The position numbers and the translations under genes were made by a program. Shown one piece after another: positions 1 to 64,000 of a stretch of DNA of 64,000 nucleotides. The stretch spans positions 19,562 to 83,561 of the forward strand of contig JBGAJV010000014.1 in assembly GCA_044224715.1 (NCBI GenBank). Reading direction: 5' to 3'. Each line of letters starts with the position of its first letter. Within the stretch, counting starts at the first letter, position 1. Origin of the DNA: Anaerolineales bacterium (GTDB lineage Bacteria > Chloroflexota > Anaerolineae > Anaerolineales > UBA6663). The notes under the pieces were generated by a model that had not been told where the DNA came from, did no database searches, and saw only the letters and a program-made list of their open reading frames with translations.

Positions 1-368
1 GCAAATTCCACCCCAAGCAGCAACCCAGCATCGTGGTCGGCGTCACCCGGACGACCGAAGGTTGGATCCGGCTGTCGGTGCTCGACGACGGCCAATCATT
101 GCCGCCCGAGGAACTGCCACGCATCTGGCGCCCGTACTATCAAGGTGAGAAATTGCTCACCGGTCAGATCGAAGGCCTCGGGCTCGGGCTCGCCATGGTC
201 GCGGCGCTCGTGCTGTCGGTCGGCGGGTCCTGCAAGGCGCGCAATCGCGAGGATCGGCCCGGCCTATGCGTCGAGCTCGATCTGCCGGCCGCGACGATCG
301 GCGCCTCGCCGTCCAACGCGTCGATCGTGCCCGTACAGGTCGATGCCGGCCCGCGCGAGCCCGTCTGA
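1..368 (+). CDS. Sensor histidine kinase, C-terminal HATPase_c fragment (5' end outside window)
   Basis: The frame is open from the window edge. Translation ...IVVGVTRTTEGWIRLSVLDDGQSLPPEELPRIW...GLGLGLAMV looks like the G1/G2 ATP-lid region of sensor kinases. Confidence 0.8.
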   Translation, partial: KFHPKQQPSIVVGVTRTTEGWIRLSVLDDGQSLPPEELPRIWRPYYQGEKLLTGQIEGLGLGLAMVAALVLSVGGSCKARNREDRPGLCVELDLPAATIGASPSNASIVPVQVDAGPREPV

Positions 369-433
369 CCGATGACGAGTTGATCACGGGACGCCGAAGT
401 CCGCGGACGAGCTTCGACTGGTCAACGAAACGT

Positions 434-475
434 AAAGCGGGCCGCTGTCGGGTTGACCCGACAGCGGCCCGCTTT
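434..475. terminator. Bidirectional stem-loop between convergent genes
   Basis: Perfect inverted repeat aaagcgggccgctgtcggg / cccgacagcggcccgcttt with a 4-nt loop. It lies between the kinase stop (368) and the minus-strand gene stop (486). Confidence 0.6.
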
Positions 476-485
476 GTCGTGTGTC

Positions 486-1025
486 TCACCAACCGATGGT
501 GTACGTGCAGGAGTCCGCGCCGTCCTGGCGTGAGGGCGCGGAGGTGTCGAGCGACACAGTCGGACGTGTGCCGGCCGGCGCGAATTTCTGCGCGACTGCC
601 TGGATGATCCCCAGATCGAAATCGGAGGGGTAGGGGTTGTTCGCGACGAGCGTGCCGCCGTGGTCGTCGCCGGCCCTGAACGTGTAGTGGCCGATCTCGC
701 CGCCGCGGTGGTTCATGTGGTAGGCGATGTCGATCGATGACAGCGCGGCCTGGATCGTTTTGACCTCGGGCGGCCATTGCGCGTTGGCCGGGATCGACTT
801 GCCGATGGCGCGCAACGTGCTGGGGCCTAGCTTCTGAGAGATCGACTTGAACGAGTCGAGCCAGGCCTGCTGCGAATACCACTGGCCGGGTACCGGGTTG
901 ACGATGCCGTTGTCGGCCAGGATCTTGAGACCCATGGTCTTGAACGCGCCCATACCATCGAGCACCGACAGCACGGTCTCACCGTTGACCTCGACACCGG
1001 GGGCGAAGGCTTTGAAAGATGACAT
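486..1025 (-). CDS. Hypothetical protein (179 aa)
   Basis: ATG at 1025 (MSSFKAFAPG...) is preceded by AGGAG. The longer 217-aa ORF start lacks an RBS. I do not recognise a family. Confidence 0.6.
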   Translation of the reverse strand: MSSFKAFAPGVEVNGETVLSVLDGMGAFKTMGLKILADNGIVNPVPGQWYSQQAWLDSFKSISQKLGPSTLRAIGKSIPANAQWPPEVKTIQAALSSIDIAYHMNHRGGEIGHYTFRAGDDHGGTLVANNPYPSDFDLGIIQAVAQKFAPAGTRPTVSLDTSAPSRQDGADSCTYTIGW

Positions 1026-1257
1026 CACGGCTCCTATCCTGGATGAAGCGGCGATCGCACCGGGGCGCCCCATGGGGCATCTGCCGGGCGGACGAGTCGC
1101 CAGCACGATGTCGCGGAGGGTACAGCCGGCAAGGGGCATCCGTCAGTAAGCCAGGGTCAAACACCGCGTAAAGCCCCGATGAAAGCCCGCGCTACGCGGC
1201 CGTTATAATCCGCCCGGCCCGCGGACGTTTCGCGCGGGCGGTTGGAGGACGAACGGC

Positions 1258-2643
1258 ATGTGGAGGTCATCTCGGCGGACGGCGGCCTGGTTGGCGGTGG
1301 GGCTCATCGCGTTGACGGCGACGGCCTGCGCGAACCAGACGGCCGGCGGCAGCGAGGATCAGACGCTGCGGGCCGCGCTCGTGGCGCAGGGCGTCACCGC
1401 GTATCAGCCGGGCCCGACGCCCGAGCCGGCCAAAGTCGCGCTTGGCCGCGCCCTGTTCTTCGACCCTGAGCTCAGCGGCAACCGCGACGTCGCCTGTGCC
1501 ACGTGTCACCTGCCCGCATACGGCACATCCGATGGGCTGGCGCTGCCGATCGGCGTCGGCGGCACGGGCCTCGGCCCGATGCGTCAATCGGATCCGAGCC
1601 GGGCGCGCATCCCACGCAACGCGCCCGACGTGTTGAACCGCGGCGCCTCCGGTTGGATCACCATGTTTTGGGATGGGCGTGTCTGGGGCGCAGCCCAACC
1701 TGGCTACGAATCGCCGGCGGGCTCGTATCTGCCGATCGGGCTCGACAACCTGCTTGCGGCGCAGGCGTTGTTCCCGGTCACGTCGCGCGACGAGATGCGC
1801 GGCGCCAGCGGCGATCGGGACGTCCACGGAAACCCGAACGAGATCGCGGTCGTGCCGGATGACGACTTCGACGCGATCTGGGAGGCGGTCGTCGCGAGGC
1901 TGCGGCGCATCCCGGCCTACGATCCGCTCTTCGCCGAGGCCTATCCAGAGATTGCACCCGACGCGCGCGGTATCGTCCAGGTGGCCAACGCGCTGGCCGC
2001 CTTCGAGATCGCAAGCGGCAACACGCCCAACAGTCCGTGGGATCGGTATCTGGCCGGCGACAACACGGCGCTCGCCGCCGATGCGCGGCGCGGGGCGCTG
2101 CTCTTCTACGGCAAGGCCGGGTGCTCGTCCTGTCATGCCGGGTCGCTGCTCAGCGATCAGCGGTATCACAACCTCGGCGTGCCGCAGATCGGGCCGGGGA
2201 AGGGCGCCCTTCAACCGCTCGATCTTGGGCGCGCGCTCGTGTCCGGCGCCGCCGAAGACATGTTTGCCTTTCGCACGCCGCCGCTGCGCAACGTCGCCCT
2301 GACCGGACCGTGGATGCACAACGGCGCCTACGCCTCGCTCGCGGGCGTGATCGCGCAGCATCTGGATCCGACCACGGCGCTGCGCAACTACGACGTCTCG
2401 CAGTTGCCGGTTGAACTGCGCGCCATGGTCTGGACCGACGAGTCGCGCGCCGCCGGTGTGCTGCGCGCTGCCGCGGTGCTTAAGACCCTCGACCCGCTTG
2501 TGGCGAACCCACGCACCCTCGCCGACGACGAGGTCCAGGATCTGATCGCGTTCCTCAACGCGCTCACCGATCCCGCCGCCGCGTCGCTTGAGGATGTGAC
2601 CCCGGCCGGCGTGCCCAGCGGTTTGCCCGTTCCCCGTCCGTAA
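1258..2643 (+). CDS. Di-haem cytochrome c peroxidase / MauG-family lipoprotein
   Basis: Two CxxCH haem motifs (CATCH, CSSCH). CCP-like blocks RTPPLRNVALTGPWMHNG. N-terminal signal peptide with lipobox LTATAC. Confidence 0.85.
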   Translation: MWRSSRRTAAWLAVGLIALTATACANQTAGGSEDQTLRAALVAQGVTAYQPGPTPEPAKVALGRALFFDPELSGNRDVACATCHLPAYGTSDGLALPIGVGGTGLGPMRQSDPSRARIPRNAPDVLNRGASGWITMFWDGRVWGAAQPGYESPAGSYLPIGLDNLLAAQALFPVTSRDEMRGASGDRDVHGNPNEIAVVPDDDFDAIWEAVVARLRRIPAYDPLFAEAYPEIAPDARGIVQVANALAAFEIASGNTPNSPWDRYLAGDNTALAADARRGALLFYGKAGCSSCHAGSLLSDQRYHNLGVPQIGPGKGALQPLDLGRALVSGAAEDMFAFRTPPLRNVALTGPWMHNGAYASLAGVIAQHLDPTTALRNYDVSQLPVELRAMVWTDESRAAGVLRAAAVLKTLDPLVANPRTLADDEVQDLIAFLNALTDPAAASLEDVTPAGVPSGLPVPRP

Positions 2644-2855
2644 AGACGCGGCCGGGCCAGCTTCCTGTCGTCGCCGTCTTGGAGCCACCCCCCAAGATCC
2701 CCGCGGCAATCGCGTTAAGTAAACAGAATTCCGGTGATTTCCCGGCTGCTCGGGAACATGACCCATGACAGCGGGACGCCCGATCGGCTACGCTGTCTTA
2801 TACCCAAAGCGGGGAGCCACACGCCAGTGCGCACACGGCGCAGAAAGGCATCGCG

Positions 2856-3914
2856 ATGACAGCGCCACGGATTCGCGCCAACTACGATGACCTCGACAAG
2901 GCCAATCGGATGTTCGCCCAGGAACAGGCTGCGTTGCAGAAAACGCTCGGCGATCTTCAAGGCCGTCTCGACGCCCTTCAGGGCGGCGACTGGGTCGGCA
3001 AGGCGGCCACAGCGTTCTATGGCGAGATGAATGGATCGGTCTTGCCGGCCGTCAAACGCCTGATCAAGGCCATGGATCGGGCGGCGACCGTCACCCGCGC
3101 GCTGCGCGCTCGGGTTCAACAAGCCGAGACCGACGCGGCGCGGGTCCTCAATGGGCAGGGCGCCGCCGGCGCCGCCACGGGTGGCGCCGCTTCAGGCGCG
3201 GCGAGTGGTGGGGCGTCGGGTGGCGCGGCGGGCGGTGGTGCGTCGAGCAGCGGCACGTCCGGCGGAGGCGCGGCGGGCGGCGGGGCGTCGGATGGCGCGG
3301 CCGGCGGCGCGGCGGGCGGTGGCCCGTCGGGCGGCGGAGCTTCCGGTAGCGGTGCGTCAGGCGGCGGGGCATCGGGTGGCGCGGCCGGCGGAGCGGCGGG
3401 CGGTGGCGCGTCCGGTGGCGGCCCGTCGGGCGGCGCATCCAGTGGTGGCGCGTCGGGGCCCGACCCGCGGCTGAAGCCGGTGCAAGACAAGATCGACGCC
3501 GGCGACAAGCAAGGCGCCATCGAAGAGGCGATCAAGCAATACGGGATCGATCTCAAGAACGTCAAGGGCACGCCCAAGTACGACTCGTCGACCTCGGGCG
3601 AGGGCGCGACCAGCAAGGACGGATCGGTCAGCATCGGCGACGACGCGTTCAGTTCGCCCGGCTGGCTGGCCTCGAGCGTCGGTCATGAGGCGTTGCACGC
3701 CACGCAGGCGAAGGAGGGCCGTTGGTATACTGACGACGAGGGGACGGCGCTCAACGAAGTCGAATGCTACGACTGGGAGATCGCACATGCCAAGGAGAAC
3801 GGGCTGTCGGCCTCCGAAGTGACCGACCTGCAGAGCCGGCGCCAGTCGCACTATGACCAGCTGACCGACACGGTCAAGAAGCGCGTGGATAAGGGCGATT
3901 ACACGCTGCCGTAA
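2856..3914 (+). CDS. WXG100-like N-terminal domain, Gly/Ala/Ser-rich linker, C-terminal HExxH (zincin-like) domain; putative secreted polymorphic toxin
   Basis: Helical N-terminus with W46-V-G48. About 100 aa of low-complexity GGASGGAAGG. C-terminal GHEALHATQ (nt 3684-3698). Confidence 0.7.
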   Translation: MTAPRIRANYDDLDKANRMFAQEQAALQKTLGDLQGRLDALQGGDWVGKAATAFYGEMNGSVLPAVKRLIKAMDRAATVTRALRARVQQAETDAARVLNGQGAAGAATGGAASGAASGGASGGAAGGGASSSGTSGGGAAGGGASDGAAGGAAGGGPSGGGASGSGASGGGASGGAAGGAAGGGASGGGPSGGASSGGASGPDPRLKPVQDKIDAGDKQGAIEEAIKQYGIDLKNVKGTPKYDSSTSGEGATSKDGSVSIGDDAFSSPGWLASSVGHEALHATQAKEGRWYTDDEGTALNEVECYDWEIAHAKENGLSASEVTDLQSRRQSHYDQLTDTVKKRVDKGDYTLP

Positions 3915-3925
3915 CAGAGAGGCAA

Positions 3926-4360
3926 ATGACCATGGAACTTGACCTCACCCTCAATCCCCGGGCGATCCACGTCGGCGACCCGGTGACCGCGACGCTGACG
4001 CTCCGCCATACCGCCGAGGCCGCGCTCGTCAACACGCGTCTTGTCGTCAATCGACCGGGCGCGCCCGTCGGGCTTCGCGACGTGTCCTTTGTGGTGACCG
4101 GCCCCGACGGCGTAGACCTGGCCCTGGCCGTCAAGGTCAACGTCGGCGCGCCGCGCGAGCGCGACTTTCGGTTGCTCGAGCCCGGAGAGGCGGTGACCCG
4201 GACGGTGGATCTGCACAAGCTCTACGACCTCAGCCGGCCCGGCGCCTACCGGATCCGCGCGACCTATCGGGGCGAATCCGACCCGGGCGATGGGCGGACG
4301 GCCTGGCACGGCGTCGTCGAATCGCCGCTCGCGGGGCTGCGCGTCGACCCGGCCGTCTGA
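3926..4360 (+). CDS. Hypothetical beta-rich protein, candidate immunity/inhibitor partner of the upstream toxin
   Basis: The 144-aa ORF starts 11 nt after the toxin stop on the same strand. No recognisable family. The function is inferred from position only. Confidence 0.45.
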   Translation: MTMELDLTLNPRAIHVGDPVTATLTLRHTAEAALVNTRLVVNRPGAPVGLRDVSFVVTGPDGVDLALAVKVNVGAPRERDFRLLEPGEAVTRTVDLHKLYDLSRPGAYRIRATYRGESDPGDGRTAWHGVVESPLAGLRVDPAV

Positions 4361-4459
4361 GCGCCTATCGATCGACGAGCCATAACGCAAGAATGGGATC
4401 ATATGATCCCGTTCTTGCGTTTCGAGTTGTGCGGGTCGCCGGCGGAACCCGGCCCTGCC

Positions 4460-5122
4460 TCACTCTGCCGGACGCTCGGCGACGAGGCGATGGCACAGCC
4501 GCACGCCGTCCATGGCATCGGTGGCCCAGTGGTCGGCGCCGATGTAGCGCACCAGATGCTCGTCGATCATGCCGCCGCCGATGAGGATCGGCAGATACTG
4601 TCCCGTCGTCTCGCGGTGCTCCTTGAGTTGCCCGACCGTGACGCGCATCGACTCGTAGGCCGAGCTGATCAGACACGACAGACACACGACGTCGGGGCGT
4701 TGTGCGATCGCGTGCTGCACGAACGTCTCGGGCGGCACGTCGACGCCGAGATCGATCACGTTGAAGCCGTGGGTGGTCAGGAGCATGCCCAGCATGTTCT
4801 TGCCGATGTCGTGGATGTCGCCCTGTACCGTGCCCAACAAGATCCGGCCATTCGTGGCGGTCGATGGGCGGCGCTCGAGCGCGGGGCGCAGGAGTTCGAC
4901 CACTTCACGAAAGATCTCGCCGGCCATGATCAGACCGGAGAGGTAATACTGTCGTTCTTCGTAGCGTTCGCCAACCTGGCGCATGCCCGCCTCGCAGGCG
5001 GCCATGATCGCAAAGGGATCGTCGCCGGCGTCGAGCCGTGTCTGGACCAGGGAGAGCGCGCCCGTTTCGTCCAGCTCCGTGATGGCCGTCACCAGCTCCG
5101 GCATCGTTTGTTCGGGGCTCAT
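4460..5122 (-). CDS. Corrinoid (B12-binding) protein, methyltransferase cognate type (CP-1)
   Basis: B12-binding helical cap plus Rossmann domain with the DxHxxG motif (GDIHDIGKN). ATGA start/stop overlap with the upstream GntR gene. Confidence 0.85.
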   Translation of the reverse strand: MSPEQTMPELVTAITELDETGALSLVQTRLDAGDDPFAIMAACEAGMRQVGERYEERQYYLSGLIMAGEIFREVVELLRPALERRPSTATNGRILLGTVQGDIHDIGKNMLGMLLTTHGFNVIDLGVDVPPETFVQHAIAQRPDVVCLSCLISSAYESMRVTVGQLKEHRETTGQYLPILIGGGMIDEHLVRYIGADHWATDAMDGVRLCHRLVAERPAE

Positions 5123-5973
5123 CGGCGTTGTTCACCCTCCGGCGCCAGGCGCTCCTGGCTGATCCCGACCCGGCTGCCGAAACGCAGCCGGTCGCCGCGG
5201 CACAGGAACCAGCCCCAACTCATGGGACGTTCGTCGAATGCAAAGAAGAGGTGCTCGATGCGCAGACCCGCGGCTGGCGGCGGCGCCTGGAGCAGGCGCG
5301 CCTCGTCGTCGCTGAGGAGCACGGCTTCGATGTTGAGCTCGCCGTGTTTGATCAAGGCCTGGCCATGCCCGCCGAACAGACCCTGCAGCGAGGTCGTCGC
5401 GATCTCGGCCTCGACCACCGGACGCGACGGGTCGTATACCAGATACTCGACGTGATAGCACACCGGCCCGGTCTCGGCCTCGATGAGCCGGCGCATATAG
5501 ATAAGGCGTTCGCCCGGCGCGCGAGCCAGCTTCTGCGCGGTTTGCCGATCCGCGGCGACGATGCTGGCCTGCAGCAGCCGAACCGTCGCCGGCTGGTCGC
5601 CGCCGACAAGATCCTGCAATCGCTGCAATTGGAAGCTGGCGTCGCCCAGCTCGACGGGGCGGATGAAGGTGCCGCGGCCCTGTTCGCCGACGACGATGCC
5701 CTGATCGGCGAGGATGTTGATCACGCGCCGGACGGTCATCGGGCTGACGCCGTAGCGGCGACAGAGTTGGGCCTCGGAGGGGAGCTGGTCGCCGGGCCGC
5801 AGACTGCCCTCGGCAACCTGCTGGCGCAGGATCCGAACCAGTTGGGCATAGACCGGTTCGCCGGAGTCGCGATCGATGACGTCCGACGTTCCCCTCGCGA
5901 CGTCGTGGTTCGAGATGCGTCTGGGCGTGTCCACGGTACTTCTATTATCGTCCGCTTCAGCATCGGCTGCCAA
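5119..5973 (-). CDS. GntR-family (HutC/UTRA-type) transcriptional regulator
   Basis: Winged-HTH block LPSEAQLCRRYGVSPMTVRRVINILADQGIVVGEQGRGTFI followed by a UTRA-like C-terminal domain. Confidence 0.85.
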   Translation of the reverse strand: MAADAEADDNRSTVDTPRRISNHDVARGTSDVIDRDSGEPVYAQLVRILRQQVAEGSLRPGDQLPSEAQLCRRYGVSPMTVRRVINILADQGIVVGEQGRGTFIRPVELGDASFQLQRLQDLVGGDQPATVRLLQASIVAADRQTAQKLARAPGERLIYMRRLIEAETGPVCYHVEYLVYDPSRPVVEAEIATTSLQGLFGGHGQALIKHGELNIEAVLLSDDEARLLQAPPPAAGLRIEHLFFAFDERPMSWGWFLCRGDRLRFGSRVGISQERLAPEGEQRR

Positions 5974-6373
5974 TGGGCAATCGGCAGTGCCGGTCGGCGC
6001 GGGTTGTCAGGCGAAGCCAGTATCTGGGCCCGCCGCCCCGAGCGGGTCGCGCGGCCCATCGCGTTCTCGGCTCGACGCCCCGCCGGAATAGCAGTCCTAC
6101 ACTGAGCCACAACCTGCCGGACGCGGCACCGCGGGCTCGCCCGACGGATGAGGGGGATTCGCGGGATGTCATCCGCGCAAGGGGATGAGTGTCACTATAG
6201 CTTCCCTATGGAAGCAGATATCCTGGAGTGGTCCAAATAACCCAAAAGACCTAACCGAAATGCTCTATGGGAACGCCTCGGCGGCTCCAAAGGCACGGTT
6301 ATCGGTCGCCGAGATCCGCCGCTAGCCCAAGGGACGACCCATCGGACGTGTTTGGGCCTGAAAGCGAGGACTG

Positions 6374-7069
6374 GTGCGCATGTCGTCTGAAACGTCCCCT
6401 CGCGTTTTGGTGATTGCCTGCGCCACCGTTATCGAGGAGATGCGGCCCTTCCTCCCGCCAGAGGTCCGCACCCACGTCTTGGATTTCGGTCTGCATCTGC
6501 GCCCCGACGAACTCCGCCACACCCTGCAACAGACCATCGACGAGGTTGGCGCCGACGCCGACCGGATCCTGCTCGGCTACGGGCAGTGCTCGCGGGCCGT
6601 GATCGGCCTGAAGTCGGACCATGCCACGCTGGTCGTGCCGCGCGTCGACGATTGCATCGCGATCTTCCTCGGCTCGCGTGACGCGTATCTGAAGCAGGCG
6701 CGTGGTGAGCCCGGCTCGTACTACCTCACCAAGGGTTGGATCGAGGTCGGCGATACGCCGTTCAACGAACATCAACGCCTGGTGGAGCGCTACGGCCAGG
6801 CGCGCGCCGATCGCATCATTCACCTGATGCTCAAGAACTACAAACGGCTGGCCTTCATCAACACCGGCGTGTACGAGATCGAGCGCTATCGCGAGCATGC
6901 GCGCATGACGGCCGCCAAGTTCGGGCTGCGGTTCGAAGAGATCGAGGGCGCGCCTGATCTCGTGAAGAAGCTCCTCAACGGCCCCTGGGATGACGAAGTC
7001 GTCGTGGCGCCGCCCGGCACCGCGATCACGGACGACATGTTCCGCGGTTCCTTCATCTGCTCCCCATGA
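6374..7069 (+). CDS. DUF1638 domain protein
   Basis: VLVIACATVIEEM...LLGYGQCS... pattern typical of DUF1638, which is commonly encoded beside corrinoid methyltransferase genes. GTG at 6374; an alternative ATG is at 6380. Confidence 0.65.
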   Translation: MRMSSETSPRVLVIACATVIEEMRPFLPPEVRTHVLDFGLHLRPDELRHTLQQTIDEVGADADRILLGYGQCSRAVIGLKSDHATLVVPRVDDCIAIFLGSRDAYLKQARGEPGSYYLTKGWIEVGDTPFNEHQRLVERYGQARADRIIHLMLKNYKRLAFINTGVYEIERYREHARMTAAKFGLRFEEIEGAPDLVKKLLNGPWDDEVVVAPPGTAITDDMFRGSFICSP

Positions 7070-8922
7070 CCGAAAACGCCTCTCTCGAAGTCGATTTCGA
7101 ACCCGTTGGCCGCCGCGTCGATGTGGCGGCCGATTCCAATTTGCTCGACGCCGCGCGGCAGGCCGGTATTGGTCTGGCCTCGGTCTGCGGCGGCGAAGGC
7201 ACCTGCGGGCGGTGCCGCGTGGTGATCATGAACGGCGAGGTCTCCGCTCCGGTGGATGCCGATCGCCGTTTCCTCTCGCAACTCGAGCTCAACGCGGGTC
7301 ATCGCTTGGCGTGTCGCGTGCACGTCCGCAGCGACGTCAAGGTGCACGTGCCCAAGGCCTCGCTGGTCACCGATCAGCGGCTGCAGATCGGCGGGCTCGC
7401 GCGCGCGCTCACGGTTGAAAGCGCGATCAAGGCCTGCGCAGTCGAAGCCGAGTCGCCGACGCTGCGCGATCTACGATCCGATTTCGAACGCGTCACCGAT
7501 GCCGTCGACTCGGCCTACGGGCTGCGTCACGTCACGGCGGAGCCGGCGGTCATCCGACAGCTCTCGCCGCTGGCGCGCGAGCAGAACTGGAGCCTGACGG
7601 CCTTTCTGCACGCGCGTGAGGTGGTGGGCTTCGCGCCCGCCAGCCGACGGCCGGTCGGGTTCGCGGTCGACCTGGGCACGACCAAGATCGCGGGCTTCCT
7701 GGTGGATCTCGAGACGGGCGAAGAGCTAGCCGCCGGCGGGCTGATGAACCCGCAGATCAGCTACGGCGAGGACGTGATCAGCCGCCTGGTCTACGCCGGG
7801 CGAGGCCCGACCGCCGCCGCCGAGATCCGCGAGGTCGTGATCGACGGCCTGAACACGCTGATCGGCACGCTGTGCGAGCAGGCCGGCGTCGCGCGCAGCG
7901 AAGTGGCCGAGGCCTGCATCGTCGGAAACACGGCCATGCACCATCTGCTGCTCGGCCTGCCGACGCGCCAGCTGTCGGTGGCGCCGTTCGTGGCGGCGTC
8001 GAACGCGGCCACCGACGTGCGTGCGCGGGACCTCGGGCTCGACATGGCCCCCGGCGCGTACGTGCATGTGCCGCCGTGCGTCGGCGGGTTCGTCGGAGCC
8101 GACCACGTCGCCATGATCCTGGCCTCCGATCTCGACAAGGGCGATCGCGTGGCGGTCGGCGTCGACATCGGCACCAATACCGAGATCGCCCTGTGCAAGC
8201 CGGGCCTGACCTACCTGACCTCGGCGTCATGCGCGTCGGGCCCCGCCTTCGAGGGCGCGCACATCAAGGACGGCATGCGCGCCGCCTCGGGCGCGATCGA
8301 GGCCGTGCGCATCACGGCCGACGGCCCACAGATCAAGACCATCGGCGACGCGCCGGCGGTCGGCATCTGCGGCTCGGGCATCATCGACGCCGTGGCCGCG
8401 CTGCACGGCGCCGGGCTGCTCAACCACCGCGGCCGGTTGGTCCCAGGCGGGCAGGGACTGCGCCCGGGTCCAAAGGGTCTTGAATATCCGCTCGCGCTCG
8501 CGCCGCAGACCGGCATCGATCGCGACGTGGTCATCACCCAGGGCGACATCAACGAGATCCAGCTGGCCAAGGGCGCGATCCAGACCGGGCTCGAGATCCT
8601 GCTCGAGTCGACGCAGACGCCGCCCGAGGCCGTCGACGAGTTGATCGTCGCCGGCGCCTTTGGCTCGTTCTTGAACCTGGGCAGCGCGCTCGACATCGGT
8701 CTGCTGCCGTGGCTGCCAAGGGCCAAGTATTCGCAGGTCGGCAACGCGGCCGGCGTGGGCGCGAAGGCCATGCTGCTGTCGCTAAAGGAACGGACCCGCG
8801 CCCAGAAGATCGCGCGGCGCACCAGCTACATCGAGCTCACGACGTATCCGGGTTTTCAACGGCGCTTTGCGCTGTCCATGTGGTTCCCGACGGGCGACCG
8901 CCGGGTGAGGGAGGACGCATGA
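7066..8922 (+). CDS. Corrinoid reductive activase (RACo-like: 2Fe-2S ferredoxin plus ASKHA/DUF4445 ATPase)
   Basis: N-terminal plant-type 2Fe-2S motif CGGEGTCGRCRV...C. C-terminal ASKHA blocks AVDLGTTKIAG and VGVDIGTNTEI. ATGA overlap with the DUF1638 gene. Confidence 0.8.
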   Translation: MTENASLEVDFEPVGRRVDVAADSNLLDAARQAGIGLASVCGGEGTCGRCRVVIMNGEVSAPVDADRRFLSQLELNAGHRLACRVHVRSDVKVHVPKASLVTDQRLQIGGLARALTVESAIKACAVEAESPTLRDLRSDFERVTDAVDSAYGLRHVTAEPAVIRQLSPLAREQNWSLTAFLHAREVVGFAPASRRPVGFAVDLGTTKIAGFLVDLETGEELAAGGLMNPQISYGEDVISRLVYAGRGPTAAAEIREVVIDGLNTLIGTLCEQAGVARSEVAEACIVGNTAMHHLLLGLPTRQLSVAPFVAASNAATDVRARDLGLDMAPGAYVHVPPCVGGFVGADHVAMILASDLDKGDRVAVGVDIGTNTEIALCKPGLTYLTSASCASGPAFEGAHIKDGMRAASGAIEAVRITADGPQIKTIGDAPAVGICGSGIIDAVAALHGAGLLNHRGRLVPGGQGLRPGPKGLEYPLALAPQTGIDRDVVITQGDINEIQLAKGAIQTGLEILLESTQTPPEAVDELIVAGAFGSFLNLGSALDIGLLPWLPRAKYSQVGNAAGVGAKAMLLSLKERTRAQKIARRTSYIELTTYPGFQRRFALSMWFPTGDRRVREDA

Positions 8923-9749
8923 GGATCATCGCCGAAAAGATCAACGGCACTCGCAAGGCCGTGGCCAAGGCCATCGCCGAGCGCGACGCCGTCTTCATCC
9001 AGAACCTGGCGAAGAAGCAGGCTGCGGCCGGCGCCGCCTGGATGGACGTCAACGCGGGCACGCACCCCGAGCGCGAGCCCGAGGACCTGCTCTGGTTGAT
9101 CGATCTGGTGCAGGGCGTCACCGACGTGCCGATCTGCCTCGACAGCGCCAACCCGGCCGCGCTCAAGGCCGTGATGCCGGCGGTCAAGAAGACGCCGATG
9201 ATCAACTCGATCAGCGGCGAGCCGTCGCGGATCGAGGGCATCCTGCCGATCGTGGCCGAGCACGGCTGCGACGTGATCGCGCTGTGCATGGACGACAAGG
9301 GCATCCCGACCACGGCCGAGGCGCGTCTCGACGTGATCCGGCGTGTGTTCGAGGAGACCCGCAAGGCCGGCATCGCCGACGAGAAGGTGACGGTCGACCC
9401 GCTGGCGATGACGATCGCGACCAACATCCAGGCCGGTCAGATCATCTTCAGCACCATGCGCGCGATCCGGGCCGAGTTCCCCAAGGCCCACATCGGCTGC
9501 GGGTTGAGCAACGTGTCGTTCGGCCTGCCGGTGCGCGCGCTGATCAACCGCACCTTCCTGGTGCTCGCGCTCGACGCGGGCATGGACACGGCCATCATCG
9601 ACCCGAACGATCGCGAGTTGCAGGCGGCCATCCTCTCGGCGGAGCTGGTCCTCGGCCGAGACAAGCATTGTCTGCGCTACACACGCGGCTACCGTGCCGG
9701 CCTGCTCGAGGCCCCCAAGGACCTCGCGCCTGCTGCCGTCACCAAGTAG
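8919..9749 (+). CDS. Methyltetrahydrofolate:corrinoid methyltransferase (pterin-binding, MeTr/MtrH-like, MT II)
   Basis: MRIIAEKINGTRK...WMDVNAG...ICLDSANP...MINSISGE match the pterin-binding TIM-barrel pattern. The internal ATG at 8919 overlaps the RACo stop (ATGA). Confidence 0.8.
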   Translation: MRIIAEKINGTRKAVAKAIAERDAVFIQNLAKKQAAAGAAWMDVNAGTHPEREPEDLLWLIDLVQGVTDVPICLDSANPAALKAVMPAVKKTPMINSISGEPSRIEGILPIVAEHGCDVIALCMDDKGIPTTAEARLDVIRRVFEETRKAGIADEKVTVDPLAMTIATNIQAGQIIFSTMRAIRAEFPKAHIGCGLSNVSFGLPVRALINRTFLVLALDAGMDTAIIDPNDRELQAAILSAELVLGRDKHCLRYTRGYRAGLLEAPKDLAPAAVTK

Positions 9750-9792
9750 GCAGCACCCCCTTGTGGGCGCCGGTAGTTTCGAAAAGGGAGCG

Positions 9793-9904
9793 TTGCCACG
9801 AATCTCACGAATTCAAACGAATTGGCACGAAGGGACTCATAACGCGTTGCGTTGATGAACCCTTCTCCAGAGATATTCGTTTCAATTCGTGCAATTCGTG
9901 GCAA
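9793..9904. repeat. Sub-repeat-built palindromic intergenic element (CACGAAT type)
   Basis: Left arm ttgccacgaatctcacgaattcaaacgaattggcacgaaggg. Right arm cccttctccagagatattcgtttcaattcgtgcaattcgtggcaa. The arms are imperfect inverted arrays of CACGAAT units. Confidence 0.8.
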
Positions 9905-9967
9905 AGGAATTCTGACGACCCGGCCTTCACGGCCGAGCGGCTGAGTGAGTAGCAAAGAGAGGCGTCT

Positions 9968-10609
9968 ATGTCTGGAGAACTGATCACCGCAATTGCCGAG
10001 ATGAACGAGGAGGAGGCGCTGGCGTTGACACGCCAGCTGATCAAAGATGGCGCCACTCCGGTGGCGATCCTCGAGGATTGCAAGGTGGCCATGGAGGAGG
10101 TCGGTCGACGCTTCGAGAAGGGCGAGTACTTCATCCCTGAGTTGATCCTGGCGGGCGAGATGCTCAAGTCGATCTCGGAAGAGATCATGCCGCTTATGGC
10201 GCAGTCGACGGGCGTCGCGACGGGCGCCAAGGTGCTGCTTGGCACGGTCAAGGGCGACATCCACGACATCGGCAAGGACATCGTCAACTTCATGCTGGGT
10301 GTGAACGGCTTCCAGGTGAAGGATCTGGGCGTGGACATCGCGCCCGAGGATTTCGTCGCCGCGATCAAGGACTACAAGCCGGATGTCGTGGCGCTTTCGG
10401 GTTTCCTGACTCTGGCTTACACGTCGATGAAGGAGACGGTCGAGGCGATCGCGGCGGCCGGGCTGCGCGACGGAGTCAAGATCATGATCGGCGGCGGCAC
10501 CATGGACCAGCAGATCTGCGCGTATGCCGGGGCCGACGCCTTTGGCAAAGACGCGATGTCCGCGGTCGCGCTTGCCAAGCAATGGACGGGGGCCAACGGC
10601 AATGACTGA
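9968..10609 (+). CDS. Corrinoid (B12-binding) protein (CP-2)
   Basis: GDIHDIGKD DxHxxG motif. Same architecture as the other three corrinoid proteins in the window. Confidence 0.9.
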   Translation: MSGELITAIAEMNEEEALALTRQLIKDGATPVAILEDCKVAMEEVGRRFEKGEYFIPELILAGEMLKSISEEIMPLMAQSTGVATGAKVLLGTVKGDIHDIGKDIVNFMLGVNGFQVKDLGVDIAPEDFVAAIKDYKPDVVALSGFLTLAYTSMKETVEAIAAAGLRDGVKIMIGGGTMDQQICAYAGADAFGKDAMSAVALAKQWTGANGND

Positions 10610-11885
10610 GAATACCGCTGTGTCGGCGCTCGACGCCGGCAAGACTTCGCAGCAGTTGTTTGGCGAGCGCCTGGCTCGCCTGCAGACGGCGCTAAAGCTG
10701 GGCCAGCCGGATCGCATCCCGATCCAGCTCGGCTTCGGCTACATGCTTGCCGAAATGGGCGGGATCACGCGCCAGCAGTTGCATGAGGATGCCGCCAAGG
10801 AGCAGGAGCTGCTCGAGGCCGCGGCGCTGCGCTTCCAGCCAGATGCCGCGATGAGCGTGTTCAACAACCCGGCTTCCAGCCTGGCCATCGGCGGCGACCG
10901 GATGACCAAATTCCCGGGCCACGGCCTTCCGGCGGACGGTTCGTTCCAGTTCGTCGAGGGCGAGTACATGAAGGGCGAAGACTACGACGCCTTCCTGGCC
11001 GACCCCGGCGATTGGGCGATTCGCAAGTACTGGCCACGGGTCTTCCCGGGGATGGCCGGCTTCGCGGCGCTGCCGCCGCTGGGCATGGCGGCGTTCGGTC
11101 ATTACTTCCTCTATAACATCGGCTCGCTCAAGGCGCCGCCGATCGTCGAGGCGCTGCGCAACCTGGCCGCCGGCATCGAAGCCCAGGCCGTGGCCGACGC
11201 GCGTGCAGTGGCTTCGGTCGGGCGCATGGCCGAGCTCGGCTTTGCGCCGCCGACCTTTGTCGGCTCGCTGATTGAAGCGCCTTTCGACTTCATGTCGGAC
11301 ACGCTGCGCGGCATGCGCGGCATCATGCTCGACATCCACCGCCGACCCGAGAAACTGCTGGCCGCCATGGATCGTGTGCTGGGGTTCGAGCTCGAGTATG
11401 CGATCAACTGGAGCCGCGCGACCGGGATCAACGTCTGCTTCATCCCACTGCACCGCGGCTCGGACGGCTTCATGTCGATCCCGCAGTTCGAGAAGTTCTA
11501 CTGGCCGACCCTCAAAGCCATGCAGGAGGGCCTGGTCGCGGCCGGGATCCAGCCGTTCGTGTTCTATGAAGGCGTCTGGGATCAACGCCTGCATTATCTG
11601 GCGCAGCTGCCCAAGGGCAAGGTGGTCGGGCTGTTCCAGGCGAGCGACATCTTCAAGGTCAAGGAAGTCGTCGGCGACACGATGTGCATCGCGGGCGGCA
11701 TGCCCAATTCGCTGCTCCAGGCCGGCACGGCCGATGAGGTGCGTGAGTTCACGATCAAACTCTGTCGCGAGGTCGGCAAGGGCGGCGGCTTCATCATGAC
11801 GACCGGCATCGGCGAGATGGAGGGCTGCAAGCCTGAGCTCGTCGATGTCTGGGTCGATACGACCAAGGAATACGGCGTCTACTGA
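10602..11885 (+). CDS. URO-D-family (MtaA/CmuA-like fold) substrate:corrinoid methyltransferase, paralog 1
   Basis: ATG at 10602 overlaps the CP-2 stop. It shares the blocks APFDF..DTLRG.RGIMLD..RRP.K and IPLH[RK]G[SA]DGFMS..F.KFYWPTLK with the two paralogs downstream. Confidence 0.75.
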   Translation: MTENTAVSALDAGKTSQQLFGERLARLQTALKLGQPDRIPIQLGFGYMLAEMGGITRQQLHEDAAKEQELLEAAALRFQPDAAMSVFNNPASSLAIGGDRMTKFPGHGLPADGSFQFVEGEYMKGEDYDAFLADPGDWAIRKYWPRVFPGMAGFAALPPLGMAAFGHYFLYNIGSLKAPPIVEALRNLAAGIEAQAVADARAVASVGRMAELGFAPPTFVGSLIEAPFDFMSDTLRGMRGIMLDIHRRPEKLLAAMDRVLGFELEYAINWSRATGINVCFIPLHRGSDGFMSIPQFEKFYWPTLKAMQEGLVAAGIQPFVFYEGVWDQRLHYLAQLPKGKVVGLFQASDIFKVKEVVGDTMCIAGGMPNSLLQAGTADEVREFTIKLCREVGKGGGFIMTTGIGEMEGCKPELVDVWVDTTKEYGVY

Positions 11886-12013
11886 TCAGAGACGGCGGAT
11901 CGCTGACACCGGACCGCGTGTGAGGCACACCAGCATCCTCCTGGGCAGAACGGTGGGGCTGCTCGCTCTGTGGGACGCAGCCGGGCGCGCTTGACACGTT
12001 GTTCATTCGCTGG

Positions 12014-12076
12014 ACGAAATGAGGGGTGGCTCCGGCTCGGGGCGCAGCCCCGAGCCGGAGCCACCCCTCATTTCGT
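12014..12076. repeat. 63-nt perfect hairpin (30-bp stem, 3-nt loop) inserted in the operon leader
   Basis: acgaaatgaggggtggctccggctcggggc / gca / gccccgagccggagccacccctcatttcgt. It is absent from the paralogous leader at 14290-14300. Confidence 0.85.
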
Positions 12077-12128
12077 CTCTTTTCCCCGCCGAGGCGGGGC
12101 GGCAGCTTTCTCAAGGAGTACGACACCT

Positions 12129-12746
12129 ATGACTCAAGCACTTGTAACCGCGATCACGGAGATGCAGGAAGAGGAGGCGGTCGCGCTTGCGCAGCAGATG
12201 CTCGACAGCGGGGCGGCGCCGGCCGAGGTGCTCGACGCGTGCAAGCAGGCGATGGACGTGATCGGGCAGCGGTTCGAGAAGGGCGAGTGCTTTATCCCCG
12301 AGTTGATCCTGGCGGGCGAGATGCTGTCGCAGATCGCGGCGATCGTGAAGCCCAGGATCCAACAGGGGACGGGGGAGAAGAAGCTAGGGAAGGTGGTGTT
12401 CGGGACTGTGGCGGGCGACATCCACGACATCGCCAAGGACATCGTGGTGTTCATGCTCGACATCAACGGGTTTGAGGTGACGGATCTGGGCGTGGATGTG
12501 CCGGTGGAGAAGTTCGTGGAGGCTGTGAAGAGCACGGGCGCCAAGGTCGTGGGGCTGAGCGGGTTCCTGACGCTGGCGTACGACCCGATGAAGGCGACGA
12601 CGGCGGCGGTGAAGGCGGTTGACCCCGAGGTGAAGGTGATGATCGGGGGCGGACAGATCGACGAGCAGATCCGAGAGTACACGGGGGCAGACGCCTATGG
12701 CAAAGACGCCATGGCGGCCGTCGCGATCGCGAAAGGCTGGGCCTGA
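12129..12746 (+). CDS. Corrinoid (B12-binding) protein (CP-3)
   Basis: MTQALVTAITEMQEEE..., GDIHDIAKD motif, AAGGAG RBS upstream. The longer ORF from 11970 reads through the hairpin and is rejected. Confidence 0.9.
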   Translation: MTQALVTAITEMQEEEAVALAQQMLDSGAAPAEVLDACKQAMDVIGQRFEKGECFIPELILAGEMLSQIAAIVKPRIQQGTGEKKLGKVVFGTVAGDIHDIAKDIVVFMLDINGFEVTDLGVDVPVEKFVEAVKSTGAKVVGLSGFLTLAYDPMKATTAAVKAVDPEVKVMIGGGQIDEQIREYTGADAYGKDAMAAVAIAKGWA

Positions 12747-12749
12747 TCC

Positions 12750-14099
12750 ATGTTCACTCCTCCTGCTAACTGGAATAAGTTGACGCCGACCGAACGGCGT
12801 GAGGCCCGTTTTGCGGCCTGGATGTCGACCGAGGGCAAGCCGATGGCGACGCCGGAGGCGCTGGCGACGTACAAAGCCCACACGCAGCGGGTCAAGGACA
12901 TCGTCGATTTGAAGAAGCCGGATCGAGTTCCGCTTCTGCCCTTTATGGGCGCATTCTTCGCCATCACAGGCGGAATCACGCCGCATGACGTGATGTATGA
13001 CTACGCCAAGTACACGCAGGCCTGGCTGAAGTACAACCGCGACTTCCAGCCTGATTATCTGGTCTTCTCGGGTGCATTCAACCCCGGGCGCGTGTTCGAC
13101 CTGCTCGACTACAAGGTGTATCAGTGGCCGGGCCGCGTCATCGCCGAGACCCAGGCATTCCAGTGCCTCGAAACCGAATACATGCAGGCCGACGACTACG
13201 ACGCCTACATCGCGGATCCCGAGGGCTTCTATATGCGGACCTATATGCCGCGAGCCTTTGGCGCGCTCAACGGCTGGGCGGCCTTGCCATCGGTGTTCGC
13301 GACGATGGAGCTGCCCATGTTGCCGGCCTTCATGATCCCGGCTGGCCTACCGCATGTGATCCAGTCTTTCCAGGCCTTCATCGATGCCGCGAAGGCCGCC
13401 ATGGAATACGCGATTGCCTCCGGTCAGGCCGACGGCACGATCATGGCTGAGATGGGCCTGCCGGCTCTGCCGGGTGGGTTCACCAAGGCACCGTTCGATA
13501 TCCTCGGGGATACCCTGCGCGGAACGAAGGGCATCATGCTCGACATGTTCCGCCGCCCGGCCAAGTTGCTGGCGGCCCTGGAGCGGACGACACCAGTTGC
13601 CGCTCGGTTGGGTATCGAGACGGCCACCGGTCAGAACAATCCGTTCGTGTTCATCCCCCTGCATAAGGGCGCCGATGGCTTCATGTCCGATGCGGATTTC
13701 AAGAAGTTCTATTGGCCAACGCTCAAAGGCACTTTGCTGGGTCTGATCGAGGCCGGTCTGGTGCCGTTCCTGCTGGTTGAAGGCGGATACAACGAGCGCC
13801 TCGCGGTCATCGCGGAGTCGGGCCTGCCCGCAGGAAGCACCTATTGGTCGTTTGACAAGACCGATATGAAGAACGTCAAGAAACACTGGGGCGGGTGGGC
13901 TGCCTTCGGCGGGAACGTGGCCAACTCGATGCTGCACGCCGGCACGCCGCAACAGGTCGCCGACTGCGTCAAGGAGTTGATCGACACGGTCGGTCGTGAT
14001 GGCGGCTACGGCATGGCCGCTGGCGCCGTCGTCGATGAGGCGCGGCCCGAGAACCTGCACGCCATGTTCGAGACGACGAAATCGTACGGTGTGTATTGA
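12750..14099 (+). CDS. URO-D-family substrate:corrinoid methyltransferase, paralog 2
   Basis: Starts 3 nt after the CP-3 stop. N-terminal NWNKLTPTERR motif. Shares conserved blocks with paralogs 1 and 3. Confidence 0.75.
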   Translation: MFTPPANWNKLTPTERREARFAAWMSTEGKPMATPEALATYKAHTQRVKDIVDLKKPDRVPLLPFMGAFFAITGGITPHDVMYDYAKYTQAWLKYNRDFQPDYLVFSGAFNPGRVFDLLDYKVYQWPGRVIAETQAFQCLETEYMQADDYDAYIADPEGFYMRTYMPRAFGALNGWAALPSVFATMELPMLPAFMIPAGLPHVIQSFQAFIDAAKAAMEYAIASGQADGTIMAEMGLPALPGGFTKAPFDILGDTLRGTKGIMLDMFRRPAKLLAALERTTPVAARLGIETATGQNNPFVFIPLHKGADGFMSDADFKKFYWPTLKGTLLGLIEAGLVPFLLVEGGYNERLAVIAESGLPAGSTYWSFDKTDMKNVKKHWGGWAAFGGNVANSMLHAGTPQQVADCVKELIDTVGRDGGYGMAAGAVVDEARPENLHAMFETTKSYGVY

Positions 14100-14361
14100 C
14101 GCCAGACGGCTGATGGCTAACCACGGGCCGCAGACAGCCTACCGCTGCCTGCGGCCCCTGCCTGAGTGGCGCCGCTACGGTCCAGAAGGATCAAGGCTTG
14201 GCCGGCCTGGCGGCGCGGTCCGGCAGGCGCGCTTACCAGTCTCAAAGCCAAAGGTGTTGCGCACCGGCCCATGACGCCGGGCGCGCCACACACGTTGGGT
14301 CATTTCCCTTTTTTAGCCCCGTTGAGGCGGGGCGGCAGCTTTCTCAAGGAGCACTCGACTC

Positions 14362-14979
14362 ATGACACAGGCACTTATCGCAGCGATCACGGAGATGCAA
14401 GAAGACGAGGCGGTTGCGCTGGCGCAGCAGATGCTGGACAGCGGGGCGAGCCCGGCCGAGGTGCTCGACGCGTGCAAGCAGGCGATGGACGTGATCGGGC
14501 AGCGGTTCGAGAAGGGCGAGTGCTTTATCCCCGAGTTGATCCTGGCGGGCGAGATGCTGTCGCAGATCGCCAAGATCGTGCGGCCGCGGATGCAGCAAGG
14601 GGCGGCGGAGAAGAAGATCGGCAAGGTGGTGTTCGGGACGGTGGCTGGGGACATCCACGACATCGCCAAGGATATCGTGGTGTTCATGCTGGACATCAAC
14701 GGGTTCGAGGTGACGGACCTGGGCGTGGATGTGTCGGTGGAGAAGTTCGTCGAGGCGGTGAAGACGACCGGGGCGAAGATCGTCGGGCTGAGCGGGTTCC
14801 TGACGCTGGCGTACGACCCGATGAAGGCGACGACGGCGGCGGTGAAGGCGGTTGACCCCGAGGTGAAGGTGATGATCGGGGGCGGACAGATCGACGAGCA
14901 GATCCGAGAGTACACGGGGGCGGACGCCTACGGAAAGGACGCCATGGCGGCGGTCTCGATCGCGAAAGGCTGGGCCTGA
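14362..14979 (+). CDS. Corrinoid (B12-binding) protein (CP-4), close paralog of CP-3
   Basis: Differs from CP-3 at 14 of 205 residues by my count. Same leader and RBS (gaggcggggcggcagctttctcaaggag). Confidence 0.9.
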   Translation: MTQALIAAITEMQEDEAVALAQQMLDSGASPAEVLDACKQAMDVIGQRFEKGECFIPELILAGEMLSQIAKIVRPRMQQGAAEKKIGKVVFGTVAGDIHDIAKDIVVFMLDINGFEVTDLGVDVSVEKFVEAVKTTGAKIVGLSGFLTLAYDPMKATTAAVKAVDPEVKVMIGGGQIDEQIREYTGADAYGKDAMAAVSIAKGWA

Positions 14980-15198
14980 GTCTCGGCCGCGCCCGGTTCG
15001 AGGGGACGTGACTGACCGTTGCCGCGGCCAGGCGCTCGAATCCGGCTGGCCGACCGTGTTTCGGATCGGCGCGATCACGACGCTCGTGTCGTTCCCGATG
15101 ATCCTGACGATCCCTTAGGTCTCGATCGAAGCTGAAGAGGCGGAGGCGCCAAAAGCTGGTCGGGCCCTTGCATTCGCAACGCAATCAAGGAAAACGCG

Positions 15199-16545
15199 AT
15201 GTTACCGAACAATTGGAACAAACTCACGCCCACCGAGAAGCTGGATTTGCGTCTCGCGGGTTGGGCCGCGACCGAGGGCAAGCCGCTGGCCACTCCTGAA
15301 GCCGCTGCCAACTACAAGGAGCGCGTTCAGCGCTACATTGACGTCCTAAAGCTACGCGAGCCCGATCGCGTTCCGCGCACCCTCATCGTCGGCGACTACG
15401 CCGCGCACTACGTCGGCTGTACGCCCGGCGAGTACTTCTACGACTATCCCAAAGCGATCGAAGGGTTGATCAAGTTCAGCAAGGACTTTGACATCGAGTA
15501 CACCGTCGCCGGCAACTTCATGCCCGGCAAGGTCTACGATCGTCTCGGCTACAAGCTCTACCGCTGGCCGGGCGGCGCGCTCGCCCCGACCCAGGGCTTC
15601 CAGTTCGTCGAGGGCGAGTACATGATGGCCGACGAGTACGACGCGCTCATCGCCGACCCCGAAAACTACATCATGCATGTCTACACGCCGCGCGTGATGA
15701 GCGAGCTGACCGGGCTGAGCTTCATGCCCAGCTTCTTCGGGACCACCGAACTGCCGTTCGTGCCGTTCATGATGGTCGGCTACGCGCCGCCGCCGGTCCA
15801 GGCGACCTTGCAGGCTCTCATGGAGGCCACACAGGCCACGCTCGAGTGGTTCGGCGCCAACGCCCAGGTCGGAGCCGTGACCCTCGGCCAGATGGGCCTG
15901 CCCGGCACGATGGGCGGCTTCTCGAAGGCGCCGTTCGACTTCCTCGGCGACAGCCTGCGCGGCACACGCGCGATCATGATGGATCTCTTCCGCCGGCCCG
16001 ACAAGGTGGTCGCCGCGGTCGAGCGTCTTGTGCCCATGGCCGTCAACATGGCGGTCGGCGCAGCCAACGGCAGCGGGACACCGTTCGCGATGCTGCCGCT
16101 GCACAAGGGCGCCGACGGCTTCATGTCCGACGCCGATTTCAAGAAGTTCTATTGGCCGACGCTCAAGGCCACGATCCTGGGCATCGTCCAGGAAGGCGTA
16201 GTGCCGGTCATGTTCGTCGAGGGCGGCTATAACTCGCGCCTCGACGTCCTCGCCGAGTCGGATCTGCCTAAGGGCACAACCATGTGGATCTTCGACCAAT
16301 CCGACATGGCGGCGGTCAAGGCCAAGTTTGGGAGTTGGGCCTGCGTCGGCGGCAACGTCCCGGCGTCGCTTTTCAAGGCCGGCACGCCTCAGCAGATCAG
16401 CGACTACGTCAAACGCCTCATCGACGTGTGCGCCCCCGGCGGCGGCTTCTTCCTGTCGCCCGGCGCGGTGCTCGATCAGGCCAAGGCCGAGAACGTCCAC
16501 GAATACCTCAAGGTCGGCAAGGAACTCGGCGTCTATCGTCGTTGA
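15199..16545 (+). CDS. URO-D-family substrate:corrinoid methyltransferase, paralog 3
   Basis: N-terminal NWNKLTPTEK. Conserved APFDFLGDSLRG and LPLHKGADGFMSDADFKKFYWPTLK blocks. Confidence 0.75.
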   Translation: MLPNNWNKLTPTEKLDLRLAGWAATEGKPLATPEAAANYKERVQRYIDVLKLREPDRVPRTLIVGDYAAHYVGCTPGEYFYDYPKAIEGLIKFSKDFDIEYTVAGNFMPGKVYDRLGYKLYRWPGGALAPTQGFQFVEGEYMMADEYDALIADPENYIMHVYTPRVMSELTGLSFMPSFFGTTELPFVPFMMVGYAPPPVQATLQALMEATQATLEWFGANAQVGAVTLGQMGLPGTMGGFSKAPFDFLGDSLRGTRAIMMDLFRRPDKVVAAVERLVPMAVNMAVGAANGSGTPFAMLPLHKGADGFMSDADFKKFYWPTLKATILGIVQEGVVPVMFVEGGYNSRLDVLAESDLPKGTTMWIFDQSDMAAVKAKFGSWACVGGNVPASLFKAGTPQQISDYVKRLIDVCAPGGGFFLSPGAVLDQAKAENVHEYLKVGKELGVYRR

Positions 16546-16575
16546 GTCCTGCGCCGGATCGATCGCCGCTCAGCG

Positions 16576-16607
16576 AAGACGGGGCCCATGCGGGCCCCGT
16601 CTTTTTT
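16576..16607 (+). terminator. Rho-independent terminator of the methyltransferase operon
   Basis: 12-bp stem aagacggggccc / gggccccgtctt, 4-nt loop, followed by a T-run. Confidence 0.8.
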
Positions 16608-16783
16608 GTGTGGGCAATGATGCGCATGTGCCGGGCAAGCGAAGCACCTGTTCAACGCACGCCTCTTGCCACGACGTGCCACGAACAGGGGCCCTTAGTG
16701 CCGATTCGTGGTAAAGACTGACACCGTAAACAGACGCGATTGCCCTCAGGGCGCTGGCATCCAAATGCGAGAACGACGGCATT

Positions 16784-16848
16784 GGCCGCGAATGTCGCGA
16801 ATTTCGCGAAAGGGTTCTGCGATTCGACTATTTGCGTCATTCGCGGCC
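16784..16848. repeat. Sub-repeat-built palindromic element (CGCGAAT type)
   Basis: ggccgcgaatgtcgcgaatttcgcgaaaggg ... tgcgattcgactatttgcgtcattcgcggcc. Flanked by a 15-bp direct repeat agacgcgattgccct at 16732-16746 and 16870-16884. Confidence 0.75.
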
Positions 16849-16915
16849 AATCAAGTGAGTCGGGGAATAAGACGCGATTGCCCTGCCGAGGGACCGTGAA
16901 CGATAGAATCTCGAC

Positions 16916-17740
16916 GTGGCTCAGATGCTGCGGCGCGTCCTCCGGCTTGGCCTCGTGCTGGGTCTTTTGTCAGCTGACGGCTCGGCCTCGCCGGCGCAGC
17001 CGTCGGTCGCGCTTGCGCCGACCGCGGCGGTAACCGGCTCGGTGACCCTGCCCGTGATCCTCAACCGCCGCGGCTCCGTGGGCTTTCGCGCACTGGCCTT
17101 CTCGCGCACCCTTGGTTTCCGGCACGACTCCATCCCGGACGGCCTGTCGCTCCTGGCGACGCTCGGCGCCGCCCACGACTTCGCCGTCGACGCCACCGAG
17201 GACCCGACCGTCTTCAGCGATGCCGGGCTCGCGCCGTATCGCGTCGTGATCTTCCTCCTGACGACGGGGGACGTGCTCGCGGATGATCAGCAGGCCGCGC
17301 TAGAGCGTTTTGTGACGGGTGGCGGAGGGTTCGTCGGCATCCACTCCGCCTCGGACACCGAACACGGGTGGCCCTGGTATGGCGACCTCGTCGGCGCGCG
17401 GTTCGCAAACCATCCGCCGGGCACGGTCGCGGCCACGCTGCACGTCGAGACCCACGCACACCCCTCGACCGCGCACCTGGGCGATCTCTGGACCCGGACC
17501 GACGAATGGTACAACTTCGACCACAACCCGCGCCCCAACGTCACCGTGCTGCTCACCATCGATGAAACGACCTACACGGGCGGCACGATGGGCGCCGATC
17601 ACCCCATGAGTTGGATCCATACGATCGGCGCGGGACGGGTCTGGTACACGGCGCTTGGGCACACACGCGAGTCGTACGCCGAGCCGGCCTTCCAGACGCA
17701 CGTGCTCGGCGGCATCCAGTGGGTGGCCGGCACGCGCTGA
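16916..17740 (+). CDS. ThuA-domain protein (secreted)
   Basis: Blocks FVGIHSASDT, GARFANHPPG, DHPMSWIH and WYTALGHT are typical of ThuA-like class-I glutamine-amidotransferase-fold proteins. Signal-like N-terminus. GTG at 16916 or ATG at 16925. Confidence 0.75.
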   Translation: MAQMLRRVLRLGLVLGLLSADGSASPAQPSVALAPTAAVTGSVTLPVILNRRGSVGFRALAFSRTLGFRHDSIPDGLSLLATLGAAHDFAVDATEDPTVFSDAGLAPYRVVIFLLTTGDVLADDQQAALERFVTGGGGFVGIHSASDTEHGWPWYGDLVGARFANHPPGTVAATLHVETHAHPSTAHLGDLWTRTDEWYNFDHNPRPNVTVLLTIDETTYTGGTMGADHPMSWIHTIGAGRVWYTALGHTRESYAEPAFQTHVLGGIQWVAGTR

Positions 17741-17848
17741 CATCCTCGCCCTGACACCGGCCGCGTCCTCTGCCGGTCGCCGCGCCCGCTTTGGCCGTCA
17801 AGATGGTCATTTCATAGTTTCCTCACACCCCTGTGCCAGAGTGGGGGG

Positions 17849-18061
17849 GTGACCTCCGAACCCGGTTATGTCGCTTACCTGCTGCGACTGTGGCGCGTGC
17901 CCGATGGTCGTTGGCGCGCGTCCCTCGACGACCCGCACACCGGCGAACGGCTGGTGTTCGGGTCGTTGCCCCACCTGCAGCGCCACCTCGAACGCCTGAC
18001 CGCGGCCGACAACGACGACCCACGGCCGATAGGCCGCGACCCTGCCGACGCGCTCGAATAG
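17849..18061 (+). CDS. Small hypothetical protein (70 aa, YLLRLWR...WRASL..PHTGER motif)
   Basis: Intact ORF in an otherwise non-coding gap. I have seen this motif in small ORFs of several high-GC phyla. Function unknown. Confidence 0.45.
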   Translation: MTSEPGYVAYLLRLWRVPDGRWRASLDDPHTGERLVFGSLPHLQRHLERLTAADNDDPRPIGRDPADALE

Positions 18062-18103
18062 GGCGCGTATTTCTGTTCCTTCACCCATTCCAAAAGGACC
18101 CCT

Positions 18104-19687
18104 ATGCGCCAGCGACTCGTTCGATATCCGCTTTGGTATCCGGCCTTGATCGTTGCCCTGATCTTGACGGCCGTCAGCCCGGCCGCGCCGGCCAACGCCG
18201 GATGGGGCAGCCTGACCGGCATCCTGCCGCTGAATGCGTCGATCGGCTACGGCTGGGGCTTCAGCCCCGACGGGCTCTACGTGATCTATGTCGCGGACGC
18301 CGAGGTCGCCGGCCGCAACGAGCTGTACAGCGTGCCGGTCGCCGGCGGGGCCCCGGTCAAACTCAATGCGGGTCTGGTGACGGGCGGAGATGTGACGAAC
18401 TTCGCCGTGACGCCAGACAGCCAGTACGTGGTCTACATCGCAGACCAGGAGGTCGATCAGCGATCCGAACTGTACCGCGTGCCGATCACGGGCGGCTCTG
18501 TGGTGCGGCTTAGTAGCCCGCTGCCCGTCGGCGGCAACGTCGAAAGCCTGAAGATCGACCCCGACAACGTCCGGGTCGTGTACGTCGCCGACGGAACGTC
18601 CAACGACGTCTACGAGTTGTACAGTGTGCCCATCGCGGGCGGCGGGGCCGTCAGGCTGAACCCCCCGCCCGTCAGCGGCGGCAACATCTACAACTACGAA
18701 GTCGATCCCTTTAGCAATCGAGTCGTCTTCACGGGAGACCTGATCGCTGACGCGCGGATCGAGATCTTCGCGGCGCCGATCGCGGGTGGTTCGTCCGTCC
18801 AGTTGAACCCGCTCAATTCCAGGGTCGACCCGTCGTTTCAATTGGATCCGTCGCTGCCGGTTGTCGTGTTCAGCGCGACCCCCAGCGGGTCGAGTTCGGT
18901 CAACCTGTACATGAACACCACCGACGGAAGCGTGCTGACCACGCTCAACGGCGTGTTGGCCTCGAACCAGGATGTGTTTGGGTTCAAGATCACGCCGGAC
19001 GGCGCGCGCGTGATCTACAACATCACCACGATGACGTCGACGCTGTTTGTGACCAGCGGCAACCTGCACAGCGTGTTGATCGGCGGCGGCGCGTCGACCA
19101 TGATCACCGGGCCGGCCGCCAATGGCTATGGCGTGTACGGCGCGACCTTCTCCATCACGTCCGATAGTCAGCGTGTGGTGTACACCTATCAGGCGAACGC
19201 CGCGGCGCTACCCGGCTTGAACTCCGTGCCCGTGACAGGCGGGACCCCGGCCGGCCTTTACGGGGAATCCGCCTTCAACGAGACCATGGGCGGTCGGGTG
19301 GTCAGCCCCGACGGCGCTTGGGTCGTGTTGACGACGACGCCGTCTTACCAGAACTGGGCGATCCCGACGACGGGGGGCTCGCCGGTCAACCTGGGCTATG
19401 GCTATGATCCGCAGTTCACGCCCGACAGCAGCCGGGTGCTGTTCGTCACGGACTCGATCTCCGGGATCTGGGATCTGTACAGCGTGCAGGTCTTTGGCGG
19501 GGGGCTGCGGAATCTGAGCCGCCTTAACGGCTCAGCCGGCGCGGGGGCGTATCAGATCAGCCCGGATGGGACGAAGGTGGCGTTTCTCGTCTCTTATTCG
19601 TCGGATGCCGGAAGCCAGTACGAGATCCGCATCAGCGATGGTGGAGAAGCCCAGTGGGCGCTGTATCTGCCCAGCCTGAGACGCTGA
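18104..19687 (+). CDS. Secreted beta-propeller repeat protein (PD40/TolB-like repeats)
   Basis: Signal peptide. About 10 tandem ~45-aa units of the form (V)VY.AD....ELYSVP.AGG..V.LN. Confidence 0.7.
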   Translation: MRQRLVRYPLWYPALIVALILTAVSPAAPANAGWGSLTGILPLNASIGYGWGFSPDGLYVIYVADAEVAGRNELYSVPVAGGAPVKLNAGLVTGGDVTNFAVTPDSQYVVYIADQEVDQRSELYRVPITGGSVVRLSSPLPVGGNVESLKIDPDNVRVVYVADGTSNDVYELYSVPIAGGGAVRLNPPPVSGGNIYNYEVDPFSNRVVFTGDLIADARIEIFAAPIAGGSSVQLNPLNSRVDPSFQLDPSLPVVVFSATPSGSSSVNLYMNTTDGSVLTTLNGVLASNQDVFGFKITPDGARVIYNITTMTSTLFVTSGNLHSVLIGGGASTMITGPAANGYGVYGATFSITSDSQRVVYTYQANAAALPGLNSVPVTGGTPAGLYGESAFNETMGGRVVSPDGAWVVLTTTPSYQNWAIPTTGGSPVNLGYGYDPQFTPDSSRVLFVTDSISGIWDLYSVQVFGGGLRNLSRLNGSAGAGAYQISPDGTKVAFLVSYSSDAGSQYEIRISDGGEAQWALYLPSLRR

Positions 19688-19880
19688 GGACACAGGCCGT
19701 CAAACGCTCGAAGTGTTCGCCGTCACTCCGGCGGCGCGCGCTTCGGGGCACGGTTCGCTCGCAGGTTCAGGCCCGCGCACGGCATACGCCTGGCCTGGTC
19801 GAGCGTCAATGCTTCGCCCGCAGCCCAATCGCCCGACGTCTCCCTGCCTTTAGTTCAGAGGAGGCCGGGACCGAGGGATA

Positions 19881-19918
19881 CAAAAACTCCCGCTGCTCTG
19901 GTTCAGCGGGAGTTTTGG
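19881..19918 (-). terminator. Stem-loop plus T-run downstream of tRNA-Gln
   Basis: aaaactcccgctg / cagcgggagtttt stem. The minus strand has TTTTT after the stem. Confidence 0.7.
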
Positions 19919-19920
19919 GT

Positions 19921-19994
19921 TGGCTGGGGATCGAGGATTCGAACCTCGGCATACAGATCCAGAGTCTGCTGTCCTACCACTAGACGAATCCCCA
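19921..19994 (-). tRNA. tRNA-Gln (anticodon CTG), CCA encoded
   Basis: The reverse complement TGGGGATTCGTCTAGTGGTAGGACAGCAGACTCTGGATCTGTATGCCGAGGTTCGAATCCTCGATCCCCAGCCA folds as a cloverleaf. Anticodon loop is CTCTGGA. Confidence 0.9.
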
Positions 19995-20119
19995 GTGCGA
20001 CTTTCGATTATACCCAATGTGCCGCGCTGTGTAAATAAGAGATCCGCAAAGGGTCGTGAAAACCGGCGAATTTTGGCCCCTTCACCTCCGGTTTCGAGGC
20101 GCCGTTGGGGCCATCGGTC

Positions 20120-21546
20120 TCAATTCAACGGGACTCGCCGCAGTTCCGGGAAGCGCTCGAGTAACCCATCCAGCGTGCCCGGCTCGACGCCCTTCAGGTG
20201 CGCGTCAAAAAAGGCCAGGCTCACGGCTGAGGTGATCTCCAAACAACGCGCCGGCTCGGTACCGCCGCCGATGCCGATCGCTTCACGGAGGGGAGCCAGC
20301 CCGATATAGAGCCCGACGTCGATGAACTTCATGTGGTCGCAGCCCGAGATCGTGAACAGCGTGTTCGTGCGTTTGAGGACGCCGGTGAGCGCAACCACGT
20401 TCTGGCGCGCCGCGTCGTGTCGTAAGCGGCCGCAAAGGCCTCGGACCCGCCGTAGATGTCGAGCGTGAACTTGCGGTCGGCTTCACTCATCGTTGCGAGT
20501 GCCGGCATCAGCGGCAGGCCGGCCATGAGCGATTGCACATGCCCGCGGTCGTTGGCCAACATCAGGACCGGAGCGACGTCGCCCGGGTCGCCCTGCGGCG
20601 CCACGTAGACGACGCCGTCCAGATCGATCGCGGCTTTGATCCGCGGGTCGTGGAGGGCCAGGTTATAGGCGACGGCGCCGCCGACCGAGTGACCGATGAC
20701 CCCGATGCGTGTCAGGTCCAGCCGCCCGGCGAAACGCGACGCCGGCGAGCCGGCGTTCAGCGCGGACAGTTGATCCAACACGAAGCCGACGTCGTCGGCC
20801 ATGATCTGTGTGATGGGCCCGGCCGGCTCGGGTGTGTCGAAGTTCGTCGTCGCATCGTGCGCCGTGACGGACCGACCGGGGAATACCGTGCCGGCCGAAA
20901 CGTAGGTGTGGTCGATCGCGGCGACCACGTAGCCGTGGCTGGCGAGGTCCTGGCTTTGCGCCGTCTGCGTTTCCAGGCTCATGCCGGCCCCATGCGAGAA
21001 AACCACCACGGGGTAAGTGGGCTCGGCATCGGCCACGGCTGGCTCGACCCACGCCGACGTTCGCACCAGCGTAAGTGGATCGAAGGCAAAGTCGGGCAGG
21101 CTCAGAAAAGTCGTGAACAGATGGACCGTCTGTGGCGATCCGAAGTAGGGCGCGAGTCGTCGGGTCGAGTCGGTCACATCGAGATACTGCACACCCACGG
21201 CATATGGGCCGGTCGGCGGCGGGAGCGTGAACACCGGCAATACGCTGGCCAGAAACGCGGTGACCAGCAGCGACACCGCGGATGCACCCACGACCGGGCC
21301 CTTGATCACACACCGAAACGGCCAGGCGACGCCCAGCGTCTTCGCGCAGGCGGTGAGGGTGAGCAGACCGACAAACACGTAGGCGAGGGCCAGCTGCCAT
21401 CGAGCGCCCTCGCTGACGAGGTGCGCGACAAGCACAGCCACGTCGGCCGCGGCGCTCCCGAGCCAAAGCGCCCGGGTCGACCGCCAGGCCAGAAGACCTA
21501 GGCTCGCCAGACCGGCGAGCACAAACAGGATTTCGAAGTCTCGCAT
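20120..21546 (-). pseudogene. Membrane-anchored alpha/beta hydrolase (PAF-acetylhydrolase/dienelactone-hydrolase-like) interrupted by a frameshift near 20395-20415
   Basis: N-terminal TM helices, then VVVFSHGAG and GVIGHSVGG (GxSxG). The frame ends as ...AAYDTTRRA. The expected C-terminus (QNVVALTGVLKRTNTLFTISGCDHMKF...) continues in another frame (ORF 20120-20398). Confidence 0.7.
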
Positions 21547-21721
21547 GAGCTTCTCCCGTCGCTCGACGATCGCCAAGCGACCCGTCGACTGTAAAACGGG
21601 TTGACGCTCGCCTGATCCATCTGGAGGATGAATTCGGTTCACCCGCGTGGTGGGTCGTTTGCGGGCAGCCGTCGACCGACGCCGAACGATCCCGACGTGA
21701 GTCGGCGCTACCGCGGGCGCG

Positions 21722-22258
21722 CTATTCGGGTTTGTGCGTGGAGGAAGGAGCGAGCCCGAGCGGGATGTTGGGCGGCCACATCAACCAGACGTCGGCCTGG
21801 GTCGTGGCCAGGCGTTCGTCGACGCTGGGATGACTTGCCTCGGAGAAGGCGACGGGCAGGGCGCCGTGCTCGGCGGCGTGCACCACCGACAGGAACCAGT
21901 TGGCGTAGACCGGGTCCGGTCCAAGCGCCTGTTCGCACACGGTCGTGAACGTGCGCACGAACGACTCGGCCATCTCCTTGATCGACATCTTGGCGCCGTC
22001 GTTCCAGCCGAAGAAGTGATAGTCCTCGGAGGTCGAGTAGCGCGCGGCCAGAAGATTCCCGACCTGTTCGCCCGCCCCGTGGGCCGGATCCATGCGACTG
22101 GCCGGCACAAGCGCGCACCGCCAGTCCCCGCCGGCCGGGGCCAGGCCGGGCGCGATCCGCAGACGCTGAAAGCCGCGGGCATGTAGCTCCGCCACCATGC
22201 GCAGCAGCTTGAGGGCCGCGCCGAGCGGGTCGAGGACGTCTTCCTTTTCCTTGGGCAT
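21722..22258 (-). CDS. Hypothetical protein (178 aa)
   Basis: ATG at 22258 (MPKEKEDVLDPLG...). No recognisable family. The upstream ORF extension crosses a GGGAGCG repeat tract. Confidence 0.5.
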   Translation of the reverse strand: MPKEKEDVLDPLGAALKLLRMVAELHARGFQRLRIAPGLAPAGGDWRCALVPASRMDPAHGAGEQVGNLLAARYSTSEDYHFFGWNDGAKMSIKEMAESFVRTFTTVCEQALGPDPVYANWFLSVVHAAEHGALPVAFSEASHPSVDERLATTQADVWLMWPPNIPLGLAPSSTHKPE

Positions 22259-22434
22259 GACGCCCGGATTGTACAACGGGGGAGCGGGGGAGCACGGGAG
22301 CGAGAGCGCGCCGGAGTGCGGGAGCGTACCCGGCCATTTCGTCTTGCGGGCGACGCAAGCGCCGCCCCTCATCGCCCTTCGCCCATAATGCGCTAAACTA
22401 GCCCAATCCCATCGTAAGGACAGTTCCAGCACCC

Positions 22435-24111
<1,677 letters not shown>

Positions 24112-24116
24112 GGCGG

Positions 24117-24156
24117 GGGAGCGCTGGGAGCACGCTTCCAGCGCTCACGCGCTCCC
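24117..24156. terminator. Stem-loop between convergent glnS and gltX (GGGAGCG-type arms)
   Basis: gggagcgc ... gcgctccc outer stem with an inner gctgggag/cttccagc pairing. It overlaps the last codons of gltX. Confidence 0.5.
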
Positions 24157-25614
24157 GGCGCTGCGTAAAGTCGCTTCCGCCCGCTCCAGCCGCGCCAGCA
24201 CGATCTCGCGGCCGATGATCTCCATACTTTCGAACAACGGCGGGCTGACGGGCTGACCCATGACGGCCTGTCGCAGGATGCCGAAGAGCTGGCCGGGCTT
24301 GAGGCCGAGCCGCTCGGCCAGGCCGCGCAGCGGCGGCTCGAGCGCCTCCAGGGTGAAGTCGGCGCTGGCCTTGATCAGGGCGTTGGCGGCCTCGAGCACG
24401 CCGAGCGCCTGGCCGGCCGTCAGGCCCTTGGGTGTGAGCGCCTCGGCGGTCGAGGGTGGCACCTCGCGGAAGAACAGCCCGGCGAAATCGACGGCGTCGT
24501 CGAGCGTCACCAAGCGCGGTTGGATCAGCGGCGTGATCCGCGCGAGCAGCGCCGGATCCGCGGCGATGCCGGCCTTCGCGAAGAACGGCAGCAGCCGACC
24601 TGTCAGGTCTGTTATGTCGAGCCTGCGGATCCACTTGCCGTTGAAGTCGTCGAGCTTCTCGAAATTGACACGCGCTGGCGCCGGGTTGAGGTTGTCGATC
24701 TTGAAGCGCTCGGTCATGCCGGCCAGATCGAGCAGTTCCTCCTCGGCGCCGAACGACGCGCCCATCAAGGCCGTCCAGCTGTTGATGGCCTCAGGCAGAT
24801 AGCCCATCTCCCGCAGCTCGAGCGCGTAGATCGATTGCTCGCTGGTCACGTCGCGCTTGCTCATCTTGCCCTTGCCGGTCGGCTTGAGGAAGACCGACAG
24901 GTGGCACCACTTCGGCTCCGGCCAGCCAAAGGCCCGGATGATCAGCGCATGCAACGGAAAGGTGCCCAGCCACTCCGAGCCGCGCAGGACGTGCGTGATG
25001 GCCATCTCATGGTCGTCGACCATGGCCGCCAGGTGGTACAGCGCGAGCCCATCGCTCTTGACGATGATGTAGTCGTCGATCGTGGTGTTCTCGACCGTGA
25101 TGTCGCCGCGCAGTTCGTCGCGCACGGTGGTGGCGCCGTCCTTCGGCGTTTTGAAGCGGATGACGAACGACTCGCCGGCCGCGGCGCGCCGATCCGACTC
25201 GTCGCGGCTGAGCTCGCGACAGGTGCCGTCGTAGCGAGTCGGCAGCTTGGCCTTCTGCTGTTGCTCGCGCACGGTCTTCAAGCGCTCGGGCGTGCAGAAG
25301 CAGCGGTAGGCGTGACCGCTCTCGAGCAGTTGCTGCGCGTGACGCTGGTACAGTTCGCGCCGCGCGAGCTGGTTGTACGGCGCGTGCGGGCCGCCGACGC
25401 CGGGGCCTTCGTCCCACTGCAGCCCGAGCCAGCGCATGGCCTCCTGGATCTCGGCCAGCGACTCGGGCGTGCTGCGCTTGGTGTCGGTGTCCTCGATGCG
25501 CAGGATGAACTGCCCGCCGCTCTGGTGGGCCAGCAGCACGTTGTAAAGCGCCGTGCGCGCGCTGCCGATGTGAAACCGGCCGGTTGGTGAGGGGGCGAAG
25601 CGAACGCGAATCAT
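24145..25614 (-). CDS. gltX: Glutamyl-tRNA synthetase
   Basis: MIRVRFAPSPTGRFHIGSARTA (HIGH region) and KMSKR motif. ATG at 25614 chosen over the longer ORF start. Confidence 0.9.
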   Translation of the reverse strand: MIRVRFAPSPTGRFHIGSARTALYNVLLAHQSGGQFILRIEDTDTKRSTPESLAEIQEAMRWLGLQWDEGPGVGGPHAPYNQLARRELYQRHAQQLLESGHAYRCFCTPERLKTVREQQQKAKLPTRYDGTCRELSRDESDRRAAAGESFVIRFKTPKDGATTVRDELRGDITVENTTIDDYIIVKSDGLALYHLAAMVDDHEMAITHVLRGSEWLGTFPLHALIIRAFGWPEPKWCHLSVFLKPTGKGKMSKRDVTSEQSIYALELREMGYLPEAINSWTALMGASFGAEEELLDLAGMTERFKIDNLNPAPARVNFEKLDDFNGKWIRRLDITDLTGRLLPFFAKAGIAADPALLARITPLIQPRLVTLDDAVDFAGLFFREVPPSTAEALTPKGLTAGQALGVLEAANALIKASADFTLEALEPPLRGLAERLGLKPGQLFGILRQAVMGQPVSPPLFESMEIIGREIVLARLERAEATLRSAGSA

Positions 25615-25692
25615 TGGGCGATTGAGTGAACGGGGGATTGGGTGACTGGTGAACGGGCAATCGCCCATTCCCCTGTTCGCCCAATCACCCAG
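25613..25692. repeat. Sub-repeat-built palindromic element (GGGYGAT type)
   Basis: gggcgattgagtgaacgggggattgggtgactggtgaacggg / caatcgcccattcccctgttcgcccaatcaccc. Lies between the gltX start and the rodA stop. Confidence 0.65.
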
Positions 25693-25695
25693 TGC

Positions 25696-26823
25696 TTAGA
25701 ATTCGATCTGCTTGTGCCGCAACACCACGCTCTGCACCAGTCCGATGCCGATCAGATAGGTCCAAAGCGAGGAGCCGCCGTAGCTGACGAAGGGCAGCAC
25801 CGAACCCGAGACCGGGATCAGGTTGAGGTTCGAGGCGATGTTGGTGAAGGACTCGAAGAACACGACGGTGCCGATCCCGAAGCAGATGATCTTGCCGTAC
25901 GGGTCGCGCGCCATCTGGCCGATGCGATAGATCCGAAAGACCACGAAGCCGAGCAGCAGCAACACCAGCACCGCGCCGACGAAGCCGAACTCGTTGCCGA
26001 TCGTGGCGTAGATGAAGTCGGTCTGGCGGACTTTGAGGAAGCGGAGCTGCACCTGGCTGCCGTTGCCGTAGCCCTGCCCAAACCAGCCGCCCGAGCCGAT
26101 GCTGATCAGCGCCTGCTCGATGTTGTAGTTCGCGCCCTGGCTGGCCTCGGCGTCCGCCGCCGGCACCAGGAAGGTCAGGATGCGTTGCCCGATGTAGGCG
26201 TAGTCCTCGTTCGTGAACACGAACCAGAGCACAAACGGCAGCACCGCGGCCACGGCGAAGGCGAAGATCCCCAGATGGCTGATGCGCACGCCGCCCGCCC
26301 ACAGGATGGCGAACCAGACCACGCCGTACGTGAGCGCCGTCGACAGGTCTGGCTGGATGAAGATCAGGGCCGCCGGCACCGCGACGTGGATCAGGCTGCG
26401 CACGATCGTGCTGAACCGCCCGATACGGTCCTTGTTTTGGGCGACAAAGCTGCCCAGCGTGAGCGTGATCAGGAATTTACCGAGCTCGGCTGGTTGGAAG
26501 TTGATGATGCCCAGGTCGATCCAGCGCACGGCGCCGAACGAGGCGAGGCCGACCACCAGCACCACCATCAGCAGCACGATCAGCGCGGCGTAGATGAACA
26601 CGCTGTACGAGCCGTAGACCCGATAGTCCACGGCGCTGACCGTGATGACGATCACCATCCCGATCACGGCGTAGATCACCTGCCGGCCGGCCTGGCCCTG
26701 CACGTCGGTGTCGATCGACGTCAGGTTGGCCGAGCGGATCATGGTGATGCCGAACAGGATCAACAGCAGCACCGCGCCCATCAGGGCGAAGTCGAAATGC
26801 CGCCAGGTCTTGGTCGAGAACAT
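25696..26823 (-). CDS. rodA: SEDS-family peptidoglycan glycosyltransferase RodA
   Basis: FtsW/RodA/SpoVE polytopic membrane protein with blocks QPAELGK, TDFIYATIGNEFGF and PFVSYGGSS. It is the last gene of the mre/min operon. Confidence 0.85.
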   Translation of the reverse strand: MFSTKTWRHFDFALMGAVLLLILFGITMIRSANLTSIDTDVQGQAGRQVIYAVIGMVIVITVSAVDYRVYGSYSVFIYAALIVLLMVVLVVGLASFGAVRWIDLGIINFQPAELGKFLITLTLGSFVAQNKDRIGRFSTIVRSLIHVAVPAALIFIQPDLSTALTYGVVWFAILWAGGVRISHLGIFAFAVAAVLPFVLWFVFTNEDYAYIGQRILTFLVPAADAEASQGANYNIEQALISIGSGGWFGQGYGNGSQVQLRFLKVRQTDFIYATIGNEFGFVGAVLVLLLLGFVVFRIYRIGQMARDPYGKIICFGIGTVVFFESFTNIASNLNLIPVSGSVLPFVSYGGSSLWTYLIGIGLVQSVVLRHKQIEF

Positions 26824-27046
26824 AGGACAACCATTCTACCGCGAAAGACCCAGGCGCCGATCAAGCGGGAGAATCTTTGTGCACGAGCAAGGTGTCAGTC
26901 GCGGAATCTGGCCGCAGATGACGCGGATTTCGCTGACGGAAACGGGACCGATACCAGCAGGCTCCAAGAGTCAAAATCAGCGTAATCAGCGGCAAGGGCC
27001 GCTGATCAAGCGCGCATGCACACGAGAAACCGGCCCGTACGAGCTT

Positions 27047-27116
27047 AACCGCGAAGACGCGCAGGGCGCGAAGATCCTATGCATAGGATCTTCGCGCCCT
27101 GCGCGTCTTCGCGGTT
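27047..27116. repeat. 70-bp perfect palindrome (CGCGAAG-type sub-repeats) just downstream of minE
   Basis: aaccgcgaagacgcgcagggcgcgaagatcctatg | cataggatcttcgcgccctgcgcgtcttcgcggtt, symmetric about 27081/27082 with no mismatch. Confidence 0.9.
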
Positions 27117-27128
27117 GTTCAGCTTGGT

Positions 27129-27404
27129 TTAGCGTCGCCGTCGGCGGGCCGAGGCTTCGAGCAGCGGGATGTTGGCCACCAGCCGGTTCTCACGCTTGTC
27201 TTGCGTGAGAGCGACCTCGACCTGACCCGCGTCGATGGCCACGTGTTTCTGGATCACGGCGATGATCTCGTCCTTGATCAGTTCGATCGTGGCCGGCGTG
27301 ACGTCGGTGCGATCGTGGATCAGGACGAGCTGCAGCCGCTCCTTGGCCGAAGCGGCGCTCGAGCTGCCATTCGTCCAGCCGATCAGTCTGTCCCACCAGG
27401 TCAT
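27129..27404 (-). CDS. minE: Cell division topological specificity factor MinE
   Basis: 91 aa. SAKERLQLVLIHDR...IIAVIQKHV pattern. Lies immediately after minD. Confidence 0.85.
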   Translation of the reverse strand: MTWWDRLIGWTNGSSSAASAKERLQLVLIHDRTDVTPATIELIKDEIIAVIQKHVAIDAGQVEVALTQDKRENRLVANIPLLEASARRRRR

Positions 27405-27413
27405 GGCCGCCTC

Positions 27414-28211
27414 CTACCGGGCGCCGAACAGCGCGCCGATGCGCTGCAGGAAGCCGGACTTCTCTTCGAGCGCCATGAAGGGCACGTCCTGGCCCAACAG
27501 ACGCCGCGCGATGTCGCGATAGGCCTGGCCGGCGCGGTTCTTCTCGTCAAGCGCCGCCGGGGCGCCGCGGTTCGACGAGACCAGGATGCCCTCGTCCTCG
27601 GGCACCACGCCGATCAACGGGATGGCCAGGATGTCGAGCACGTCGTCCTGGCTGAGCATGTCGCCGCGCTTGACCATGTCCATCTTCACGCGGTTGATGA
27701 TCAGGTGCCCGGGGCCCTTGCCCTCGGCCTCGATCAGACCCACGATCCGGTCGGCATCGCGCACGGCCGAGACCTCGGGGTTCGTCACGATCAACACCTG
27801 GTCGGCCGGGGCGACGGCGTTGCGGAAACCGCGTTCGATGCCGGCCGGCGAGTCGACCAGGATGTAGTCCATGTCCTGGCGCAGCTCCTCGGCCAGCTTG
27901 ATCATGTCGGCCGGACTGACCGCGGCCTTGTCGCGCGTTTGCGCCGCCGGGATCAGATACATCTCGGGCAGGCGCTTGTCCTTGATCATGGCCTGGCGCA
28001 CACGTGCGCGACCCTCGACCACGTCGACGATGTCGTAGACGATGCGGTTCTCGAGGCCCATGACCACGTCGAGGTTGCGCAGACCGATGTCGGCGTCGAT
28101 GCACACGACCTTGGCGCCCGTTTGGGCAAGCGCGACGGCGATATTGGCCGTAGTGGTCGTTTTGCCCACACCGCCTTTGCCCGACGTGATGGTGATGACT
28201 TTACCCGCCAT
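27414..28211 (-). CDS. minD: Septum site-determining ATPase MinD
   Basis: MAGKVITITSGKGGVGKTT deviant Walker A. ATG at 28211. Confidence 0.9.
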   Translation of the reverse strand: MAGKVITITSGKGGVGKTTTTANIAVALAQTGAKVVCIDADIGLRNLDVVMGLENRIVYDIVDVVEGRARVRQAMIKDKRLPEMYLIPAAQTRDKAAVSPADMIKLAEELRQDMDYILVDSPAGIERGFRNAVAPADQVLIVTNPEVSAVRDADRIVGLIEAEGKGPGHLIINRVKMDMVKRGDMLSQDDVLDILAIPLIGVVPEDEGILVSSNRGAPAALDEKNRAGQAYRDIARRLLGQDVPFMALEEKSGFLQRIGALFGAR

Positions 28212-28264
28212 AGGTGTGTACTCCGCGTCTCGTGCGAGCCCCAACCGTCTGTCGGGGTCTCAAC

Positions 28265-28987
28265 TTACCGTGTGCGCGTGCCGCTCCAGCGCTCGGCGAC
28301 GATCCGATCGTCGCGCACGCGCGCGATTTCAGGTTGAGGCTGCCCGGCCGGGCCGGGCGCCGTCGCGATCTTGCCGGCGATGCGGAGCTGCGTCGGCTGC
28401 AGGTCGAGCGCGCAGACCACGGCGCGCTCGTCGCCATCGGCGCCCGCGTGCGCGACGCCGCGCAGACGCCCCCAGACGACGATGTTGCCGGTCGCCACGA
28501 TCTCGGCCCCCGGGTTGACGTCGCCCATGACGACGACGTGCCCGGCGTAGCGCACGGTGCGCCCGGAGCGCAGCGTGTGCGAGACGAGCAGGGCGGCCTC
28601 GCCGGCCTCCTCGTGGCTGAGCTCGACGTCGTCGTCGCCCTTGTCTTTGTCCAGGCTCGTGGTCGGCAGCGCCACGTTAAGCCCGGCGGCCTGCGCGGCC
28701 AGCGTGATCGCGTCCGCGCCGAGCACGGTCGCCAGCGTCACGCGCCGCGCGTCGAGCGTCACCCGCAGAGTCGCCAGCGATTCGGCCGTCGAGGTGAGCT
28801 CGCCCACGTCGAGCGCGACGCGCGCGCCGCGGAAGAAATCGGCGGTTTGATCGATCCGGCTGATGACGGCCGTCGCCGCCTCGTCCCAGGTCGCGGCCCC
28901 GCGAACCGTCAGGAGCAACCCATCGCGGATGCCCTTGATGCTGACCGTTGTGGTGGGCGTGCTGGCCCCGATAACCGTTTCACCCAT
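28265..28987 (-). CDS. minC: Septum site-determining protein MinC
   Basis: C-terminal beta-helix block GDVNPGAEIVATGNIVVWGRLRGVAHAG. Confidence 0.8.
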   Translation of the reverse strand: MGETVIGASTPTTTVSIKGIRDGLLLTVRGAATWDEAATAVISRIDQTADFFRGARVALDVGELTSTAESLATLRVTLDARRVTLATVLGADAITLAAQAAGLNVALPTTSLDKDKGDDDVELSHEEAGEAALLVSHTLRSGRTVRYAGHVVVMGDVNPGAEIVATGNIVVWGRLRGVAHAGADGDERAVVCALDLQPTQLRIAGKIATAPGPAGQPQPEIARVRDDRIVAERWSGTRTR

Positions 28988-29174
28988 AAGTTGGGCGGGA
29001 TTATAGGCCTTCTCCGCAAAAATGCGAATCAGTTGCGCATAACCAAAGGACCGGAATCAGGACATATGGCCCCTAGGGGGAAGCCGAGGCCGTATCTCCC
29101 GCTCCCTTAAAACACCCAAAACGGGCGACTTGGCGGGAACTGCGGCATGCCTTGGCCGGGGTTGGCCCGGCCGT

Positions 29175-31340
29175 TCAGGGGGTGAGGGGCCCGACCGGCG
29201 TGGCGTCGGGGTTCGGCGTGACGGTGACCTCGACCGGCTGCTCTTCGCCGCCGGTGGTCATGTCCAGCCCCTTGACGATCGAGTAGTACAGTTTCAAGGC
29301 CTCATTGGCGAGCGGTCCGGCGATGATCGAGCCCTCGGTGCCGTTGTAGATAAAGGCGATCACCGACACCTCGGGATCCTCCGACGGCGCGAAGAGCGTG
29401 GTCCAGGCATGCGCGGGCCACTTGCCCGGGATGCACAGACCCTTCTCCCATGCGGTTCGGTCGCAGTACTCGGCGGTGCCCGTCTTGCCCGAGACCTCGA
29501 ATTGGGTGATGTCTACGATTGCGCCCTGGCCGGCCTTGCCATAGCGGTCGGGCACCGAGAGCGTGCCGTCGACGACGGTCTTGCGCAGGCCTTCGCGCAC
29601 GATCTGCAGATTCGTCGGGTCGATCGGCAACCGGCGAATGGCGATCGGCTGCGTGTCGGTGATGACGTTGCCCTCGCCGTCGAGGAACTTGTCGACGATT
29701 TGGGGCTGATAGAGCGTGCCGCCGTTAGCGATGACGTTGTAGGCGTTCAGCATCTGCAGCGGCGTCACGGTCACATAGCCCTGGCCGATGACGGCGTTGT
29801 AGGTGTCGCCGGTCGCCCAGTTCTCGCCGATGTTGATGCGCTTCCAGGCCTTGTCGGGAATGATGCCGGTCTGCTCGGCGGGCAGTTCGATGCCGGTTCG
29901 CGAGCCGAAGCCGAACAGGCCCATCCACTTGTCGAGGTCGTCCAGGCCAAGACCGCCCGGTCGGATGGATTTGTCTTCGGAGAAGCCGCCGCCGATCTTG
30001 TAGAAGTACACGTTGCACGACTGGGCGATGCCGGTGCGGAAGTCGACCAGGCCGTGGCCGTTGCGGTTCCAGCACACGAACTCTTTGTTGAAGCCCGGGT
30101 CGTTCGGATAGTAGGCGTTCTTGATGACGATCTTGCCCGGGTCCTCGATCTGCACGTTCGGGTCGATCACGCCTTCTTCAAGAGCGCCCACCGCCGTCAC
30201 GATCTTGAACACAGATCCCGGCGGATACAGGATCTGCGTCGCATGGTTGAGCATCGGGTAGTCGGGGTTGATCGGCGTCGTGATGCCGCCCCCATCGCAG
30301 GCCGTCAGGGTGCAGTAGTAGGGATAGTCGATGCCGCTGGCGAAGCGCTCGTTGTCATAGGTCGGCCACGACACCATCGCCAGAACTTCGCCGTTGCGCG
30401 GGTTCATCACGATCACGACGCCGCTGGTGAAGTCGAGCGTGCCGTTCGAGGTCGAGCGGACCGTGCGCAGCCACTGCGAGAGCGACGACTGGATCGCCTG
30501 CTGCAGCCGCACGTCGATGGTCAGCTGCACGTTCAGGCCCGGTTTCGTCTCGGTCAGCACGTCCGTGATCCGCAGCGCCTGTCGCGACGCGTCTTCCTCG
30601 ACGAGCAGGCCGCCGTTCTGGCCCGCGAGCTCTTCCTGCAGCGAGGCTTCGATGCCCTGCACGCCCACCCGGTCCCGGTCGGGATCGAGACCGCGCGCGA
30701 TGTACTGGTTGTACAGGTCGCGGAAGTACGGCCCGTCCTCGGGCGACGGGATACGGGCCATGTAGCCGACGATGTTGGCTGTGACGTCGCCGGTCGGGTA
30801 GCTGCGGATCGGCGCGGCCTCGACGTCGACGCCCGGCATGTCCGCCTTCTCCTGCTCGATGACGAAGGCCGTGTCACGGTCGACGCCGCATTTGATCGGC
30901 ACCGGGCTGAAGGGCTTGATGCCGGTTTGCTCGACGACCCAGTCTTTGATGCCGCGGCCCTCGCGGCAGCGCTCGATCGGCGTGCTGCCCGGCACTTCGA
31001 TCGGCATCTTCAGCAGCTCAGCCAGCCGCCGGTAGATGGCGTCGGTGGCCGCGGCATCGTCGGGCAGGTAGGCGGGCGTGATGACGATGTTGAAGGACGG
31101 CTCGTTGGCCGCCAGCAGCACCAGGTTGCGGTCGTAGATGACGCCTCGCGGCGCCGGCTCGCTGATCGATCGGGTGCGGTTCTCGACGGCCTGCGCGTTG
31201 TAGTCCGAGTATTCGGAGATCTGGACCCGGTACAGCTGGCTGATCAGCCACAGAATGGCCAGCACCAACGCGCCGTAAAACGTCCATTCCCTCGGGATCG
31301 AGGGCAGAACGGGTCCGCGGGGTTTTCTTCCGTTGCGCAT
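29175..31340 (-). CDS. mrdA: Penicillin-binding protein 2 (elongasome transpeptidase)
   Basis: N-terminal TM helix and PBP dimerisation domain. SxxK motif (PGSVFK) and KTGT motif (SGKTGTAE). Confidence 0.85.
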   Translation of the reverse strand: MRNGRKPRGPVLPSIPREWTFYGALVLAILWLISQLYRVQISEYSDYNAQAVENRTRSISEPAPRGVIYDRNLVLLAANEPSFNIVITPAYLPDDAAATDAIYRRLAELLKMPIEVPGSTPIERCREGRGIKDWVVEQTGIKPFSPVPIKCGVDRDTAFVIEQEKADMPGVDVEAAPIRSYPTGDVTANIVGYMARIPSPEDGPYFRDLYNQYIARGLDPDRDRVGVQGIEASLQEELAGQNGGLLVEEDASRQALRITDVLTETKPGLNVQLTIDVRLQQAIQSSLSQWLRTVRSTSNGTLDFTSGVVIVMNPRNGEVLAMVSWPTYDNERFASGIDYPYYCTLTACDGGGITTPINPDYPMLNHATQILYPPGSVFKIVTAVGALEEGVIDPNVQIEDPGKIVIKNAYYPNDPGFNKEFVCWNRNGHGLVDFRTGIAQSCNVYFYKIGGGFSEDKSIRPGGLGLDDLDKWMGLFGFGSRTGIELPAEQTGIIPDKAWKRINIGENWATGDTYNAVIGQGYVTVTPLQMLNAYNVIANGGTLYQPQIVDKFLDGEGNVITDTQPIAIRRLPIDPTNLQIVREGLRKTVVDGTLSVPDRYGKAGQGAIVDITQFEVSGKTGTAEYCDRTAWEKGLCIPGKWPAHAWTTLFAPSEDPEVSVIAFIYNGTEGSIIAGPLANEALKLYYSIVKGLDMTTGGEEQPVEVTVTPNPDATPVGPLTP

Positions 31341-31377
31341 TGAGTCAAGGGTGCCGGGGCGAGCAGCGCGTTGGCGC

Positions 31378-31878
31378 TCAGGTCACGGCCTCCGGGTACA
31401 TCAGGCCGTGCAGCCAGCGCACAAAAGCGTAGACCGGCAGGATAAGCGCGGCATTAAGCAGAACTGAGGGCAGCAACACTTGCCGGAAGAAACTGCCCCA
31501 ATCGAGAGCGATGCCGGTGATCGCCAGCACGCCGGCCGTGATCAAATGGTACACGGCGCTGCCGATCAGGGCAACCGCCAGCGGCAGAAGCACGTGTGAG
31601 CTCCAGACCCGGCCCTCGGAGAGGCTGGCCAGATACGCGACAAGGACAAGCGCCAGTGACGGCAGACCGAGCGGCCCGCCCGAGAGCAGGCCCAGCCAGA
31701 GACCGCCGATGAATCCCCACAGCGCGCCGCCCGGCGCGTCGCCCGAAAGCGTCCAACTGAGCGTCAGCAACAGCACAAGATCGACGCGCCCGCGCAGCAG
31801 GGCAAGGTCGGGGAACACCGTGCTCTCGAGGATCGCGGCCAGGGCCAGGATCGGGAGGCCGATCAGGACCGTGCGCAT
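31378..31878 (-). CDS. mreD: Rod shape-determining protein MreD
   Basis: 166-aa polytopic membrane protein directly after mreC. Confidence 0.7.
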   Translation of the reverse strand: MRTVLIGLPILALAAILESTVFPDLALLRGRVDLVLLLTLSWTLSGDAPGGALWGFIGGLWLGLLSGGPLGLPSLALVLVAYLASLSEGRVWSSHVLLPLAVALIGSAVYHLITAGVLAITGIALDWGSFFRQVLLPSVLLNAALILPVYAFVRWLHGLMYPEAVT

Positions 31879-31890
31879 CGGTGGCCCGTG

Positions 31891-32766
31891 TCAGGGGTTG
31901 GGGACCGCCGGCGCGACCGGAGTCGCCGTCGGGGCCGTGAAGAACGGCGCGAGATCGACCGGCTGGAAGTCGGTGATGATCAGCACGATCTCGAGCGAGG
32001 CGAAGTTGACCGTGGGGTTGAGTGTCGCCGCCTGGAGCACCTCGTAGTCGAGTTGCTCGACGTTGGCCACCGAACCGATGACGATGTCGGCCGGGAAGTC
32101 GCCGCCCAGGCCCGACGTCAGCACCAGCTCGCCCTCGGCGATGCGCACGCCCTGGGCAATGAAGTTCATGGTGAGCACGCCGCCCTGGCTGCCCTCGACC
32201 ACGCCCGGGCTGCGCGAGCCCTGCAGACGGGCCGTCACCCGCGAGGCCGGGTCGGTCACCGGCCGGACCTTGCAGGCGTTGCGCGTCACCTCGACGACCG
32301 TGCCCACCAGGCCATCGGCCGTGACCACGGGCATGCCGCGCGCGATCCCGTCGTCGGAGCCGCGGTCGAGGATGATGTAGCTGAGCAGCGGCGAGCTGTC
32401 GCGGCCGATGACGTTGGCCGCCATGTACTGGCTGGCCGGCTGCGACTCGGCGTAGTTGAGCAGGTTCGAGAGGATGCGCATGTCGGCTTCGCTCTCGCTC
32501 AGCCGCACGTTGTCGGCCTTGAGTTGCGCGATTTGCGCCTCGAGCTCGGCGTTGCGCGCGCGGAGCGATTCGACCTCGGGGTCCTGCCGTAGCACGGCGG
32601 CGAATCGCGCCCAGATCGTGGCCAGCGGTCGCTGTACGAAGCTCAGGGGGTAACTCAGGGCCTCGCGCACCGGCTGGAACAGCGGCAACGGCGTGAGCGC
32701 GATCAGACCCAGGCTCAACGCCGCCAGCACGATGACCACGATGGTCCTTTGTTGCAAACGGGACAT
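31891..32766 (-). CDS. mreC: Rod shape-determining protein MreC
   Basis: N-terminal TM helix, coiled coil (ELEAQIAQLKADNVRL), then beta-barrel domains (GMPVVTADGLVGTV). Confidence 0.8.
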   Translation of the reverse strand: MSRLQQRTIVVIVLAALSLGLIALTPLPLFQPVREALSYPLSFVQRPLATIWARFAAVLRQDPEVESLRARNAELEAQIAQLKADNVRLSESEADMRILSNLLNYAESQPASQYMAANVIGRDSSPLLSYIILDRGSDDGIARGMPVVTADGLVGTVVEVTRNACKVRPVTDPASRVTARLQGSRSPGVVEGSQGGVLTMNFIAQGVRIAEGELVLTSGLGGDFPADIVIGSVANVEQLDYEVLQAATLNPTVNFASLEIVLIITDFQPVDLAPFFTAPTATPVAPAVPNP

Positions 32767-32773
32767 GAGTTAT

Positions 32774-32849
32774 CCGATTGCTGATTATCGATTGCTGATT
32801 GTTGATTGGAAAGCCAATCAGCAATCAGCAATCAACAATCAGCAATCAC
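32774..32849. repeat. Sub-repeat-built palindromic element (GATTGCT/ATCAGCA type) between mreB and mreC
   Basis: ccgattgctgattatcgattgctgattgttgattgg aaag ccaatcagcaatcagcaatcaacaatcagcaatcac. Confidence 0.8.
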
Positions 32850-32854
32850 AAGCC

Positions 32855-33937
32855 TCAGCGGTTGGTCGATCCTCGTTCGACGCCCACCAGCAGCTCCTTG
32901 AGGTTGTCGTAGTCCTCGAGGATGCGGCCGGCGCCGCGCGCCACGCAGGTGAGCGGGTCTTCGGCCAGCCAGACGCGGATCTTGAGTTCGTCCTGCAAGC
33001 GTTCGGCCAGGCCCTGCAACTGCGAGCCGCCGCCGGCCATGCACACGCCCGATTCCATCAGGTCGGCGATGATCTCGGGCGGGGTCTCGTCGATCGCGTC
33101 GCGGATCGAGGCGATGATGGTGTTGGTCGAGTTGGCCAGCGCCTCGCGGGTCTCGATCGACGAGACCTCGATGCTCTCGGGCAGGCCGGTCACCAGGTTG
33201 CGTCCGCGCAGGGTGAAGGTCTTCTCTTCCCACAGCGGGTACGCCGAGCCGATCGCGATCTTGGCCTTCTCGGCCATGCGCTCACCGATCAGCAGGTTGT
33301 ACTTGTTGCGCGCGTACTGGATGATGTCCTGATCCATCTCGTCGCCGGCCACGCGCAACGATCGGCTGAGGACGATGCCGCCCATCGAGAACACGGCCAC
33401 CTCGGTCGTGCCGCCGCCGATGTCGACGACCATCGAGCCGCGCGGCTCGGCCACCGGCAGACCCGCGCCCAGCGCGGCCGCCATCGGTTCTTCGATGAGA
33501 TGGGCTTCGCGCGCGCCCGCCGCCAGGGTGGCGTCGTACACCGCGCGCTTCTCGACTTCGGTCACGCCCGAGGGGATGCCGACGACCACCCGCGGGGCGG
33601 GGGGCAGCAGGCTCTGCTCATGGGCGCGCCCGATGAAGTACTCGAGCATAGCCTCGGTGATCTCGAACTCCGAGATCACGCCGTCGCGCAAGGGCCGGAT
33701 GGCCACGATGTTCGACGGAGTCCGGCCCGCGATCTCCTTGGCGCCCGCGCCGATGGCCTTGGGCTCCTTGGTCTTTTTGTCGATCGCCACCCAGGAGGGC
33801 TCATTGATGACGATGCCCTTCCCGCGCACGCTCACCAGGGTGTTGGCCGTGCCCAGATCGATGCCGATGTCCAGCGAAAACAGCCCGAGCAACCAGTCCA
33901 CTGGCCGCTTGAGCTGACGTCTCCAATCAAATGACAA
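32855..33937 (-). CDS. mreB: Rod shape-determining actin homolog MreB
   Basis: DIGIDLGTANTLV and DIGGGTTEVAV actin-fold motifs. I place the start at TTG 33937, six nt after AAGGAG. The 641-aa ORF extension reads through a repeat element. Confidence 0.85.
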   Translation of the reverse strand: MSFDWRRQLKRPVDWLLGLFSLDIGIDLGTANTLVSVRGKGIVINEPSWVAIDKKTKEPKAIGAGAKEIAGRTPSNIVAIRPLRDGVISEFEITEAMLEYFIGRAHEQSLLPPAPRVVVGIPSGVTEVEKRAVYDATLAAGAREAHLIEEPMAAALGAGLPVAEPRGSMVVDIGGGTTEVAVFSMGGIVLSRSLRVAGDEMDQDIIQYARNKYNLLIGERMAEKAKIAIGSAYPLWEEKTFTLRGRNLVTGLPESIEVSSIETREALANSTNTIIASIRDAIDETPPEIIADLMESGVCMAGGGSQLQGLAERLQDELKIRVWLAEDPLTCVARGAGRILEDYDNLKELLVGVERGSTNR

Positions 33938-34040
33938 AGCGATCTCCTTCGGCGACAGCAGAGGATTATAACATCGGCCCAATTTGGTCAAAACGAACAT
34001 AACGCCAGGTCTGCACGGGTAAGTTGTCAGGCAGGGTGTC

Positions 34041-34127
34041 TTGCCACAAATTGGCACGAATTTGCACGAATTGTGCGCGCCAGGCGTTATCCGTTTTTTC
34101 GTGTAGGTTCGTGCCAATTCGTGGCAA
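34041..34127. repeat. Sub-repeat-built palindromic element (CACGAAT type), same family as 9793-9904
   Basis: ttgccacaaattggcacgaatttgcacgaattgtg ... cgtgtaggttcgtgccaattcgtggcaa. It shares the terminal attcgtggcaaag(g)aattc with the 9.8 kb copy. Confidence 0.8.
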
Positions 34128-34225
34128 AGAATTCCGTGCGGCAGTGGTGGCATACAAACCAGATTGACAACTCGCCCGTGCGGGCCATGCCCCGCATTTC
34201 GCGGCTTATCGCGGATAATCGCCCC

Positions 34226-35608
34226 ATGCGCGATGTGCTTGCCGCCGTGGCGCGGCTGGCCCCCAAAGGGGTGTCGATCCTGGTCGCCGTGTCCGGCGGC
34301 CCAGACAGCCTGTGTCTGCTGGATGCGCTGGCGCGCCAAACGGTTCGCCGGGGGTGGCGGCTGGGGGTCGCCTGTCTGGATCACGGGCTGCGGCCCGAAT
34401 CCCGCGCCGAGGTCGCTCGCGTGCGGGTCGAGGCCGAAAGCCGCGGCCTGTCGTTCTACACGACGCGCGTGGACGTGCGCGGTCGGGCGCGGCGGCGCAA
34501 ACGTTCGCTCGAGGCCACGGCGCGCGCGGCCCGCTATGACTGGCTGGCGGCGACGGCCCGTCGGCATGGTTTCGAGGCGGTCGCCACGGGCCATACCGCA
34601 GATGATCAGGCCGAGACCGTTCTGCTTCGTCTCCTGCGCGGCGCCGGCGTCACAGGGCTGGCCGCCATGCGCCCGGTTGGGGCGGTGCCCGGCAGCCGTC
34701 CGCCCGTTCGGTTGCTTCGGCCCCTCCTGACGACGACGCGCGCCGAGGTCGAGGCCTACAACCGCGCCCGCGGTCTTCAAGCCAGCACCGATGCCAGCAA
34801 CAGCGATCCGGCCTACACCCGCAATCGGATCCGCCTCGAGTTGCTCCCGGCTCTCGAGACGTACAACCCCAACATCCGTCGGACTCTGGTTCGGCTGGCC
34901 GAGGTGACGGCCGGCGAGGCCGAGGCGCTGTCCGCGTATGGCGCGCTGCTATGGGATCAATTGAGCCCGCGACGCACCGCCGAAGGCTGGGTCTTCGATC
35001 GTCAGGCCTGGAAGGCGCTGCCGCACCCGGCCCAACGCCTGGTGCTGCGTCGGGCGGCGACGAGCCTGGTGGAGGAGGAGATCGAGATCGGCTTCGACGC
35101 GCTCGATGCCGCGCTCGACGTGGTCGCGCGCGGGACTGCGGGCCGCGTGGCCGAACTGGGCGGCGGCGTGGTCGCCCGGGTCACGCGCGACGCGTTGACC
35201 GTGGCGACGTCGCGCGCGCCCGAGCCCTCCGTCCGTTTGCCGCATCTACGTCTGCGGCGCGTCGACGCGAGCCTGGAGCAGGTTCGCGCCAACCCGGATC
35301 GTTTTCGCGCGTTTGTCGATGTGGATGTTCTGGCGAAGCGCCTGGGGGTTGCCCGGATCGCCGTCCGCGATCTGCGCCTTCGTTGGCCAACGCCGGGTGA
35401 TCGCTTTCAACCACTAGGGCTTGGCGGGCGCACGCAGCGTCTGTCCGACTTCTTCACCAACGCCCACGTCCCCCGTGAGGCCCGCGCGACCACGCCTGTC
35501 GTCGTCTGCGGCGACGCGATCCTGTGGGTCGTGGGGCATCGTTTGGCGCACTGGGCCCGTGTGACGGAGGATACGACTGAACTTGGCGAGTTGAGGCTGA
35601 CCCGGTGA
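34226..35608 (+). CDS. tilS: tRNA(Ile)-lysidine synthase
   Basis: PP-loop ILVAVSGGPDS, followed by TilS substrate-binding and C-terminal domains. Start at 34226 or 34187. Confidence 0.8.
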   Translation: MRDVLAAVARLAPKGVSILVAVSGGPDSLCLLDALARQTVRRGWRLGVACLDHGLRPESRAEVARVRVEAESRGLSFYTTRVDVRGRARRRKRSLEATARAARYDWLAATARRHGFEAVATGHTADDQAETVLLRLLRGAGVTGLAAMRPVGAVPGSRPPVRLLRPLLTTTRAEVEAYNRARGLQASTDASNSDPAYTRNRIRLELLPALETYNPNIRRTLVRLAEVTAGEAEALSAYGALLWDQLSPRRTAEGWVFDRQAWKALPHPAQRLVLRRAATSLVEEEIEIGFDALDAALDVVARGTAGRVAELGGGVVARVTRDALTVATSRAPEPSVRLPHLRLRRVDASLEQVRANPDRFRAFVDVDVLAKRLGVARIAVRDLRLRWPTPGDRFQPLGLGGRTQRLSDFFTNAHVPREARATTPVVVCGDAILWVVGHRLAHWARVTEDTTELGELRLTR

Positions 35609-35662
35609 ATTGCTGATTACTGATTGCCGTTCAATCAGCAATCAGACATCAACAATCGGCAA
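35607..35662. repeat. Sub-repeat-built palindromic element (ATCAGCA type) between convergent tilS and the xer-like gene
   Basis: gaattgctgattactgattgccg ttc aatcagcaatcagacatcaacaatcggcaatc. Confidence 0.7.
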
Positions 35663-35664
35663 TC

Positions 35665-36693
35665 TCACAGCGCCAGATCGAGATCGAAGTTGAGCGGGGT
35701 TGCCGTGTCGGGCAGGGCGGCGGACTCGAGGTCTTCGTCCTCGGGTGTCGTGTCAGAGAGCGAATCGACCAGCCGCTTGAGCTTCATGCCGATCTCGCGC
35801 CACTGGATGCGCGAGAGCCCGAGGTAGCGGCGGATGAGGTCGTCGTCGGTGCCGCTCTGCGCATGACGCAGCGCGAATGTCCAGCGGCACATCTCGAACG
35901 AGATATGTTTGCTCAGGCCGGCCGCGATGGTGATGTCCTCGAGCAGGTATTCGAGGCGGCGCGGCGAGTAGGGGAAGACGGCCTTTTCGGGTTGCTCGAA
36001 CGCCAGATAGGCGCGATAGACGTCAGCCCACTCGGGGGTCAGCGGCAGCTTGCGCTCTTTGAGGCGATGTCGCGCCTCCTTGTAACGCACCCACAATGCC
36101 GGGCCGGCGGCGTCGTCGAGGTCGACGTGCGTCAACTCGAGGTTGAGGCACTCGCTCTTCTTGATCCCGGTCTGCAGCAACAGCGTGAACAGCACGTACG
36201 GCCGCATATCCGGCTTGTCGGCGGTGCGCCACAACTGGTGCGCGGCGGTGATGGCCTGCTCGACCTCTTCTTCGGTCAGCACGACCGGCAGCGGGCTGAG
36301 CACGGATTGCTGAATGATGGTTTCCGACGGGTCGTGCGGCAGCACCCGCCCGATCTCGAGCCAGCGGAAGAAGGCCTTGAGCGACGTTACGCGGCGCATG
36401 TACGTCTTGGGGCTGCGCCCGCTGGTGCGTTGATCGTCAAGCCAGGTCTGCAGGTCGTGCGTGGCGATGGCGTTGATCGGCCGATCGAGACCGAGGAACC
36501 GGCCAAACAGCCGCAGATCCCCGCCGAACGACTTGACCGTGTTGTCGAGCGCGCCGTCGCGCCGCAGGTGCTCTTCCCACGCGAGGATGGCGGCATTCAG
36601 CGTCGTGCTGGGCCGCAGACCCAGGCCGCGTCGTTGCGGCATCGGCGCCGTTTGCGAGGCCGTATTGGTGAATAGGGGAAGCTGTTCAGGCAC
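35665..36693 (-). CDS. Tyrosine-recombinase (XerC/D)-fold protein with degenerate catalytic residues
   Basis: SAM-like N-terminal domain plus catalytic-fold C-terminus. It aligns to XerD blocks, but GLRVSE reads GIKKSE, HxLRH reads EMCRW, LGH reads LGL, and the nucleophile Tyr position is Gly. Confidence 0.7.
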   Translation of the reverse strand: MPEQLPLFTNTASQTAPMPQRRGLGLRPSTTLNAAILAWEEHLRRDGALDNTVKSFGGDLRLFGRFLGLDRPINAIATHDLQTWLDDQRTSGRSPKTYMRRVTSLKAFFRWLEIGRVLPHDPSETIIQQSVLSPLPVVLTEEEVEQAITAAHQLWRTADKPDMRPYVLFTLLLQTGIKKSECLNLELTHVDLDDAAGPALWVRYKEARHRLKERKLPLTPEWADVYRAYLAFEQPEKAVFPYSPRRLEYLLEDITIAAGLSKHISFEMCRWTFALRHAQSGTDDDLIRRYLGLSRIQWREIGMKLKRLVDSLSDTTPEDEDLESAALPDTATPLNFDLDLAL

Positions 36694-36783
36694 GCCGCGC
36701 GATCATAGCCCAGTTTTCTTTACGCGCAACTTATGGGAAGGCATGGCGTGCACGGGTAGGTTGATCCTGTTGGCGAACCGGAT

Positions 36784-37041
36784 TCAGACAGCTGGCCCAG
36801 TACACGGATCACGCGGATGTCCGCGGATATCCACGGATGGCACGGAGCCATTTGAGATGCTTCTGTGTGATCCGTCTGATCCGTGCTATCCGTGTACCGG
36901 CCCATTCCAGGGCTCCTGACAACGTGCGAGCGGGTTTACCAACAGCATCGCGAGTTGTCAGGCGTCCGTCGCTTGCGGCTTCAACGCGTACGCGGATTGC
37001 GCGGATCGTCACGGATCACGCCGAATCCGGATCAGACAGCT
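36784..37041. repeat. Composite sub-repeat element (CACGGAT/CGCGGAT type) bounded by the 10-bp direct repeat tcagacagct
   Basis: Palindromic part 36794-36903: ggcccagtacacggatcacgcggatgtccgcggatatccacggatgg ... gtgtgatccgtctgatccgtgctatccgtgtaccggccc. Direct array at 36988-37031. Direct repeats at 36784-36793 and 37032-37041. Confidence 0.75.
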
Positions 37042-37061
37042 CCGCACCGTGTCTCACGCGT

Positions 37062-38519
37062 CTAGGGGAGCCAATCCAACCGGGGACAGGGCGTGTAGTC
37101 CTGGCCGAGCGTGAGCCGCAGGGGCGGGGCGCCGTTCTGGCCGAGGGTGGTGTCGAGCAGCGCGCCCTCGACGTGGGCCAGACGCAGCGCGTCCTGCACG
37201 CCGGAGGCGTCGAAGGCTGCGGCTCGGAGCACGGTCTGGGCGATGATGGAGTCGGATTGGGTCGAGATGACCTCGAAGCCTTCCGTGTCGAACGACTCGC
37301 GCGCCAGATCGGCAAACTGCGGATCGCCGGTGGCGTTGACGATCTCGATTCGCAGCGCCGCCTCGGGCACGGCCGTGACAACCGCTGTGGGCGTCGCCGC
37401 GGTCGTCGCGGTCGTGCCCAACGACTCGAGCTCGGCGCGGATCGAGTCCGCGCGCGGCAGCAGCACCTGATCGCCCTTGGGCGTGGTCCAGGGCGTGGTT
37501 TGGTTGGGCCCGATCACGATCGTGCGCAGCGCCTCGGGCTTGAACCCGGCGGCCAGCGGCATTAGACCCATCACGTCCCACAGACCCAGATCGGTGTGCA
37601 CGATGTCCTGATAAGCGGTGTACAGCTCGGGGATGCGTTGCACGGCGCCGACGGACAAACCGGCTTTGAGGATCGCGCGCAGCACCTGGCGCTGACGATA
37701 GTTGCGGAAGTAGTCGCCGCCGACGGGCCGCACCCGCGCATACCAGAGCGCGCGCGCGCCGTCCATGTGCGCCAGCCCGATCGGCTGGTCGATCATCTGG
37801 CGCTCCTGCCCCTGACGCTCGGGCGGCATCTGATCGGCGAGTTCGAGCGTGTGCACCGGGCAGACGACCTGCACGTCGATGCCGCCGAGCGCGTCGACCA
37901 CCTGTTTGAACCCGTCGAAGTTGACGCTGGCATGATAGTGGATGGGCAGCCCGAGGTTGTAGAGCAGCGTTTGATCGAGCAACGCCAGCCCGCCGCCTTC
38001 GTAGCCGATGCGTTCGCCGGCTTCATAGGCGACGTTGATCCGCTCCATGCCGTAGAGCGGGATCATGACGTACAGGTCGCGCGGGATCGAGACGAGCGTC
38101 ACGGCGCCGGTGCTGCGCTGGATCGAGACCACGATCAGGGTGTCGGTGCGATAGCGGGTTTCGTCGCCGCGGCCGTCTGTGCCGATCAGCAGGATGTTGA
38201 GCACGTCGTCGGGCAGGTCGAGCCCGGCCACCGCCGTCGGAACGGCCGTGAGTTGGTCGGTCATGCCGTCGACGACGAAGGCGCCGAGCGTCGGGTTGAC
38301 CACGGCCTGCGCGGTCGGTGTGGGCGTGAGCGGCGGCTCGGTCGCGACGAGCGAGACGGAGGTCGTCGCCGTTATCGCGGGCGACGGCAGCGGGGCCGCC
38401 GTGAGGGTGGGCGGCGGCGCGGTCGGCGCGAGATCGGGCCCGGCGATGGGGGCACAGGCGGTGGCGACGAGCGTCGCCGCGCAGAGGCCGGCGCTCAGAC
38501 GCCGGAGGAAGTCTGTCAT
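37062..38519 (-). CDS. LytR-CpsA-Psr (LCP) family protein with C-terminal LytR_C domain
   Basis: NILLIGTDGRGDETRYRTDTLIVVSI....LVSIPRDLYV LCP core. Signal anchor MTDFLRRLSAGLCAATLV. ATG at 38519. Confidence 0.85.
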   Translation of the reverse strand: MTDFLRRLSAGLCAATLVATACAPIAGPDLAPTAPPPTLTAAPLPSPAITATTSVSLVATEPPLTPTPTAQAVVNPTLGAFVVDGMTDQLTAVPTAVAGLDLPDDVLNILLIGTDGRGDETRYRTDTLIVVSIQRSTGAVTLVSIPRDLYVMIPLYGMERINVAYEAGERIGYEGGGLALLDQTLLYNLGLPIHYHASVNFDGFKQVVDALGGIDVQVVCPVHTLELADQMPPERQGQERQMIDQPIGLAHMDGARALWYARVRPVGGDYFRNYRQRQVLRAILKAGLSVGAVQRIPELYTAYQDIVHTDLGLWDVMGLMPLAAGFKPEALRTIVIGPNQTTPWTTPKGDQVLLPRADSIRAELESLGTTATTAATPTAVVTAVPEAALRIEIVNATGDPQFADLARESFDTEGFEVISTQSDSIIAQTVLRAAAFDASGVQDALRLAHVEGALLDTTLGQNGAPPLRLTLGQDYTPCPRLDWLP

Positions 38520-38530
38520 CGGGCGGGCGC

Positions 38531-41500
38531 TCAATCGGTTCCGCTGGCGTAACGGGCGCCGTTGCCGCCGGCCGAGCCCCCGCCGTTTTGCGAACTCAAC
38601 GTCGAGGTCCCACTGGCGGGCGGGCGGATCGGGAGCAGGACGTGGAAGGTCGTGCCACGCCCGGGCTCGCTGGTGAACCAGATCTTGCCGCCCTGGGCCT
38701 GGGTGAGGGCCTTGGCCAGCGCCAGCCCGACCCCGGTCTCGCCGAGCCCGGTCACGAGCGGCGAGTCGGCCCGGTACATGCGCGCGAACACGCGCGCCTG
38801 ATCGTCGGCCGTCACGCCGCTGCCCGAGTCGGTCACCGACACGAAGAGGAAGGGGCTGGCGCGTTCGCCGTCCTGGTGATCGCGGATGCGCAGCAACACG
38901 GCGCCGTCGGCCGGCGAGGCCGCGCCCGCGTTTTGCAACAGGTGGGTGAGGATCTGGCGCACCGCGTCGCGATCGGCCACGACGGTCGGCAGGTCGTCGG
39001 CGATGTCGAGCCGCAGGTTCAAACCCTTCTCGCGATACTGCGCCGCGCAGGCGTGGATGGCGTCGTCGACGACGTAGAGCACGTCGATCTTTTGCGGGTC
39101 GAGCCGGAGCGCGCCGCTGTCGAGGTCGGTCACGCGCATCAGGTCGTCGACCAGCACTTCCATGCGTTCGCACGAGGCTGTGACGCGCTCGAGGAATTTG
39201 CGCTGGAGCGCGCCGAGCATGCCGACCGATTCGCCGAGCAACAGATCCGAGTAGCCGCGGATCGTCGACATCGGCTGGCGCAACTCCTGGATGACCGAGG
39301 CGATGACGTCGAACGTCTCGCGCGTCAGGCCGGCCGGCGCGGCCTGGGCGGCCGCTGCGCGTTCGGCCAGCGACGCCTCGAGTTGGGCGACGCGCGCCTG
39401 CGCGGCCAACAATTCGTCTGTGGCGCGATGCTGGCGTTCGGACCCGAGGCGTTCGACCTCGCGGTCACGCGCGGCGAGTTGATCGTTGGCTGCGGCCAGG
39501 GCCTGCGACAGGCGGCCGAGCTCGAGCTGCAGCGCGCCGATCCCCTCGGCGCCGCCGGCCTCGAGCGCGTGCCCGGCTGCCTGGATCCCGGCAAGCTGTT
39601 CGCGGAGCGACTCGACCTCGGTCTTCAATTCCTTTTCCTGGCTCAACAGGAATTCGTAATCGAGCTGCCGGGTCGCGGCCTTCCATTGCTGGGTCTCGAG
39701 TTGTTCGCGGAGCGACTCGACCTCGGTGCGGTGTTGCGCGCGCTCGTCTTCGAGGGCGGGCGGAGGGGTAGGCAGGTCGAGCCCGATCGGCTTGGTCTTC
39801 TGGGCGCCGCCTTCCATTTCCTCGACGCGGGCTTGCAACGCCTGCGCCTGTTGCGCGAGGCGGGCGGCTTCCCCTTCGGCCGTGGTAACGCGATCGCGCC
39901 AGGCTGTGGCCTCGGTTTGCGCGCCGGCCACGATCTCGCGCAGGGCGTCGGCCTCGGCCCGCGCCTGGCTGAGCTCGCGCTCGGTCGCCTCGGCGCGCTC
40001 CTGCAGTTCGTTGAGCTCGGATTCGGCCGCGGCGGCGAGGTCGCGCAATTGCTGCAGCTCGGCGCTGGGCACGGTGTTCGAGGCGGTGAGCGCGCCGGCG
40101 AGCGCCGCGCCGGTGAGCGTTGCGCCCTCGACCGGCGGCTGGGCGCGATCGGCCAGGCTCTCGCGAAGCTCGAGGATGCTTTCGTGAAGCGCGCCGGCCT
40201 CGCCGCGGGCGTTGTCGAGCGCGACCGAAAGCTGGTCCGCCTCGCCGCGGGCGGTCCGACGCGCTTCTTCGGCGCGGTTCAGTTCGGCCGTCAGGCGTTC
40301 GATCTCGCGTTCGAGTGCGAGGCGATCGCCGTCGACGTCGCGCAGGGCGGCGCGGGCCGGCCCGAGCAGCGCGGAGAGCACGCCGGTGTCTGCGTCCGAG
40401 AAATCACGGCCCTCGGTGTTGACCAGCACGATCGCGCCAAAGCCGTCGCCGACGGCGCCGGGCGCGTGGATGGGCGCGACAAGCCCCGGGCCGATCTTCG
40501 ACAGGCCGGCTGCCCCAACCAGAGCCTGCAGCTCCTCGGCGGCCGAGGCAGGGTTGAGATGGACGGGTGTGCCGCCGGCCAGGGCGACGCGGGTGCGGGC
40601 CAGGGCCGCGGCCTCGAAGAGCGAGCCGGGCAGGCCGAGATCGTCGGCCTTGTCGTAGGCGCCGAGCAGGCTGGCCATGCCGGCGCCGTCCGGCGGGCTG
40701 ACGACCAGGGCGATGTCTGCGTCGCAGGCGAGCGCCGCGGCGCGGGCCAGCGCCTGGGCCAGCTGCGGCAGATCCTGATTGAGACCGAGCGTCGCCAGCG
40801 CGTTGGCTGTGCGCGCGGTCAGTCGCGGTTCATGCTCGGGCGGCGGCGCCGGCTCGGTCTTGCTTTCGACCGGGGCCGCGGCGGGTTGCATGGCCATGGG
40901 CGTCGCGCCGAAGGCATAGGCGAGCAGCAGCGGGTAGGCCAGCAACTCGGCCAGGCGCAGGAAGCCGGCGACGTTGAGCTCGCGGATGAACAGGACGTTG
41001 TGGAGCGCGTTGCCGATCAACAGCAGCCCGATCAGCACGAAGCTCAACCCCCAACGGTCGGGTCGGGGTCGGCCGGTCGCGAATCCGATGCCGACCCTGA
41101 CGGTCAGCCAGAGCAGGCCGATGCCGGCCACGACGATCTGCCCGGTCGACCAGTAGGCGTCCAGCGGTGTCGCGTTGAAGCCGCTGACGGTGCCCGCGCG
41201 CGCGATCCAATCGGGCCAGGTCAGCGCGAGGCCGACACCGGTTGCCGCGAGCAGCAAGAGCGCGAAGATGTCGACCCAGCGCGAACCGCGCGGCGCCAGA
41301 ACCTGCCAGAGGAGCAGGGCGAGGGTGATGGCCGTGATGCCGCGACTGAGCGGCGGCACGACGTAGATCGCGTTGATCAGGCCGAAGGCGCCCAACAGGA
41401 CGGCCACCAGGCCGACGGCGTGAACAATGAAGAGGGCGTTGAGGGTAAGCGCGAGGCGGCCGAGCCCGACGCCGGTGCGGCGCCACCAACCGGCCAGTGC

Positions 41501-41614
41501 CAACAACCCGGCTGACTCGATCGCAAAGAGGGCCACCAGGTGGTAGACGTACGCGCCCGGGGGCTCACTGATCTGAACGATCGCACGAGTCAGGGCATCG
41601 AGGAGGACGTCCAT
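38531..41614 (-). CDS. Multi-TM, GAF-like, long coiled-coil histidine-kinase-like protein lacking the H-box histidine
   Basis: About 9 N-terminal TM helices and a ~330-aa coiled coil (EVESLREQL occurs twice). DHp block reads SVIQELRQPMSTIRGY, with Gln (nt 39287-39289) where SHELRTP has His. HATPase_c has N, G1 and G2 boxes. Confidence 0.8.
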   Translation of the reverse strand: MDVLLDALTRAIVQISEPPGAYVYHLVALFAIESAGLLALAGWWRRTGVGLGRLALTLNALFIVHAVGLVAVLLGAFGLINAIYVVPPLSRGITAITLALLLWQVLAPRGSRWVDIFALLLLAATGVGLALTWPDWIARAGTVSGFNATPLDAYWSTGQIVVAGIGLLWLTVRVGIGFATGRPRPDRWGLSFVLIGLLLIGNALHNVLFIRELNVAGFLRLAELLAYPLLLAYAFGATPMAMQPAAAPVESKTEPAPPPEHEPRLTARTANALATLGLNQDLPQLAQALARAAALACDADIALVVSPPDGAGMASLLGAYDKADDLGLPGSLFEAAALARTRVALAGGTPVHLNPASAAEELQALVGAAGLSKIGPGLVAPIHAPGAVGDGFGAIVLVNTEGRDFSDADTGVLSALLGPARAALRDVDGDRLALEREIERLTAELNRAEEARRTARGEADQLSVALDNARGEAGALHESILELRESLADRAQPPVEGATLTGAALAGALTASNTVPSAELQQLRDLAAAAESELNELQERAEATERELSQARAEADALREIVAGAQTEATAWRDRVTTAEGEAARLAQQAQALQARVEEMEGGAQKTKPIGLDLPTPPPALEDERAQHRTEVESLREQLETQQWKAATRQLDYEFLLSQEKELKTEVESLREQLAGIQAAGHALEAGGAEGIGALQLELGRLSQALAAANDQLAARDREVERLGSERQHRATDELLAAQARVAQLEASLAERAAAAQAAPAGLTRETFDVIASVIQELRQPMSTIRGYSDLLLGESVGMLGALQRKFLERVTASCERMEVLVDDLMRVTDLDSGALRLDPQKIDVLYVVDDAIHACAAQYREKGLNLRLDIADDLPTVVADRDAVRQILTHLLQNAGAASPADGAVLLRIRDHQDGERASPFLFVSVTDSGSGVTADDQARVFARMYRADSPLVTGLGETGVGLALAKALTQAQGGKIWFTSEPGRGTTFHVLLPIRPPASGTSTLSSQNGGGSAGGNGARYASGTD

Positions 41615-41744
41615 ATTAATCCTGAGCGGCGCCGCGATTATAGCATGCCGACATCCGCAAGAGCCGTGCGGTGGGCGCAAAGTTTGACATGCCACGACCT
41701 TTTCGTTATACTTGCTCCGCTGTCTGAATCACCGACAGCGGACT

Positions 41745-41828
41745 GCCGAAGTGGCGGAATTGGCAGACGCGCCACGTTCAGGGCGTGGTGGCCGTAAGGC
41801 TGTCTGGGTTCAACTCCCAGCTTCGGCA
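41745..41828 (+). tRNA. tRNA-Leu (anticodon CAG), long variable arm
   Basis: GCCGAAGTGGCGGAATTGGCAGACGCGCCACGTTCAGGGCGTGGTGGCCGTAAGGCTGTCTGGGTTCAACTCCCAGCTTCGGCA. Anticodon loop is TTCAGGG. Confidence 0.9.
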
Positions 41829-41832
41829 CCTC

Positions 41833-41867
41833 AAGATCCCGGCTCAAAAGGCCGGGATCTTTATTTT
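41833..41867 (+). terminator. Rho-independent terminator after tRNA-Leu
   Basis: 11-bp stem aagatcccggc / gccgggatctt followed by tattttc. Confidence 0.75.
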
Positions 41868-42024
41868 CTGGCACGGGAGATGCACGAAACAGGCCAGGTG
41901 AATGCGCGGTAGCGCAGGAGCGCACGGAGCGCGAGAGCGTGAGCGCGTGTTGAGTCGCAGTCGCGTGGTCGCACTCGCGCCCCCGCGCCCCCGTGGGCAA
42001 TTCGGTGTATAGTCAAGACGCGAT

Positions 42025-42432
42025 ATGGCAGAAGAAAACGCGAGCAAATCCAACGGGGCCTGGACCCCAAAACAGATCGGGTTGCTGGTTCTTGCGGCCC
42101 TTGGGCTGATGATCGTGGTCGACTTCAGTCAGCGCCTGGCTCAGTCGCAACAGCGTGTCGAGCAGAGCCAGCTGGTGGCCTCCGAGGTCGCGTTACTCGA
42201 AGCCGAGCAATCGGCGCTGAAGACCCAGGTCGCCTATGCGACGACCGATGCGGCCGTGATCGCGTGGGCGCACTCTGCCGCCAAGATGGTGCAGGGTGAT
42301 GAAGTGCTGGTCGTGCCCGTGATCCCCACGGGCGCGCCGACGCCGTTGCCGACGCCGCTGCCCTTGCCGACGCAGGCGCCGAATTACCAATTGTGGGTCC
42401 AAGCATTCGTGGAGTCGGCGCCAAAGCCTTGA
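42025..42432 (+). CDS. FtsB/DivIC-like septum formation initiator (single TM plus coiled coil)
   Basis: One TM helix (IGLLVLAALGLMIVV) followed by a leucine-zipper-like segment (QLVASEVALLEAEQSALKTQV). Pro-rich tail. Confidence 0.5.
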   Translation: MAEENASKSNGAWTPKQIGLLVLAALGLMIVVDFSQRLAQSQQRVEQSQLVASEVALLEAEQSALKTQVAYATTDAAVIAWAHSAAKMVQGDEVLVVPVIPTGAPTPLPTPLPLPTQAPNYQLWVQAFVESAPKP

Positions 42433-42489
42433 CTCATCGTCTTGGTCGTGATATTCTTCACAGACGCCAAGTGACCGGCGTCATATTGA

Positions 42490-42561
42490 TGCGGGGTAGA
42501 GCAGAGGCAGCTCGTCGGGCTCATAACCCGGAGGTCGCAGGTTCGAATCCTGTCCCCGCTA
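42490..42561 (+). tRNA. tRNA-Met (anticodon CAT), initiator-like
   Basis: GCTCGTCGGGCTCATAACCCGGAGGTC closely resembles the E. coli tRNA-fMet anticodon arm, with three G-C pairs next to the loop. Position 1:72 is unpaired (T:T). CCA is not encoded. Confidence 0.8.
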
Positions 42562-42568
42562 CTGAGAA

Positions 42569-42606
42569 GGCCTGGAGTTCTCGAAAACTCCAGGCCCTTT
42601 TGTTTG
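42569..42606 (+). terminator. Rho-independent terminator after tRNA-Met
   Basis: 11-bp stem ggcctggagtt / aactccaggcc followed by cttttgtttg. Confidence 0.75.
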
Positions 42607-42815
42607 CCTCACAGACTCTCTTGGCGCCCATGACTTGCGGTCGCACGACCGACTCTCTCCCAGTTGCGAATCGGAGACCAGCGGGCTATTCACGCAACGG
42701 TAGTGAGATCGGTCTGTCCCCGCCTGAAGGACACATGATCGGGGCAACTGCGTGATGGCCATCAGACGGTTCTCGGTCCCCACACCGGCGGAGCCGTCAT
42801 GATCAGCGAGGGTCT

Positions 42816-43184
42816 TTAGAACAACCCGTTTGTGTGAACAGGGGCAACGTTTCCGAGGTCGTGCTCGACGCAGTCCCAATGCTCCGCCAGCTTTCCGTCT
42901 TCAATGCGGTACATGTCAAACACCTTGTTGATCATCCCATTGGTGCCCAGGGTGCACTTGAAGAACACGCACACCATGTCGCCATCCGCCAGGATGTGGA
43001 GGATGTCCATACGGGGTTTCATCGTCAGGAATTTCTCGCTGAATCGGCGAAACCCTTCTCTTCCATCCTCGACCTGCGCGTTGTGCTGCTTGTAGTCTTC
43101 GCGCATGTAGAGATCCAGACGGCTGGTATCCCATCCATTGAAGACTTCTTCATAAAACTTCAGCACCAGTTCCTTGTTTGTCAT
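42816..43184 (-). CDS. SnoaL-like / NTF2-fold protein
   Basis: MTNKELVLKFYEEVFNGWD...YKQHN...AEHWD is the SnoaL-like ester-cyclase pattern. It is visibly less GC-rich than its neighbours. Confidence 0.7.
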   Translation of the reverse strand: MTNKELVLKFYEEVFNGWDTSRLDLYMREDYKQHNAQVEDGREGFRRFSEKFLTMKPRMDILHILADGDMVCVFFKCTLGTNGMINKVFDMYRIEDGKLAEHWDCVEHDLGNVAPVHTNGLF

Positions 43185-43244
43185 GCTTCTTATCCCCGAG
43201 ACCTGACTCGATGACCGGCCCTTCGTTCAGCGATGTGCCGTGAC

Positions 43245-43895
43245 TCACTCGGTTCGACGCCGGCGACGGACCACGCCGGCAGATGCAGCCGTCGCAAAAG
43301 TGCCCACAGGGATTGGGGCATCCGGCAGCCTGGGCTTCACGGGGCCGGACTTGGCGATCGCGCCCTGCGGGCAGACCCTCAGGCATTCGCCGCAGCGCGT
43401 ACAGCGTGCCTCATCGACGACGGCGATCAGGCCCGGGCCGCCGGCGATCGCGCCGACCGGGCAGGCCTTGATGCACGCCGTATCGCCCTGGCACCGATCG
43501 GGCAGGCAGATCACGCTGATGTACGCCTTGCATACAAGCGCCGCACAGCGTTTGCGGTTGCAGTGCGCATCCCACTCGGCTGCGTAGCGATCGAGGCTGA
43601 ACAGGACGCCCCGCGCGGCCGTCAGCGCCGCGTCGCAATCGCCCATCGCCGCGATGTACTCGACGACGTCGCGCAGCATGGCCAGGTCACCGGGCTGGCC
43701 GGCGCCGGTTGTGATGTCTGTGATGATCGCCTGCACCTGCGTCAGGCCGTCGCGGCAGGTGACCGATCGGCCGCAGCTGGTCTGCCGGGCCTCGGCCACG
43801 CGCTCGCGCGCCCACTCGACCGGGCACACGCCCTCCGCGAGTGGCGCGAGTGTTTCTGTAACTGGCTGTTGCTGAAGGTCGATGTCGGTCGACAT
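43245..43895 (-). CDS. Fe-S protein: NuoF C-terminal-like domain (degenerate Cys motif) fused to a 2x[4Fe-4S] ferredoxin domain
   Basis: SCGRSVTCRDG...GDCDAAL resembles the NuoF 4Fe-4S domain (canonical SCGxCxPCREG) but lacks the middle Cys. C-terminal CQGDTACIKACP and CTRCGECLRVCP. Confidence 0.6.
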   Translation of the reverse strand: MSTDIDLQQQPVTETLAPLAEGVCPVEWARERVAEARQTSCGRSVTCRDGLTQVQAIITDITTGAGQPGDLAMLRDVVEYIAAMGDCDAALTAARGVLFSLDRYAAEWDAHCNRKRCAALVCKAYISVICLPDRCQGDTACIKACPVGAIAGGPGLIAVVDEARCTRCGECLRVCPQGAIAKSGPVKPRLPDAPIPVGTFATAASAGVVRRRRRTE

Positions 43896-43904
43896 GGCGC
43901 GCCC

Positions 43905-44585
43905 CTATTTCACCGCGTACTCGGACCAGATGCGCGACTCTCGGAAGATCCCGAACTGATCTTGCAGAGCGCCCGTCGGGCAGACGGCGACGCAGGCCGA
44001 ACAGAAGCGGCAGCCGGCCTCGCCGAGCGGCACGTCGCCGGCCGTGCCGACGTAGACCTCGTCGCCACGGCGGTTGAAGCCGAGGATGCCGACGCCGCGC
44101 AGGTCGTCGCAGGCGCGCACGCAGCGCCCGCATTGGATGCAGCGCTCCATCTCGCGCACGACAATCGGGTTGTCGACGTTGAGATGATCCGTCTTCCGTG
44201 ACGTGACGCGCATGCGCGAGTGAACCGTGCCCAGGTACTGGATCATGGCCTGGAGCTCGCAGTTCATGTAGCGCTTGCAGCTGACGCAGTCCTTGGGGTG
44301 GCCGGCGAGCATGAGCTCGAGCGCCACCTTGCGGCGTTGCAGCAGCGCCGACGATTTGGTGACCACCTGCAGCCCTTCGGTGGCGGGCAGTTCGCAAGAG
44401 CAGACCACGCCGTCTCGGCCGGCCACTTCCACGACGCACAGCTTACAGTTCGCCTGCGGCGGCAGATCCGGATGGCTGCACAAATGTGGAATGTAGATCC
44501 CGGCGTCGAGCGCGGCGTTCAGGACGCTCTGCCCCTGCTTCGCGCTGATCGTCTTGCCATCTACGGTGAGGGTCACCCGATCCAT
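43905..44585 (-). CDS. NuoG/HydA-N-terminal-like Fe-S electron-transfer protein (2Fe-2S, His-ligated 4Fe-4S, two 4Fe-4S)
   Basis: MDRVTLTVDGK...C..x..CKLC...C; HPKDCVSCKRYMNC; CIQCGRCVRAC; CRFCSACVAVCP. No catalytic domain follows. ATG at 44585. Confidence 0.7.
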   Translation of the reverse strand: MDRVTLTVDGKTISAKQGQSVLNAALDAGIYIPHLCSHPDLPPQANCKLCVVEVAGRDGVVCSCELPATEGLQVVTKSSALLQRRKVALELMLAGHPKDCVSCKRYMNCELQAMIQYLGTVHSRMRVTSRKTDHLNVDNPIVVREMERCIQCGRCVRACDDLRGVGILGFNRRGDEVYVGTAGDVPLGEAGCRFCSACVAVCPTGALQDQFGIFRESRIWSEYAVK

Positions 44586-44603
44586 GTCGACTGCTTCTCC
44601 ATC

Positions 44604-44650
44604 AGAAAAAAAGCGAAGCCGGGTGGGCAACGGGCCCACCCGGCTTCGCT
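44604..44650 (-). terminator. Strong intrinsic terminator or attenuator between the flavoprotein and Fe-S genes
   Basis: 17-bp stem agcgaagccgggtgggc / gcccacccggcttcgct with a 5-nt loop. The minus strand has a T7 run after it. Confidence 0.75.
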
Positions 44651-44655
44651 CTGCG

Positions 44656-46134
44656 TTACGCCGCCACGGTCTCCAGCGAGTTGATGAACTCCGCGGCCTG
44701 TTCAGCGGCCAGCCGACCGGAGTTCAGGGCGAAGCCCATCGTGTTGCCGGGCAGGTAGTACAGGTACGTCCCTGCGTACAGATCGCACACGTCCGAGCCG
44801 GCGGCGTAGAGGCCGTAGAGCTTCTTGCCTTCCTGCGTCAGAACCTGGTAGTGCGAGTCGATTTTGATGCCGCCCAGCGTGCCGTACGCGCCGGGTACGA
44901 TGCGCAGGATGTAGAACTTCTTGCCCTCGAGCGGGGTCAGGAAGCGGCGGTCCTTGCAGAAGAGATCGTCGTAGTGCAGGGCGCAGCTCTCGTTGTACTC
45001 CGCCAGGGTCTTCATGAACGTTTCGACGTCGATGCCCATCAGGCGCGCGGCCTCTTCAGGCGTGTCCGCGATGGAGGCTTCGCCCGGGAACTGCGTCATG
45101 GCCTTCTGCATCCAGGCTTCAGCGTCGGCGGTGTAGTCGGCCTTGATCACGCCGTTGACCCAATCCACGCCCTGCTTGCGATAGAGGTCGAAGATGTTGT
45201 CGGTGCTGAACACGTACAGGCAGCGGTCCGACTGGCGCACCGAGACGTTGGCCGTCACGGCCGTGTTCTGCAGCACAGCCTCATCCATCACGCGCTTGCC
45301 TTCTTTGTTGACGATCAGGCTGCGCGGCTGCTGCATGGCGATGGTGTAGACAAACCCGGCCAGCATGTGCACGTGGCCACAGTCCATGATCATCTCCATG
45401 TCCATGTTGCCCTTGCCGGCCCCGGCCTCCCAGGCCATGCGCAGACCGTCGCCCGTCAGGCCCGGGATGCGGAAGTTGAACATGTCCTTCCCGTAGGTGA
45501 AGCCGCAGTGCTCCTTGATCATGTCCGGGTTGTCGCCGAAGCCGCCGGTGGCGATGAGCGTCGCGGCGGCCTCCACCTCGTATTCCTCGCCGTCCTTGCT
45601 CTTGGCCACCAGGCCGACGACGTCTTCGCCATCGCGCGTGAGCTTCACGGCGGGCGTGTCGAAGTAGAAGGTCACGCCCAGCTCGACCGCGCGTTCGTAC
45701 ATCAGCTTCATCATGGTCGAGGCGCAGCGCGGCCCCGGGTGGCTCCCGTCGGCGGGCTGGACCACATGCCAGGTGGCGTGGCCTTCGGGGTAGTACTTCA
45801 TCGCGCCAACGAAGCGCACGCCCATCTTCTCGAGCCAATCGATGGTGTCGGCGGACTTCCAGAAGTAGTCGCGCACCATGCGCGCGTCCACCTGCCAATG
45901 GGTGTAGTCCATCATCAGCTTGAACGCTTCTTCTTTGGTCAGGCCGATCATCGATTCCTTCTGGATCCGGCTCTCGACCGCGAACGGTCCCATGCCCATG
46001 TTGGACGTTCCACCGGGCACGCTCGACTTCTCGAACACTGAGACGTTCAGCCCCTTCTCGGCGCCGGTGATGGCGGCGGCAATGCCCGCCGGACCTGCGG
46101 CGATGATGGCGAGATCGGTTGTGATTTTCTTCAT
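44656..46134 (-). CDS. FAD-dependent oxidoreductase (FAD_binding_2; fumarate/urocanate-reductase-like flavoprotein)
   Basis: N-terminal dinucleotide fold DLAIIAAGPAGIAAAI..EK....GGTS. ATGGFG block. C-terminal GLYAAGS. Confidence 0.75.
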   Translation of the reverse strand: MKKITTDLAIIAAGPAGIAAAITGAEKGLNVSVFEKSSVPGGTSNMGMGPFAVESRIQKESMIGLTKEEAFKLMMDYTHWQVDARMVRDYFWKSADTIDWLEKMGVRFVGAMKYYPEGHATWHVVQPADGSHPGPRCASTMMKLMYERAVELGVTFYFDTPAVKLTRDGEDVVGLVAKSKDGEEYEVEAAATLIATGGFGDNPDMIKEHCGFTYGKDMFNFRIPGLTGDGLRMAWEAGAGKGNMDMEMIMDCGHVHMLAGFVYTIAMQQPRSLIVNKEGKRVMDEAVLQNTAVTANVSVRQSDRCLYVFSTDNIFDLYRKQGVDWVNGVIKADYTADAEAWMQKAMTQFPGEASIADTPEEAARLMGIDVETFMKTLAEYNESCALHYDDLFCKDRRFLTPLEGKKFYILRIVPGAYGTLGGIKIDSHYQVLTQEGKKLYGLYAAGSDVCDLYAGTYLYYLPGNTMGFALNSGRLAAEQAAEFINSLETVAA

Positions 46135-46221
46135 GGTGCGCCTCTTTGAGTGATTCTGAATGGACTGACCACAGGCTGCGCCCGTCGTGCGGACGCCAGT
46201 CGTTGTTCCTTCGCGTGTTCC

Positions 46222-47322
46222 CTAATCCGGGAAGCCGTTCCAGCGCGGCTCGCCCGTGTACTCGCGCGCCGTCTCGACGCCGCTCAGCACGCGGATGGCC
46301 CCGGCGGCCATGGCTTCAAGTTCGAACTCCCCCGGATACGCCGACACGGGCGCGATCCAGGAGCAGGCGGCTTCGATCTTCTGAACGAGATCCTGGTTGT
46401 GGACGAGGCCTCCGCCGAGGAGGATGCCGTCCACCTTGCCCTTGAGCACCGTGCTCATCATGCCGATGTGCTTGACGATCTGGTAGATCATGGCGTCCCA
46501 GGCCCGGGCCGCCGCGGCGTCTCCAGTCGGGATGCGGACCGCCGTGACTTCCTTGAGGTCGGCGGTGCCGAGCAGGCTGACGAACCCGCCCGACTTCGTG
46601 CACAGGTCGCGGGCGGATTTGACGTCGTGATCCTTCAGGTAGTCGAGCAGCTCCGCCACCGGGATCGACCCGCAGCGCGTCGGAGTCAGCGGCCCGTCGC
46701 CGCCGACGATGTCGTTGCCGTCGATCATGCGGCCCTTCTCGTGGGCCGAGATCGAGATGCCCCCGCCGATGTGGCAGACGATGAAGTTGCAGTCTTCGTA
46801 GCTGCGCCCGATCGTCGCCGCGTGGCGGAGCGCGGTCTCTTTCAGGTTGAGCGCGTGCAGGTGGCATCGGCGATAGACGCCCTTGATTCCCGTCATCCGG
46901 GCCAGGTCGCAGAACTCGTCGGTGTCCGGCGGGTTGACCACGTAGGCCGGCTTGTGGTGCCGCTTCGCCAGTTCGTCGGCCAGCTGGCTGCCCAGTTGGG
47001 CCGGGTGCTGCACGCCGTTGGCGCCCCGTCGCGCGTGATCGATCAGGGTCGGGCCGATCGCGTACACGCCGCCTTCGACCGGCAGCAGCCCGCCGCCGCG
47101 CCCGACGAACGCATCGACGTCATCGAGCGTGATGCCGCGCTCGGCGAGCTGGCGCAGGATCGTGTCGCGTCGGTACGGCAGCTGGTCGCTGATCGTCGCG
47201 AACGATTTCAGGTCCGCGGCCGAGTGCTCGACGTTCGCCTGGAACACGATCTCGTCGCCGCGAAACAGGCCGACCTTGGTTGAGGTCGAGCCCGGGTTGA
47301 TCACGAAAATCGTCTCTGCCAT
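46222..47322 (-). CDS. buk: Butyrate (short-chain acyl) kinase
   Basis: MAETIFVINPGSTSTKVGLF (ASKHA phosphate-1) with butyrate-kinase-like length and blocks. ATG at 47322 with an AGGAAG RBS; an alternative GTG is at 47328. Confidence 0.85.
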   Translation of the reverse strand: MAETIFVINPGSTSTKVGLFRGDEIVFQANVEHSAADLKSFATISDQLPYRRDTILRQLAERGITLDDVDAFVGRGGGLLPVEGGVYAIGPTLIDHARRGANGVQHPAQLGSQLADELAKRHHKPAYVVNPPDTDEFCDLARMTGIKGVYRRCHLHALNLKETALRHAATIGRSYEDCNFIVCHIGGGISISAHEKGRMIDGNDIVGGDGPLTPTRCGSIPVAELLDYLKDHDVKSARDLCTKSGGFVSLLGTADLKEVTAVRIPTGDAAAARAWDAMIYQIVKHIGMMSTVLKGKVDGILLGGGLVHNQDLVQKIEAACSWIAPVSAYPGEFELEAMAAGAIRVLSGVETAREYTGEPRWNGFPD

Positions 47323-47344
47323 GTTCACTTCCTGGCCGGCTCAT

Positions 47345-47430
47345 GGACACGGAGGACACGGATCTGCACGGATGACACAGATCGTTTGAAGTTCCGTGTC
47401 ATCCGGCTTTTTCCGAGAGATCCGTGTACG
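47345..47430. repeat. Sub-repeat-built palindromic element (CACGGAT type) between ptb and buk
   Basis: ggacacggaggacacggatctgcacggatgacac ... gtgtcatccggctttttccgagagatccgtgtacg. Confidence 0.75.
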
Positions 47431-47439
47431 TCTCGCGTC

Positions 47440-48459
47440 CTACGATTTCCTCGAAGCCGCCTCGAGATGGCCGGCGCGAACGGCCGAGATGGCGATGTTG
47501 CCGACGATCTCGGAGATCGGCGCGCCGCGCGAGCAGTCGCACACGATCTTTTTGAAGCCCTGCAGCATCGGCCCATACGCATCGGCCTGCGCGAACTGTT
47601 GGACCAGCTTCACGCCGATGTTGCCGACGTTCAGGTCTGGCCAGATGATGATGTTGGCGCGGCCTGCCACGCGGCTCTCGCGCTTGACTTTCTTGGCAGC
47701 GACCGCGGGGTTGATCGCGGCGTCCAGCTGGAACTCGCCGTCGATCGCCAGGTCTGGCCGGCGCTCGTTGGCGATCTTCAATGCGTCGAAGACCTTGTCG
47801 ACCAGCGGGCCGTTGCCGCTGCCACAGGTCGAATACGACAGCAACGCGCAACGTGGCTCCCAGCCGAGCAGGCCTTGCAAGGTGTCGCAGGCCGCGATCG
47901 CGATGCTGGCGAGTTGCTCGGCATCCGGGTTGGTGCAGACGGCGCTATCGCCGAACGCGAGGAGCGTGCCTTCCGAGCCGGCGAAGCCTGGGATATTGAA
48001 GATGCCGAGGCTCGAGATCGTGCTGATGTTGTCGGCCAGGCCGATCAGGGTCTGGCCGGCCAGGATGACTTCCTCGGTCGTGGTCTCGATGCCCGCGAAC
48101 GTGCAGGCGACGTCGCCGACCGCCTCCATGGCCATCGCGAAGTAGAGCGGGTTCGGCATGCGCCTCCCGAGCGACTTCGCGCTGAGGAGCGCGCCCGGCA
48201 GGGCGACGTACCGCGCGATGATCGAGTCGCGGTAGGCCGCATCCTGAATGTCGACGTAGGTGAAGACGCCGCTGTCCAGGCCACGCTGGGCGCAGAGTTC
48301 CTTGAGCGCCGCCGGGTCGCCCACCAGGACCGGCACGATGTAGCCCTGGCTGCCCGCCTCGTGGGCGGCCCGCATCATCTTTTCGTTCGAGGCCTCGGGA
48401 AACGCCACGCACTGCGGGTCGGCCTTGGCTCGGGCATACACAAAGTCCAGGATGTTCAT
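47440..48459 (-). CDS. ptb: Phosphate butyryl/acyltransferase (PTA_PTB family), intact copy
   Basis: 339 aa, MNILDFVYARAKADPQCVAFPEASNEKMMRAA... It has PTA_PTB family length and lies next to buk. Confidence 0.85.
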   Translation of the reverse strand: MNILDFVYARAKADPQCVAFPEASNEKMMRAAHEAGSQGYIVPVLVGDPAALKELCAQRGLDSGVFTYVDIQDAAYRDSIIARYVALPGALLSAKSLGRRMPNPLYFAMAMEAVGDVACTFAGIETTTEEVILAGQTLIGLADNISTISSLGIFNIPGFAGSEGTLLAFGDSAVCTNPDAEQLASIAIAACDTLQGLLGWEPRCALLSYSTCGSGNGPLVDKVFDALKIANERRPDLAIDGEFQLDAAINPAVAAKKVKRESRVAGRANIIIWPDLNVGNIGVKLVQQFAQADAYGPMLQGFKKIVCDCSRGAPISEIVGNIAISAVRAGHLEAASRKS

Positions 48460-48537
48460 CTGCCCCTCCGGGCTGCCTCGGCCCGCGCAGTTCGGCGGGT
48501 GGGGCAGTCGGGTTGTGTGAGTGTGACGGTCGGCGCC

Positions 48538-48763
48538 TTATTCGATCCGGGCGCAGACCTCGTCCACCATGTCGCCGATCGTCTTCATCTTGCTGGCTTC
48601 AGGCAGCGGGATGAGCACGTCGAGTTCGTTCTCGACCGTGGAGACCAGGGCGACCATCAGCAGGGACTTCGACGACAGCTCTTCGACGATCCGCGTGTCA
48701 CGGCTCAGGGCGGCGACGTCCTTCTTGTAGGTCATCGCAAAACACTGCAGGACCTTGGCTTCG
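48538..48763 (-). pseudogene. 3' fragment of the ACP gene (duplication remnant)
   Basis: Identical to 49978-50203 except for one substitution. It lacks the first 8 codons. Homology stops at 48763/48764, where buk-derived sequence begins. Confidence 0.8.
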
Positions 48764-48847
48764 CTGGAACACGATCTCGTCGCCGCGGAAGAGGCCGACC
48801 TTGGTCGAGGTTGAGCCGGGGTTGATCACAAAAATCGTCTCTGCCAT
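48764..48847 (-). pseudogene. 5' fragment of buk (first ~28 codons; duplication remnant)
   Basis: Encodes MAETIFVINPGSTSTKVGLFRGDEIVFQ, then runs out of frame into the ACP fragment. Homologous to 47239-47322 with several substitutions. Confidence 0.8.
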
Positions 48848-48870
48848 CACGACACTCCGGTCATGTGTTT

Positions 48871-48954
48871 GTACGCGGATCACGCGGGTCACGCGGATGA
48901 AGGCCGATGACGCGGATTCCGTGTGATCCGCTTTCATCCGCGTGATCCGCGTAC
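48871..48954. repeat. Sub-repeat-built palindromic element (CGCGGAT type)
   Basis: gtacgcggatcacgcgggtcacgcggatgaa ... ttcatccgcgtgatccgcgtac. It occupies the position that the CACGGAT-type element holds in the other duplication unit. Confidence 0.8.
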
Positions 48955-48964
48955 AAAATCACCC

Positions 48965-49899
48965 TCATCCCTTAGAAACCGCCTCGAGATGGCCGGCGCG
49001 AACGGCCGAGATGGCGATGTTGCCGACGATCTCGGAGATCGGCGCGCCGCGCGAGCAGTCGCACACGATCTTTTTGAAGCCCTGCAGCATCGGCCCGTAC
49101 GCATCGGCATGCGCGAACTGTTGGACCAGCTTCACGCCGATGTTGCCGACGTTCAGGTCCGGCCAGATGATGATGTTGGCGCGGCCCGCGACGCGGCTCT
49201 CGCGCTTGACTTTCTTGGCAGCGACCGCGGGGTTGATCGCGGCGTCGAGCTGGAACTCGCCGTCGATCGCGAGGTCCGGCCGGCGTTCGTTGGCGATCTT
49301 CAGCGCCTCGAGCACCTTGTCGACCAGCGGGCCGTTGCCGCTGCCAGAGGTCGAATACGACAGCAACGCGCAGCGCGGCTCCCAGCCGAGCAGGCCCTGC
49401 AGGGTGTCGCAGGCCGCGATCGCGATGCTGGCCAGCTGCTCGGCGTCCGGGTTGGTGCAGACCGCGCTGTCGCCGAAGCCGAGCAGCGTGCCCTCGGAGC
49501 CTTCGAAGCCCGGGATGTTGAAGATGCCGAGGCTCGAGATCGTGCTGATGTTGTCGGCCAGGCCGATCAGGGTCTGGCCGGCCAGGATGACTTCTTCGGT
49601 CGTGGTCTCGATGCCCGCGAATGTGCAGGCGACGTCGCCGACCGCCTCCATGGCCATCGCGAAGTAGAGCGGGTTCGGCATGCGGGAATGTCGACGTAGG
49701 TGAAGACGCCGCTGTCCAGGCCACGCTGGGCGCAGAGTTCCTTGAGCGCCGCCGGGTCGCCCACCAGGACCGGCACGATGTAGCCCTGGCTGCCCGCCTC
49801 GTGGGCGGCCCGCATCATCTTTTCGTTCGAGGCCTCGGGAAACGCCACGCACTGCGGGTCGGCCTTGGCTCGGGCATACACAAAGTCCAGGATGTTCAT
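48965..49899 (-). pseudogene. Phosphate butyryltransferase copy disrupted by an 82-nt net deletion
   Basis: The N-terminal 70 codons equal the intact copy. 83 nt (48163-48245 in the intact copy) are replaced by a single g at 49685. This shifts the frame and splits the gene into ORFs 49567-49899 and 48965-49852. Confidence 0.8.
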
Positions 49900-49977
49900 C
49901 TGCCCCTCCGGGCTGCCTCGGCCCGCGCAGTTCGGCGGGTGGGGCAGTCGGGTTGTGTGAGTGTGACGGTCGGTGCC

Positions 49978-50229
49978 TTATTCGATCCGGGCGCAGACCT
50001 CGTCCACCATGTCGCCGATCGTCTTCATCTTGCTGGCTTCAGGCAGCGGGATGAGCACGTCGAGCTCGTTCTCGACCGTGGAGACCAGGGCGACCATCAG
50101 CAGGGACTTCGACGACAGCTCTTCGACGATCCGCGTGTCACGGCTCAGGGCGGCGACGTCCTTCTTGTAGGTCATCGCAAAACACTGCAGGACCTTGGCT
50201 TCGATGGCTTGCTTGTCCATGAGGGTCAT
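49978..50229 (-). CDS. Acyl carrier protein (83 aa)
   Basis: Four-helix ACP pattern with the candidate phosphopantetheine serine in EELSSKSLLMVALVSTVENEL. The start overlaps the DUF35 stop by 4 nt. Confidence 0.7.
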   Translation of the reverse strand: MTLMDKQAIEAKVLQCFAMTYKKDVAALSRDTRIVEELSSKSLLMVALVSTVENELDVLIPLPEASKMKTIGDMVDEVCARIE

Positions 50230-50630
50230 TCCTTCACGAGGTCGAACACGACGGTCTTGTACCCGTCCTTCTGGACGATGCGGGCCTTGATCGGCACGGG
50301 CAGGCGGGGCACGATGTCTTTCTTGGTCTTCTTGGTGACGCCGCAGACGATGGCGTTGAACTTCGCGCCCTCTTCGAGCTCGACGCAGCCGTAGCAGTAC
50401 GGCTGCAGGAATTCGTTATCAGGCCGGGTCGACATCACGCCGGGCAGGACGAAGTCGAACATCGTGGCCTTGCCGCTGATCTCCACCCATTCCATGTCGG
50501 TGCAGGAGCAGCCATTGCAGGCGATGACCGGCGGGAACTCGACGACGCCGCAGCGCTTGCACTTGCGCCCCATCATTTTTCCCTCTTCGAGGGACGTGTA
50601 AAACCGCTTGACGATAGGTTCCATGTTCAT
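50226..50630 (-). CDS. DUF35 Zn-ribbon / OB-fold protein (thiolase partner)
   Basis: CKRCGVVEFPPVIACNGCSC rubredoxin-like ribbon followed by an OB-fold. Lies immediately downstream of the thiolase-like gene. Confidence 0.8.
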   Translation of the reverse strand: MNMEPIVKRFYTSLEEGKMMGRKCKRCGVVEFPPVIACNGCSCTDMEWVEISGKATMFDFVLPGVMSTRPDNEFLQPYCYGCVELEEGAKFNAIVCGVTKKTKKDIVPRLPVPIKARIVQKDGYKTVVFDLVKE

Positions 50631-50643
50631 GATGTCGCCTCGC

Positions 50644-51924
50644 TCAATTCAGCGCGCCGAGGATGATGGCCGCCAGGTTCTGGCCGCCGCCGAAGCCGCG
50701 CAGCATCGTGTGCTTCGGAAGCTTCTTGACCTGCCGCTCGCCGGCCAGGCCGCGCATCTGCTGGACGGCTTCGAAGATGTCGGCCATGCCGGAGGCCGCG
50801 TGTGCGTGCCCGAAGGAGGCGCGGCCGCCGTTGGTGTTGATCGGGCGGTCGCCGTCGTAGGCCGTGCGCCCGTCCATGATGTACTTCCAGCCCTCGCCCT
50901 TGGGCAGATAGCCCGCGATCTCGGCCGCGATCAGGTGCGAGGTGATGATGAAGTCGTTGGCGTAGAAGAGGTCGATGTCGCTCGGCGTCAGGCCGGTCAC
51001 CTCGTAGGCCTGACGGACCGCTTCCTCCGTGCCGCGCATCTCGAGATGGGCCTGCGACCCTTCGAGCGCGGCGTTGCCGATGCCCAGCACTTCGATGGGT
51101 GTGCCCTTGAAGTCTTTGGCCATCTCGGTCGGGCAGACGATAACGGCGGCGGCGCCGTCGCACTTCGTCTCGAAGCCGCTGATACGCAGGTACTCCGATA
51201 GCTTGGGGTTGAAGGGCGAGCGCATGAACGCCATCACATCGTCGAACCCGTTCTCTTTGGCGAGGTCCTTGAACTCGGTGCGATTGATCGCCAGCGGGCA
51301 CTTCGCCGCGTTGCGCCGGTTGTTGATGGCCGCCGCGTTGAGGATGTCGTCCATCTTCTCGTCGGTCAGGCCGTAGGCGTGGGTGTACCAGGCTGCGACG
51401 TCGTCGAACGCGATCATGGGGCCGGCGGCCAGCGGCCGGCTGTAAGCCCTGTCGTAGATCAGCTTGGTCGAGACGATGAACTCTTCGAACGAGAACTTGC
51501 GACGCATGTGCGCCGGCATGTTGGCGACGGGCAGGCTGTCGGCCAGATCGACACAGCCCGAGAGCACGACGTCGAACTTGCCCGAGGCCACCGCGTTGAC
51601 CGCCAGATCCAGCGCCAGATACCCCGAGCAACAGGCCTCGGAGTGGTGGGCCGAGCCTTTGCCGCGCATGCCGAACCAGTCGGCGACCTGCATGTTGGGC
51701 GTGATGTAATCCGAGCCCATGTAGGGGTTGGCCTGGGTGTGGAAATAGAAGTCGACGTCCTTGGCTTCGACGCCGGCGTCTTCCATCGCCGCAAGGGAGG
51801 CGTAGCCAAAGACCTCGCCTTCCGACAAGCCCTCAGTCGCAGGGTTGTCCAGGAAGTTCATGAAGGGCGTGCAACCCACGCCGATGATGGATACGCTTCT
51901 GCTGTACTTGCCCAGTTTGACCAT
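50644..51924 (-). CDS. SCP-x-type thiolase-like protein
   Basis: ATG at 51924 with an AGGAG RBS. VSIIGVGCTPF, nucleophile block EACCSGY, and C-terminal NTNGG and GHAHAASG blocks. Confidence 0.8.
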   Translation of the reverse strand: MVKLGKYSRSVSIIGVGCTPFMNFLDNPATEGLSEGEVFGYASLAAMEDAGVEAKDVDFYFHTQANPYMGSDYITPNMQVADWFGMRGKGSAHHSEACCSGYLALDLAVNAVASGKFDVVLSGCVDLADSLPVANMPAHMRRKFSFEEFIVSTKLIYDRAYSRPLAAGPMIAFDDVAAWYTHAYGLTDEKMDDILNAAAINNRRNAAKCPLAINRTEFKDLAKENGFDDVMAFMRSPFNPKLSEYLRISGFETKCDGAAAVIVCPTEMAKDFKGTPIEVLGIGNAALEGSQAHLEMRGTEEAVRQAYEVTGLTPSDIDLFYANDFIITSHLIAAEIAGYLPKGEGWKYIMDGRTAYDGDRPINTNGGRASFGHAHAASGMADIFEAVQQMRGLAGERQVKKLPKHTMLRGFGGGQNLAAIILGALN

Positions 51925-52302
51925 AGCGTGTCTCCTTTCAAGACAACTGCTCGTCATCCGGTTGTTTGGCGCGGGCCGTGATCCTGCCGTCGACCGTCGC
52001 TGGCCGGAAAACCCCGTCAGAGAGGAGGGCGACGAGGGTCGAAAATACGACCGCTCTTGTGCTGATTTACAAACGCTACCTCTGGCTGTTGGCCGAGGAT
52101 TGACCCGAAAACCAGGCAAAGCCCGGGTTCGGTCACCCAAACGCTTGCTTTTCGATGATAAGCCGCTTGAATGACATCGTTTTTGTGAGCCCACCCAAAA
52201 TAACCGCTTCTGGCCAGGGCCCCTTGTTGTGCTACAGTACAAGGGTCGCCGCGGCCGCTGGGCATCAACCGAATTCTGGAAAGATGTCAGGAGGAGCGCC
52301 AG

Positions 52303-53952
52303 ATGAAACTAACTATCGAACGAGTGATGAACCTGCTGGCGGACCTAGGGGCTGAATGGGTTCGGACCGGATCCACCCCGGTCGTCCTGAACGCGGTTGC
52401 GAACCTTCCGGCGGAAGGCGCATTGACCCAGCCCGACGTGCTGTACGTGGCCAACACCTCCGAGTTGAGCAACGACAACGCCGCGCAAGGCGTCCGGCAC
52501 CTGGTGTGTGTCGCGGATGCCGGGATACCGGATGGGCTGACGCAGCTAGACGACCTCAACCTGATCGTGCTGCCAGCCGCCGCCGATCGCGCTGCCGCGA
52601 TTCAAAGAGTGCAGGACTGGTTCGCCGCGCAGCGCCGCTTTGCTCAGGTGCGCGAAGACATTCTGGATGCGCTGTTCGCCGGCAATGGTCTGCAGGCCAT
52701 CGCCGACAAGGGTTTCGAGCTGCTCGGGAACCCCATCTTCATCAACGACACAAGCCTCAAGAGTCTGGCGCGGTCGCGCGGTGTCGTCGTCGACGACCCG
52801 ACCATGAACGCCATCATCGAACGCGGTTATCTGGATCAGCGAACGATCAACTCCCTCAGGAGCGATCGCATCCTGCGAAAGCTGGCCGACGGTGATCCGC
52901 CTTTCATCGTCAAAGAGTGGAGCGAGGCGCGGGGGATCCCGTATGCGAAATACGGCTGGCTGCAGGCCGGCGTGCGCATTCGTGGGACGTTCGTGGCCAT
53001 CCTGGCCGTCTTCGGTTGCTTTGAGCCTTACAGCGAATACGCCCTCGAGTGGGTCGAAGGACTGTGCAAACTGGCGGCGATTGAGCTTCAGAAAAGCGAG
53101 TTCTTCATTCAAACGCATGGCCTGATCTATGAAGCGTTGATCAACGACCTGCTCGAGCGACGGCTGACCGACACCAAGACGATCCAGCTCAGGCTCAAGG
53201 CGCTTGAGATTACCCTTCACCCCGATCTCTACGTGGTCGCCGTCCGCAAAGAGCGTCAGGATGCCGCCAGAGACGGCGCACATCCCATCAGCCATTCCCG
53301 GCTTCGCGAGATCCTGCCGGGCAGCATGTCGGTGGATTTCCGAGGCGACGTCGTTTTGCTGCTCAGTCGGAAGAAGGGCGCGCCGATTCTGAGCGATGAG
53401 GAACGGGCCGACCTGATCGACTATCTCGAGTCGAATAAATGGGCCGCCGGTATCAGCAACGTCTTTGCCGATCTCTCCGAGATGTCCCGGTACTATCTCC
53501 AGTCCGTGAAGTCCCTGGAGCTGGGGCGGCAGATCGACGCGGCCGGCGTGCTCCATGCATACGCGCGCTTCGCCATCTTCCACGTGCTCGAAGCTTGCGC
53601 CGGCGAGGTCGATCTACACGAGATCTGCCATCCAGGCCTGCGGCAACTGGCCGAAAGCGACGATCCGGCGGATCGTGAACTGCTGCAGACGCTCTACCTG
53701 TACCTGTCGGACCTGAAGAATCCCACGGGCGTGGCCGCTGATCTGCACATTCATCGCAACACGTTGTTCTACCGGATCAACAAGATCGAGGGCCTGCTGG
53801 GGTGCGACCTGCACCAGGGAGACGTGATCTTCGATCTGCTGTTCTCTTTCAAACTGATCCGGTATCTCGCCAGTGTAGACGCGCAGCGTGCGCCTCTCTT
53901 GGTCTCACGACAGGCTCTTCCCACGCCGACGCTGAATTCCGGCCATGCGTGA
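52303..53952 (+). CDS. PucR/CdaR-family transcriptional regulator
   Basis: C-terminal HTH LHIHRNTLFYRINKIEGLLG. Divergent from the thiolase operon. Confidence 0.8.
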   Translation: MKLTIERVMNLLADLGAEWVRTGSTPVVLNAVANLPAEGALTQPDVLYVANTSELSNDNAAQGVRHLVCVADAGIPDGLTQLDDLNLIVLPAAADRAAAIQRVQDWFAAQRRFAQVREDILDALFAGNGLQAIADKGFELLGNPIFINDTSLKSLARSRGVVVDDPTMNAIIERGYLDQRTINSLRSDRILRKLADGDPPFIVKEWSEARGIPYAKYGWLQAGVRIRGTFVAILAVFGCFEPYSEYALEWVEGLCKLAAIELQKSEFFIQTHGLIYEALINDLLERRLTDTKTIQLRLKALEITLHPDLYVVAVRKERQDAARDGAHPISHSRLREILPGSMSVDFRGDVVLLLSRKKGAPILSDEERADLIDYLESNKWAAGISNVFADLSEMSRYYLQSVKSLELGRQIDAAGVLHAYARFAIFHVLEACAGEVDLHEICHPGLRQLAESDDPADRELLQTLYLYLSDLKNPTGVAADLHIHRNTLFYRINKIEGLLGCDLHQGDVIFDLLFSFKLIRYLASVDAQRAPLLVSRQALPTPTLNSGHA

Positions 53953-53985
53953 GGGCTGGTTCGGCTGACTCGACGCTGACCGTGT

Positions 53986-54738
53986 TCAGGCGCTCTCAGG
54001 CCAGCGCCAGCGCTCGACCTGCCAGTGAAGGCCGGGCAGGGCCACGGCCGCCTGATAGTCCGTGGCAGGGGTCAGGGTCTGCACAGACCAGTTGGCCGCC
54101 TCGATCGCATCCCCCTGGATGTGCATCAATCGGGGCGGGGCGCTTGCGAAGAGCGCCACATCGAATGCGTTCAGAGGAAAACCCAATCCCTCTCCCCGCG
54201 CCTTGACGAAAGCTTCTTTGCAGGTCCAATAGCAATAAAACGCCTCGAGTTTCTGGCTCTCCTCGAGTTGATTCCAATCCGTTCGTTCCTTGGGCGAGAA
54301 GAAGCGGTTGACCAGGGTTGCCATGGCGTCAAGCGGCCGCATCCATTCGACATCGACGCCGACGTCCTGGCCATAGGCCACCGCGCACAGACCGATCTCG
54401 TGTGACCGTGACAGATTGAAGCGCACGCTGTCGCCCTGGCCTTCCGAGAGGAAGGGCTTGCCATATGGGCCGTGGTTGAACGTGAGGTGTTCAGGAGCCG
54501 TGTTCGTATATCGGCTCAGGATCTGCCTCAGCCTCCCATGGGCGACGATGTACCGTCGTCGATCCCGTTCAACGCGCAGCCGATGCGCTGTGTCTTTTTC
54601 AGAAGCTGAGAGCAGAGTCTCCAATCCCGCCGTGATCGGTTCGGGCCGGTCCAGGCCAAAGGACCAGACGTGGAGACTCGAAGGGCCCCATGCGACGTTC
54701 GTTGGGGGAGGCAGCCATCGATCGAGATCAGGCAGCAT
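53986..54738 (-). CDS. Sfp-type 4'-phosphopantetheinyl transferase
   Basis: FNLSRSHE, GVDVE and WTCKEAFVKARGEG motifs. ATG at 54738. Confidence 0.8.
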   Translation of the reverse strand: MLPDLDRWLPPPTNVAWGPSSLHVWSFGLDRPEPITAGLETLLSASEKDTAHRLRVERDRRRYIVAHGRLRQILSRYTNTAPEHLTFNHGPYGKPFLSEGQGDSVRFNLSRSHEIGLCAVAYGQDVGVDVEWMRPLDAMATLVNRFFSPKERTDWNQLEESQKLEAFYCYWTCKEAFVKARGEGLGFPLNAFDVALFASAPPRLMHIQGDAIEAANWSVQTLTPATDYQAAVALPGLHWQVERWRWPESA

Positions 54739-54899
54739 CCCCGGATCATACCTTCCCAACCCGCTTGACCTCGCCCACCCATGTGGGCCCCCTCGGACGA
54801 ACCCTGTTGTGTGGCGACACTTGCGCATGACATTTGTCCGTGAGTCGTAGTGAGGGCAAGACTTGACACACCCCAAGCACCTGCCCTACTATCCGACCA

Positions 54900-54932
54900 T
54901 CCACTATGTGGATGTATTGTCCACAAAGCGGA
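54900..54932. promoter_or_regulatory. Two copies of the 13-bp palindromic motif TCCRCWWWGYGGA upstream of the MFS gene (candidate operator)
   Basis: tccactatgtgga (54900-54912) and tccacaaagcgga (54920-54932). The same motif recurs at 59777, 62120, 62342 and 62362. Confidence 0.5.
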
Positions 54933-55039
54933 CAACCCGGCAATCAGAACATCCAGGCGTCCATAGGGACGTGTCCTGGCCGGTCGCAACCGGCCATGCA
55001 GCTCTCATTCGCTCTCTGAGGATCGATAGAAAGGCAATC

Positions 55040-56242
55040 ATGAACACGAGCGCAACGAAGAACAAAGGATTGATGGTGACGATCCTGTCCATCTCATTCC
55101 TGTTGATGCTGCGGTTGACGATCTCCCCGGCCCTCGCGGAGATCGGCAAGGCCTTCCCCGGCGTGAGCCAGGAAGCGCTGATGAACATGGTCTCGCTGGC
55201 CTCACTGGTAGCTATCCCCTTCGGGTTCCTGGCGGGCGTCCTGGCCAACCGCTTCCGGACTCGCACGCTGCTGTTCGTGGGCCTCGCCCTGTACATCGTG
55301 GGCGGCATGGGACCGATGCTGACCTCGGACTTCACCGTGATCCTGGTCTGCCGCGCGTTGCTCGGCGCTGGCACCGGCATCTTCCTGCCGTATGCGGCCG
55401 GCCTGATCGCCGACTTCTACACCGGCCAGGCGCGCGACGTCATGCTCGGCTATCAAAGCACTGCAGTGGCGCTGGGCAACATCATCACGGCGATCCTGGC
55501 GGGCGTCCTGGCGACGTTCTCGTGGCGGCTGTCGTTCCTGATCTATGCCTTCGCGATCGTGACCCTGGTCCTGGTCGTACTCAAGCTGCCCGAGCCGCAA
55601 CGCACGCAGCCGAGTGGCAAGCAGGAGAGCGGCTTCAACCGTGGCGTGGTGACGGTCTGCGTGTTGATCTTCTTCTACGCGGTCATCTACTTCGCGATCT
55701 TCGGCTACCTGTCGTTCGTCGTGGATAGCCACAAACTGGGCGATGCGGCCTCGACCGGTCTGGCCACCATGATCATGACAGTCATGTCGATGGTCAGCGG
55801 CGTGCTTTTCGCCAGGATCATCGGCCTGCTCCGCCAGTTCTCGGCTTTCGTGGCGCTGCTCCTGAACGCCGTCGGCTTCTTCCTGCTCTCGATCGCGACG
55901 GACATGAGCCTGATCTTCGCCGGCGCGGCCTTCATCGGCCTGGGGTTCGGCCTTCTGATGCCCTACGGCACGATGAAGGTCACTGACGCGGCGCCAAAAT
56001 CTGCGGCAACCTTTGCCAACGGCCTGTACATGACGTTCGTCAATCTGGGCACTGCCGCCTCGCCGACGATCCTGGTCACCATCGGGAGCGTGTTCGGAAA
56101 CCCGGATGGCCAGTTCATCTACCGGGTGTGCGCGATCGTCCTGGTCGTTGCCGCCGTCATCGCCGTCGGAGTGGCGTTTGTCGTGAATCAACGGAAGCCG
56201 GGCGCCGTGCCCGCTTCGTCCGACAAACCGGCTGCGGCATAA
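55040..56242 (+). CDS. MFS transporter
   Basis: 12 predicted TM helices. ATG at 55040 follows the motif pair. Confidence 0.8.
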   Translation: MNTSATKNKGLMVTILSISFLLMLRLTISPALAEIGKAFPGVSQEALMNMVSLASLVAIPFGFLAGVLANRFRTRTLLFVGLALYIVGGMGPMLTSDFTVILVCRALLGAGTGIFLPYAAGLIADFYTGQARDVMLGYQSTAVALGNIITAILAGVLATFSWRLSFLIYAFAIVTLVLVVLKLPEPQRTQPSGKQESGFNRGVVTVCVLIFFYAVIYFAIFGYLSFVVDSHKLGDAASTGLATMIMTVMSMVSGVLFARIIGLLRQFSAFVALLLNAVGFFLLSIATDMSLIFAGAAFIGLGFGLLMPYGTMKVTDAAPKSAATFANGLYMTFVNLGTAASPTILVTIGSVFGNPDGQFIYRVCAIVLVVAAVIAVGVAFVVNQRKPGAVPASSDKPAAA

Positions 56243-56270
56243 GCGAAGTCGTCAATATAGGAGAGACATC

Positions 56271-57248
56271 ATGAAAATCCTGGCAGTCCTGGCGGGCCGC
56301 AAGAACGGCAATGGCGAAATCCTGACGAAGGAAGCGTTGATGCGGGCCGAGGAGCTTGGCGCGCAGGTCAAGATGATCAACCTGCACGACTACAACATCA
56401 TGCCCTGCACCGGCTGTGAAAGCTGCACGGTGAAGTTCACGCAGCAGCATTGCGCGCCCGAATGCGTCAACATGCACAAGGACGACATGGAGCTGATCAT
56501 GCAGGAGTGGCTCGACTCCGATGGCGTGATCGTCACGGTGCCCGCCTACTCGTTCATGCCGGCCGGCATCTACCGCATCTTCACGGATCGGCACCTGTCG
56601 TACGAGCCGAACTTCCACAAGCAGGTCGGCAACGCCGCCTACTTCAAGCACCGCGTCGGCGGGATCATCACCAACGGCGGATCCACGCGCAGCTGGATGT
56701 CGATGGTCATGGAGAGCGTGACCGTGACCCTGTTGACCCAGGACATCAAGGTCGTCGATCAGATGATGGCCAATCGCGCCCCGCGCCCTGGCCAGATCCT
56801 GCTCGATGATGCGGCCCTGCAGCGCGCCCGCCAGCTCGGCGAGAACGTCGTCAAGGGCATCCAGAACTACGAAACGGTGGAATACCTGGGCGATCCCAAC
56901 CTGGGCTGGTGCCCGGTCTGCCACTCCAATCTCCTGTCGCTCGGCCAGCCGCACTGGAACAGCAGCGGCTATCCGATCGAATGCCCGGTCTGCCACTGCG
57001 GCGGCGACCTCGAGAAGGACGAGAACGGCCGCTGGAAGTTCGTCATCCAGGCGAACGGGCGCGAGAAGTCGATGACCGACGGAAGCGGCGCCAAGGACCA
57101 CTTCTTCGAGATCGGCGAAACGATGGGCAAGTACTACGCCAACCAGGGCGTGATCCGCGAGCGACGTAAGAAGTACTCGGCGTTCCGCCCGGCCGGGATC
57201 CCGCGTCGCGGCGGCCAGGTGCCGGTCGAAGTCGCCGAAGAAGCGTAA
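56271..57248 (+). CDS. Flavodoxin-fold FMN reductase / iron-sulfur flavoprotein-like protein with C-terminal Cys-rich extension
   Basis: MKILAVLAGRKNGNGE plus the compact Cys motif CTGCESC...C...C. C-terminal CPVCH...CPVCHCGG zinc-ribbon-like pair. Confidence 0.6.
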   Translation: MKILAVLAGRKNGNGEILTKEALMRAEELGAQVKMINLHDYNIMPCTGCESCTVKFTQQHCAPECVNMHKDDMELIMQEWLDSDGVIVTVPAYSFMPAGIYRIFTDRHLSYEPNFHKQVGNAAYFKHRVGGIITNGGSTRSWMSMVMESVTVTLLTQDIKVVDQMMANRAPRPGQILLDDAALQRARQLGENVVKGIQNYETVEYLGDPNLGWCPVCHSNLLSLGQPHWNSSGYPIECPVCHCGGDLEKDENGRWKFVIQANGREKSMTDGSGAKDHFFEIGETMGKYYANQGVIRERRKKYSAFRPAGIPRRGGQVPVEVAEEA

Positions 57249-57386
57249 GCCAGCGACGCCCACAGACGAGGCGTCATCTTTTCAATCGATCTGCGCTCGA
57301 CAACATCGCGAACCCCTGAGGCCCCGGAAACCGTGCCGCGGGTGGTTCGCGCTGTCGTTGAGAGGCCACACCTTGCGAGTGCTCTC

Positions 57387-58634
57387 ATGTCCACCTCCAA
57401 CTACCCTGCGTTTCGCTGGTACGTGTTGTTCGCCGTGATCGTCGCCACGCTTGCCCAGGGCATGATCCTCATCGCGCCCACCCCGCTCGTCGGCGAGATC
57501 TCCAAGACGCTTGGCGTCGATCTCGGGACGACCACCGGGGCGGCCATGCTCCCGTTCACGTTGATGGTCGCGATCGGCGGTATGGTCGGCGGCGCGGTCG
57601 TCGACAAGTGGGGCGTCGCCCGGACGTTCATCGGCTGTTGTCTGCTCGCGGCGGTCTGCGCCGCTCTCGTGCCCGTCCTCGGGACGAGCCTCCTTGGCCT
57701 TGTGGCTTTGCGGGCGTTGCAGGGCCTCGGCTGCGGCCCGATCATCGCTTCGGGTCCGCGTCTGGCGGCCGAATGGTTCCCGGCGCCGCAACGTGGGTTG
57801 TTCCAGGGGCTCCAGGGCGCGGCGTTGTCGCTCGGGATCACGATCGGCCTGATCGCGGGCCCGGCGATCGCCTCGAACTCGGGCTGGCCTACCGCGCTGC
57901 TGTGGTTCGGCGCCGTCATGGCCGTCGCGCTGCTCCTGTTCGTCGGTTACGCCTTCGGCCCGAAGTCGCCGGCCGCCGGGATCGTCGGCCAGGCCGGCCA
58001 CGGCGATGATGGCCTCTTCAAGAAGGTGTTTGGACTTCCCGCGTTCTGGCTCACGCTGGTCGCGGTGTTCTCGCTGTCGTGGGTCATGCAGGGCTACAAC
58101 GACCTCACGCCCGGGCACATCGCCGTTCCCGCGCCGGCCGGGCTGGGCATGGGCCCGGAAGTGGCCGGGACCATCATGGGCATCTACACCCTGGCGTTCA
58201 TGCTGGGCTCCATCGCCAGCGGCGTGGTGGTCGAGAAGGTCTTCAGGGGCCGGTACAGCCTGGCTATCCTGGTGTCGTTCGCGCTGACGGCCGTGTTCTG
58301 CGCGTCGGTGCTGCTGCCGATGGTGAACCAGAACCAGACGCTCCTGACAGTGTGCCTGATCCTGGCGGGTTTCTTCATGGGCATGCCCAACCCGATCAGC
58401 CTGACGTTCATCTCCAACAGCTATCCCGAAAACATTACAGGCAGGGTGGGCGGCCTGACGATGGGGCTCTCGATCTTCGGCGGCACGATCGCCGTGGCGG
58501 CCGGGTCGTATGCGCTGCACGCGACCGGCATGTACACGATCTCGATCATCATCGTGGTCGTGGTGGCCGTGATCGGCGCGCTCGCGGGCGCGAGCATTAA
58601 GGCGCCGCGTCTGGTCTCGAGCGGCCAGGCATAG
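57387..58634 (+). CDS. MFS transporter
   Basis: 12 TM helices. ATG at 57387 (MSTSNYPAFRWYVLF...). Confidence 0.8.
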   Translation: MSTSNYPAFRWYVLFAVIVATLAQGMILIAPTPLVGEISKTLGVDLGTTTGAAMLPFTLMVAIGGMVGGAVVDKWGVARTFIGCCLLAAVCAALVPVLGTSLLGLVALRALQGLGCGPIIASGPRLAAEWFPAPQRGLFQGLQGAALSLGITIGLIAGPAIASNSGWPTALLWFGAVMAVALLLFVGYAFGPKSPAAGIVGQAGHGDDGLFKKVFGLPAFWLTLVAVFSLSWVMQGYNDLTPGHIAVPAPAGLGMGPEVAGTIMGIYTLAFMLGSIASGVVVEKVFRGRYSLAILVSFALTAVFCASVLLPMVNQNQTLLTVCLILAGFFMGMPNPISLTFISNSYPENITGRVGGLTMGLSIFGGTIAVAAGSYALHATGMYTISIIIVVVVAVIGALAGASIKAPRLVSSGQA

Positions 58635-58697
58635 GTTGGGCGCTCACGGCGTGCGGAAGCCTGAGTGAGCGGCTCAGAGCGATGGCTTGTGAAAGAA

Positions 58698-58744
58698 AAC
58701 GGGTGACAGAGACCGGTTTGCCCCGCCGATCTCTGTCACCCGTT
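58698..58744. terminator. Stem-loop between the convergent MFS and IclR genes
   Basis: 14-bp stem aacgggtgacagag / ctctgtcacccgtt. Confidence 0.6.
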
Positions 58745-58799
58745 ATTCTTGATGGAGGTTGATCCGGCCGGCCCTGGCGCGCCAGACGCTTAAGAATCC

Positions 58800-59615
58800 T
58801 CAGCTCCGAGCCGCTGCAGCCGGTGGTTGGTAGCGCCGAACCCCGGGCGTGCGCTGGCCGATCACGTCGCAGGTCTGAAGCAGCGCCGACACGAAGCGCT
58901 CTTCCTGGCCAAGGAAGCGCACCGTCGGCACCGGGATGCTGATCGCGAGCGTCGTGCTGAGCGGCGCCTCGATGGCGGCGGCGACGGCGCTGATGCCCAG
59001 CGAGTGCTCCTCGCGGTCGTACGCAACCCCCGCCAGCCGGATCGCCGCGAGCTCTTCGATCAGCTGCGTTCGGGTACGGATCGTCGTCGGCGTGAACGCG
59101 GGCAGATCCTCCGGAAGCAATTGCATGACGGCTTCGGTGCTCAGGGTGGCGAGCAGGGCCTTGCCGTTCGCCGTGCAGTGCAGCGGAAAGGTCATGCCGA
59201 TGCCGGAGACGGCGCGCAGACGCTGCAGGCGGGTCACCTGATCGAGAAACAGGATGTGGTCCTTGTCGCGGATCGACAGGTCGACGGTCTCGTCGACCTT
59301 GAGCGACAGCTCCTCGAGGAAGGGACGCAGCTCGCGCCTCAGATCGTGACGAACGGCCCCGCCCAGCGAGATCAGCTCGACCCCGAGTTCGATTTGACCG
59401 CCCGGATCCACCGTGGTCAGCAGCCCCTCGGCCTCGAGCGTGCTCACAATCCGATAGACCGTGGTGCGCGGCAGTCGAACCTTGGACGCCAGCTGGGCCA
59501 GGTTGAGCCCGTCCGCATCGCGGATGGCGCGCAGGATGCGAGCCGCCCGGCTGATCACCTGGACCTGCCCGAGGTCGCGCTGAGGATTGGTGGAGGGTTT
59601 CGATTCAGTCGCCAT
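58800..59615 (-). CDS. IclR-family transcriptional regulator
   Basis: N-terminal HTH LNLAQLASKVRLPRTTVYRIVSTLEAEGLL and a C-terminal IclR effector domain. Confidence 0.85.
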   Translation of the reverse strand: MATESKPSTNPQRDLGQVQVISRAARILRAIRDADGLNLAQLASKVRLPRTTVYRIVSTLEAEGLLTTVDPGGQIELGVELISLGGAVRHDLRRELRPFLEELSLKVDETVDLSIRDKDHILFLDQVTRLQRLRAVSGIGMTFPLHCTANGKALLATLSTEAVMQLLPEDLPAFTPTTIRTRTQLIEELAAIRLAGVAYDREEHSLGISAVAAAIEAPLSTTLAISIPVPTVRFLGQEERFVSALLQTCDVIGQRTPGVRRYQPPAAAARS

Positions 59616-59776
59616 AAGCTTGGTCGTCGGGTCGCCCGACGGGCATGACCTCTTTCAAAAGGACCTGGTCAAGGCGGCGCGGCCTTGTCGACCGGTCGGC
59701 GTTGAGCTTCAAACAAGTGGCGCTCGCCATGCGACGCGCCGCAATATCGAGAGAATACCGCTATTCAGCCGTCTAT

Positions 59777-59789
59777 TCCGCAATGCGGT
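59777..59789. promoter_or_regulatory. TCCRCWWWGYGGA-type motif copy upstream of iclR
   Basis: tccgcaatgcggt; its core ccgcaatgcgg is a 5-1-5 palindrome. Confidence 0.4.
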
Positions 59790-59872
59790 AAGTTGCGGGC
59801 AGTATACACCGCTGATCTCAATCGGACATCCGATCGCCGCGCTGGTGTGTCACCATGACAGGTGGGGACTTT

Positions 59873-59970
59873 TGCCGCGGATTTCGCGGATGAAGATGAC
59901 TCTCGGTTCATTCGCCCTCTCGGCGCCGGGGTCAGACAGACCCATCTGCGTAATCCGCGCACGCCGCGGC
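59873..59970. repeat. Sub-repeat-built inverted element (CGCGGAT type)
   Basis: gccgcggatttcgcggatgaagatga ... tctgcgtaatccgcgcacgccgcggc. Confidence 0.55.
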
Positions 59971-60020
59971 AAGGATCTTTTGGGCGTCATCACGATCCAC
60001 AGGCCGTCGCCGTAGAACAG

Positions 60021-60058
60021 GATCGGGCCAGCCGGGTTGTGACGCGGCTGGCCCGATC
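60021..60058 (-). terminator. Stem-loop downstream of the SDR operon
   Basis: 14-bp stem gatcgggccagccg / cggctggcccgatc. Confidence 0.6.
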
Positions 60059-60114
60059 TCCGTTCAAGGGAGCGCTACGCGGGTCCGCAGGATGACGAGC
60101 CCACGCACCGCGCA

Positions 60115-60900
60115 TCAGCCGGCGGTGTAGCCCCCATCCACATACAGGATGGCCCCCGTCATCAGATCCGAAGCGCGAGACGACAGGAACAGGACGGAGC
60201 CGATGTAGTCTTCGGGCTCGCCCAGGCGCCCGATCGGCATGCGCGACAGGAAGCGCTGCGTGGTTTCAGGGCTCTCGAAGATCCACTGCGTCAGCGCAGT
60301 GCGGAAGACCGTCGGCGCAATCGCGTTGACGTTGATGTGATGCTTGCCCCACTCCCAGGCCAGCGTCTGGGTGAGGGAGTCGATGGCGCCCTTCGAGGGG
60401 CAGTACGCGCTGTAGTTGGGCAGGCCCAGCTTGCCGCGCTGCGACGAGACCAGGATGACCTTGCCGCCGCGCCCCTGCTGGATGAGCACCTTGCCGGCCT
60501 CTTTGCACATCAGGTACGTGCCCTTGACGTTCACGTCCATGATGGTCTCCCAATCCTCGACGGATTGTTCGACGATCGGCCCGGGCTTGTTGACACCGGC
60601 GGCGGTCAGGACGATGTCGAGCCCGCCGTACGTCTCGACGGCGTGGGCGACGATGCGCTTGTTGTCGTCGTGAGAGACCGGGTCACCGGCGATGTGCGTG
60701 GCCGTGTAGCCGGCGGCCGTGATCATCTCGGTCAGCGGCGCCAGCGAGTCGACGCTGCGTCCGGTGAGCACGACCTTGGCCCCGGCCTTGGCCAGCGCCA
60801 GACAGGCCACTTTGCCGAGGCCGCCCGTGGCGCCAGTGACGATGGCCACCTTGCCGTTGACACTGAACAGTTCTTGAGTGCTGGGTATCGCGTCTAGCAT
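60115..60900 (-). CDS. Short-chain dehydrogenase/reductase (SDR)
   Basis: TGATGGLG cofactor motif and YxxxK (YCPSK). Confidence 0.85.
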   Translation of the reverse strand: MLDAIPSTQELFSVNGKVAIVTGATGGLGKVACLALAKAGAKVVLTGRSVDSLAPLTEMITAAGYTATHIAGDPVSHDDNKRIVAHAVETYGGLDIVLTAAGVNKPGPIVEQSVEDWETIMDVNVKGTYLMCKEAGKVLIQQGRGGKVILVSSQRGKLGLPNYSAYCPSKGAIDSLTQTLAWEWGKHHINVNAIAPTVFRTALTQWIFESPETTQRFLSRMPIGRLGEPEDYIGSVLFLSSRASDLMTGAILYVDGGYTAG

Positions 60901-60906
60901 GATGGG

Positions 60907-61260
60907 CTACTTCGCTGCCGGATACGGCATGACCACCAGCAGGGTGGCGACTTCGTTGCTCTGGTTGATCAGTTCGCGCGGCTCGTCGGGGCCGATCCAG
61001 ATCGAGTCCATCGGGCCCAGCTTCAGGGTTTCATTCTGCAGCCGCACGGTCAGCTCGCCCGCCAGGCAGACGTAGATCTTGTCGAGCGGCGTGGCGCCCC
61101 AGTCGGCCTGGGCACCGGGCAGATAGTACGAGCAGCCGACCCAGTACGGCGCCTCGCTGCCTAGGTTCTTGTGCTGCAGATGCATGGTGTGGACGGTCGC
61201 CGAATGCCCGGGAGCCGTGTACTTCGCCGCATCGCTCAGTCGATTGACTTTGTAAGCCAT
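60907..61260 (-). CDS. Cupin-domain protein
   Basis: 117 aa with a cupin beta-barrel pattern (IYVCLAGELTV...GPMDSIWIGPDEPREL). Confidence 0.65.
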   Translation of the reverse strand: MAYKVNRLSDAAKYTAPGHSATVHTMHLQHKNLGSEAPYWVGCSYYLPGAQADWGATPLDKIYVCLAGELTVRLQNETLKLGPMDSIWIGPDEPRELINQSNEVATLLVVMPYPAAK

Positions 61261-61285
61261 GATGTCATCCCCTTAGGTGCCTGTG

Positions 61286-62071
61286 TCAGGCACCTGTTTC
61301 GATCCGGTACTCACCGGTCTTGTCGAGCACGGCGACGAGGCGGATGATGCAGCCGTCGCCGCGTGTCCAACGAATCGGGAAGAACGAGAAGGTCACGCGC
61401 TTCCCCGTCACCTTGTCGATGTCGCCGCCGACGTTCTCGATGCCCAGGATCCCGTTCGTGAAGAGGATGCGGTGCACCGGCTCCCAATCCGGGAAGTCCT
61501 CGATCACCTCGCGACCGCTGAACTCCTTGTATTCCTTGAGCAGGTGGGGCAGGAGGGGGCCGCCTGGGCCGTGCGGGCCGATGGCCGTGGCCAGCGGATG
61601 ATCGTTGGCCTGGGTATCGTGGCCGACGACCTTGACCCCGCGCTCCACAAGCCAGTGCGCGGCTGAAGGAACCAGGCCGGGCGCTCGTCCGAAGTAGTCC
61701 TGGTTGTCGCCGTACTTCGAATGCCAGCCGGTGTTGATGATGACGATGTCGCCGGGCTGGATCTTGGGCTCGGCCTTCTCAAGGTCCTCGGCCGTGATCA
61801 TGCCCCACTTGTCTTTCGGGATCGAGACCACCACGCCGGTGCCGAAGAATTTCTCAAGCGGGATCTCGTCGATGAACGGCGTCCCTTCCACCACGTGCGC
61901 GGGCGCATCGATGTGCGTCGTCGAGTGCATGGTGGTCGTGATCCGCTGCGTCAGGACGCCGGACTTGGCGTGGTAATGGATACGCTCGATTTCGACATCG
62001 CGGAAATAAGGCCAATTGGGGGCCTGAAACCCCCATGGGTGGCTCAGGTCAAAAAACTCCAGGGACGACAT
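61286..62071 (-). CDS. Cyclase-family protein (kynurenine-formamidase-like metal hydrolase)
   Basis: MHSTTHIDAPAH (HxxxHxD-type motif), VVGHDTQANDHP. Typical ~260-aa length. Confidence 0.75.
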   Translation of the reverse strand: MSSLEFFDLSHPWGFQAPNWPYFRDVEIERIHYHAKSGVLTQRITTTMHSTTHIDAPAHVVEGTPFIDEIPLEKFFGTGVVVSIPKDKWGMITAEDLEKAEPKIQPGDIVIINTGWHSKYGDNQDYFGRAPGLVPSAAHWLVERGVKVVGHDTQANDHPLATAIGPHGPGGPLLPHLLKEYKEFSGREVIEDFPDWEPVHRILFTNGILGIENVGGDIDKVTGKRVTFSFFPIRWTRGDGCIIRLVAVLDKTGEYRIETGA

Positions 62072-62119
62072 GGCGTGAACTCCTTAGGTGCTTGTCTCGT
62101 CCACGATACGGAATGAAAG

Positions 62120-62374
62120 TTCGCATTGCGGACAAGCACCAAGATATACCCGCAATCGGGGCTTGTCAATCCTCAGTCTGAGAGCTGCCAGGCGCCGGGG
62201 GAAGTGAGGTCAGGTGGACTGAACTCGGGTTCACTTTGCGGACGCTAACCGCATGATGGGCGTCACCTCCTCTTCGGTCAAAGCTCCTCATTCGTCGTCC
62301 ATCTATTGACATCCAAACGGGTAACCCGTATAGTGGCCCTGTCCGCTATGCGGAAGCATATACCGCATTGTGGA
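62120..62374. promoter_or_regulatory. Divergent promoter region carrying three TCCRCWWWGYGGA-type motifs
   Basis: ttcgcattgcgga (62120-62132), tccgctatgcgga (62342-62354), accgcattgtgga (62362-62374). A half-site tttgcgga lies at 62235-62242. Confidence 0.5.
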
Positions 62375-62424
62375 CATCCACGGTCGGGCCGATCTGACCA
62401 GGAAGCACACAGAAGGAGGCGGAC

Positions 62425-63360
62425 GTGGCGAACCAGATTGCCGTCATCGGAGCCGGGCTGATGGGGCATGGCATTGCTCAGGTGTTTGCCGCGGGCGGGC
62501 ACCGGGTCATCGTTCAGGACGCGGTTCCTGAAGCCCTCGCGACCGTCCATGAACGGATCACGGCCAACCTGACCCGCATGGCGGACTACGGGCTGGTGGC
62601 GGCCGACGCGATCCCCGAGATTGTCGGACGCGTCACGTGCACGGCTGACCTGGCCGAGGCCTGCCGCGGCGCCGACATCGTCGTCGAAGCCATCGTCGAG
62701 AACCTGGCGCTGAAGCAGGAGCTCTTCGTCAGGCTCGAAGAGCTGTGCTCCGACAAGGCCATCCTGTGCAGCAACACCTCAGTGATCAGCATCACCAAGA
62801 TCGCCAGCCCCGCCAAACGCCGCGAGCGCATCCTCGGGACGCATTTCTGGAACCCACCGTATCTCGTGCCGCTGGTCGAGGTGATCCGGACCGAAGAGAC
62901 TGACGACGCCTGCATGGACGTGATCATGACGCTCATGCGCGACTGCGGGAAGCAACCGGTGCGCGTCAACAAGGACGTGCCGGGGTTCATCGCCAATCGC
63001 ATGCAGCACGCGCTCTGGCGCGAGGCCTTCGCGATCATCGACGAAGGCATCTGCGACGCCGAGACGGTCGATGTGGCGGTGCGCAACAGCTTCGGCATTC
63101 GTCTGCCGGTGCTCGGCCCGGTGGCGAACGCTGACCTCGTCGGCCTTGACCTGACCCTCGCGATCCACGACTACATCCTCCCGTACATCGACGCATCGCC
63201 GACGCCCTCGGCGACGCTGCGCCGCCACGTGGAAGCGAAGGAACTGGGTTTCAAGTCGGGGTCTGGGTTCCAAAACTGGACGCCCGAGTCGATTGCTGAG
63301 ACACGGAACAAGCTGGCCACCCATCTGATGGAGATGCTGGCGCGCCAACGCAAGGCCTGA
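62425..63360 (+). CDS. 3-hydroxyacyl-CoA-dehydrogenase-family NAD enzyme (carnitine-dehydrogenase-like context)
   Basis: IAVIGAGLMGHGIAQ Rossmann motif and the 3HCDH C-terminal domain. GTG start at 62425. Confidence 0.8.
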   Translation: MANQIAVIGAGLMGHGIAQVFAAGGHRVIVQDAVPEALATVHERITANLTRMADYGLVAADAIPEIVGRVTCTADLAEACRGADIVVEAIVENLALKQELFVRLEELCSDKAILCSNTSVISITKIASPAKRRERILGTHFWNPPYLVPLVEVIRTEETDDACMDVIMTLMRDCGKQPVRVNKDVPGFIANRMQHALWREAFAIIDEGICDAETVDVAVRNSFGIRLPVLGPVANADLVGLDLTLAIHDYILPYIDASPTPSATLRRHVEAKELGFKSGSGFQNWTPESIAETRNKLATHLMEMLARQRKA

Positions 63361-63403
63361 AGACATCCGGCTCGCTCAATTCTGCAGATCGAAAGGCAAC
63401 ACC

Positions 63404-64000
63404 ATGGCTGACAAACTCATCATCACGGCGGCCCTGACAGGCGCGATCACGATCCCGACTCAGTCCGACAAATTGCCCTATACCTCTGAGCAGCTTGTCG
63501 CGGATGCTGTGGCCTGCGTCAAAGCCGGCGCGGCCGCCGTGCACATCCACGCGCGCAACCCGGAGACGGGCCAGCCGTCGTCGGATCCGGATCTGTTCGC
63601 GCCGATCCTGGCTGGCATTCGCGCTTCCGGCGTCGACATGATCGTCGGCACGACCACGGGCGGCGGCATGGGCATGCTCCCGACAGAGCGACTGCGTGTG
63701 GTGCCGCGTTACAAGCCTGAGGTGGCCTCGTTCAACCTCGGCAGCATGAACTTCTCGATCCACCCGGTCGCGCGCCGCTTCAAGCCTGAGGACTACCGCT
63801 TCGGCTGGGAGCAGGCCTACGCCGAGGGCACGAAGGACTTCATCTTCCGCAACACCTTCGGCGACATGGAGACGTTCGCCAAGACGATGGCCGAGCACAA
63901 CACCAAGCCCGAGTTCGAGGCGTACGACGTCGGCCATCTGTACAACCTGCGTTTCCTGCTCAAGGAGAAGCTCGTTCAGCCGCCATTCTGGATCCAGTTC
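63404..64000 (+). CDS. BKACE-family (DUF849) beta-keto acid cleavage enzyme, 3' end outside window
   Basis: My translation from ATG 63404 is MADKLIITAALTGAITIPTQS...AAVHIHARNPETG...EFEAYDVGHLYN, open to the window end. It is not in the supplied ORF track because no stop lies in the window. Confidence 0.8.
   Translation, partial: MADKLIITAALTGAITIPTQSDKLPYTSEQLVADAVACVKAGAAAVHIHARNPETGQPSSDPDLFAPILAGIRASGVDMIVGTTTGGGMGMLPTERLRVVPRYKPEVASFNLGSMNFSIHPVARRFKPEDYRFGWEQAYAEGTKDFIFRNTFGDMETFAKTMAEHNTKPEFEAYDVGHLYNLRFLLKEKLVQPPFWIQF

Follow-up and report, generated by a model that had tools for sequence, protein, structure and literature searches.

The window analysed here is a stretch of 64,000 nucleotides from a contig of an Anaerolineales bacterium. 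Its minus strand codes for an SCP-x/archaeal-type thiolase-fold enzyme (50644-51924; Pfam Thiolase_C_1, E 3e-31), its DUF35 partner (50226-50630), an acyl carrier protein (ACP; 49978-50229), a Pta-like phosphate acyltransferase (47440-48459) and a butyrate-kinase-family acyl-phosphate kinase (Buk; 46222-47328). Pfam and NCBIfam searches supported each gene listed by the first-pass annotation of this region, on the strand given there. The thiolase is at least 64% identical to its best 120 database relatives. A residue-level alignment against 7YVY and 6ESQ indicated that the nucleophile Cys98 and His373 are retained and that the HDCF acid/base motif is changed to NDF, these residues being invariant. 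The DUF35 protein is made up of a zinc ribbon and an OB fold; its Pfam scores (zf-ChsH2 22.7 bits, OB_ChsH2_C 21.5 bits) are slightly under the gathering cutoff, and the CxxC...CxxC zinc ribbon could be seen in the sequence.

The 83-aa ORF read as a carrier protein scores 18.1 bits against PP-binding (cutoff 20.8) and 42.6 bits, also under cutoff, against the NCBIfam ACP model. All 17 of 17 family members match PF00550, and the family profile matches 97 ACPs in the PDB (best E 9e-13) with its invariant Ser aligned to the attachment Ser of the DSL motif. By these alignments it is a genuine ACP, with invariant Ser43 (83-aa numbering) as the predicted attachment site. All homologues begin at Met4 (MD[RK]...), so that a start at position 50220 is more likely, giving a protein of 80 aa that begins 5 nt past the DUF35 stop; the 4-nt overlap with DUF35, from which translational coupling had been proposed, probably does not exist. 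An Sfp/HetI-type 4'-phosphopantetheinyl transferase (PPTase) that had been described as the locus's own is encoded at 53986-54738 (minus strand; Pfam ACPS E 1.5e-19, AASDHPPT_N; NCBIfam HetI 200 bits, under cutoff), and PPTases of AcpS or Sfp type recur in 15 of the 32 well-flanked loci with the same core.

The transacylase (339 aa; Pfam PTA_PTB E 3e-81, full length) had been called a phosphate butyryltransferase, but it is closer to Pta models (~240-249 bits) than to Ptb models (~61 bits), all of them NCBIfam scores under cutoff. The name butyrate kinase, on the other hand, holds for the next gene, since TIGR02707 is matched at 372 bits (cutoff 289), with NF002834 at 410 bits; the probable start is the ATG at 47322. 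This kinase is of the butyrate and not of the acetate type, which speaks for an acyl substrate bigger than acetyl. Identity between loci is 60-70% for the Pta-like enzyme and 53-67% for the kinase. A second, broken copy of the transacylase gene had also been reported, and it is real (48965-49918, minus strand), frameshifted by an 82-nt deletion at 49685/49686. Translations, repeats and alignments located a junction at 48525-48847 (minus strand) in which the 5' end of buk (48764-48847) runs into the 3' portion of acp (48525-48763). The extra pta is the product of a tandem duplication of ~1.5 kb that took in pta together with the 3' end of acp and the 5' end of buk. When both copies were aligned, the first 315 nt were 99.7% identical, the upstream copy then lacked 82 nt, and the next 718 nt were 94% identical. 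An independent contig (L084, 99.6% identical) has the ACP gene followed directly by the intact form of pta.

Downstream of buk, also on the minus strand, lies a FAD_binding_2 flavoprotein of the soluble fumarate/urocanate/vinylphenol reductase type (44656-46134; Pfam E 3e-54). Among NCBIfam models it scores best with the vinylphenol reductase VprA (276 bits, cutoff 600), and in the PDB with flavocytochrome c fumarate reductase and urocanate reductase; it is a candidate C=C reductase. Directly 3' of it, as noticed before, a terminator-like hairpin of 19 pairs, 13 of them G-C, with a T run after it (44652-44610, minus strand) precedes a gene for a NuoG-N-terminal-like Fe-S protein (43905-44639, minus strand; Pfam Fer2_4, NADH-G_4Fe-4S_3 and Fer4_Nqo3). 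The latter is truncated. In the closest relative (L001) the corresponding protein has 707 aa, with additional Fer4_20 and Pyr_redox_2 (GltD-like) domains; the window's 244-aa ORF, with a likely start at the ATG at 44585, matches its residues 1 to ~215 plus the last 13 (695-707). By this comparison the window protein is a remnant, from which an in-frame deletion has removed the NAD(P)H/FAD-binding (GltD-like) half. The next gene codes for a fusion of a NuoF-C-terminal-like [4Fe-4S] domain with a 2x[4Fe-4S] ferredoxin (43245-43895, minus strand; NADH_4Fe-4S E 5e-13, Fer4 E 1e-11), which accompanies the flavoprotein in about 27 loci. The Fe-S genes of the "private Fe-S wire" proposed for the flavoprotein are present, but the NAD(P)H-binding half of the wire is gone in the window. 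The last gene, for a SnoaL-like (NTF2-fold) protein (42816-43184, minus strand; SnoaL E 7e-16, SnoaL_2 E 1e-13), is rare among related loci (about 8 of 83) and is a candidate for an isomerase role. With its duplicated, broken pta and a NuoG-GltD protein without the NAD(P)H module, the window's copy of the cluster looks partly damaged.

On the other side of the core, a PucR/CdaR-family regulator (52303-53952, plus strand; HTH_30 E 2e-16, GGDEF_2) is divergent from the thiolase gene with 378 nt between them and lies next to the PPTase gene, in agreement with the first-pass annotation; 12 of the 32 well-flanked core loci have a PucR-type gene. Two MFS transporters (54863-56242, MFS_1 E 1e-47, probable start near 55040; 57333-58634, MFS_1 E 3e-39; both plus strand) flank a gene for an FMN ene-reductase similar to flavone reductase (FLR), with a C-terminal zinc ribbon (56271-57248, plus strand). 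Its sole PDB relative, aligned end to end (E 2e-30), is the FLR of Flavonifractor plautii (7D38-7D3B), of which it keeps the substrate residues His271 and Ile275 (A/C-ring contacts). FLR-like genes are present in 21 of the 32 well-flanked core loci; homologues of FLR are common and flavones need not be their substrates. The codes 7D38-7D3B are assigned to FLR in PMC7862272, where a homologue with 29.7% identity proved functional.

An IclR-family regulator (58800-59615, minus strand; IclR_C E 8e-45) is followed by candidates for each of the four enzyme families in the published anaerobic phloroglucinol pathway. These are an SDR as candidate phloroglucinol reductase (PGR; 60115-60900, minus strand; adh_short_C2), whose top PDB match is 5G4K/5G4L (E 2e-66), which we take to be the Clostridium phloroglucinol reductase; a 'Cyclase'-family protein as candidate dihydrophloroglucinol cyclohydrolase (DPGC; 61286-62071, minus strand; Cyclase E 1e-38); a 3-hydroxyacyl-CoA-dehydrogenase-family protein as candidate (S)-3-hydroxy-5-oxohexanoate dehydrogenase (TfD; 62425-63360, plus strand; 3HCDH_N, 3HCDH); and, as candidate triacetate acetoacetate-lyase (TAL; 63404-64000, plus strand; BKACE E 1e-59), a BKACE-family enzyme whose gene runs off the end of the window and which scores best with the NCBIfam model for 3,5-dioxohexanoate:acetyl-CoA acetone transferase (E 5e-70). 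A small cupin (60907-61260, minus strand; Cupin_2) lies inside the operon. The candidate DPGC carries Trp20 and Tyr22, the residues that separate CsDPGC from isatin hydrolase (PMC10470551), and the TfD of the same study belongs to the family of the window's 3HCDH protein.

The order thiolase-DUF35-ACP-Pta-Buk was strongly conserved. The core was found in 59 of the 68 genome loci that extend 4 kb or more past the thiolase on its downstream side (DUF35 in 68, ACP in 60, Pta in 56, Buk in 49), and 80 further metagenome loci had the same pattern. With well over 100 independent loci sharing it, this gene order is not a product of chance, a result in favour of the first-pass reading. The hosts are for the most part gut and rumen Clostridia and, the window being Chloroflexota-like, the cluster has probably moved between phyla. 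Dielma has a minimal version with PucR, thiolase and DUF35 fused in a single protein of 596 aa, ACP, Pta, Buk and an esterase, without reductase, and the five proteins can therefore form a self-sufficient unit. Three unrelated ene-reductase families are found beside the core, namely FLR-like, FAD_binding_2 with NuoG-GltD, and OYE enoate reductase. One or more of them occurs in 23 of 32 well-flanked loci, and several core loci, Dielma among them, have none nearby. One locus (L092) reads PPTase, OYE, thiolase, DUF35, ACP, Pta, Buk, MFS, and another (L171) FLR-like, OYE, FAD_binding_2, NuoG-GltD, PucR, core, DUF1097, PPTase. In eight loci from Lachnospiraceae the thiolase-DUF35 pair was found, but the other three core genes (ACP, Pta, Buk) were not in the vicinity. 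Neighbours in Firmicutes include GH3, GH35, GH39 and GH43 glycosidases, GPH and MFS transporters, Gfo/Idh/MocA oxidoreductases and esterases, a set that fits the use of plant glycosides.

The best explanation for the region that starts near 42.8 kb and continues past 64 kb is a catabolic island for flavonoid or acyl-phloroglucinol plant polyphenols. After import of the aglycone by the transporters, the FLR-like enzyme would reduce flavones or flavonols at their C2=C3 bond. Chalcones or flavanones would be reduced by the FAD_binding_2 flavoprotein and the Fe-S proteins that go with it, or by OYE enoate reductase in other lineages. The product would be an aryl ketone such as a dihydrochalcone, whose keto tautomer is a beta-triketone. 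Our tentative proposal, to which we give slightly less than an even chance, is that the thiolase splits this ketone in the way of PhlC and that the acyl group passes from Cys to ACP, to phosphate and to ADP, replacing phloretin hydrolase (Phy) and conserving energy. Complexed with DUF35, Cys98 would attack the exocyclic carbonyl in a retro-Claisen/retro-Friedel-Crafts reaction, a PhlC-type half-reaction leaving free phloroglucinol and acyl-Cys enzyme. The dedicated ACP, made holo by the clustered PPTase, would take over the acyl group on its phosphopantetheine thiol; the Pta-like enzyme would phosphorolyse acyl-ACP to acyl-phosphate, as PlsX does with fatty acyl-ACP, and the butyrate kinase homologue would yield ATP and an arylalkanoic acid, recycling the ACP. 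In the window organism PGR, DPGC, TfD and TAL would then degrade the phloroglucinol. The substrate, the direction, the acyl-ACP specificity of the Pta-like enzyme and the steps from cleavage to ATP we infer from family memberships, conserved residues and gene contexts.

Precedent comes from PhlC, which when soaked with monoacetylphloroglucinol gave acetyl-Cys88 and free phloroglucinol without CoA (PMC6392133). Both enzymes belong to the same branch, with 4YZO and 4BI9 as nearest structures, although the window thiolase is closer to archaeal/SCP2-type CoA thiolases (7YVY, 6ESQ), the PhlC match is limited to the C-terminal ~100 residues, and a PhlA-like third subunit is absent from the module. 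The replacement of the acid/base Cys of HDCF fits a self-stabilised leaving group. Pfam results for the island genes contained no Phy/PhlG-type hydrolase, and thiolase/DUF35 are the only annotated island genes that could link reduced flavonoids to phloroglucinol. Phy is hydrolytic, whereas the module would gain one ATP per cleavage. Esterase- or thioesterase-like genes in some clusters count against the proposal, being wasteful if they hydrolyse acyl-ACP, and we know of no butyrate kinase that accepts arylpropionyl-phosphate. The wide spread of FLR homologues, the core loci without a reductase and the eight Lachnospiraceae loci that have no further core gene near thiolase and DUF35 also weigh against it, and so do the phloroglucinol genes, which were within 10 kb of the core in 0 of about 165 other loci and are adjacent only in the window's lineage.

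The general catabolic idea of the first-pass annotation, a carrier-tethered C-C module linked with a reductive step and with substrate-level phosphorylation, stands. Where it had "forming or cleaving", the catabolic context of regulators, transporters, glycosidases, ene-reductases and, in the window, the adjacent phloroglucinol pathway narrows the choice to cleaving. Reduction probably acts on the free substrate before cleavage and not on a tethered intermediate, because three non-homologous ene-reductase families interchange at the same core and Dielma has none. Full-text literature searches found no published description of the thiolase/DUF35/ACP/Pta/Buk combination, as the annotation had supposed. 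The five-gene module is conserved yet undescribed and, if the proposal is true, ATP would be made from a C-C bond broken in plant polyphenols.

The most informative neighbours (FLR homologue, phloroglucinol genes) are located at 55-64 kb, past position 54738, where the first-pass annotation of the locus ended. At the left edge of the island ARAGORN identified a tRNA-Met gene (42490-42562, plus strand), with a tRNA-Leu gene close by (41745-41830). A second copy of the tRNA 3' end was looked for in the window without success. GC content is 0.70-0.71 at 38-42 kb and drops to 0.60-0.66 over 42-58 kb.

All of the ORFs listed by the first-pass annotation between 42.8 and 54.7 kb were found, and the family searches agreed with its gene list. 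Five genes on the minus strand form the core of the locus: a thiolase-fold protein (50644-51924; Pfam Thiolase_C_1, E 3e-31), a DUF35 protein (50226-50630) with a CxxC...CxxC ribbon readable in the sequence, an 83-aa ORF with a weak PP-binding match (ACP; 49978-50229), a full-length PTA_PTB protein (47440-48459) and a kinase (46222-47328) that scores above the butyrate-kinase equivalog cutoff. They are followed on the same strand by a FAD_binding_2 flavoprotein (44656-46134), whose best named model is vinylphenol reductase and whose gene has a 19-bp G+C-rich hairpin and a T run directly 3' of it, by a NuoG-N-terminal-like Fe-S protein (43905-44639), a NuoF-C-terminal/ferredoxin fusion (43245-43895) and a SnoaL-like protein (42816-43184). 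A PucR regulator (52303-53952, plus strand) is divergent from the core and an Sfp/HetI-type PPTase (53986-54738, minus strand) is convergent with the regulator. To the right of the PPTase the island continues with an MFS transporter, a 325-aa FMN_red protein similar to flavone reductase (FLR; 56271-57248, plus strand) and a second MFS transporter. The phloroglucinol set spans 58800-64000 and comprises an IclR regulator located between the second MFS gene and an SDR (PGR-like; 60115-60900, minus strand), a small cupin of 117 aa, a "cyclase"-family protein (DPGC-like; 61286-62071, minus strand), a 3-hydroxyacyl-CoA-dehydrogenase-family protein (TfD-like; 62425-63360, plus strand) and a BKACE protein (TAL-like; from 63404, plus strand) interrupted by the end of the window. 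The G+C content of the window is ~65%.

The thiolase scored 108 bits against Thiolase_C_1 (Pfam cutoff 28) and 24.5 bits, slightly under the cutoff, against Thiolase_N. Its best full-length PDB matches (7YVY, 6ESQ and the BbsB structure 7PXP) are CoA thiolases. Cys98 was aligned with the Cys of AACASG in 7YVY and 6ESQ and His373 with GH(P/A), and both residues are invariant across 13 family members. The HDCF acid/base motif of 6ESQ is replaced by N323-D324-F325-I, also invariant in the family, so that the second Cys is gone. Such a change would be expected if the leaving carbanion were a self-stabilised phloroglucinolate and not an acetyl-CoA enolate. The DUF35 protein contains CKRC...CNGC and matches zf-ChsH2 (22.7 bits, cutoff 23.2) and OB_ChsH2_C (21.5 bits, cutoff 27.1) as weakly as its orthologues do.

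The small ORF had been read as a carrier protein, and this reading holds at the family level. The window protein alone reached 18.1 bits with the PP-binding model, under the cutoff of 20.8, while 17 of 17 orthologues matched PF00550 (best E 2e-11) and their alignment, used as a profile, matched 97 ACPs of the PDB (best E 9e-13). The attachment Ser is invariant in the 17 aligned members, conserved in at least 95% of 43 sequences, and aligned to the Ser of ADSL in 2LOL, which is the canonical DSL position, the motif being here (A/K)-S-(V/L/I). The 4-nt overlap previously described between the DUF35 and ACP genes is doubtful, since all the orthologues begin at Met4 of the window protein, which is also the start chosen by the gene callers, 5 nt past the DUF35 stop. 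Nor was the "Ptb" label sustained for the transacylase, that scored only 61 bits with TIGR02706 (cutoff 410). Against the Pta models it obtained 238-249 bits, also under their cutoffs (310-311), and only the general PTA_PTB family was reached; by these scores it is Pta-like rather than Ptb-like. The kinase surpassed both butyrate kinase models, TIGR02707 (372 bits, cutoff 289) and NF002834 (410 bits, cutoff 222). A butyrate-type kinase, and not an acetate-type one, fits an acyl group bigger than acetyl.

In order to assess the conservation of the core we fetched 80 genome and 80 metagenome loci plus annotated neighbourhoods. Presence was counted in the 68 genome loci whose sequence extends 4 kb or more beyond the thiolase on its downstream side. 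A DUF35 gene adjoined or was fused to the thiolase-fold partner in 68/68 (the fusion in Dielma has 596 aa), ACP was found in 60, Pta in 56 and Buk in 49, and the full core was counted in 59 of the 68. The metagenome loci gave the same pattern, and the gene order noticed in the window is thus conserved. Neighbouring genes were counted in the 32 core loci that had at least 8 kb on each side. Some ene-reductase was present in 23 of them (FLR-like in 21, FAD_binding_2 in 11 and OYE in one), a PPTase in 15, a PucR regulator in 12, a DUF1097 membrane protein in 11, and a Gfo/Idh/MocA oxidoreductase and an esterase in nine each. The finding of different, non-homologous ene-reductases beside the same core, depending on the lineage, fits a module that uses the product of an enone reduction.

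The best 120 database relatives of the thiolase are 64-99% identical to it, and some occur on hundreds of contigs. All of these sources are Firmicutes of gut and rumen, namely Hungatella, Mediterraneibacter glycyrrhizinilyticus, Blautia, Dielma fastidiosa, Schaedlerella, Pseudobutyrivibrio, Herbinix and MAGs of the Erysipelotrichaceae and Oscillospiraceae; cultured hosts include Hungatella hathewayi, D. fastidiosa, M. glycyrrhizinilyticus, Schaedlerella arabinosiphila and Pseudobutyrivibrio xylanivorans. The version of Dielma consists of PucR, the thiolase::DUF35 fusion, ACP, Pta, Buk and an esterase, without reductase. One related locus (L171) gathers in a single block FLR-like, OYE, FAD_binding_2, NuoG-GltD, PucR, the core, DUF1097 and PPTase. 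The Hungatella cluster contains FLR-like, DUF1097, NuoG-GltD, NuoF-like and FAD_binding_2 genes, the core, an alpha/beta-hydrolase, PucR and AcpS. In Mediterraneibacter the core is found amid GH43, GH39, GH3 and GH35 glycosidases, a carboxylesterase and MFS and MatE transporters, and there (L089, 20003-21261) an FLR-like gene is directly followed by a gene for a 92-aa ABM-fold (dimeric alpha+beta barrel) protein, which could be a small chalcone-isomerase-like partner. In many Firmicute versions (L017, L075, L089 and L171) the next gene behind buk encodes a four-helix DUF1097 membrane protein; this protein is absent from the window, where two MFS genes are found instead, and may be a transporter of the substrate or of the acid product.

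Two related loci, L092 and L093, carry TetR, an Sfp-PPTase, a 667-aa OYE/Fe-S/FAD enoate reductase, thiolase, DUF35, ACP, Pta, Buk and MFS genes. At 10.9-13.4 kb this OYE-type cluster adjoins a sigma-70-like gene, an HTH gene and a phage-type integrase, suggesting that in this lineage the module travels on a mobile element. Finally, eight Lachnospiraceae loci (L008, L012, L013, L016, L027, L029, L031 and L042) contain the thiolase/DUF35 pair with no ACP, Pta or Buk in the vicinity. Their thiolases are 66-68% identical to that of the window, their neighbourhoods are unrelated, and the neighbours (MatE, PPK2-like, GH51-like and others) yielded no functional lead. In these strains the partners may be encoded elsewhere or the pair may have a different, CoA-dependent role.

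The FMN_red protein of the island has a single relative in the PDB, 7D38-7D3B (E 2e-30), the flavone reductase FLR of Flavonifractor plautii (PMC7862272). The alignment covers residues 1-314 against FLR 1-310, including the C-terminal 'tail'. In FLR the 7-OH group on the A ring is held by His271, with Ile275 stacked against the A/C rings, and a homologue at 29.7% identity is functional (PMC7862272). Both residues are kept in the window protein, with Lys282 replaced by Tyr, and we regard it as FLR-like, with flavone C2=C3 reduction as its candidate activity. The OYE-type enoate reductases of the related loci presumably belong to the family of Fcr/EnoR; when a structure of Fcr was looked for in the PDB with the L092 protein the best match was 2-naphthoyl-CoA reductase, which places it at the family level only.

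Further to the right, at 60.1-64.0 kb, SDR, Cyclase, 3HCDH and BKACE genes represent all four families of the anaerobic phloroglucinol pathway of Clostridium scatologenes, namely PGR, DPGC, TfD and TAL (PMC10470551). The cyclase has Trp20 and Tyr22, the residues that separate DPGC from isatin hydrolase (PMC10470551). For the truncated BKACE the nearest match was the 3,5-dioxohexanoate (triacetate) enzyme (E 5e-70). For the SDR the best structure match was 5G4K/5G4L (E 2e-66), which we take to be the phloroglucinol reductase of Clostridium. Judging from these assignments, a complete anaerobic phloroglucinol degradation gene set is present in a Chloroflexota-like genome. Unlike that of C. scatologenes, the window set has in addition the IclR regulator and the cupin, which is located between PGR and DPGC and to which the published pathway assigns no role. 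Searches with tblastn for PGR, DPGC, TfD and TAL gave no real match in ~165 other loci; the link with phloroglucinol is therefore specific to the window lineage, and these genes are a neighbour of the module and not part of it. Among the island genes there was no Pfam match to DAPG_hydrolase (the Phy/PhlG type of phloretin hydrolase) and no chalcone isomerase (CHI) of the Eubacterium ramulus type was seen. The SnoaL-like protein is a possible chalcone-flavanone isomerase.

Since the island has steps before and after phloroglucinol but no Phy/PhlG, the thiolase/DUF35 pair is the sole candidate within it for the C-C cleavage in between, and we propose it for this reaction. A reduced polyphenol ketone, for example a dihydrochalcone, would be attacked by Cys98, phloroglucinol would leave and the acyl group would pass to holo-ACP; the Pta-like enzyme would then make the acyl-phosphate and the butyrate-type kinase ATP. 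The five genes fit a closed and self-sufficient cycle, as in the minimal cluster of Dielma. The first-pass annotation had described a carrier-tethered module that forms or cleaves C-C bonds, coupled to a reductive step and to substrate-level phosphorylation; this outline was right, and it is here sharpened to polyphenol cleavage with several of its details corrected. What the data show directly is which families the proteins belong to, which residues of catalysis and attachment are conserved, how often the synteny recurs, what surrounds the module in the window and how it is rearranged relative to L001; we infer the substrate class, the direction, the acyl transfer to ACP and the use of acyl-ACP by the Pta-like enzyme, as well as the roles given to the SnoaL-like, DUF1097 and esterase proteins. 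Thiolytic cleavage of beta-dicarbonyls with a thioester retained is ordinary thiolase chemistry, while the hydrolytic Phy discards the energy so kept.

A precedent for the cleavage is PhlABC (PpATase) of Pseudomonas protegens, a CoA-independent Friedel-Crafts acyltransferase (PDB 5M3K/5MG5; PMC6392133). After soaking with monoacetylphloroglucinol, crystals of PhlC showed Cys88 acetylated and free phloroglucinol bound, without CoA (PMC6392133). Both systems pair an SCP-x-type thiolase-fold subunit with a DUF35 partner, in the window a probable zinc-ribbon/OB protein, the catalytic Cys88/His347 of PhlC are conserved as Cys98/His373, and the structures nearest to PhlC (4YZO and 4BI9) are also top matches of the window thiolase. 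However, the similarity to PhlC is confined to the C-terminal ~100 residues (E ~1e-14 to 1e-16), no alignment was obtained for the residues with which PhlC binds phloroglucinol, and the module has no third subunit like PhlA (KAS III/HMGS-like), which was found neither in the window island nor in the annotated related loci. The acceptor would be an ACP thiol and not a second phenol, with phosphorolysis and ATP to follow, and the setting is catabolic instead of the biosynthesis of DAPG. The upstream part resembles the gut flavone/flavonol pathway FLR - CHI - Fcr/EnoR - Phy of E. ramulus and F. plautii (PMC7862272, PMC10470551). The island has a full-length FLR homologue, OYE-type enoate reductases appear in related loci, and the phloroglucinol produced would feed the adjacent PGR-DPGC-TfD-TAL genes. 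Here, in contrast, the cleavage would be thiolytic/phosphorolytic with ATP and not hydrolytic, and the FAD_binding_2 enzyme with its Fe-S partners would be an extra or alternative reductase. The last steps are like those of Pta/Ptb-Ack/Buk, from thioester to acyl-phosphate to ATP, with a full-length PTA_PTB protein and a kinase of the butyrate equivalog; the difference is that the donor would be a dedicated ACP and not CoA, and that the transacylase falls under every Pta/Ptb cutoff. PlsX (acyl-ACP:phosphate acyltransferase) is a precedent for the phosphorolysis of acyl-ACP, but the window enzyme is outside the PlsX family. The systems to which 6ESQ and its kin belong show the same thiolase/DUF35 pairing and are related over the full length (E 5e-20 to 1e-27), with the Cys and His kept; they differ in that their substrates are CoA esters, and the module has no HMGCS.

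With somewhat less than even confidence, we consider the core to be a previously unrecognised and widespread energy-conserving C-C lyase, a non-hydrolytic alternative to phloretin hydrolase and the first case in which the acyl group that a thiolase-type cleavage takes from a free polyphenol is carried by a dedicated ACP to phosphate and on to ATP. The cleavage itself, put forward just as tentatively, would be a retro-Claisen or retro-Friedel-Crafts reaction on a non-CoA polyphenol. The parts belong to known families; what would be new is their combination and the ACP-mediated, ATP-yielding cleavage of a free polyphenol, joining thiolase/DUF35 acyl-transfer complexes to Pta-Buk phosphorylation, and there is a realistic chance that the module embodies a new and widespread catabolic principle. 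This gene set and combination were not described in the full-text literature searched, weak evidence as most subscription journals were outside the search; the same literature did give PhlABC, the thiolase/DUF35 complexes of archaea and streptococci, FLR and the phloroglucinol pathway. By degrading flavonoids, gut and rumen bacteria set the phenolic acids that reach the host; the process also influences the hydrogen and methane balance in rumen and peat. To our knowledge, phloretin hydrolase is the sole enzyme for the last C-C cleavage, and it wastes the bond energy. If the reading is true, many gut and rumen Clostridia, and some Chloroflexota that acquired the module by transfer, draw ATP directly from the cleavage of flavonoid rings, which would explain how fermenters profit from flavonoid substrates. 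It would also supply a missing marker of polyphenol-degrading capacity for metagenomes, where this thiolase family is abundant, and would introduce two new ideas, an ACP as carrier in catabolic substrate-level phosphorylation and an acyl-ACP phosphotransacylase of the Pta family. As a side observation, the 'chalcone-synthase-like' naringenin-cleaving enzyme of B. subtilis (PMC11943482) is BcsA, a type III PKS unrelated to the window thiolase.

The main weaknesses of the polyphenol reading are that the phloroglucinol genes adjoin the core in the window lineage only and that the thiolase is overall nearer to CoA thiolases than to PhlC. The same mechanism, with the thioester energy kept via ACP, phosphate and ATP, could act on another non-CoA beta-dicarbonyl, such as triacetate (3,5-dioxohexanoate), dihydrophloroglucinol, curcuminoids or plant beta-diketones, isoflavone products of the O-desmethylangolensin type or bacterial acetyl-phloroglucinols. 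All the arguments for the core mechanism hold equally for these, the phloroglucinol neighbours suit a phloroglucinol-derived diketone just as well, core loci without reductase exist, and the FAD_binding_2 enzyme is closest to vinylphenol reductase and not to any flavonoid enzyme. On the other hand, DPGC and the TAL-type BKACE of the window already cover the dihydrophloroglucinol and triacetate steps, the FLR-like and OYE reductases within the operons indicate upstream substrates bearing an enone, His271 and Ile275 of FLR are kept and the butyrate-type kinase speaks against acetyl, and we consider a different substrate unlikely. The module running in reverse we find quite improbable. Buk and the Pta-like enzyme would then spend one ATP to activate a carboxylic acid and transfer it to the ACP, and thiolase/DUF35 would C-acylate a nucleophile to give a secondary metabolite. 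C-acylation by thiolase/DUF35 complexes is described for the biosynthesis of DAPG (PMC6392133) and of a tetramic-acid antibiotic (PMC12960953). PhlABC and the streptococcal HMGS/ACAT/DUF35 complex would be the models, and a dedicated ACP with its PPTase is typical of biosynthetic clusters. Furthermore, the Pta and Buk reactions are reversible and FakAB/PlsX is a precedent for the conversion of acid to acyl-phosphate to acyl-ACP. Yet no PKS, NRPS, KAS III/PhlA-like or tailoring genes were present in any examined locus, the surrounding genes are those of catabolism (glycosidases, transporters of the sugar and MFS types, PucR, IclR and AraC regulators, ene-reductases and the phloroglucinol operon of the window), and the module is spread widely among fermenting Clostridia of gut and rumen, for which the ATP yield counts. 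Conventional CoA chemistry, in which a BbsAB-like 3-oxoacyl-CoA thiolase works as in beta-oxidation, Pta-Buk makes ATP and the ACP and PPTase serve another use, has in its favour the best full-length PDB relatives of the thiolase, the CoA thiolases 7YVY, 6ESQ and BbsB 7PXP. BbsA is likewise the single NCBIfam match of the DUF35 protein, acyl-CoA is the normal donor of Pta-Buk, and eight loci have the pair without ACP. Nevertheless we judge it quite improbable as well. In nearly all core loci the ACP gene is flanked by those for DUF35 and Pta, often with a clustered PPTase; the conserved set includes neither a CoA ligase or transferase nor an enoyl-CoA hydratase nor a 3-hydroxyacyl-CoA dehydrogenase, and none is found in the minimal cluster of Dielma. 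The acid/base Cys that serves acetyl-CoA enolates is missing (NDF for HDCF). Moreover, the window proteins score far under the NCBIfam cutoffs for thiolases (the archaeal model included), BbsA/BbsB, Pta and Ptb.

Another possibility concerns only the copy in the window and has no bearing on the nature of the module, namely that this cluster is inactive, decaying by pseudogenisation or mis-assembled as a chimera of strain variants. The pta gene had been reported in two copies, one of them broken; two forms are indeed present, but they result from a tandem duplication that runs from mid-acp to the start of buk (48525-49985 against 47234-48560). The first 315 nt differ at one position (99.7% identity), the upstream copy then lacks 82 nt, which causes a frameshift, and the 718 nt beyond this gap are 94% identical, with a divergent pta-buk spacer and a junction where a 5' fragment of buk is fused to a 3' fragment of acp. 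The broken copy is closer to the sequence of another strain (L088, 95%) than the intact copy is (92%). Such a mosaic could reflect recombination between strains or a chimeric metagenome assembly. In L084, an independent contig of the same strain (99.6% identical), acp is followed by the intact form of pta, and independent contigs of the strain stop within or just past pta. The closest relative, L001 (GCA_009612815.1; thiolase 94% identical), has a single pta and a NuoG-GltD fusion of 707 aa, of which the 244-aa NuoG-like ORF of the window keeps the first ~215 and the last 13 residues. An in-frame loss of ~1.44 kb (43905-44639 against L001 7209-9332) has removed the Fer4_20 and Pyr_redox_2 module (GltD-like, NAD(P)H/FAD). 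The size of this deletion is similar to the spacing of the nearby duplication (1440-1525 nt), which may be a coincidence or hint at a single assembly or recombination event. Two structural differences from L001 within 6 kb (the duplication is of ~1.5 kb), the mosaic identity with its frameshift and the same-strain contigs that terminate at pta all speak for an inactive copy. Against it, each of the five core genes still has an intact copy, of the same length as in the relatives, the NuoG-GltD deletion preserves both the reading frame and the native stop, and codon GC3 is high in all genes; an inactive copy appears somewhat unlikely.

The host and the cluster point to different phyla. The GlnRS of the window, a protein with a YqeY-type C-terminal domain (22435-24111, plus strand) encoded convergently with an adjacent GluRS-type gene (24145-25668, minus strand), is 76-78% identical to proteins of Anaerolineales, Thermoflexales and Chloroflexi MAGs, which places the host among Anaerolineae-like Chloroflexota, and the cluster proteins are 53-70% identical to their clostridial counterparts, transfer between phyla being the simplest reading of the origin of the cluster. 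A tRNA-Met (CAT) gene (42490-42562) is found immediately before the cluster, preceded by tRNA-Leu (CAG; 41745-41830), and a tyrosine recombinase/integrase gene (35665-36693) lies to the left of the island. The G+C content goes from ~0.70 left of the island to 0.60-0.65 across it. An att-type repeat of the tRNA-Met 3' end was not found within the window. The cluster has the same placement in L001, indicating that the insertion is older than the split of the two strains. Also in both, the island adjoins a histidine kinase gene (38531-41695, minus strand, in the window) that codes for a protein of 1054 aa with a multi-pass membrane N-terminus, a very long Ala/Glu/Arg-rich coiled coil and HisKA/HATPase_c domains.
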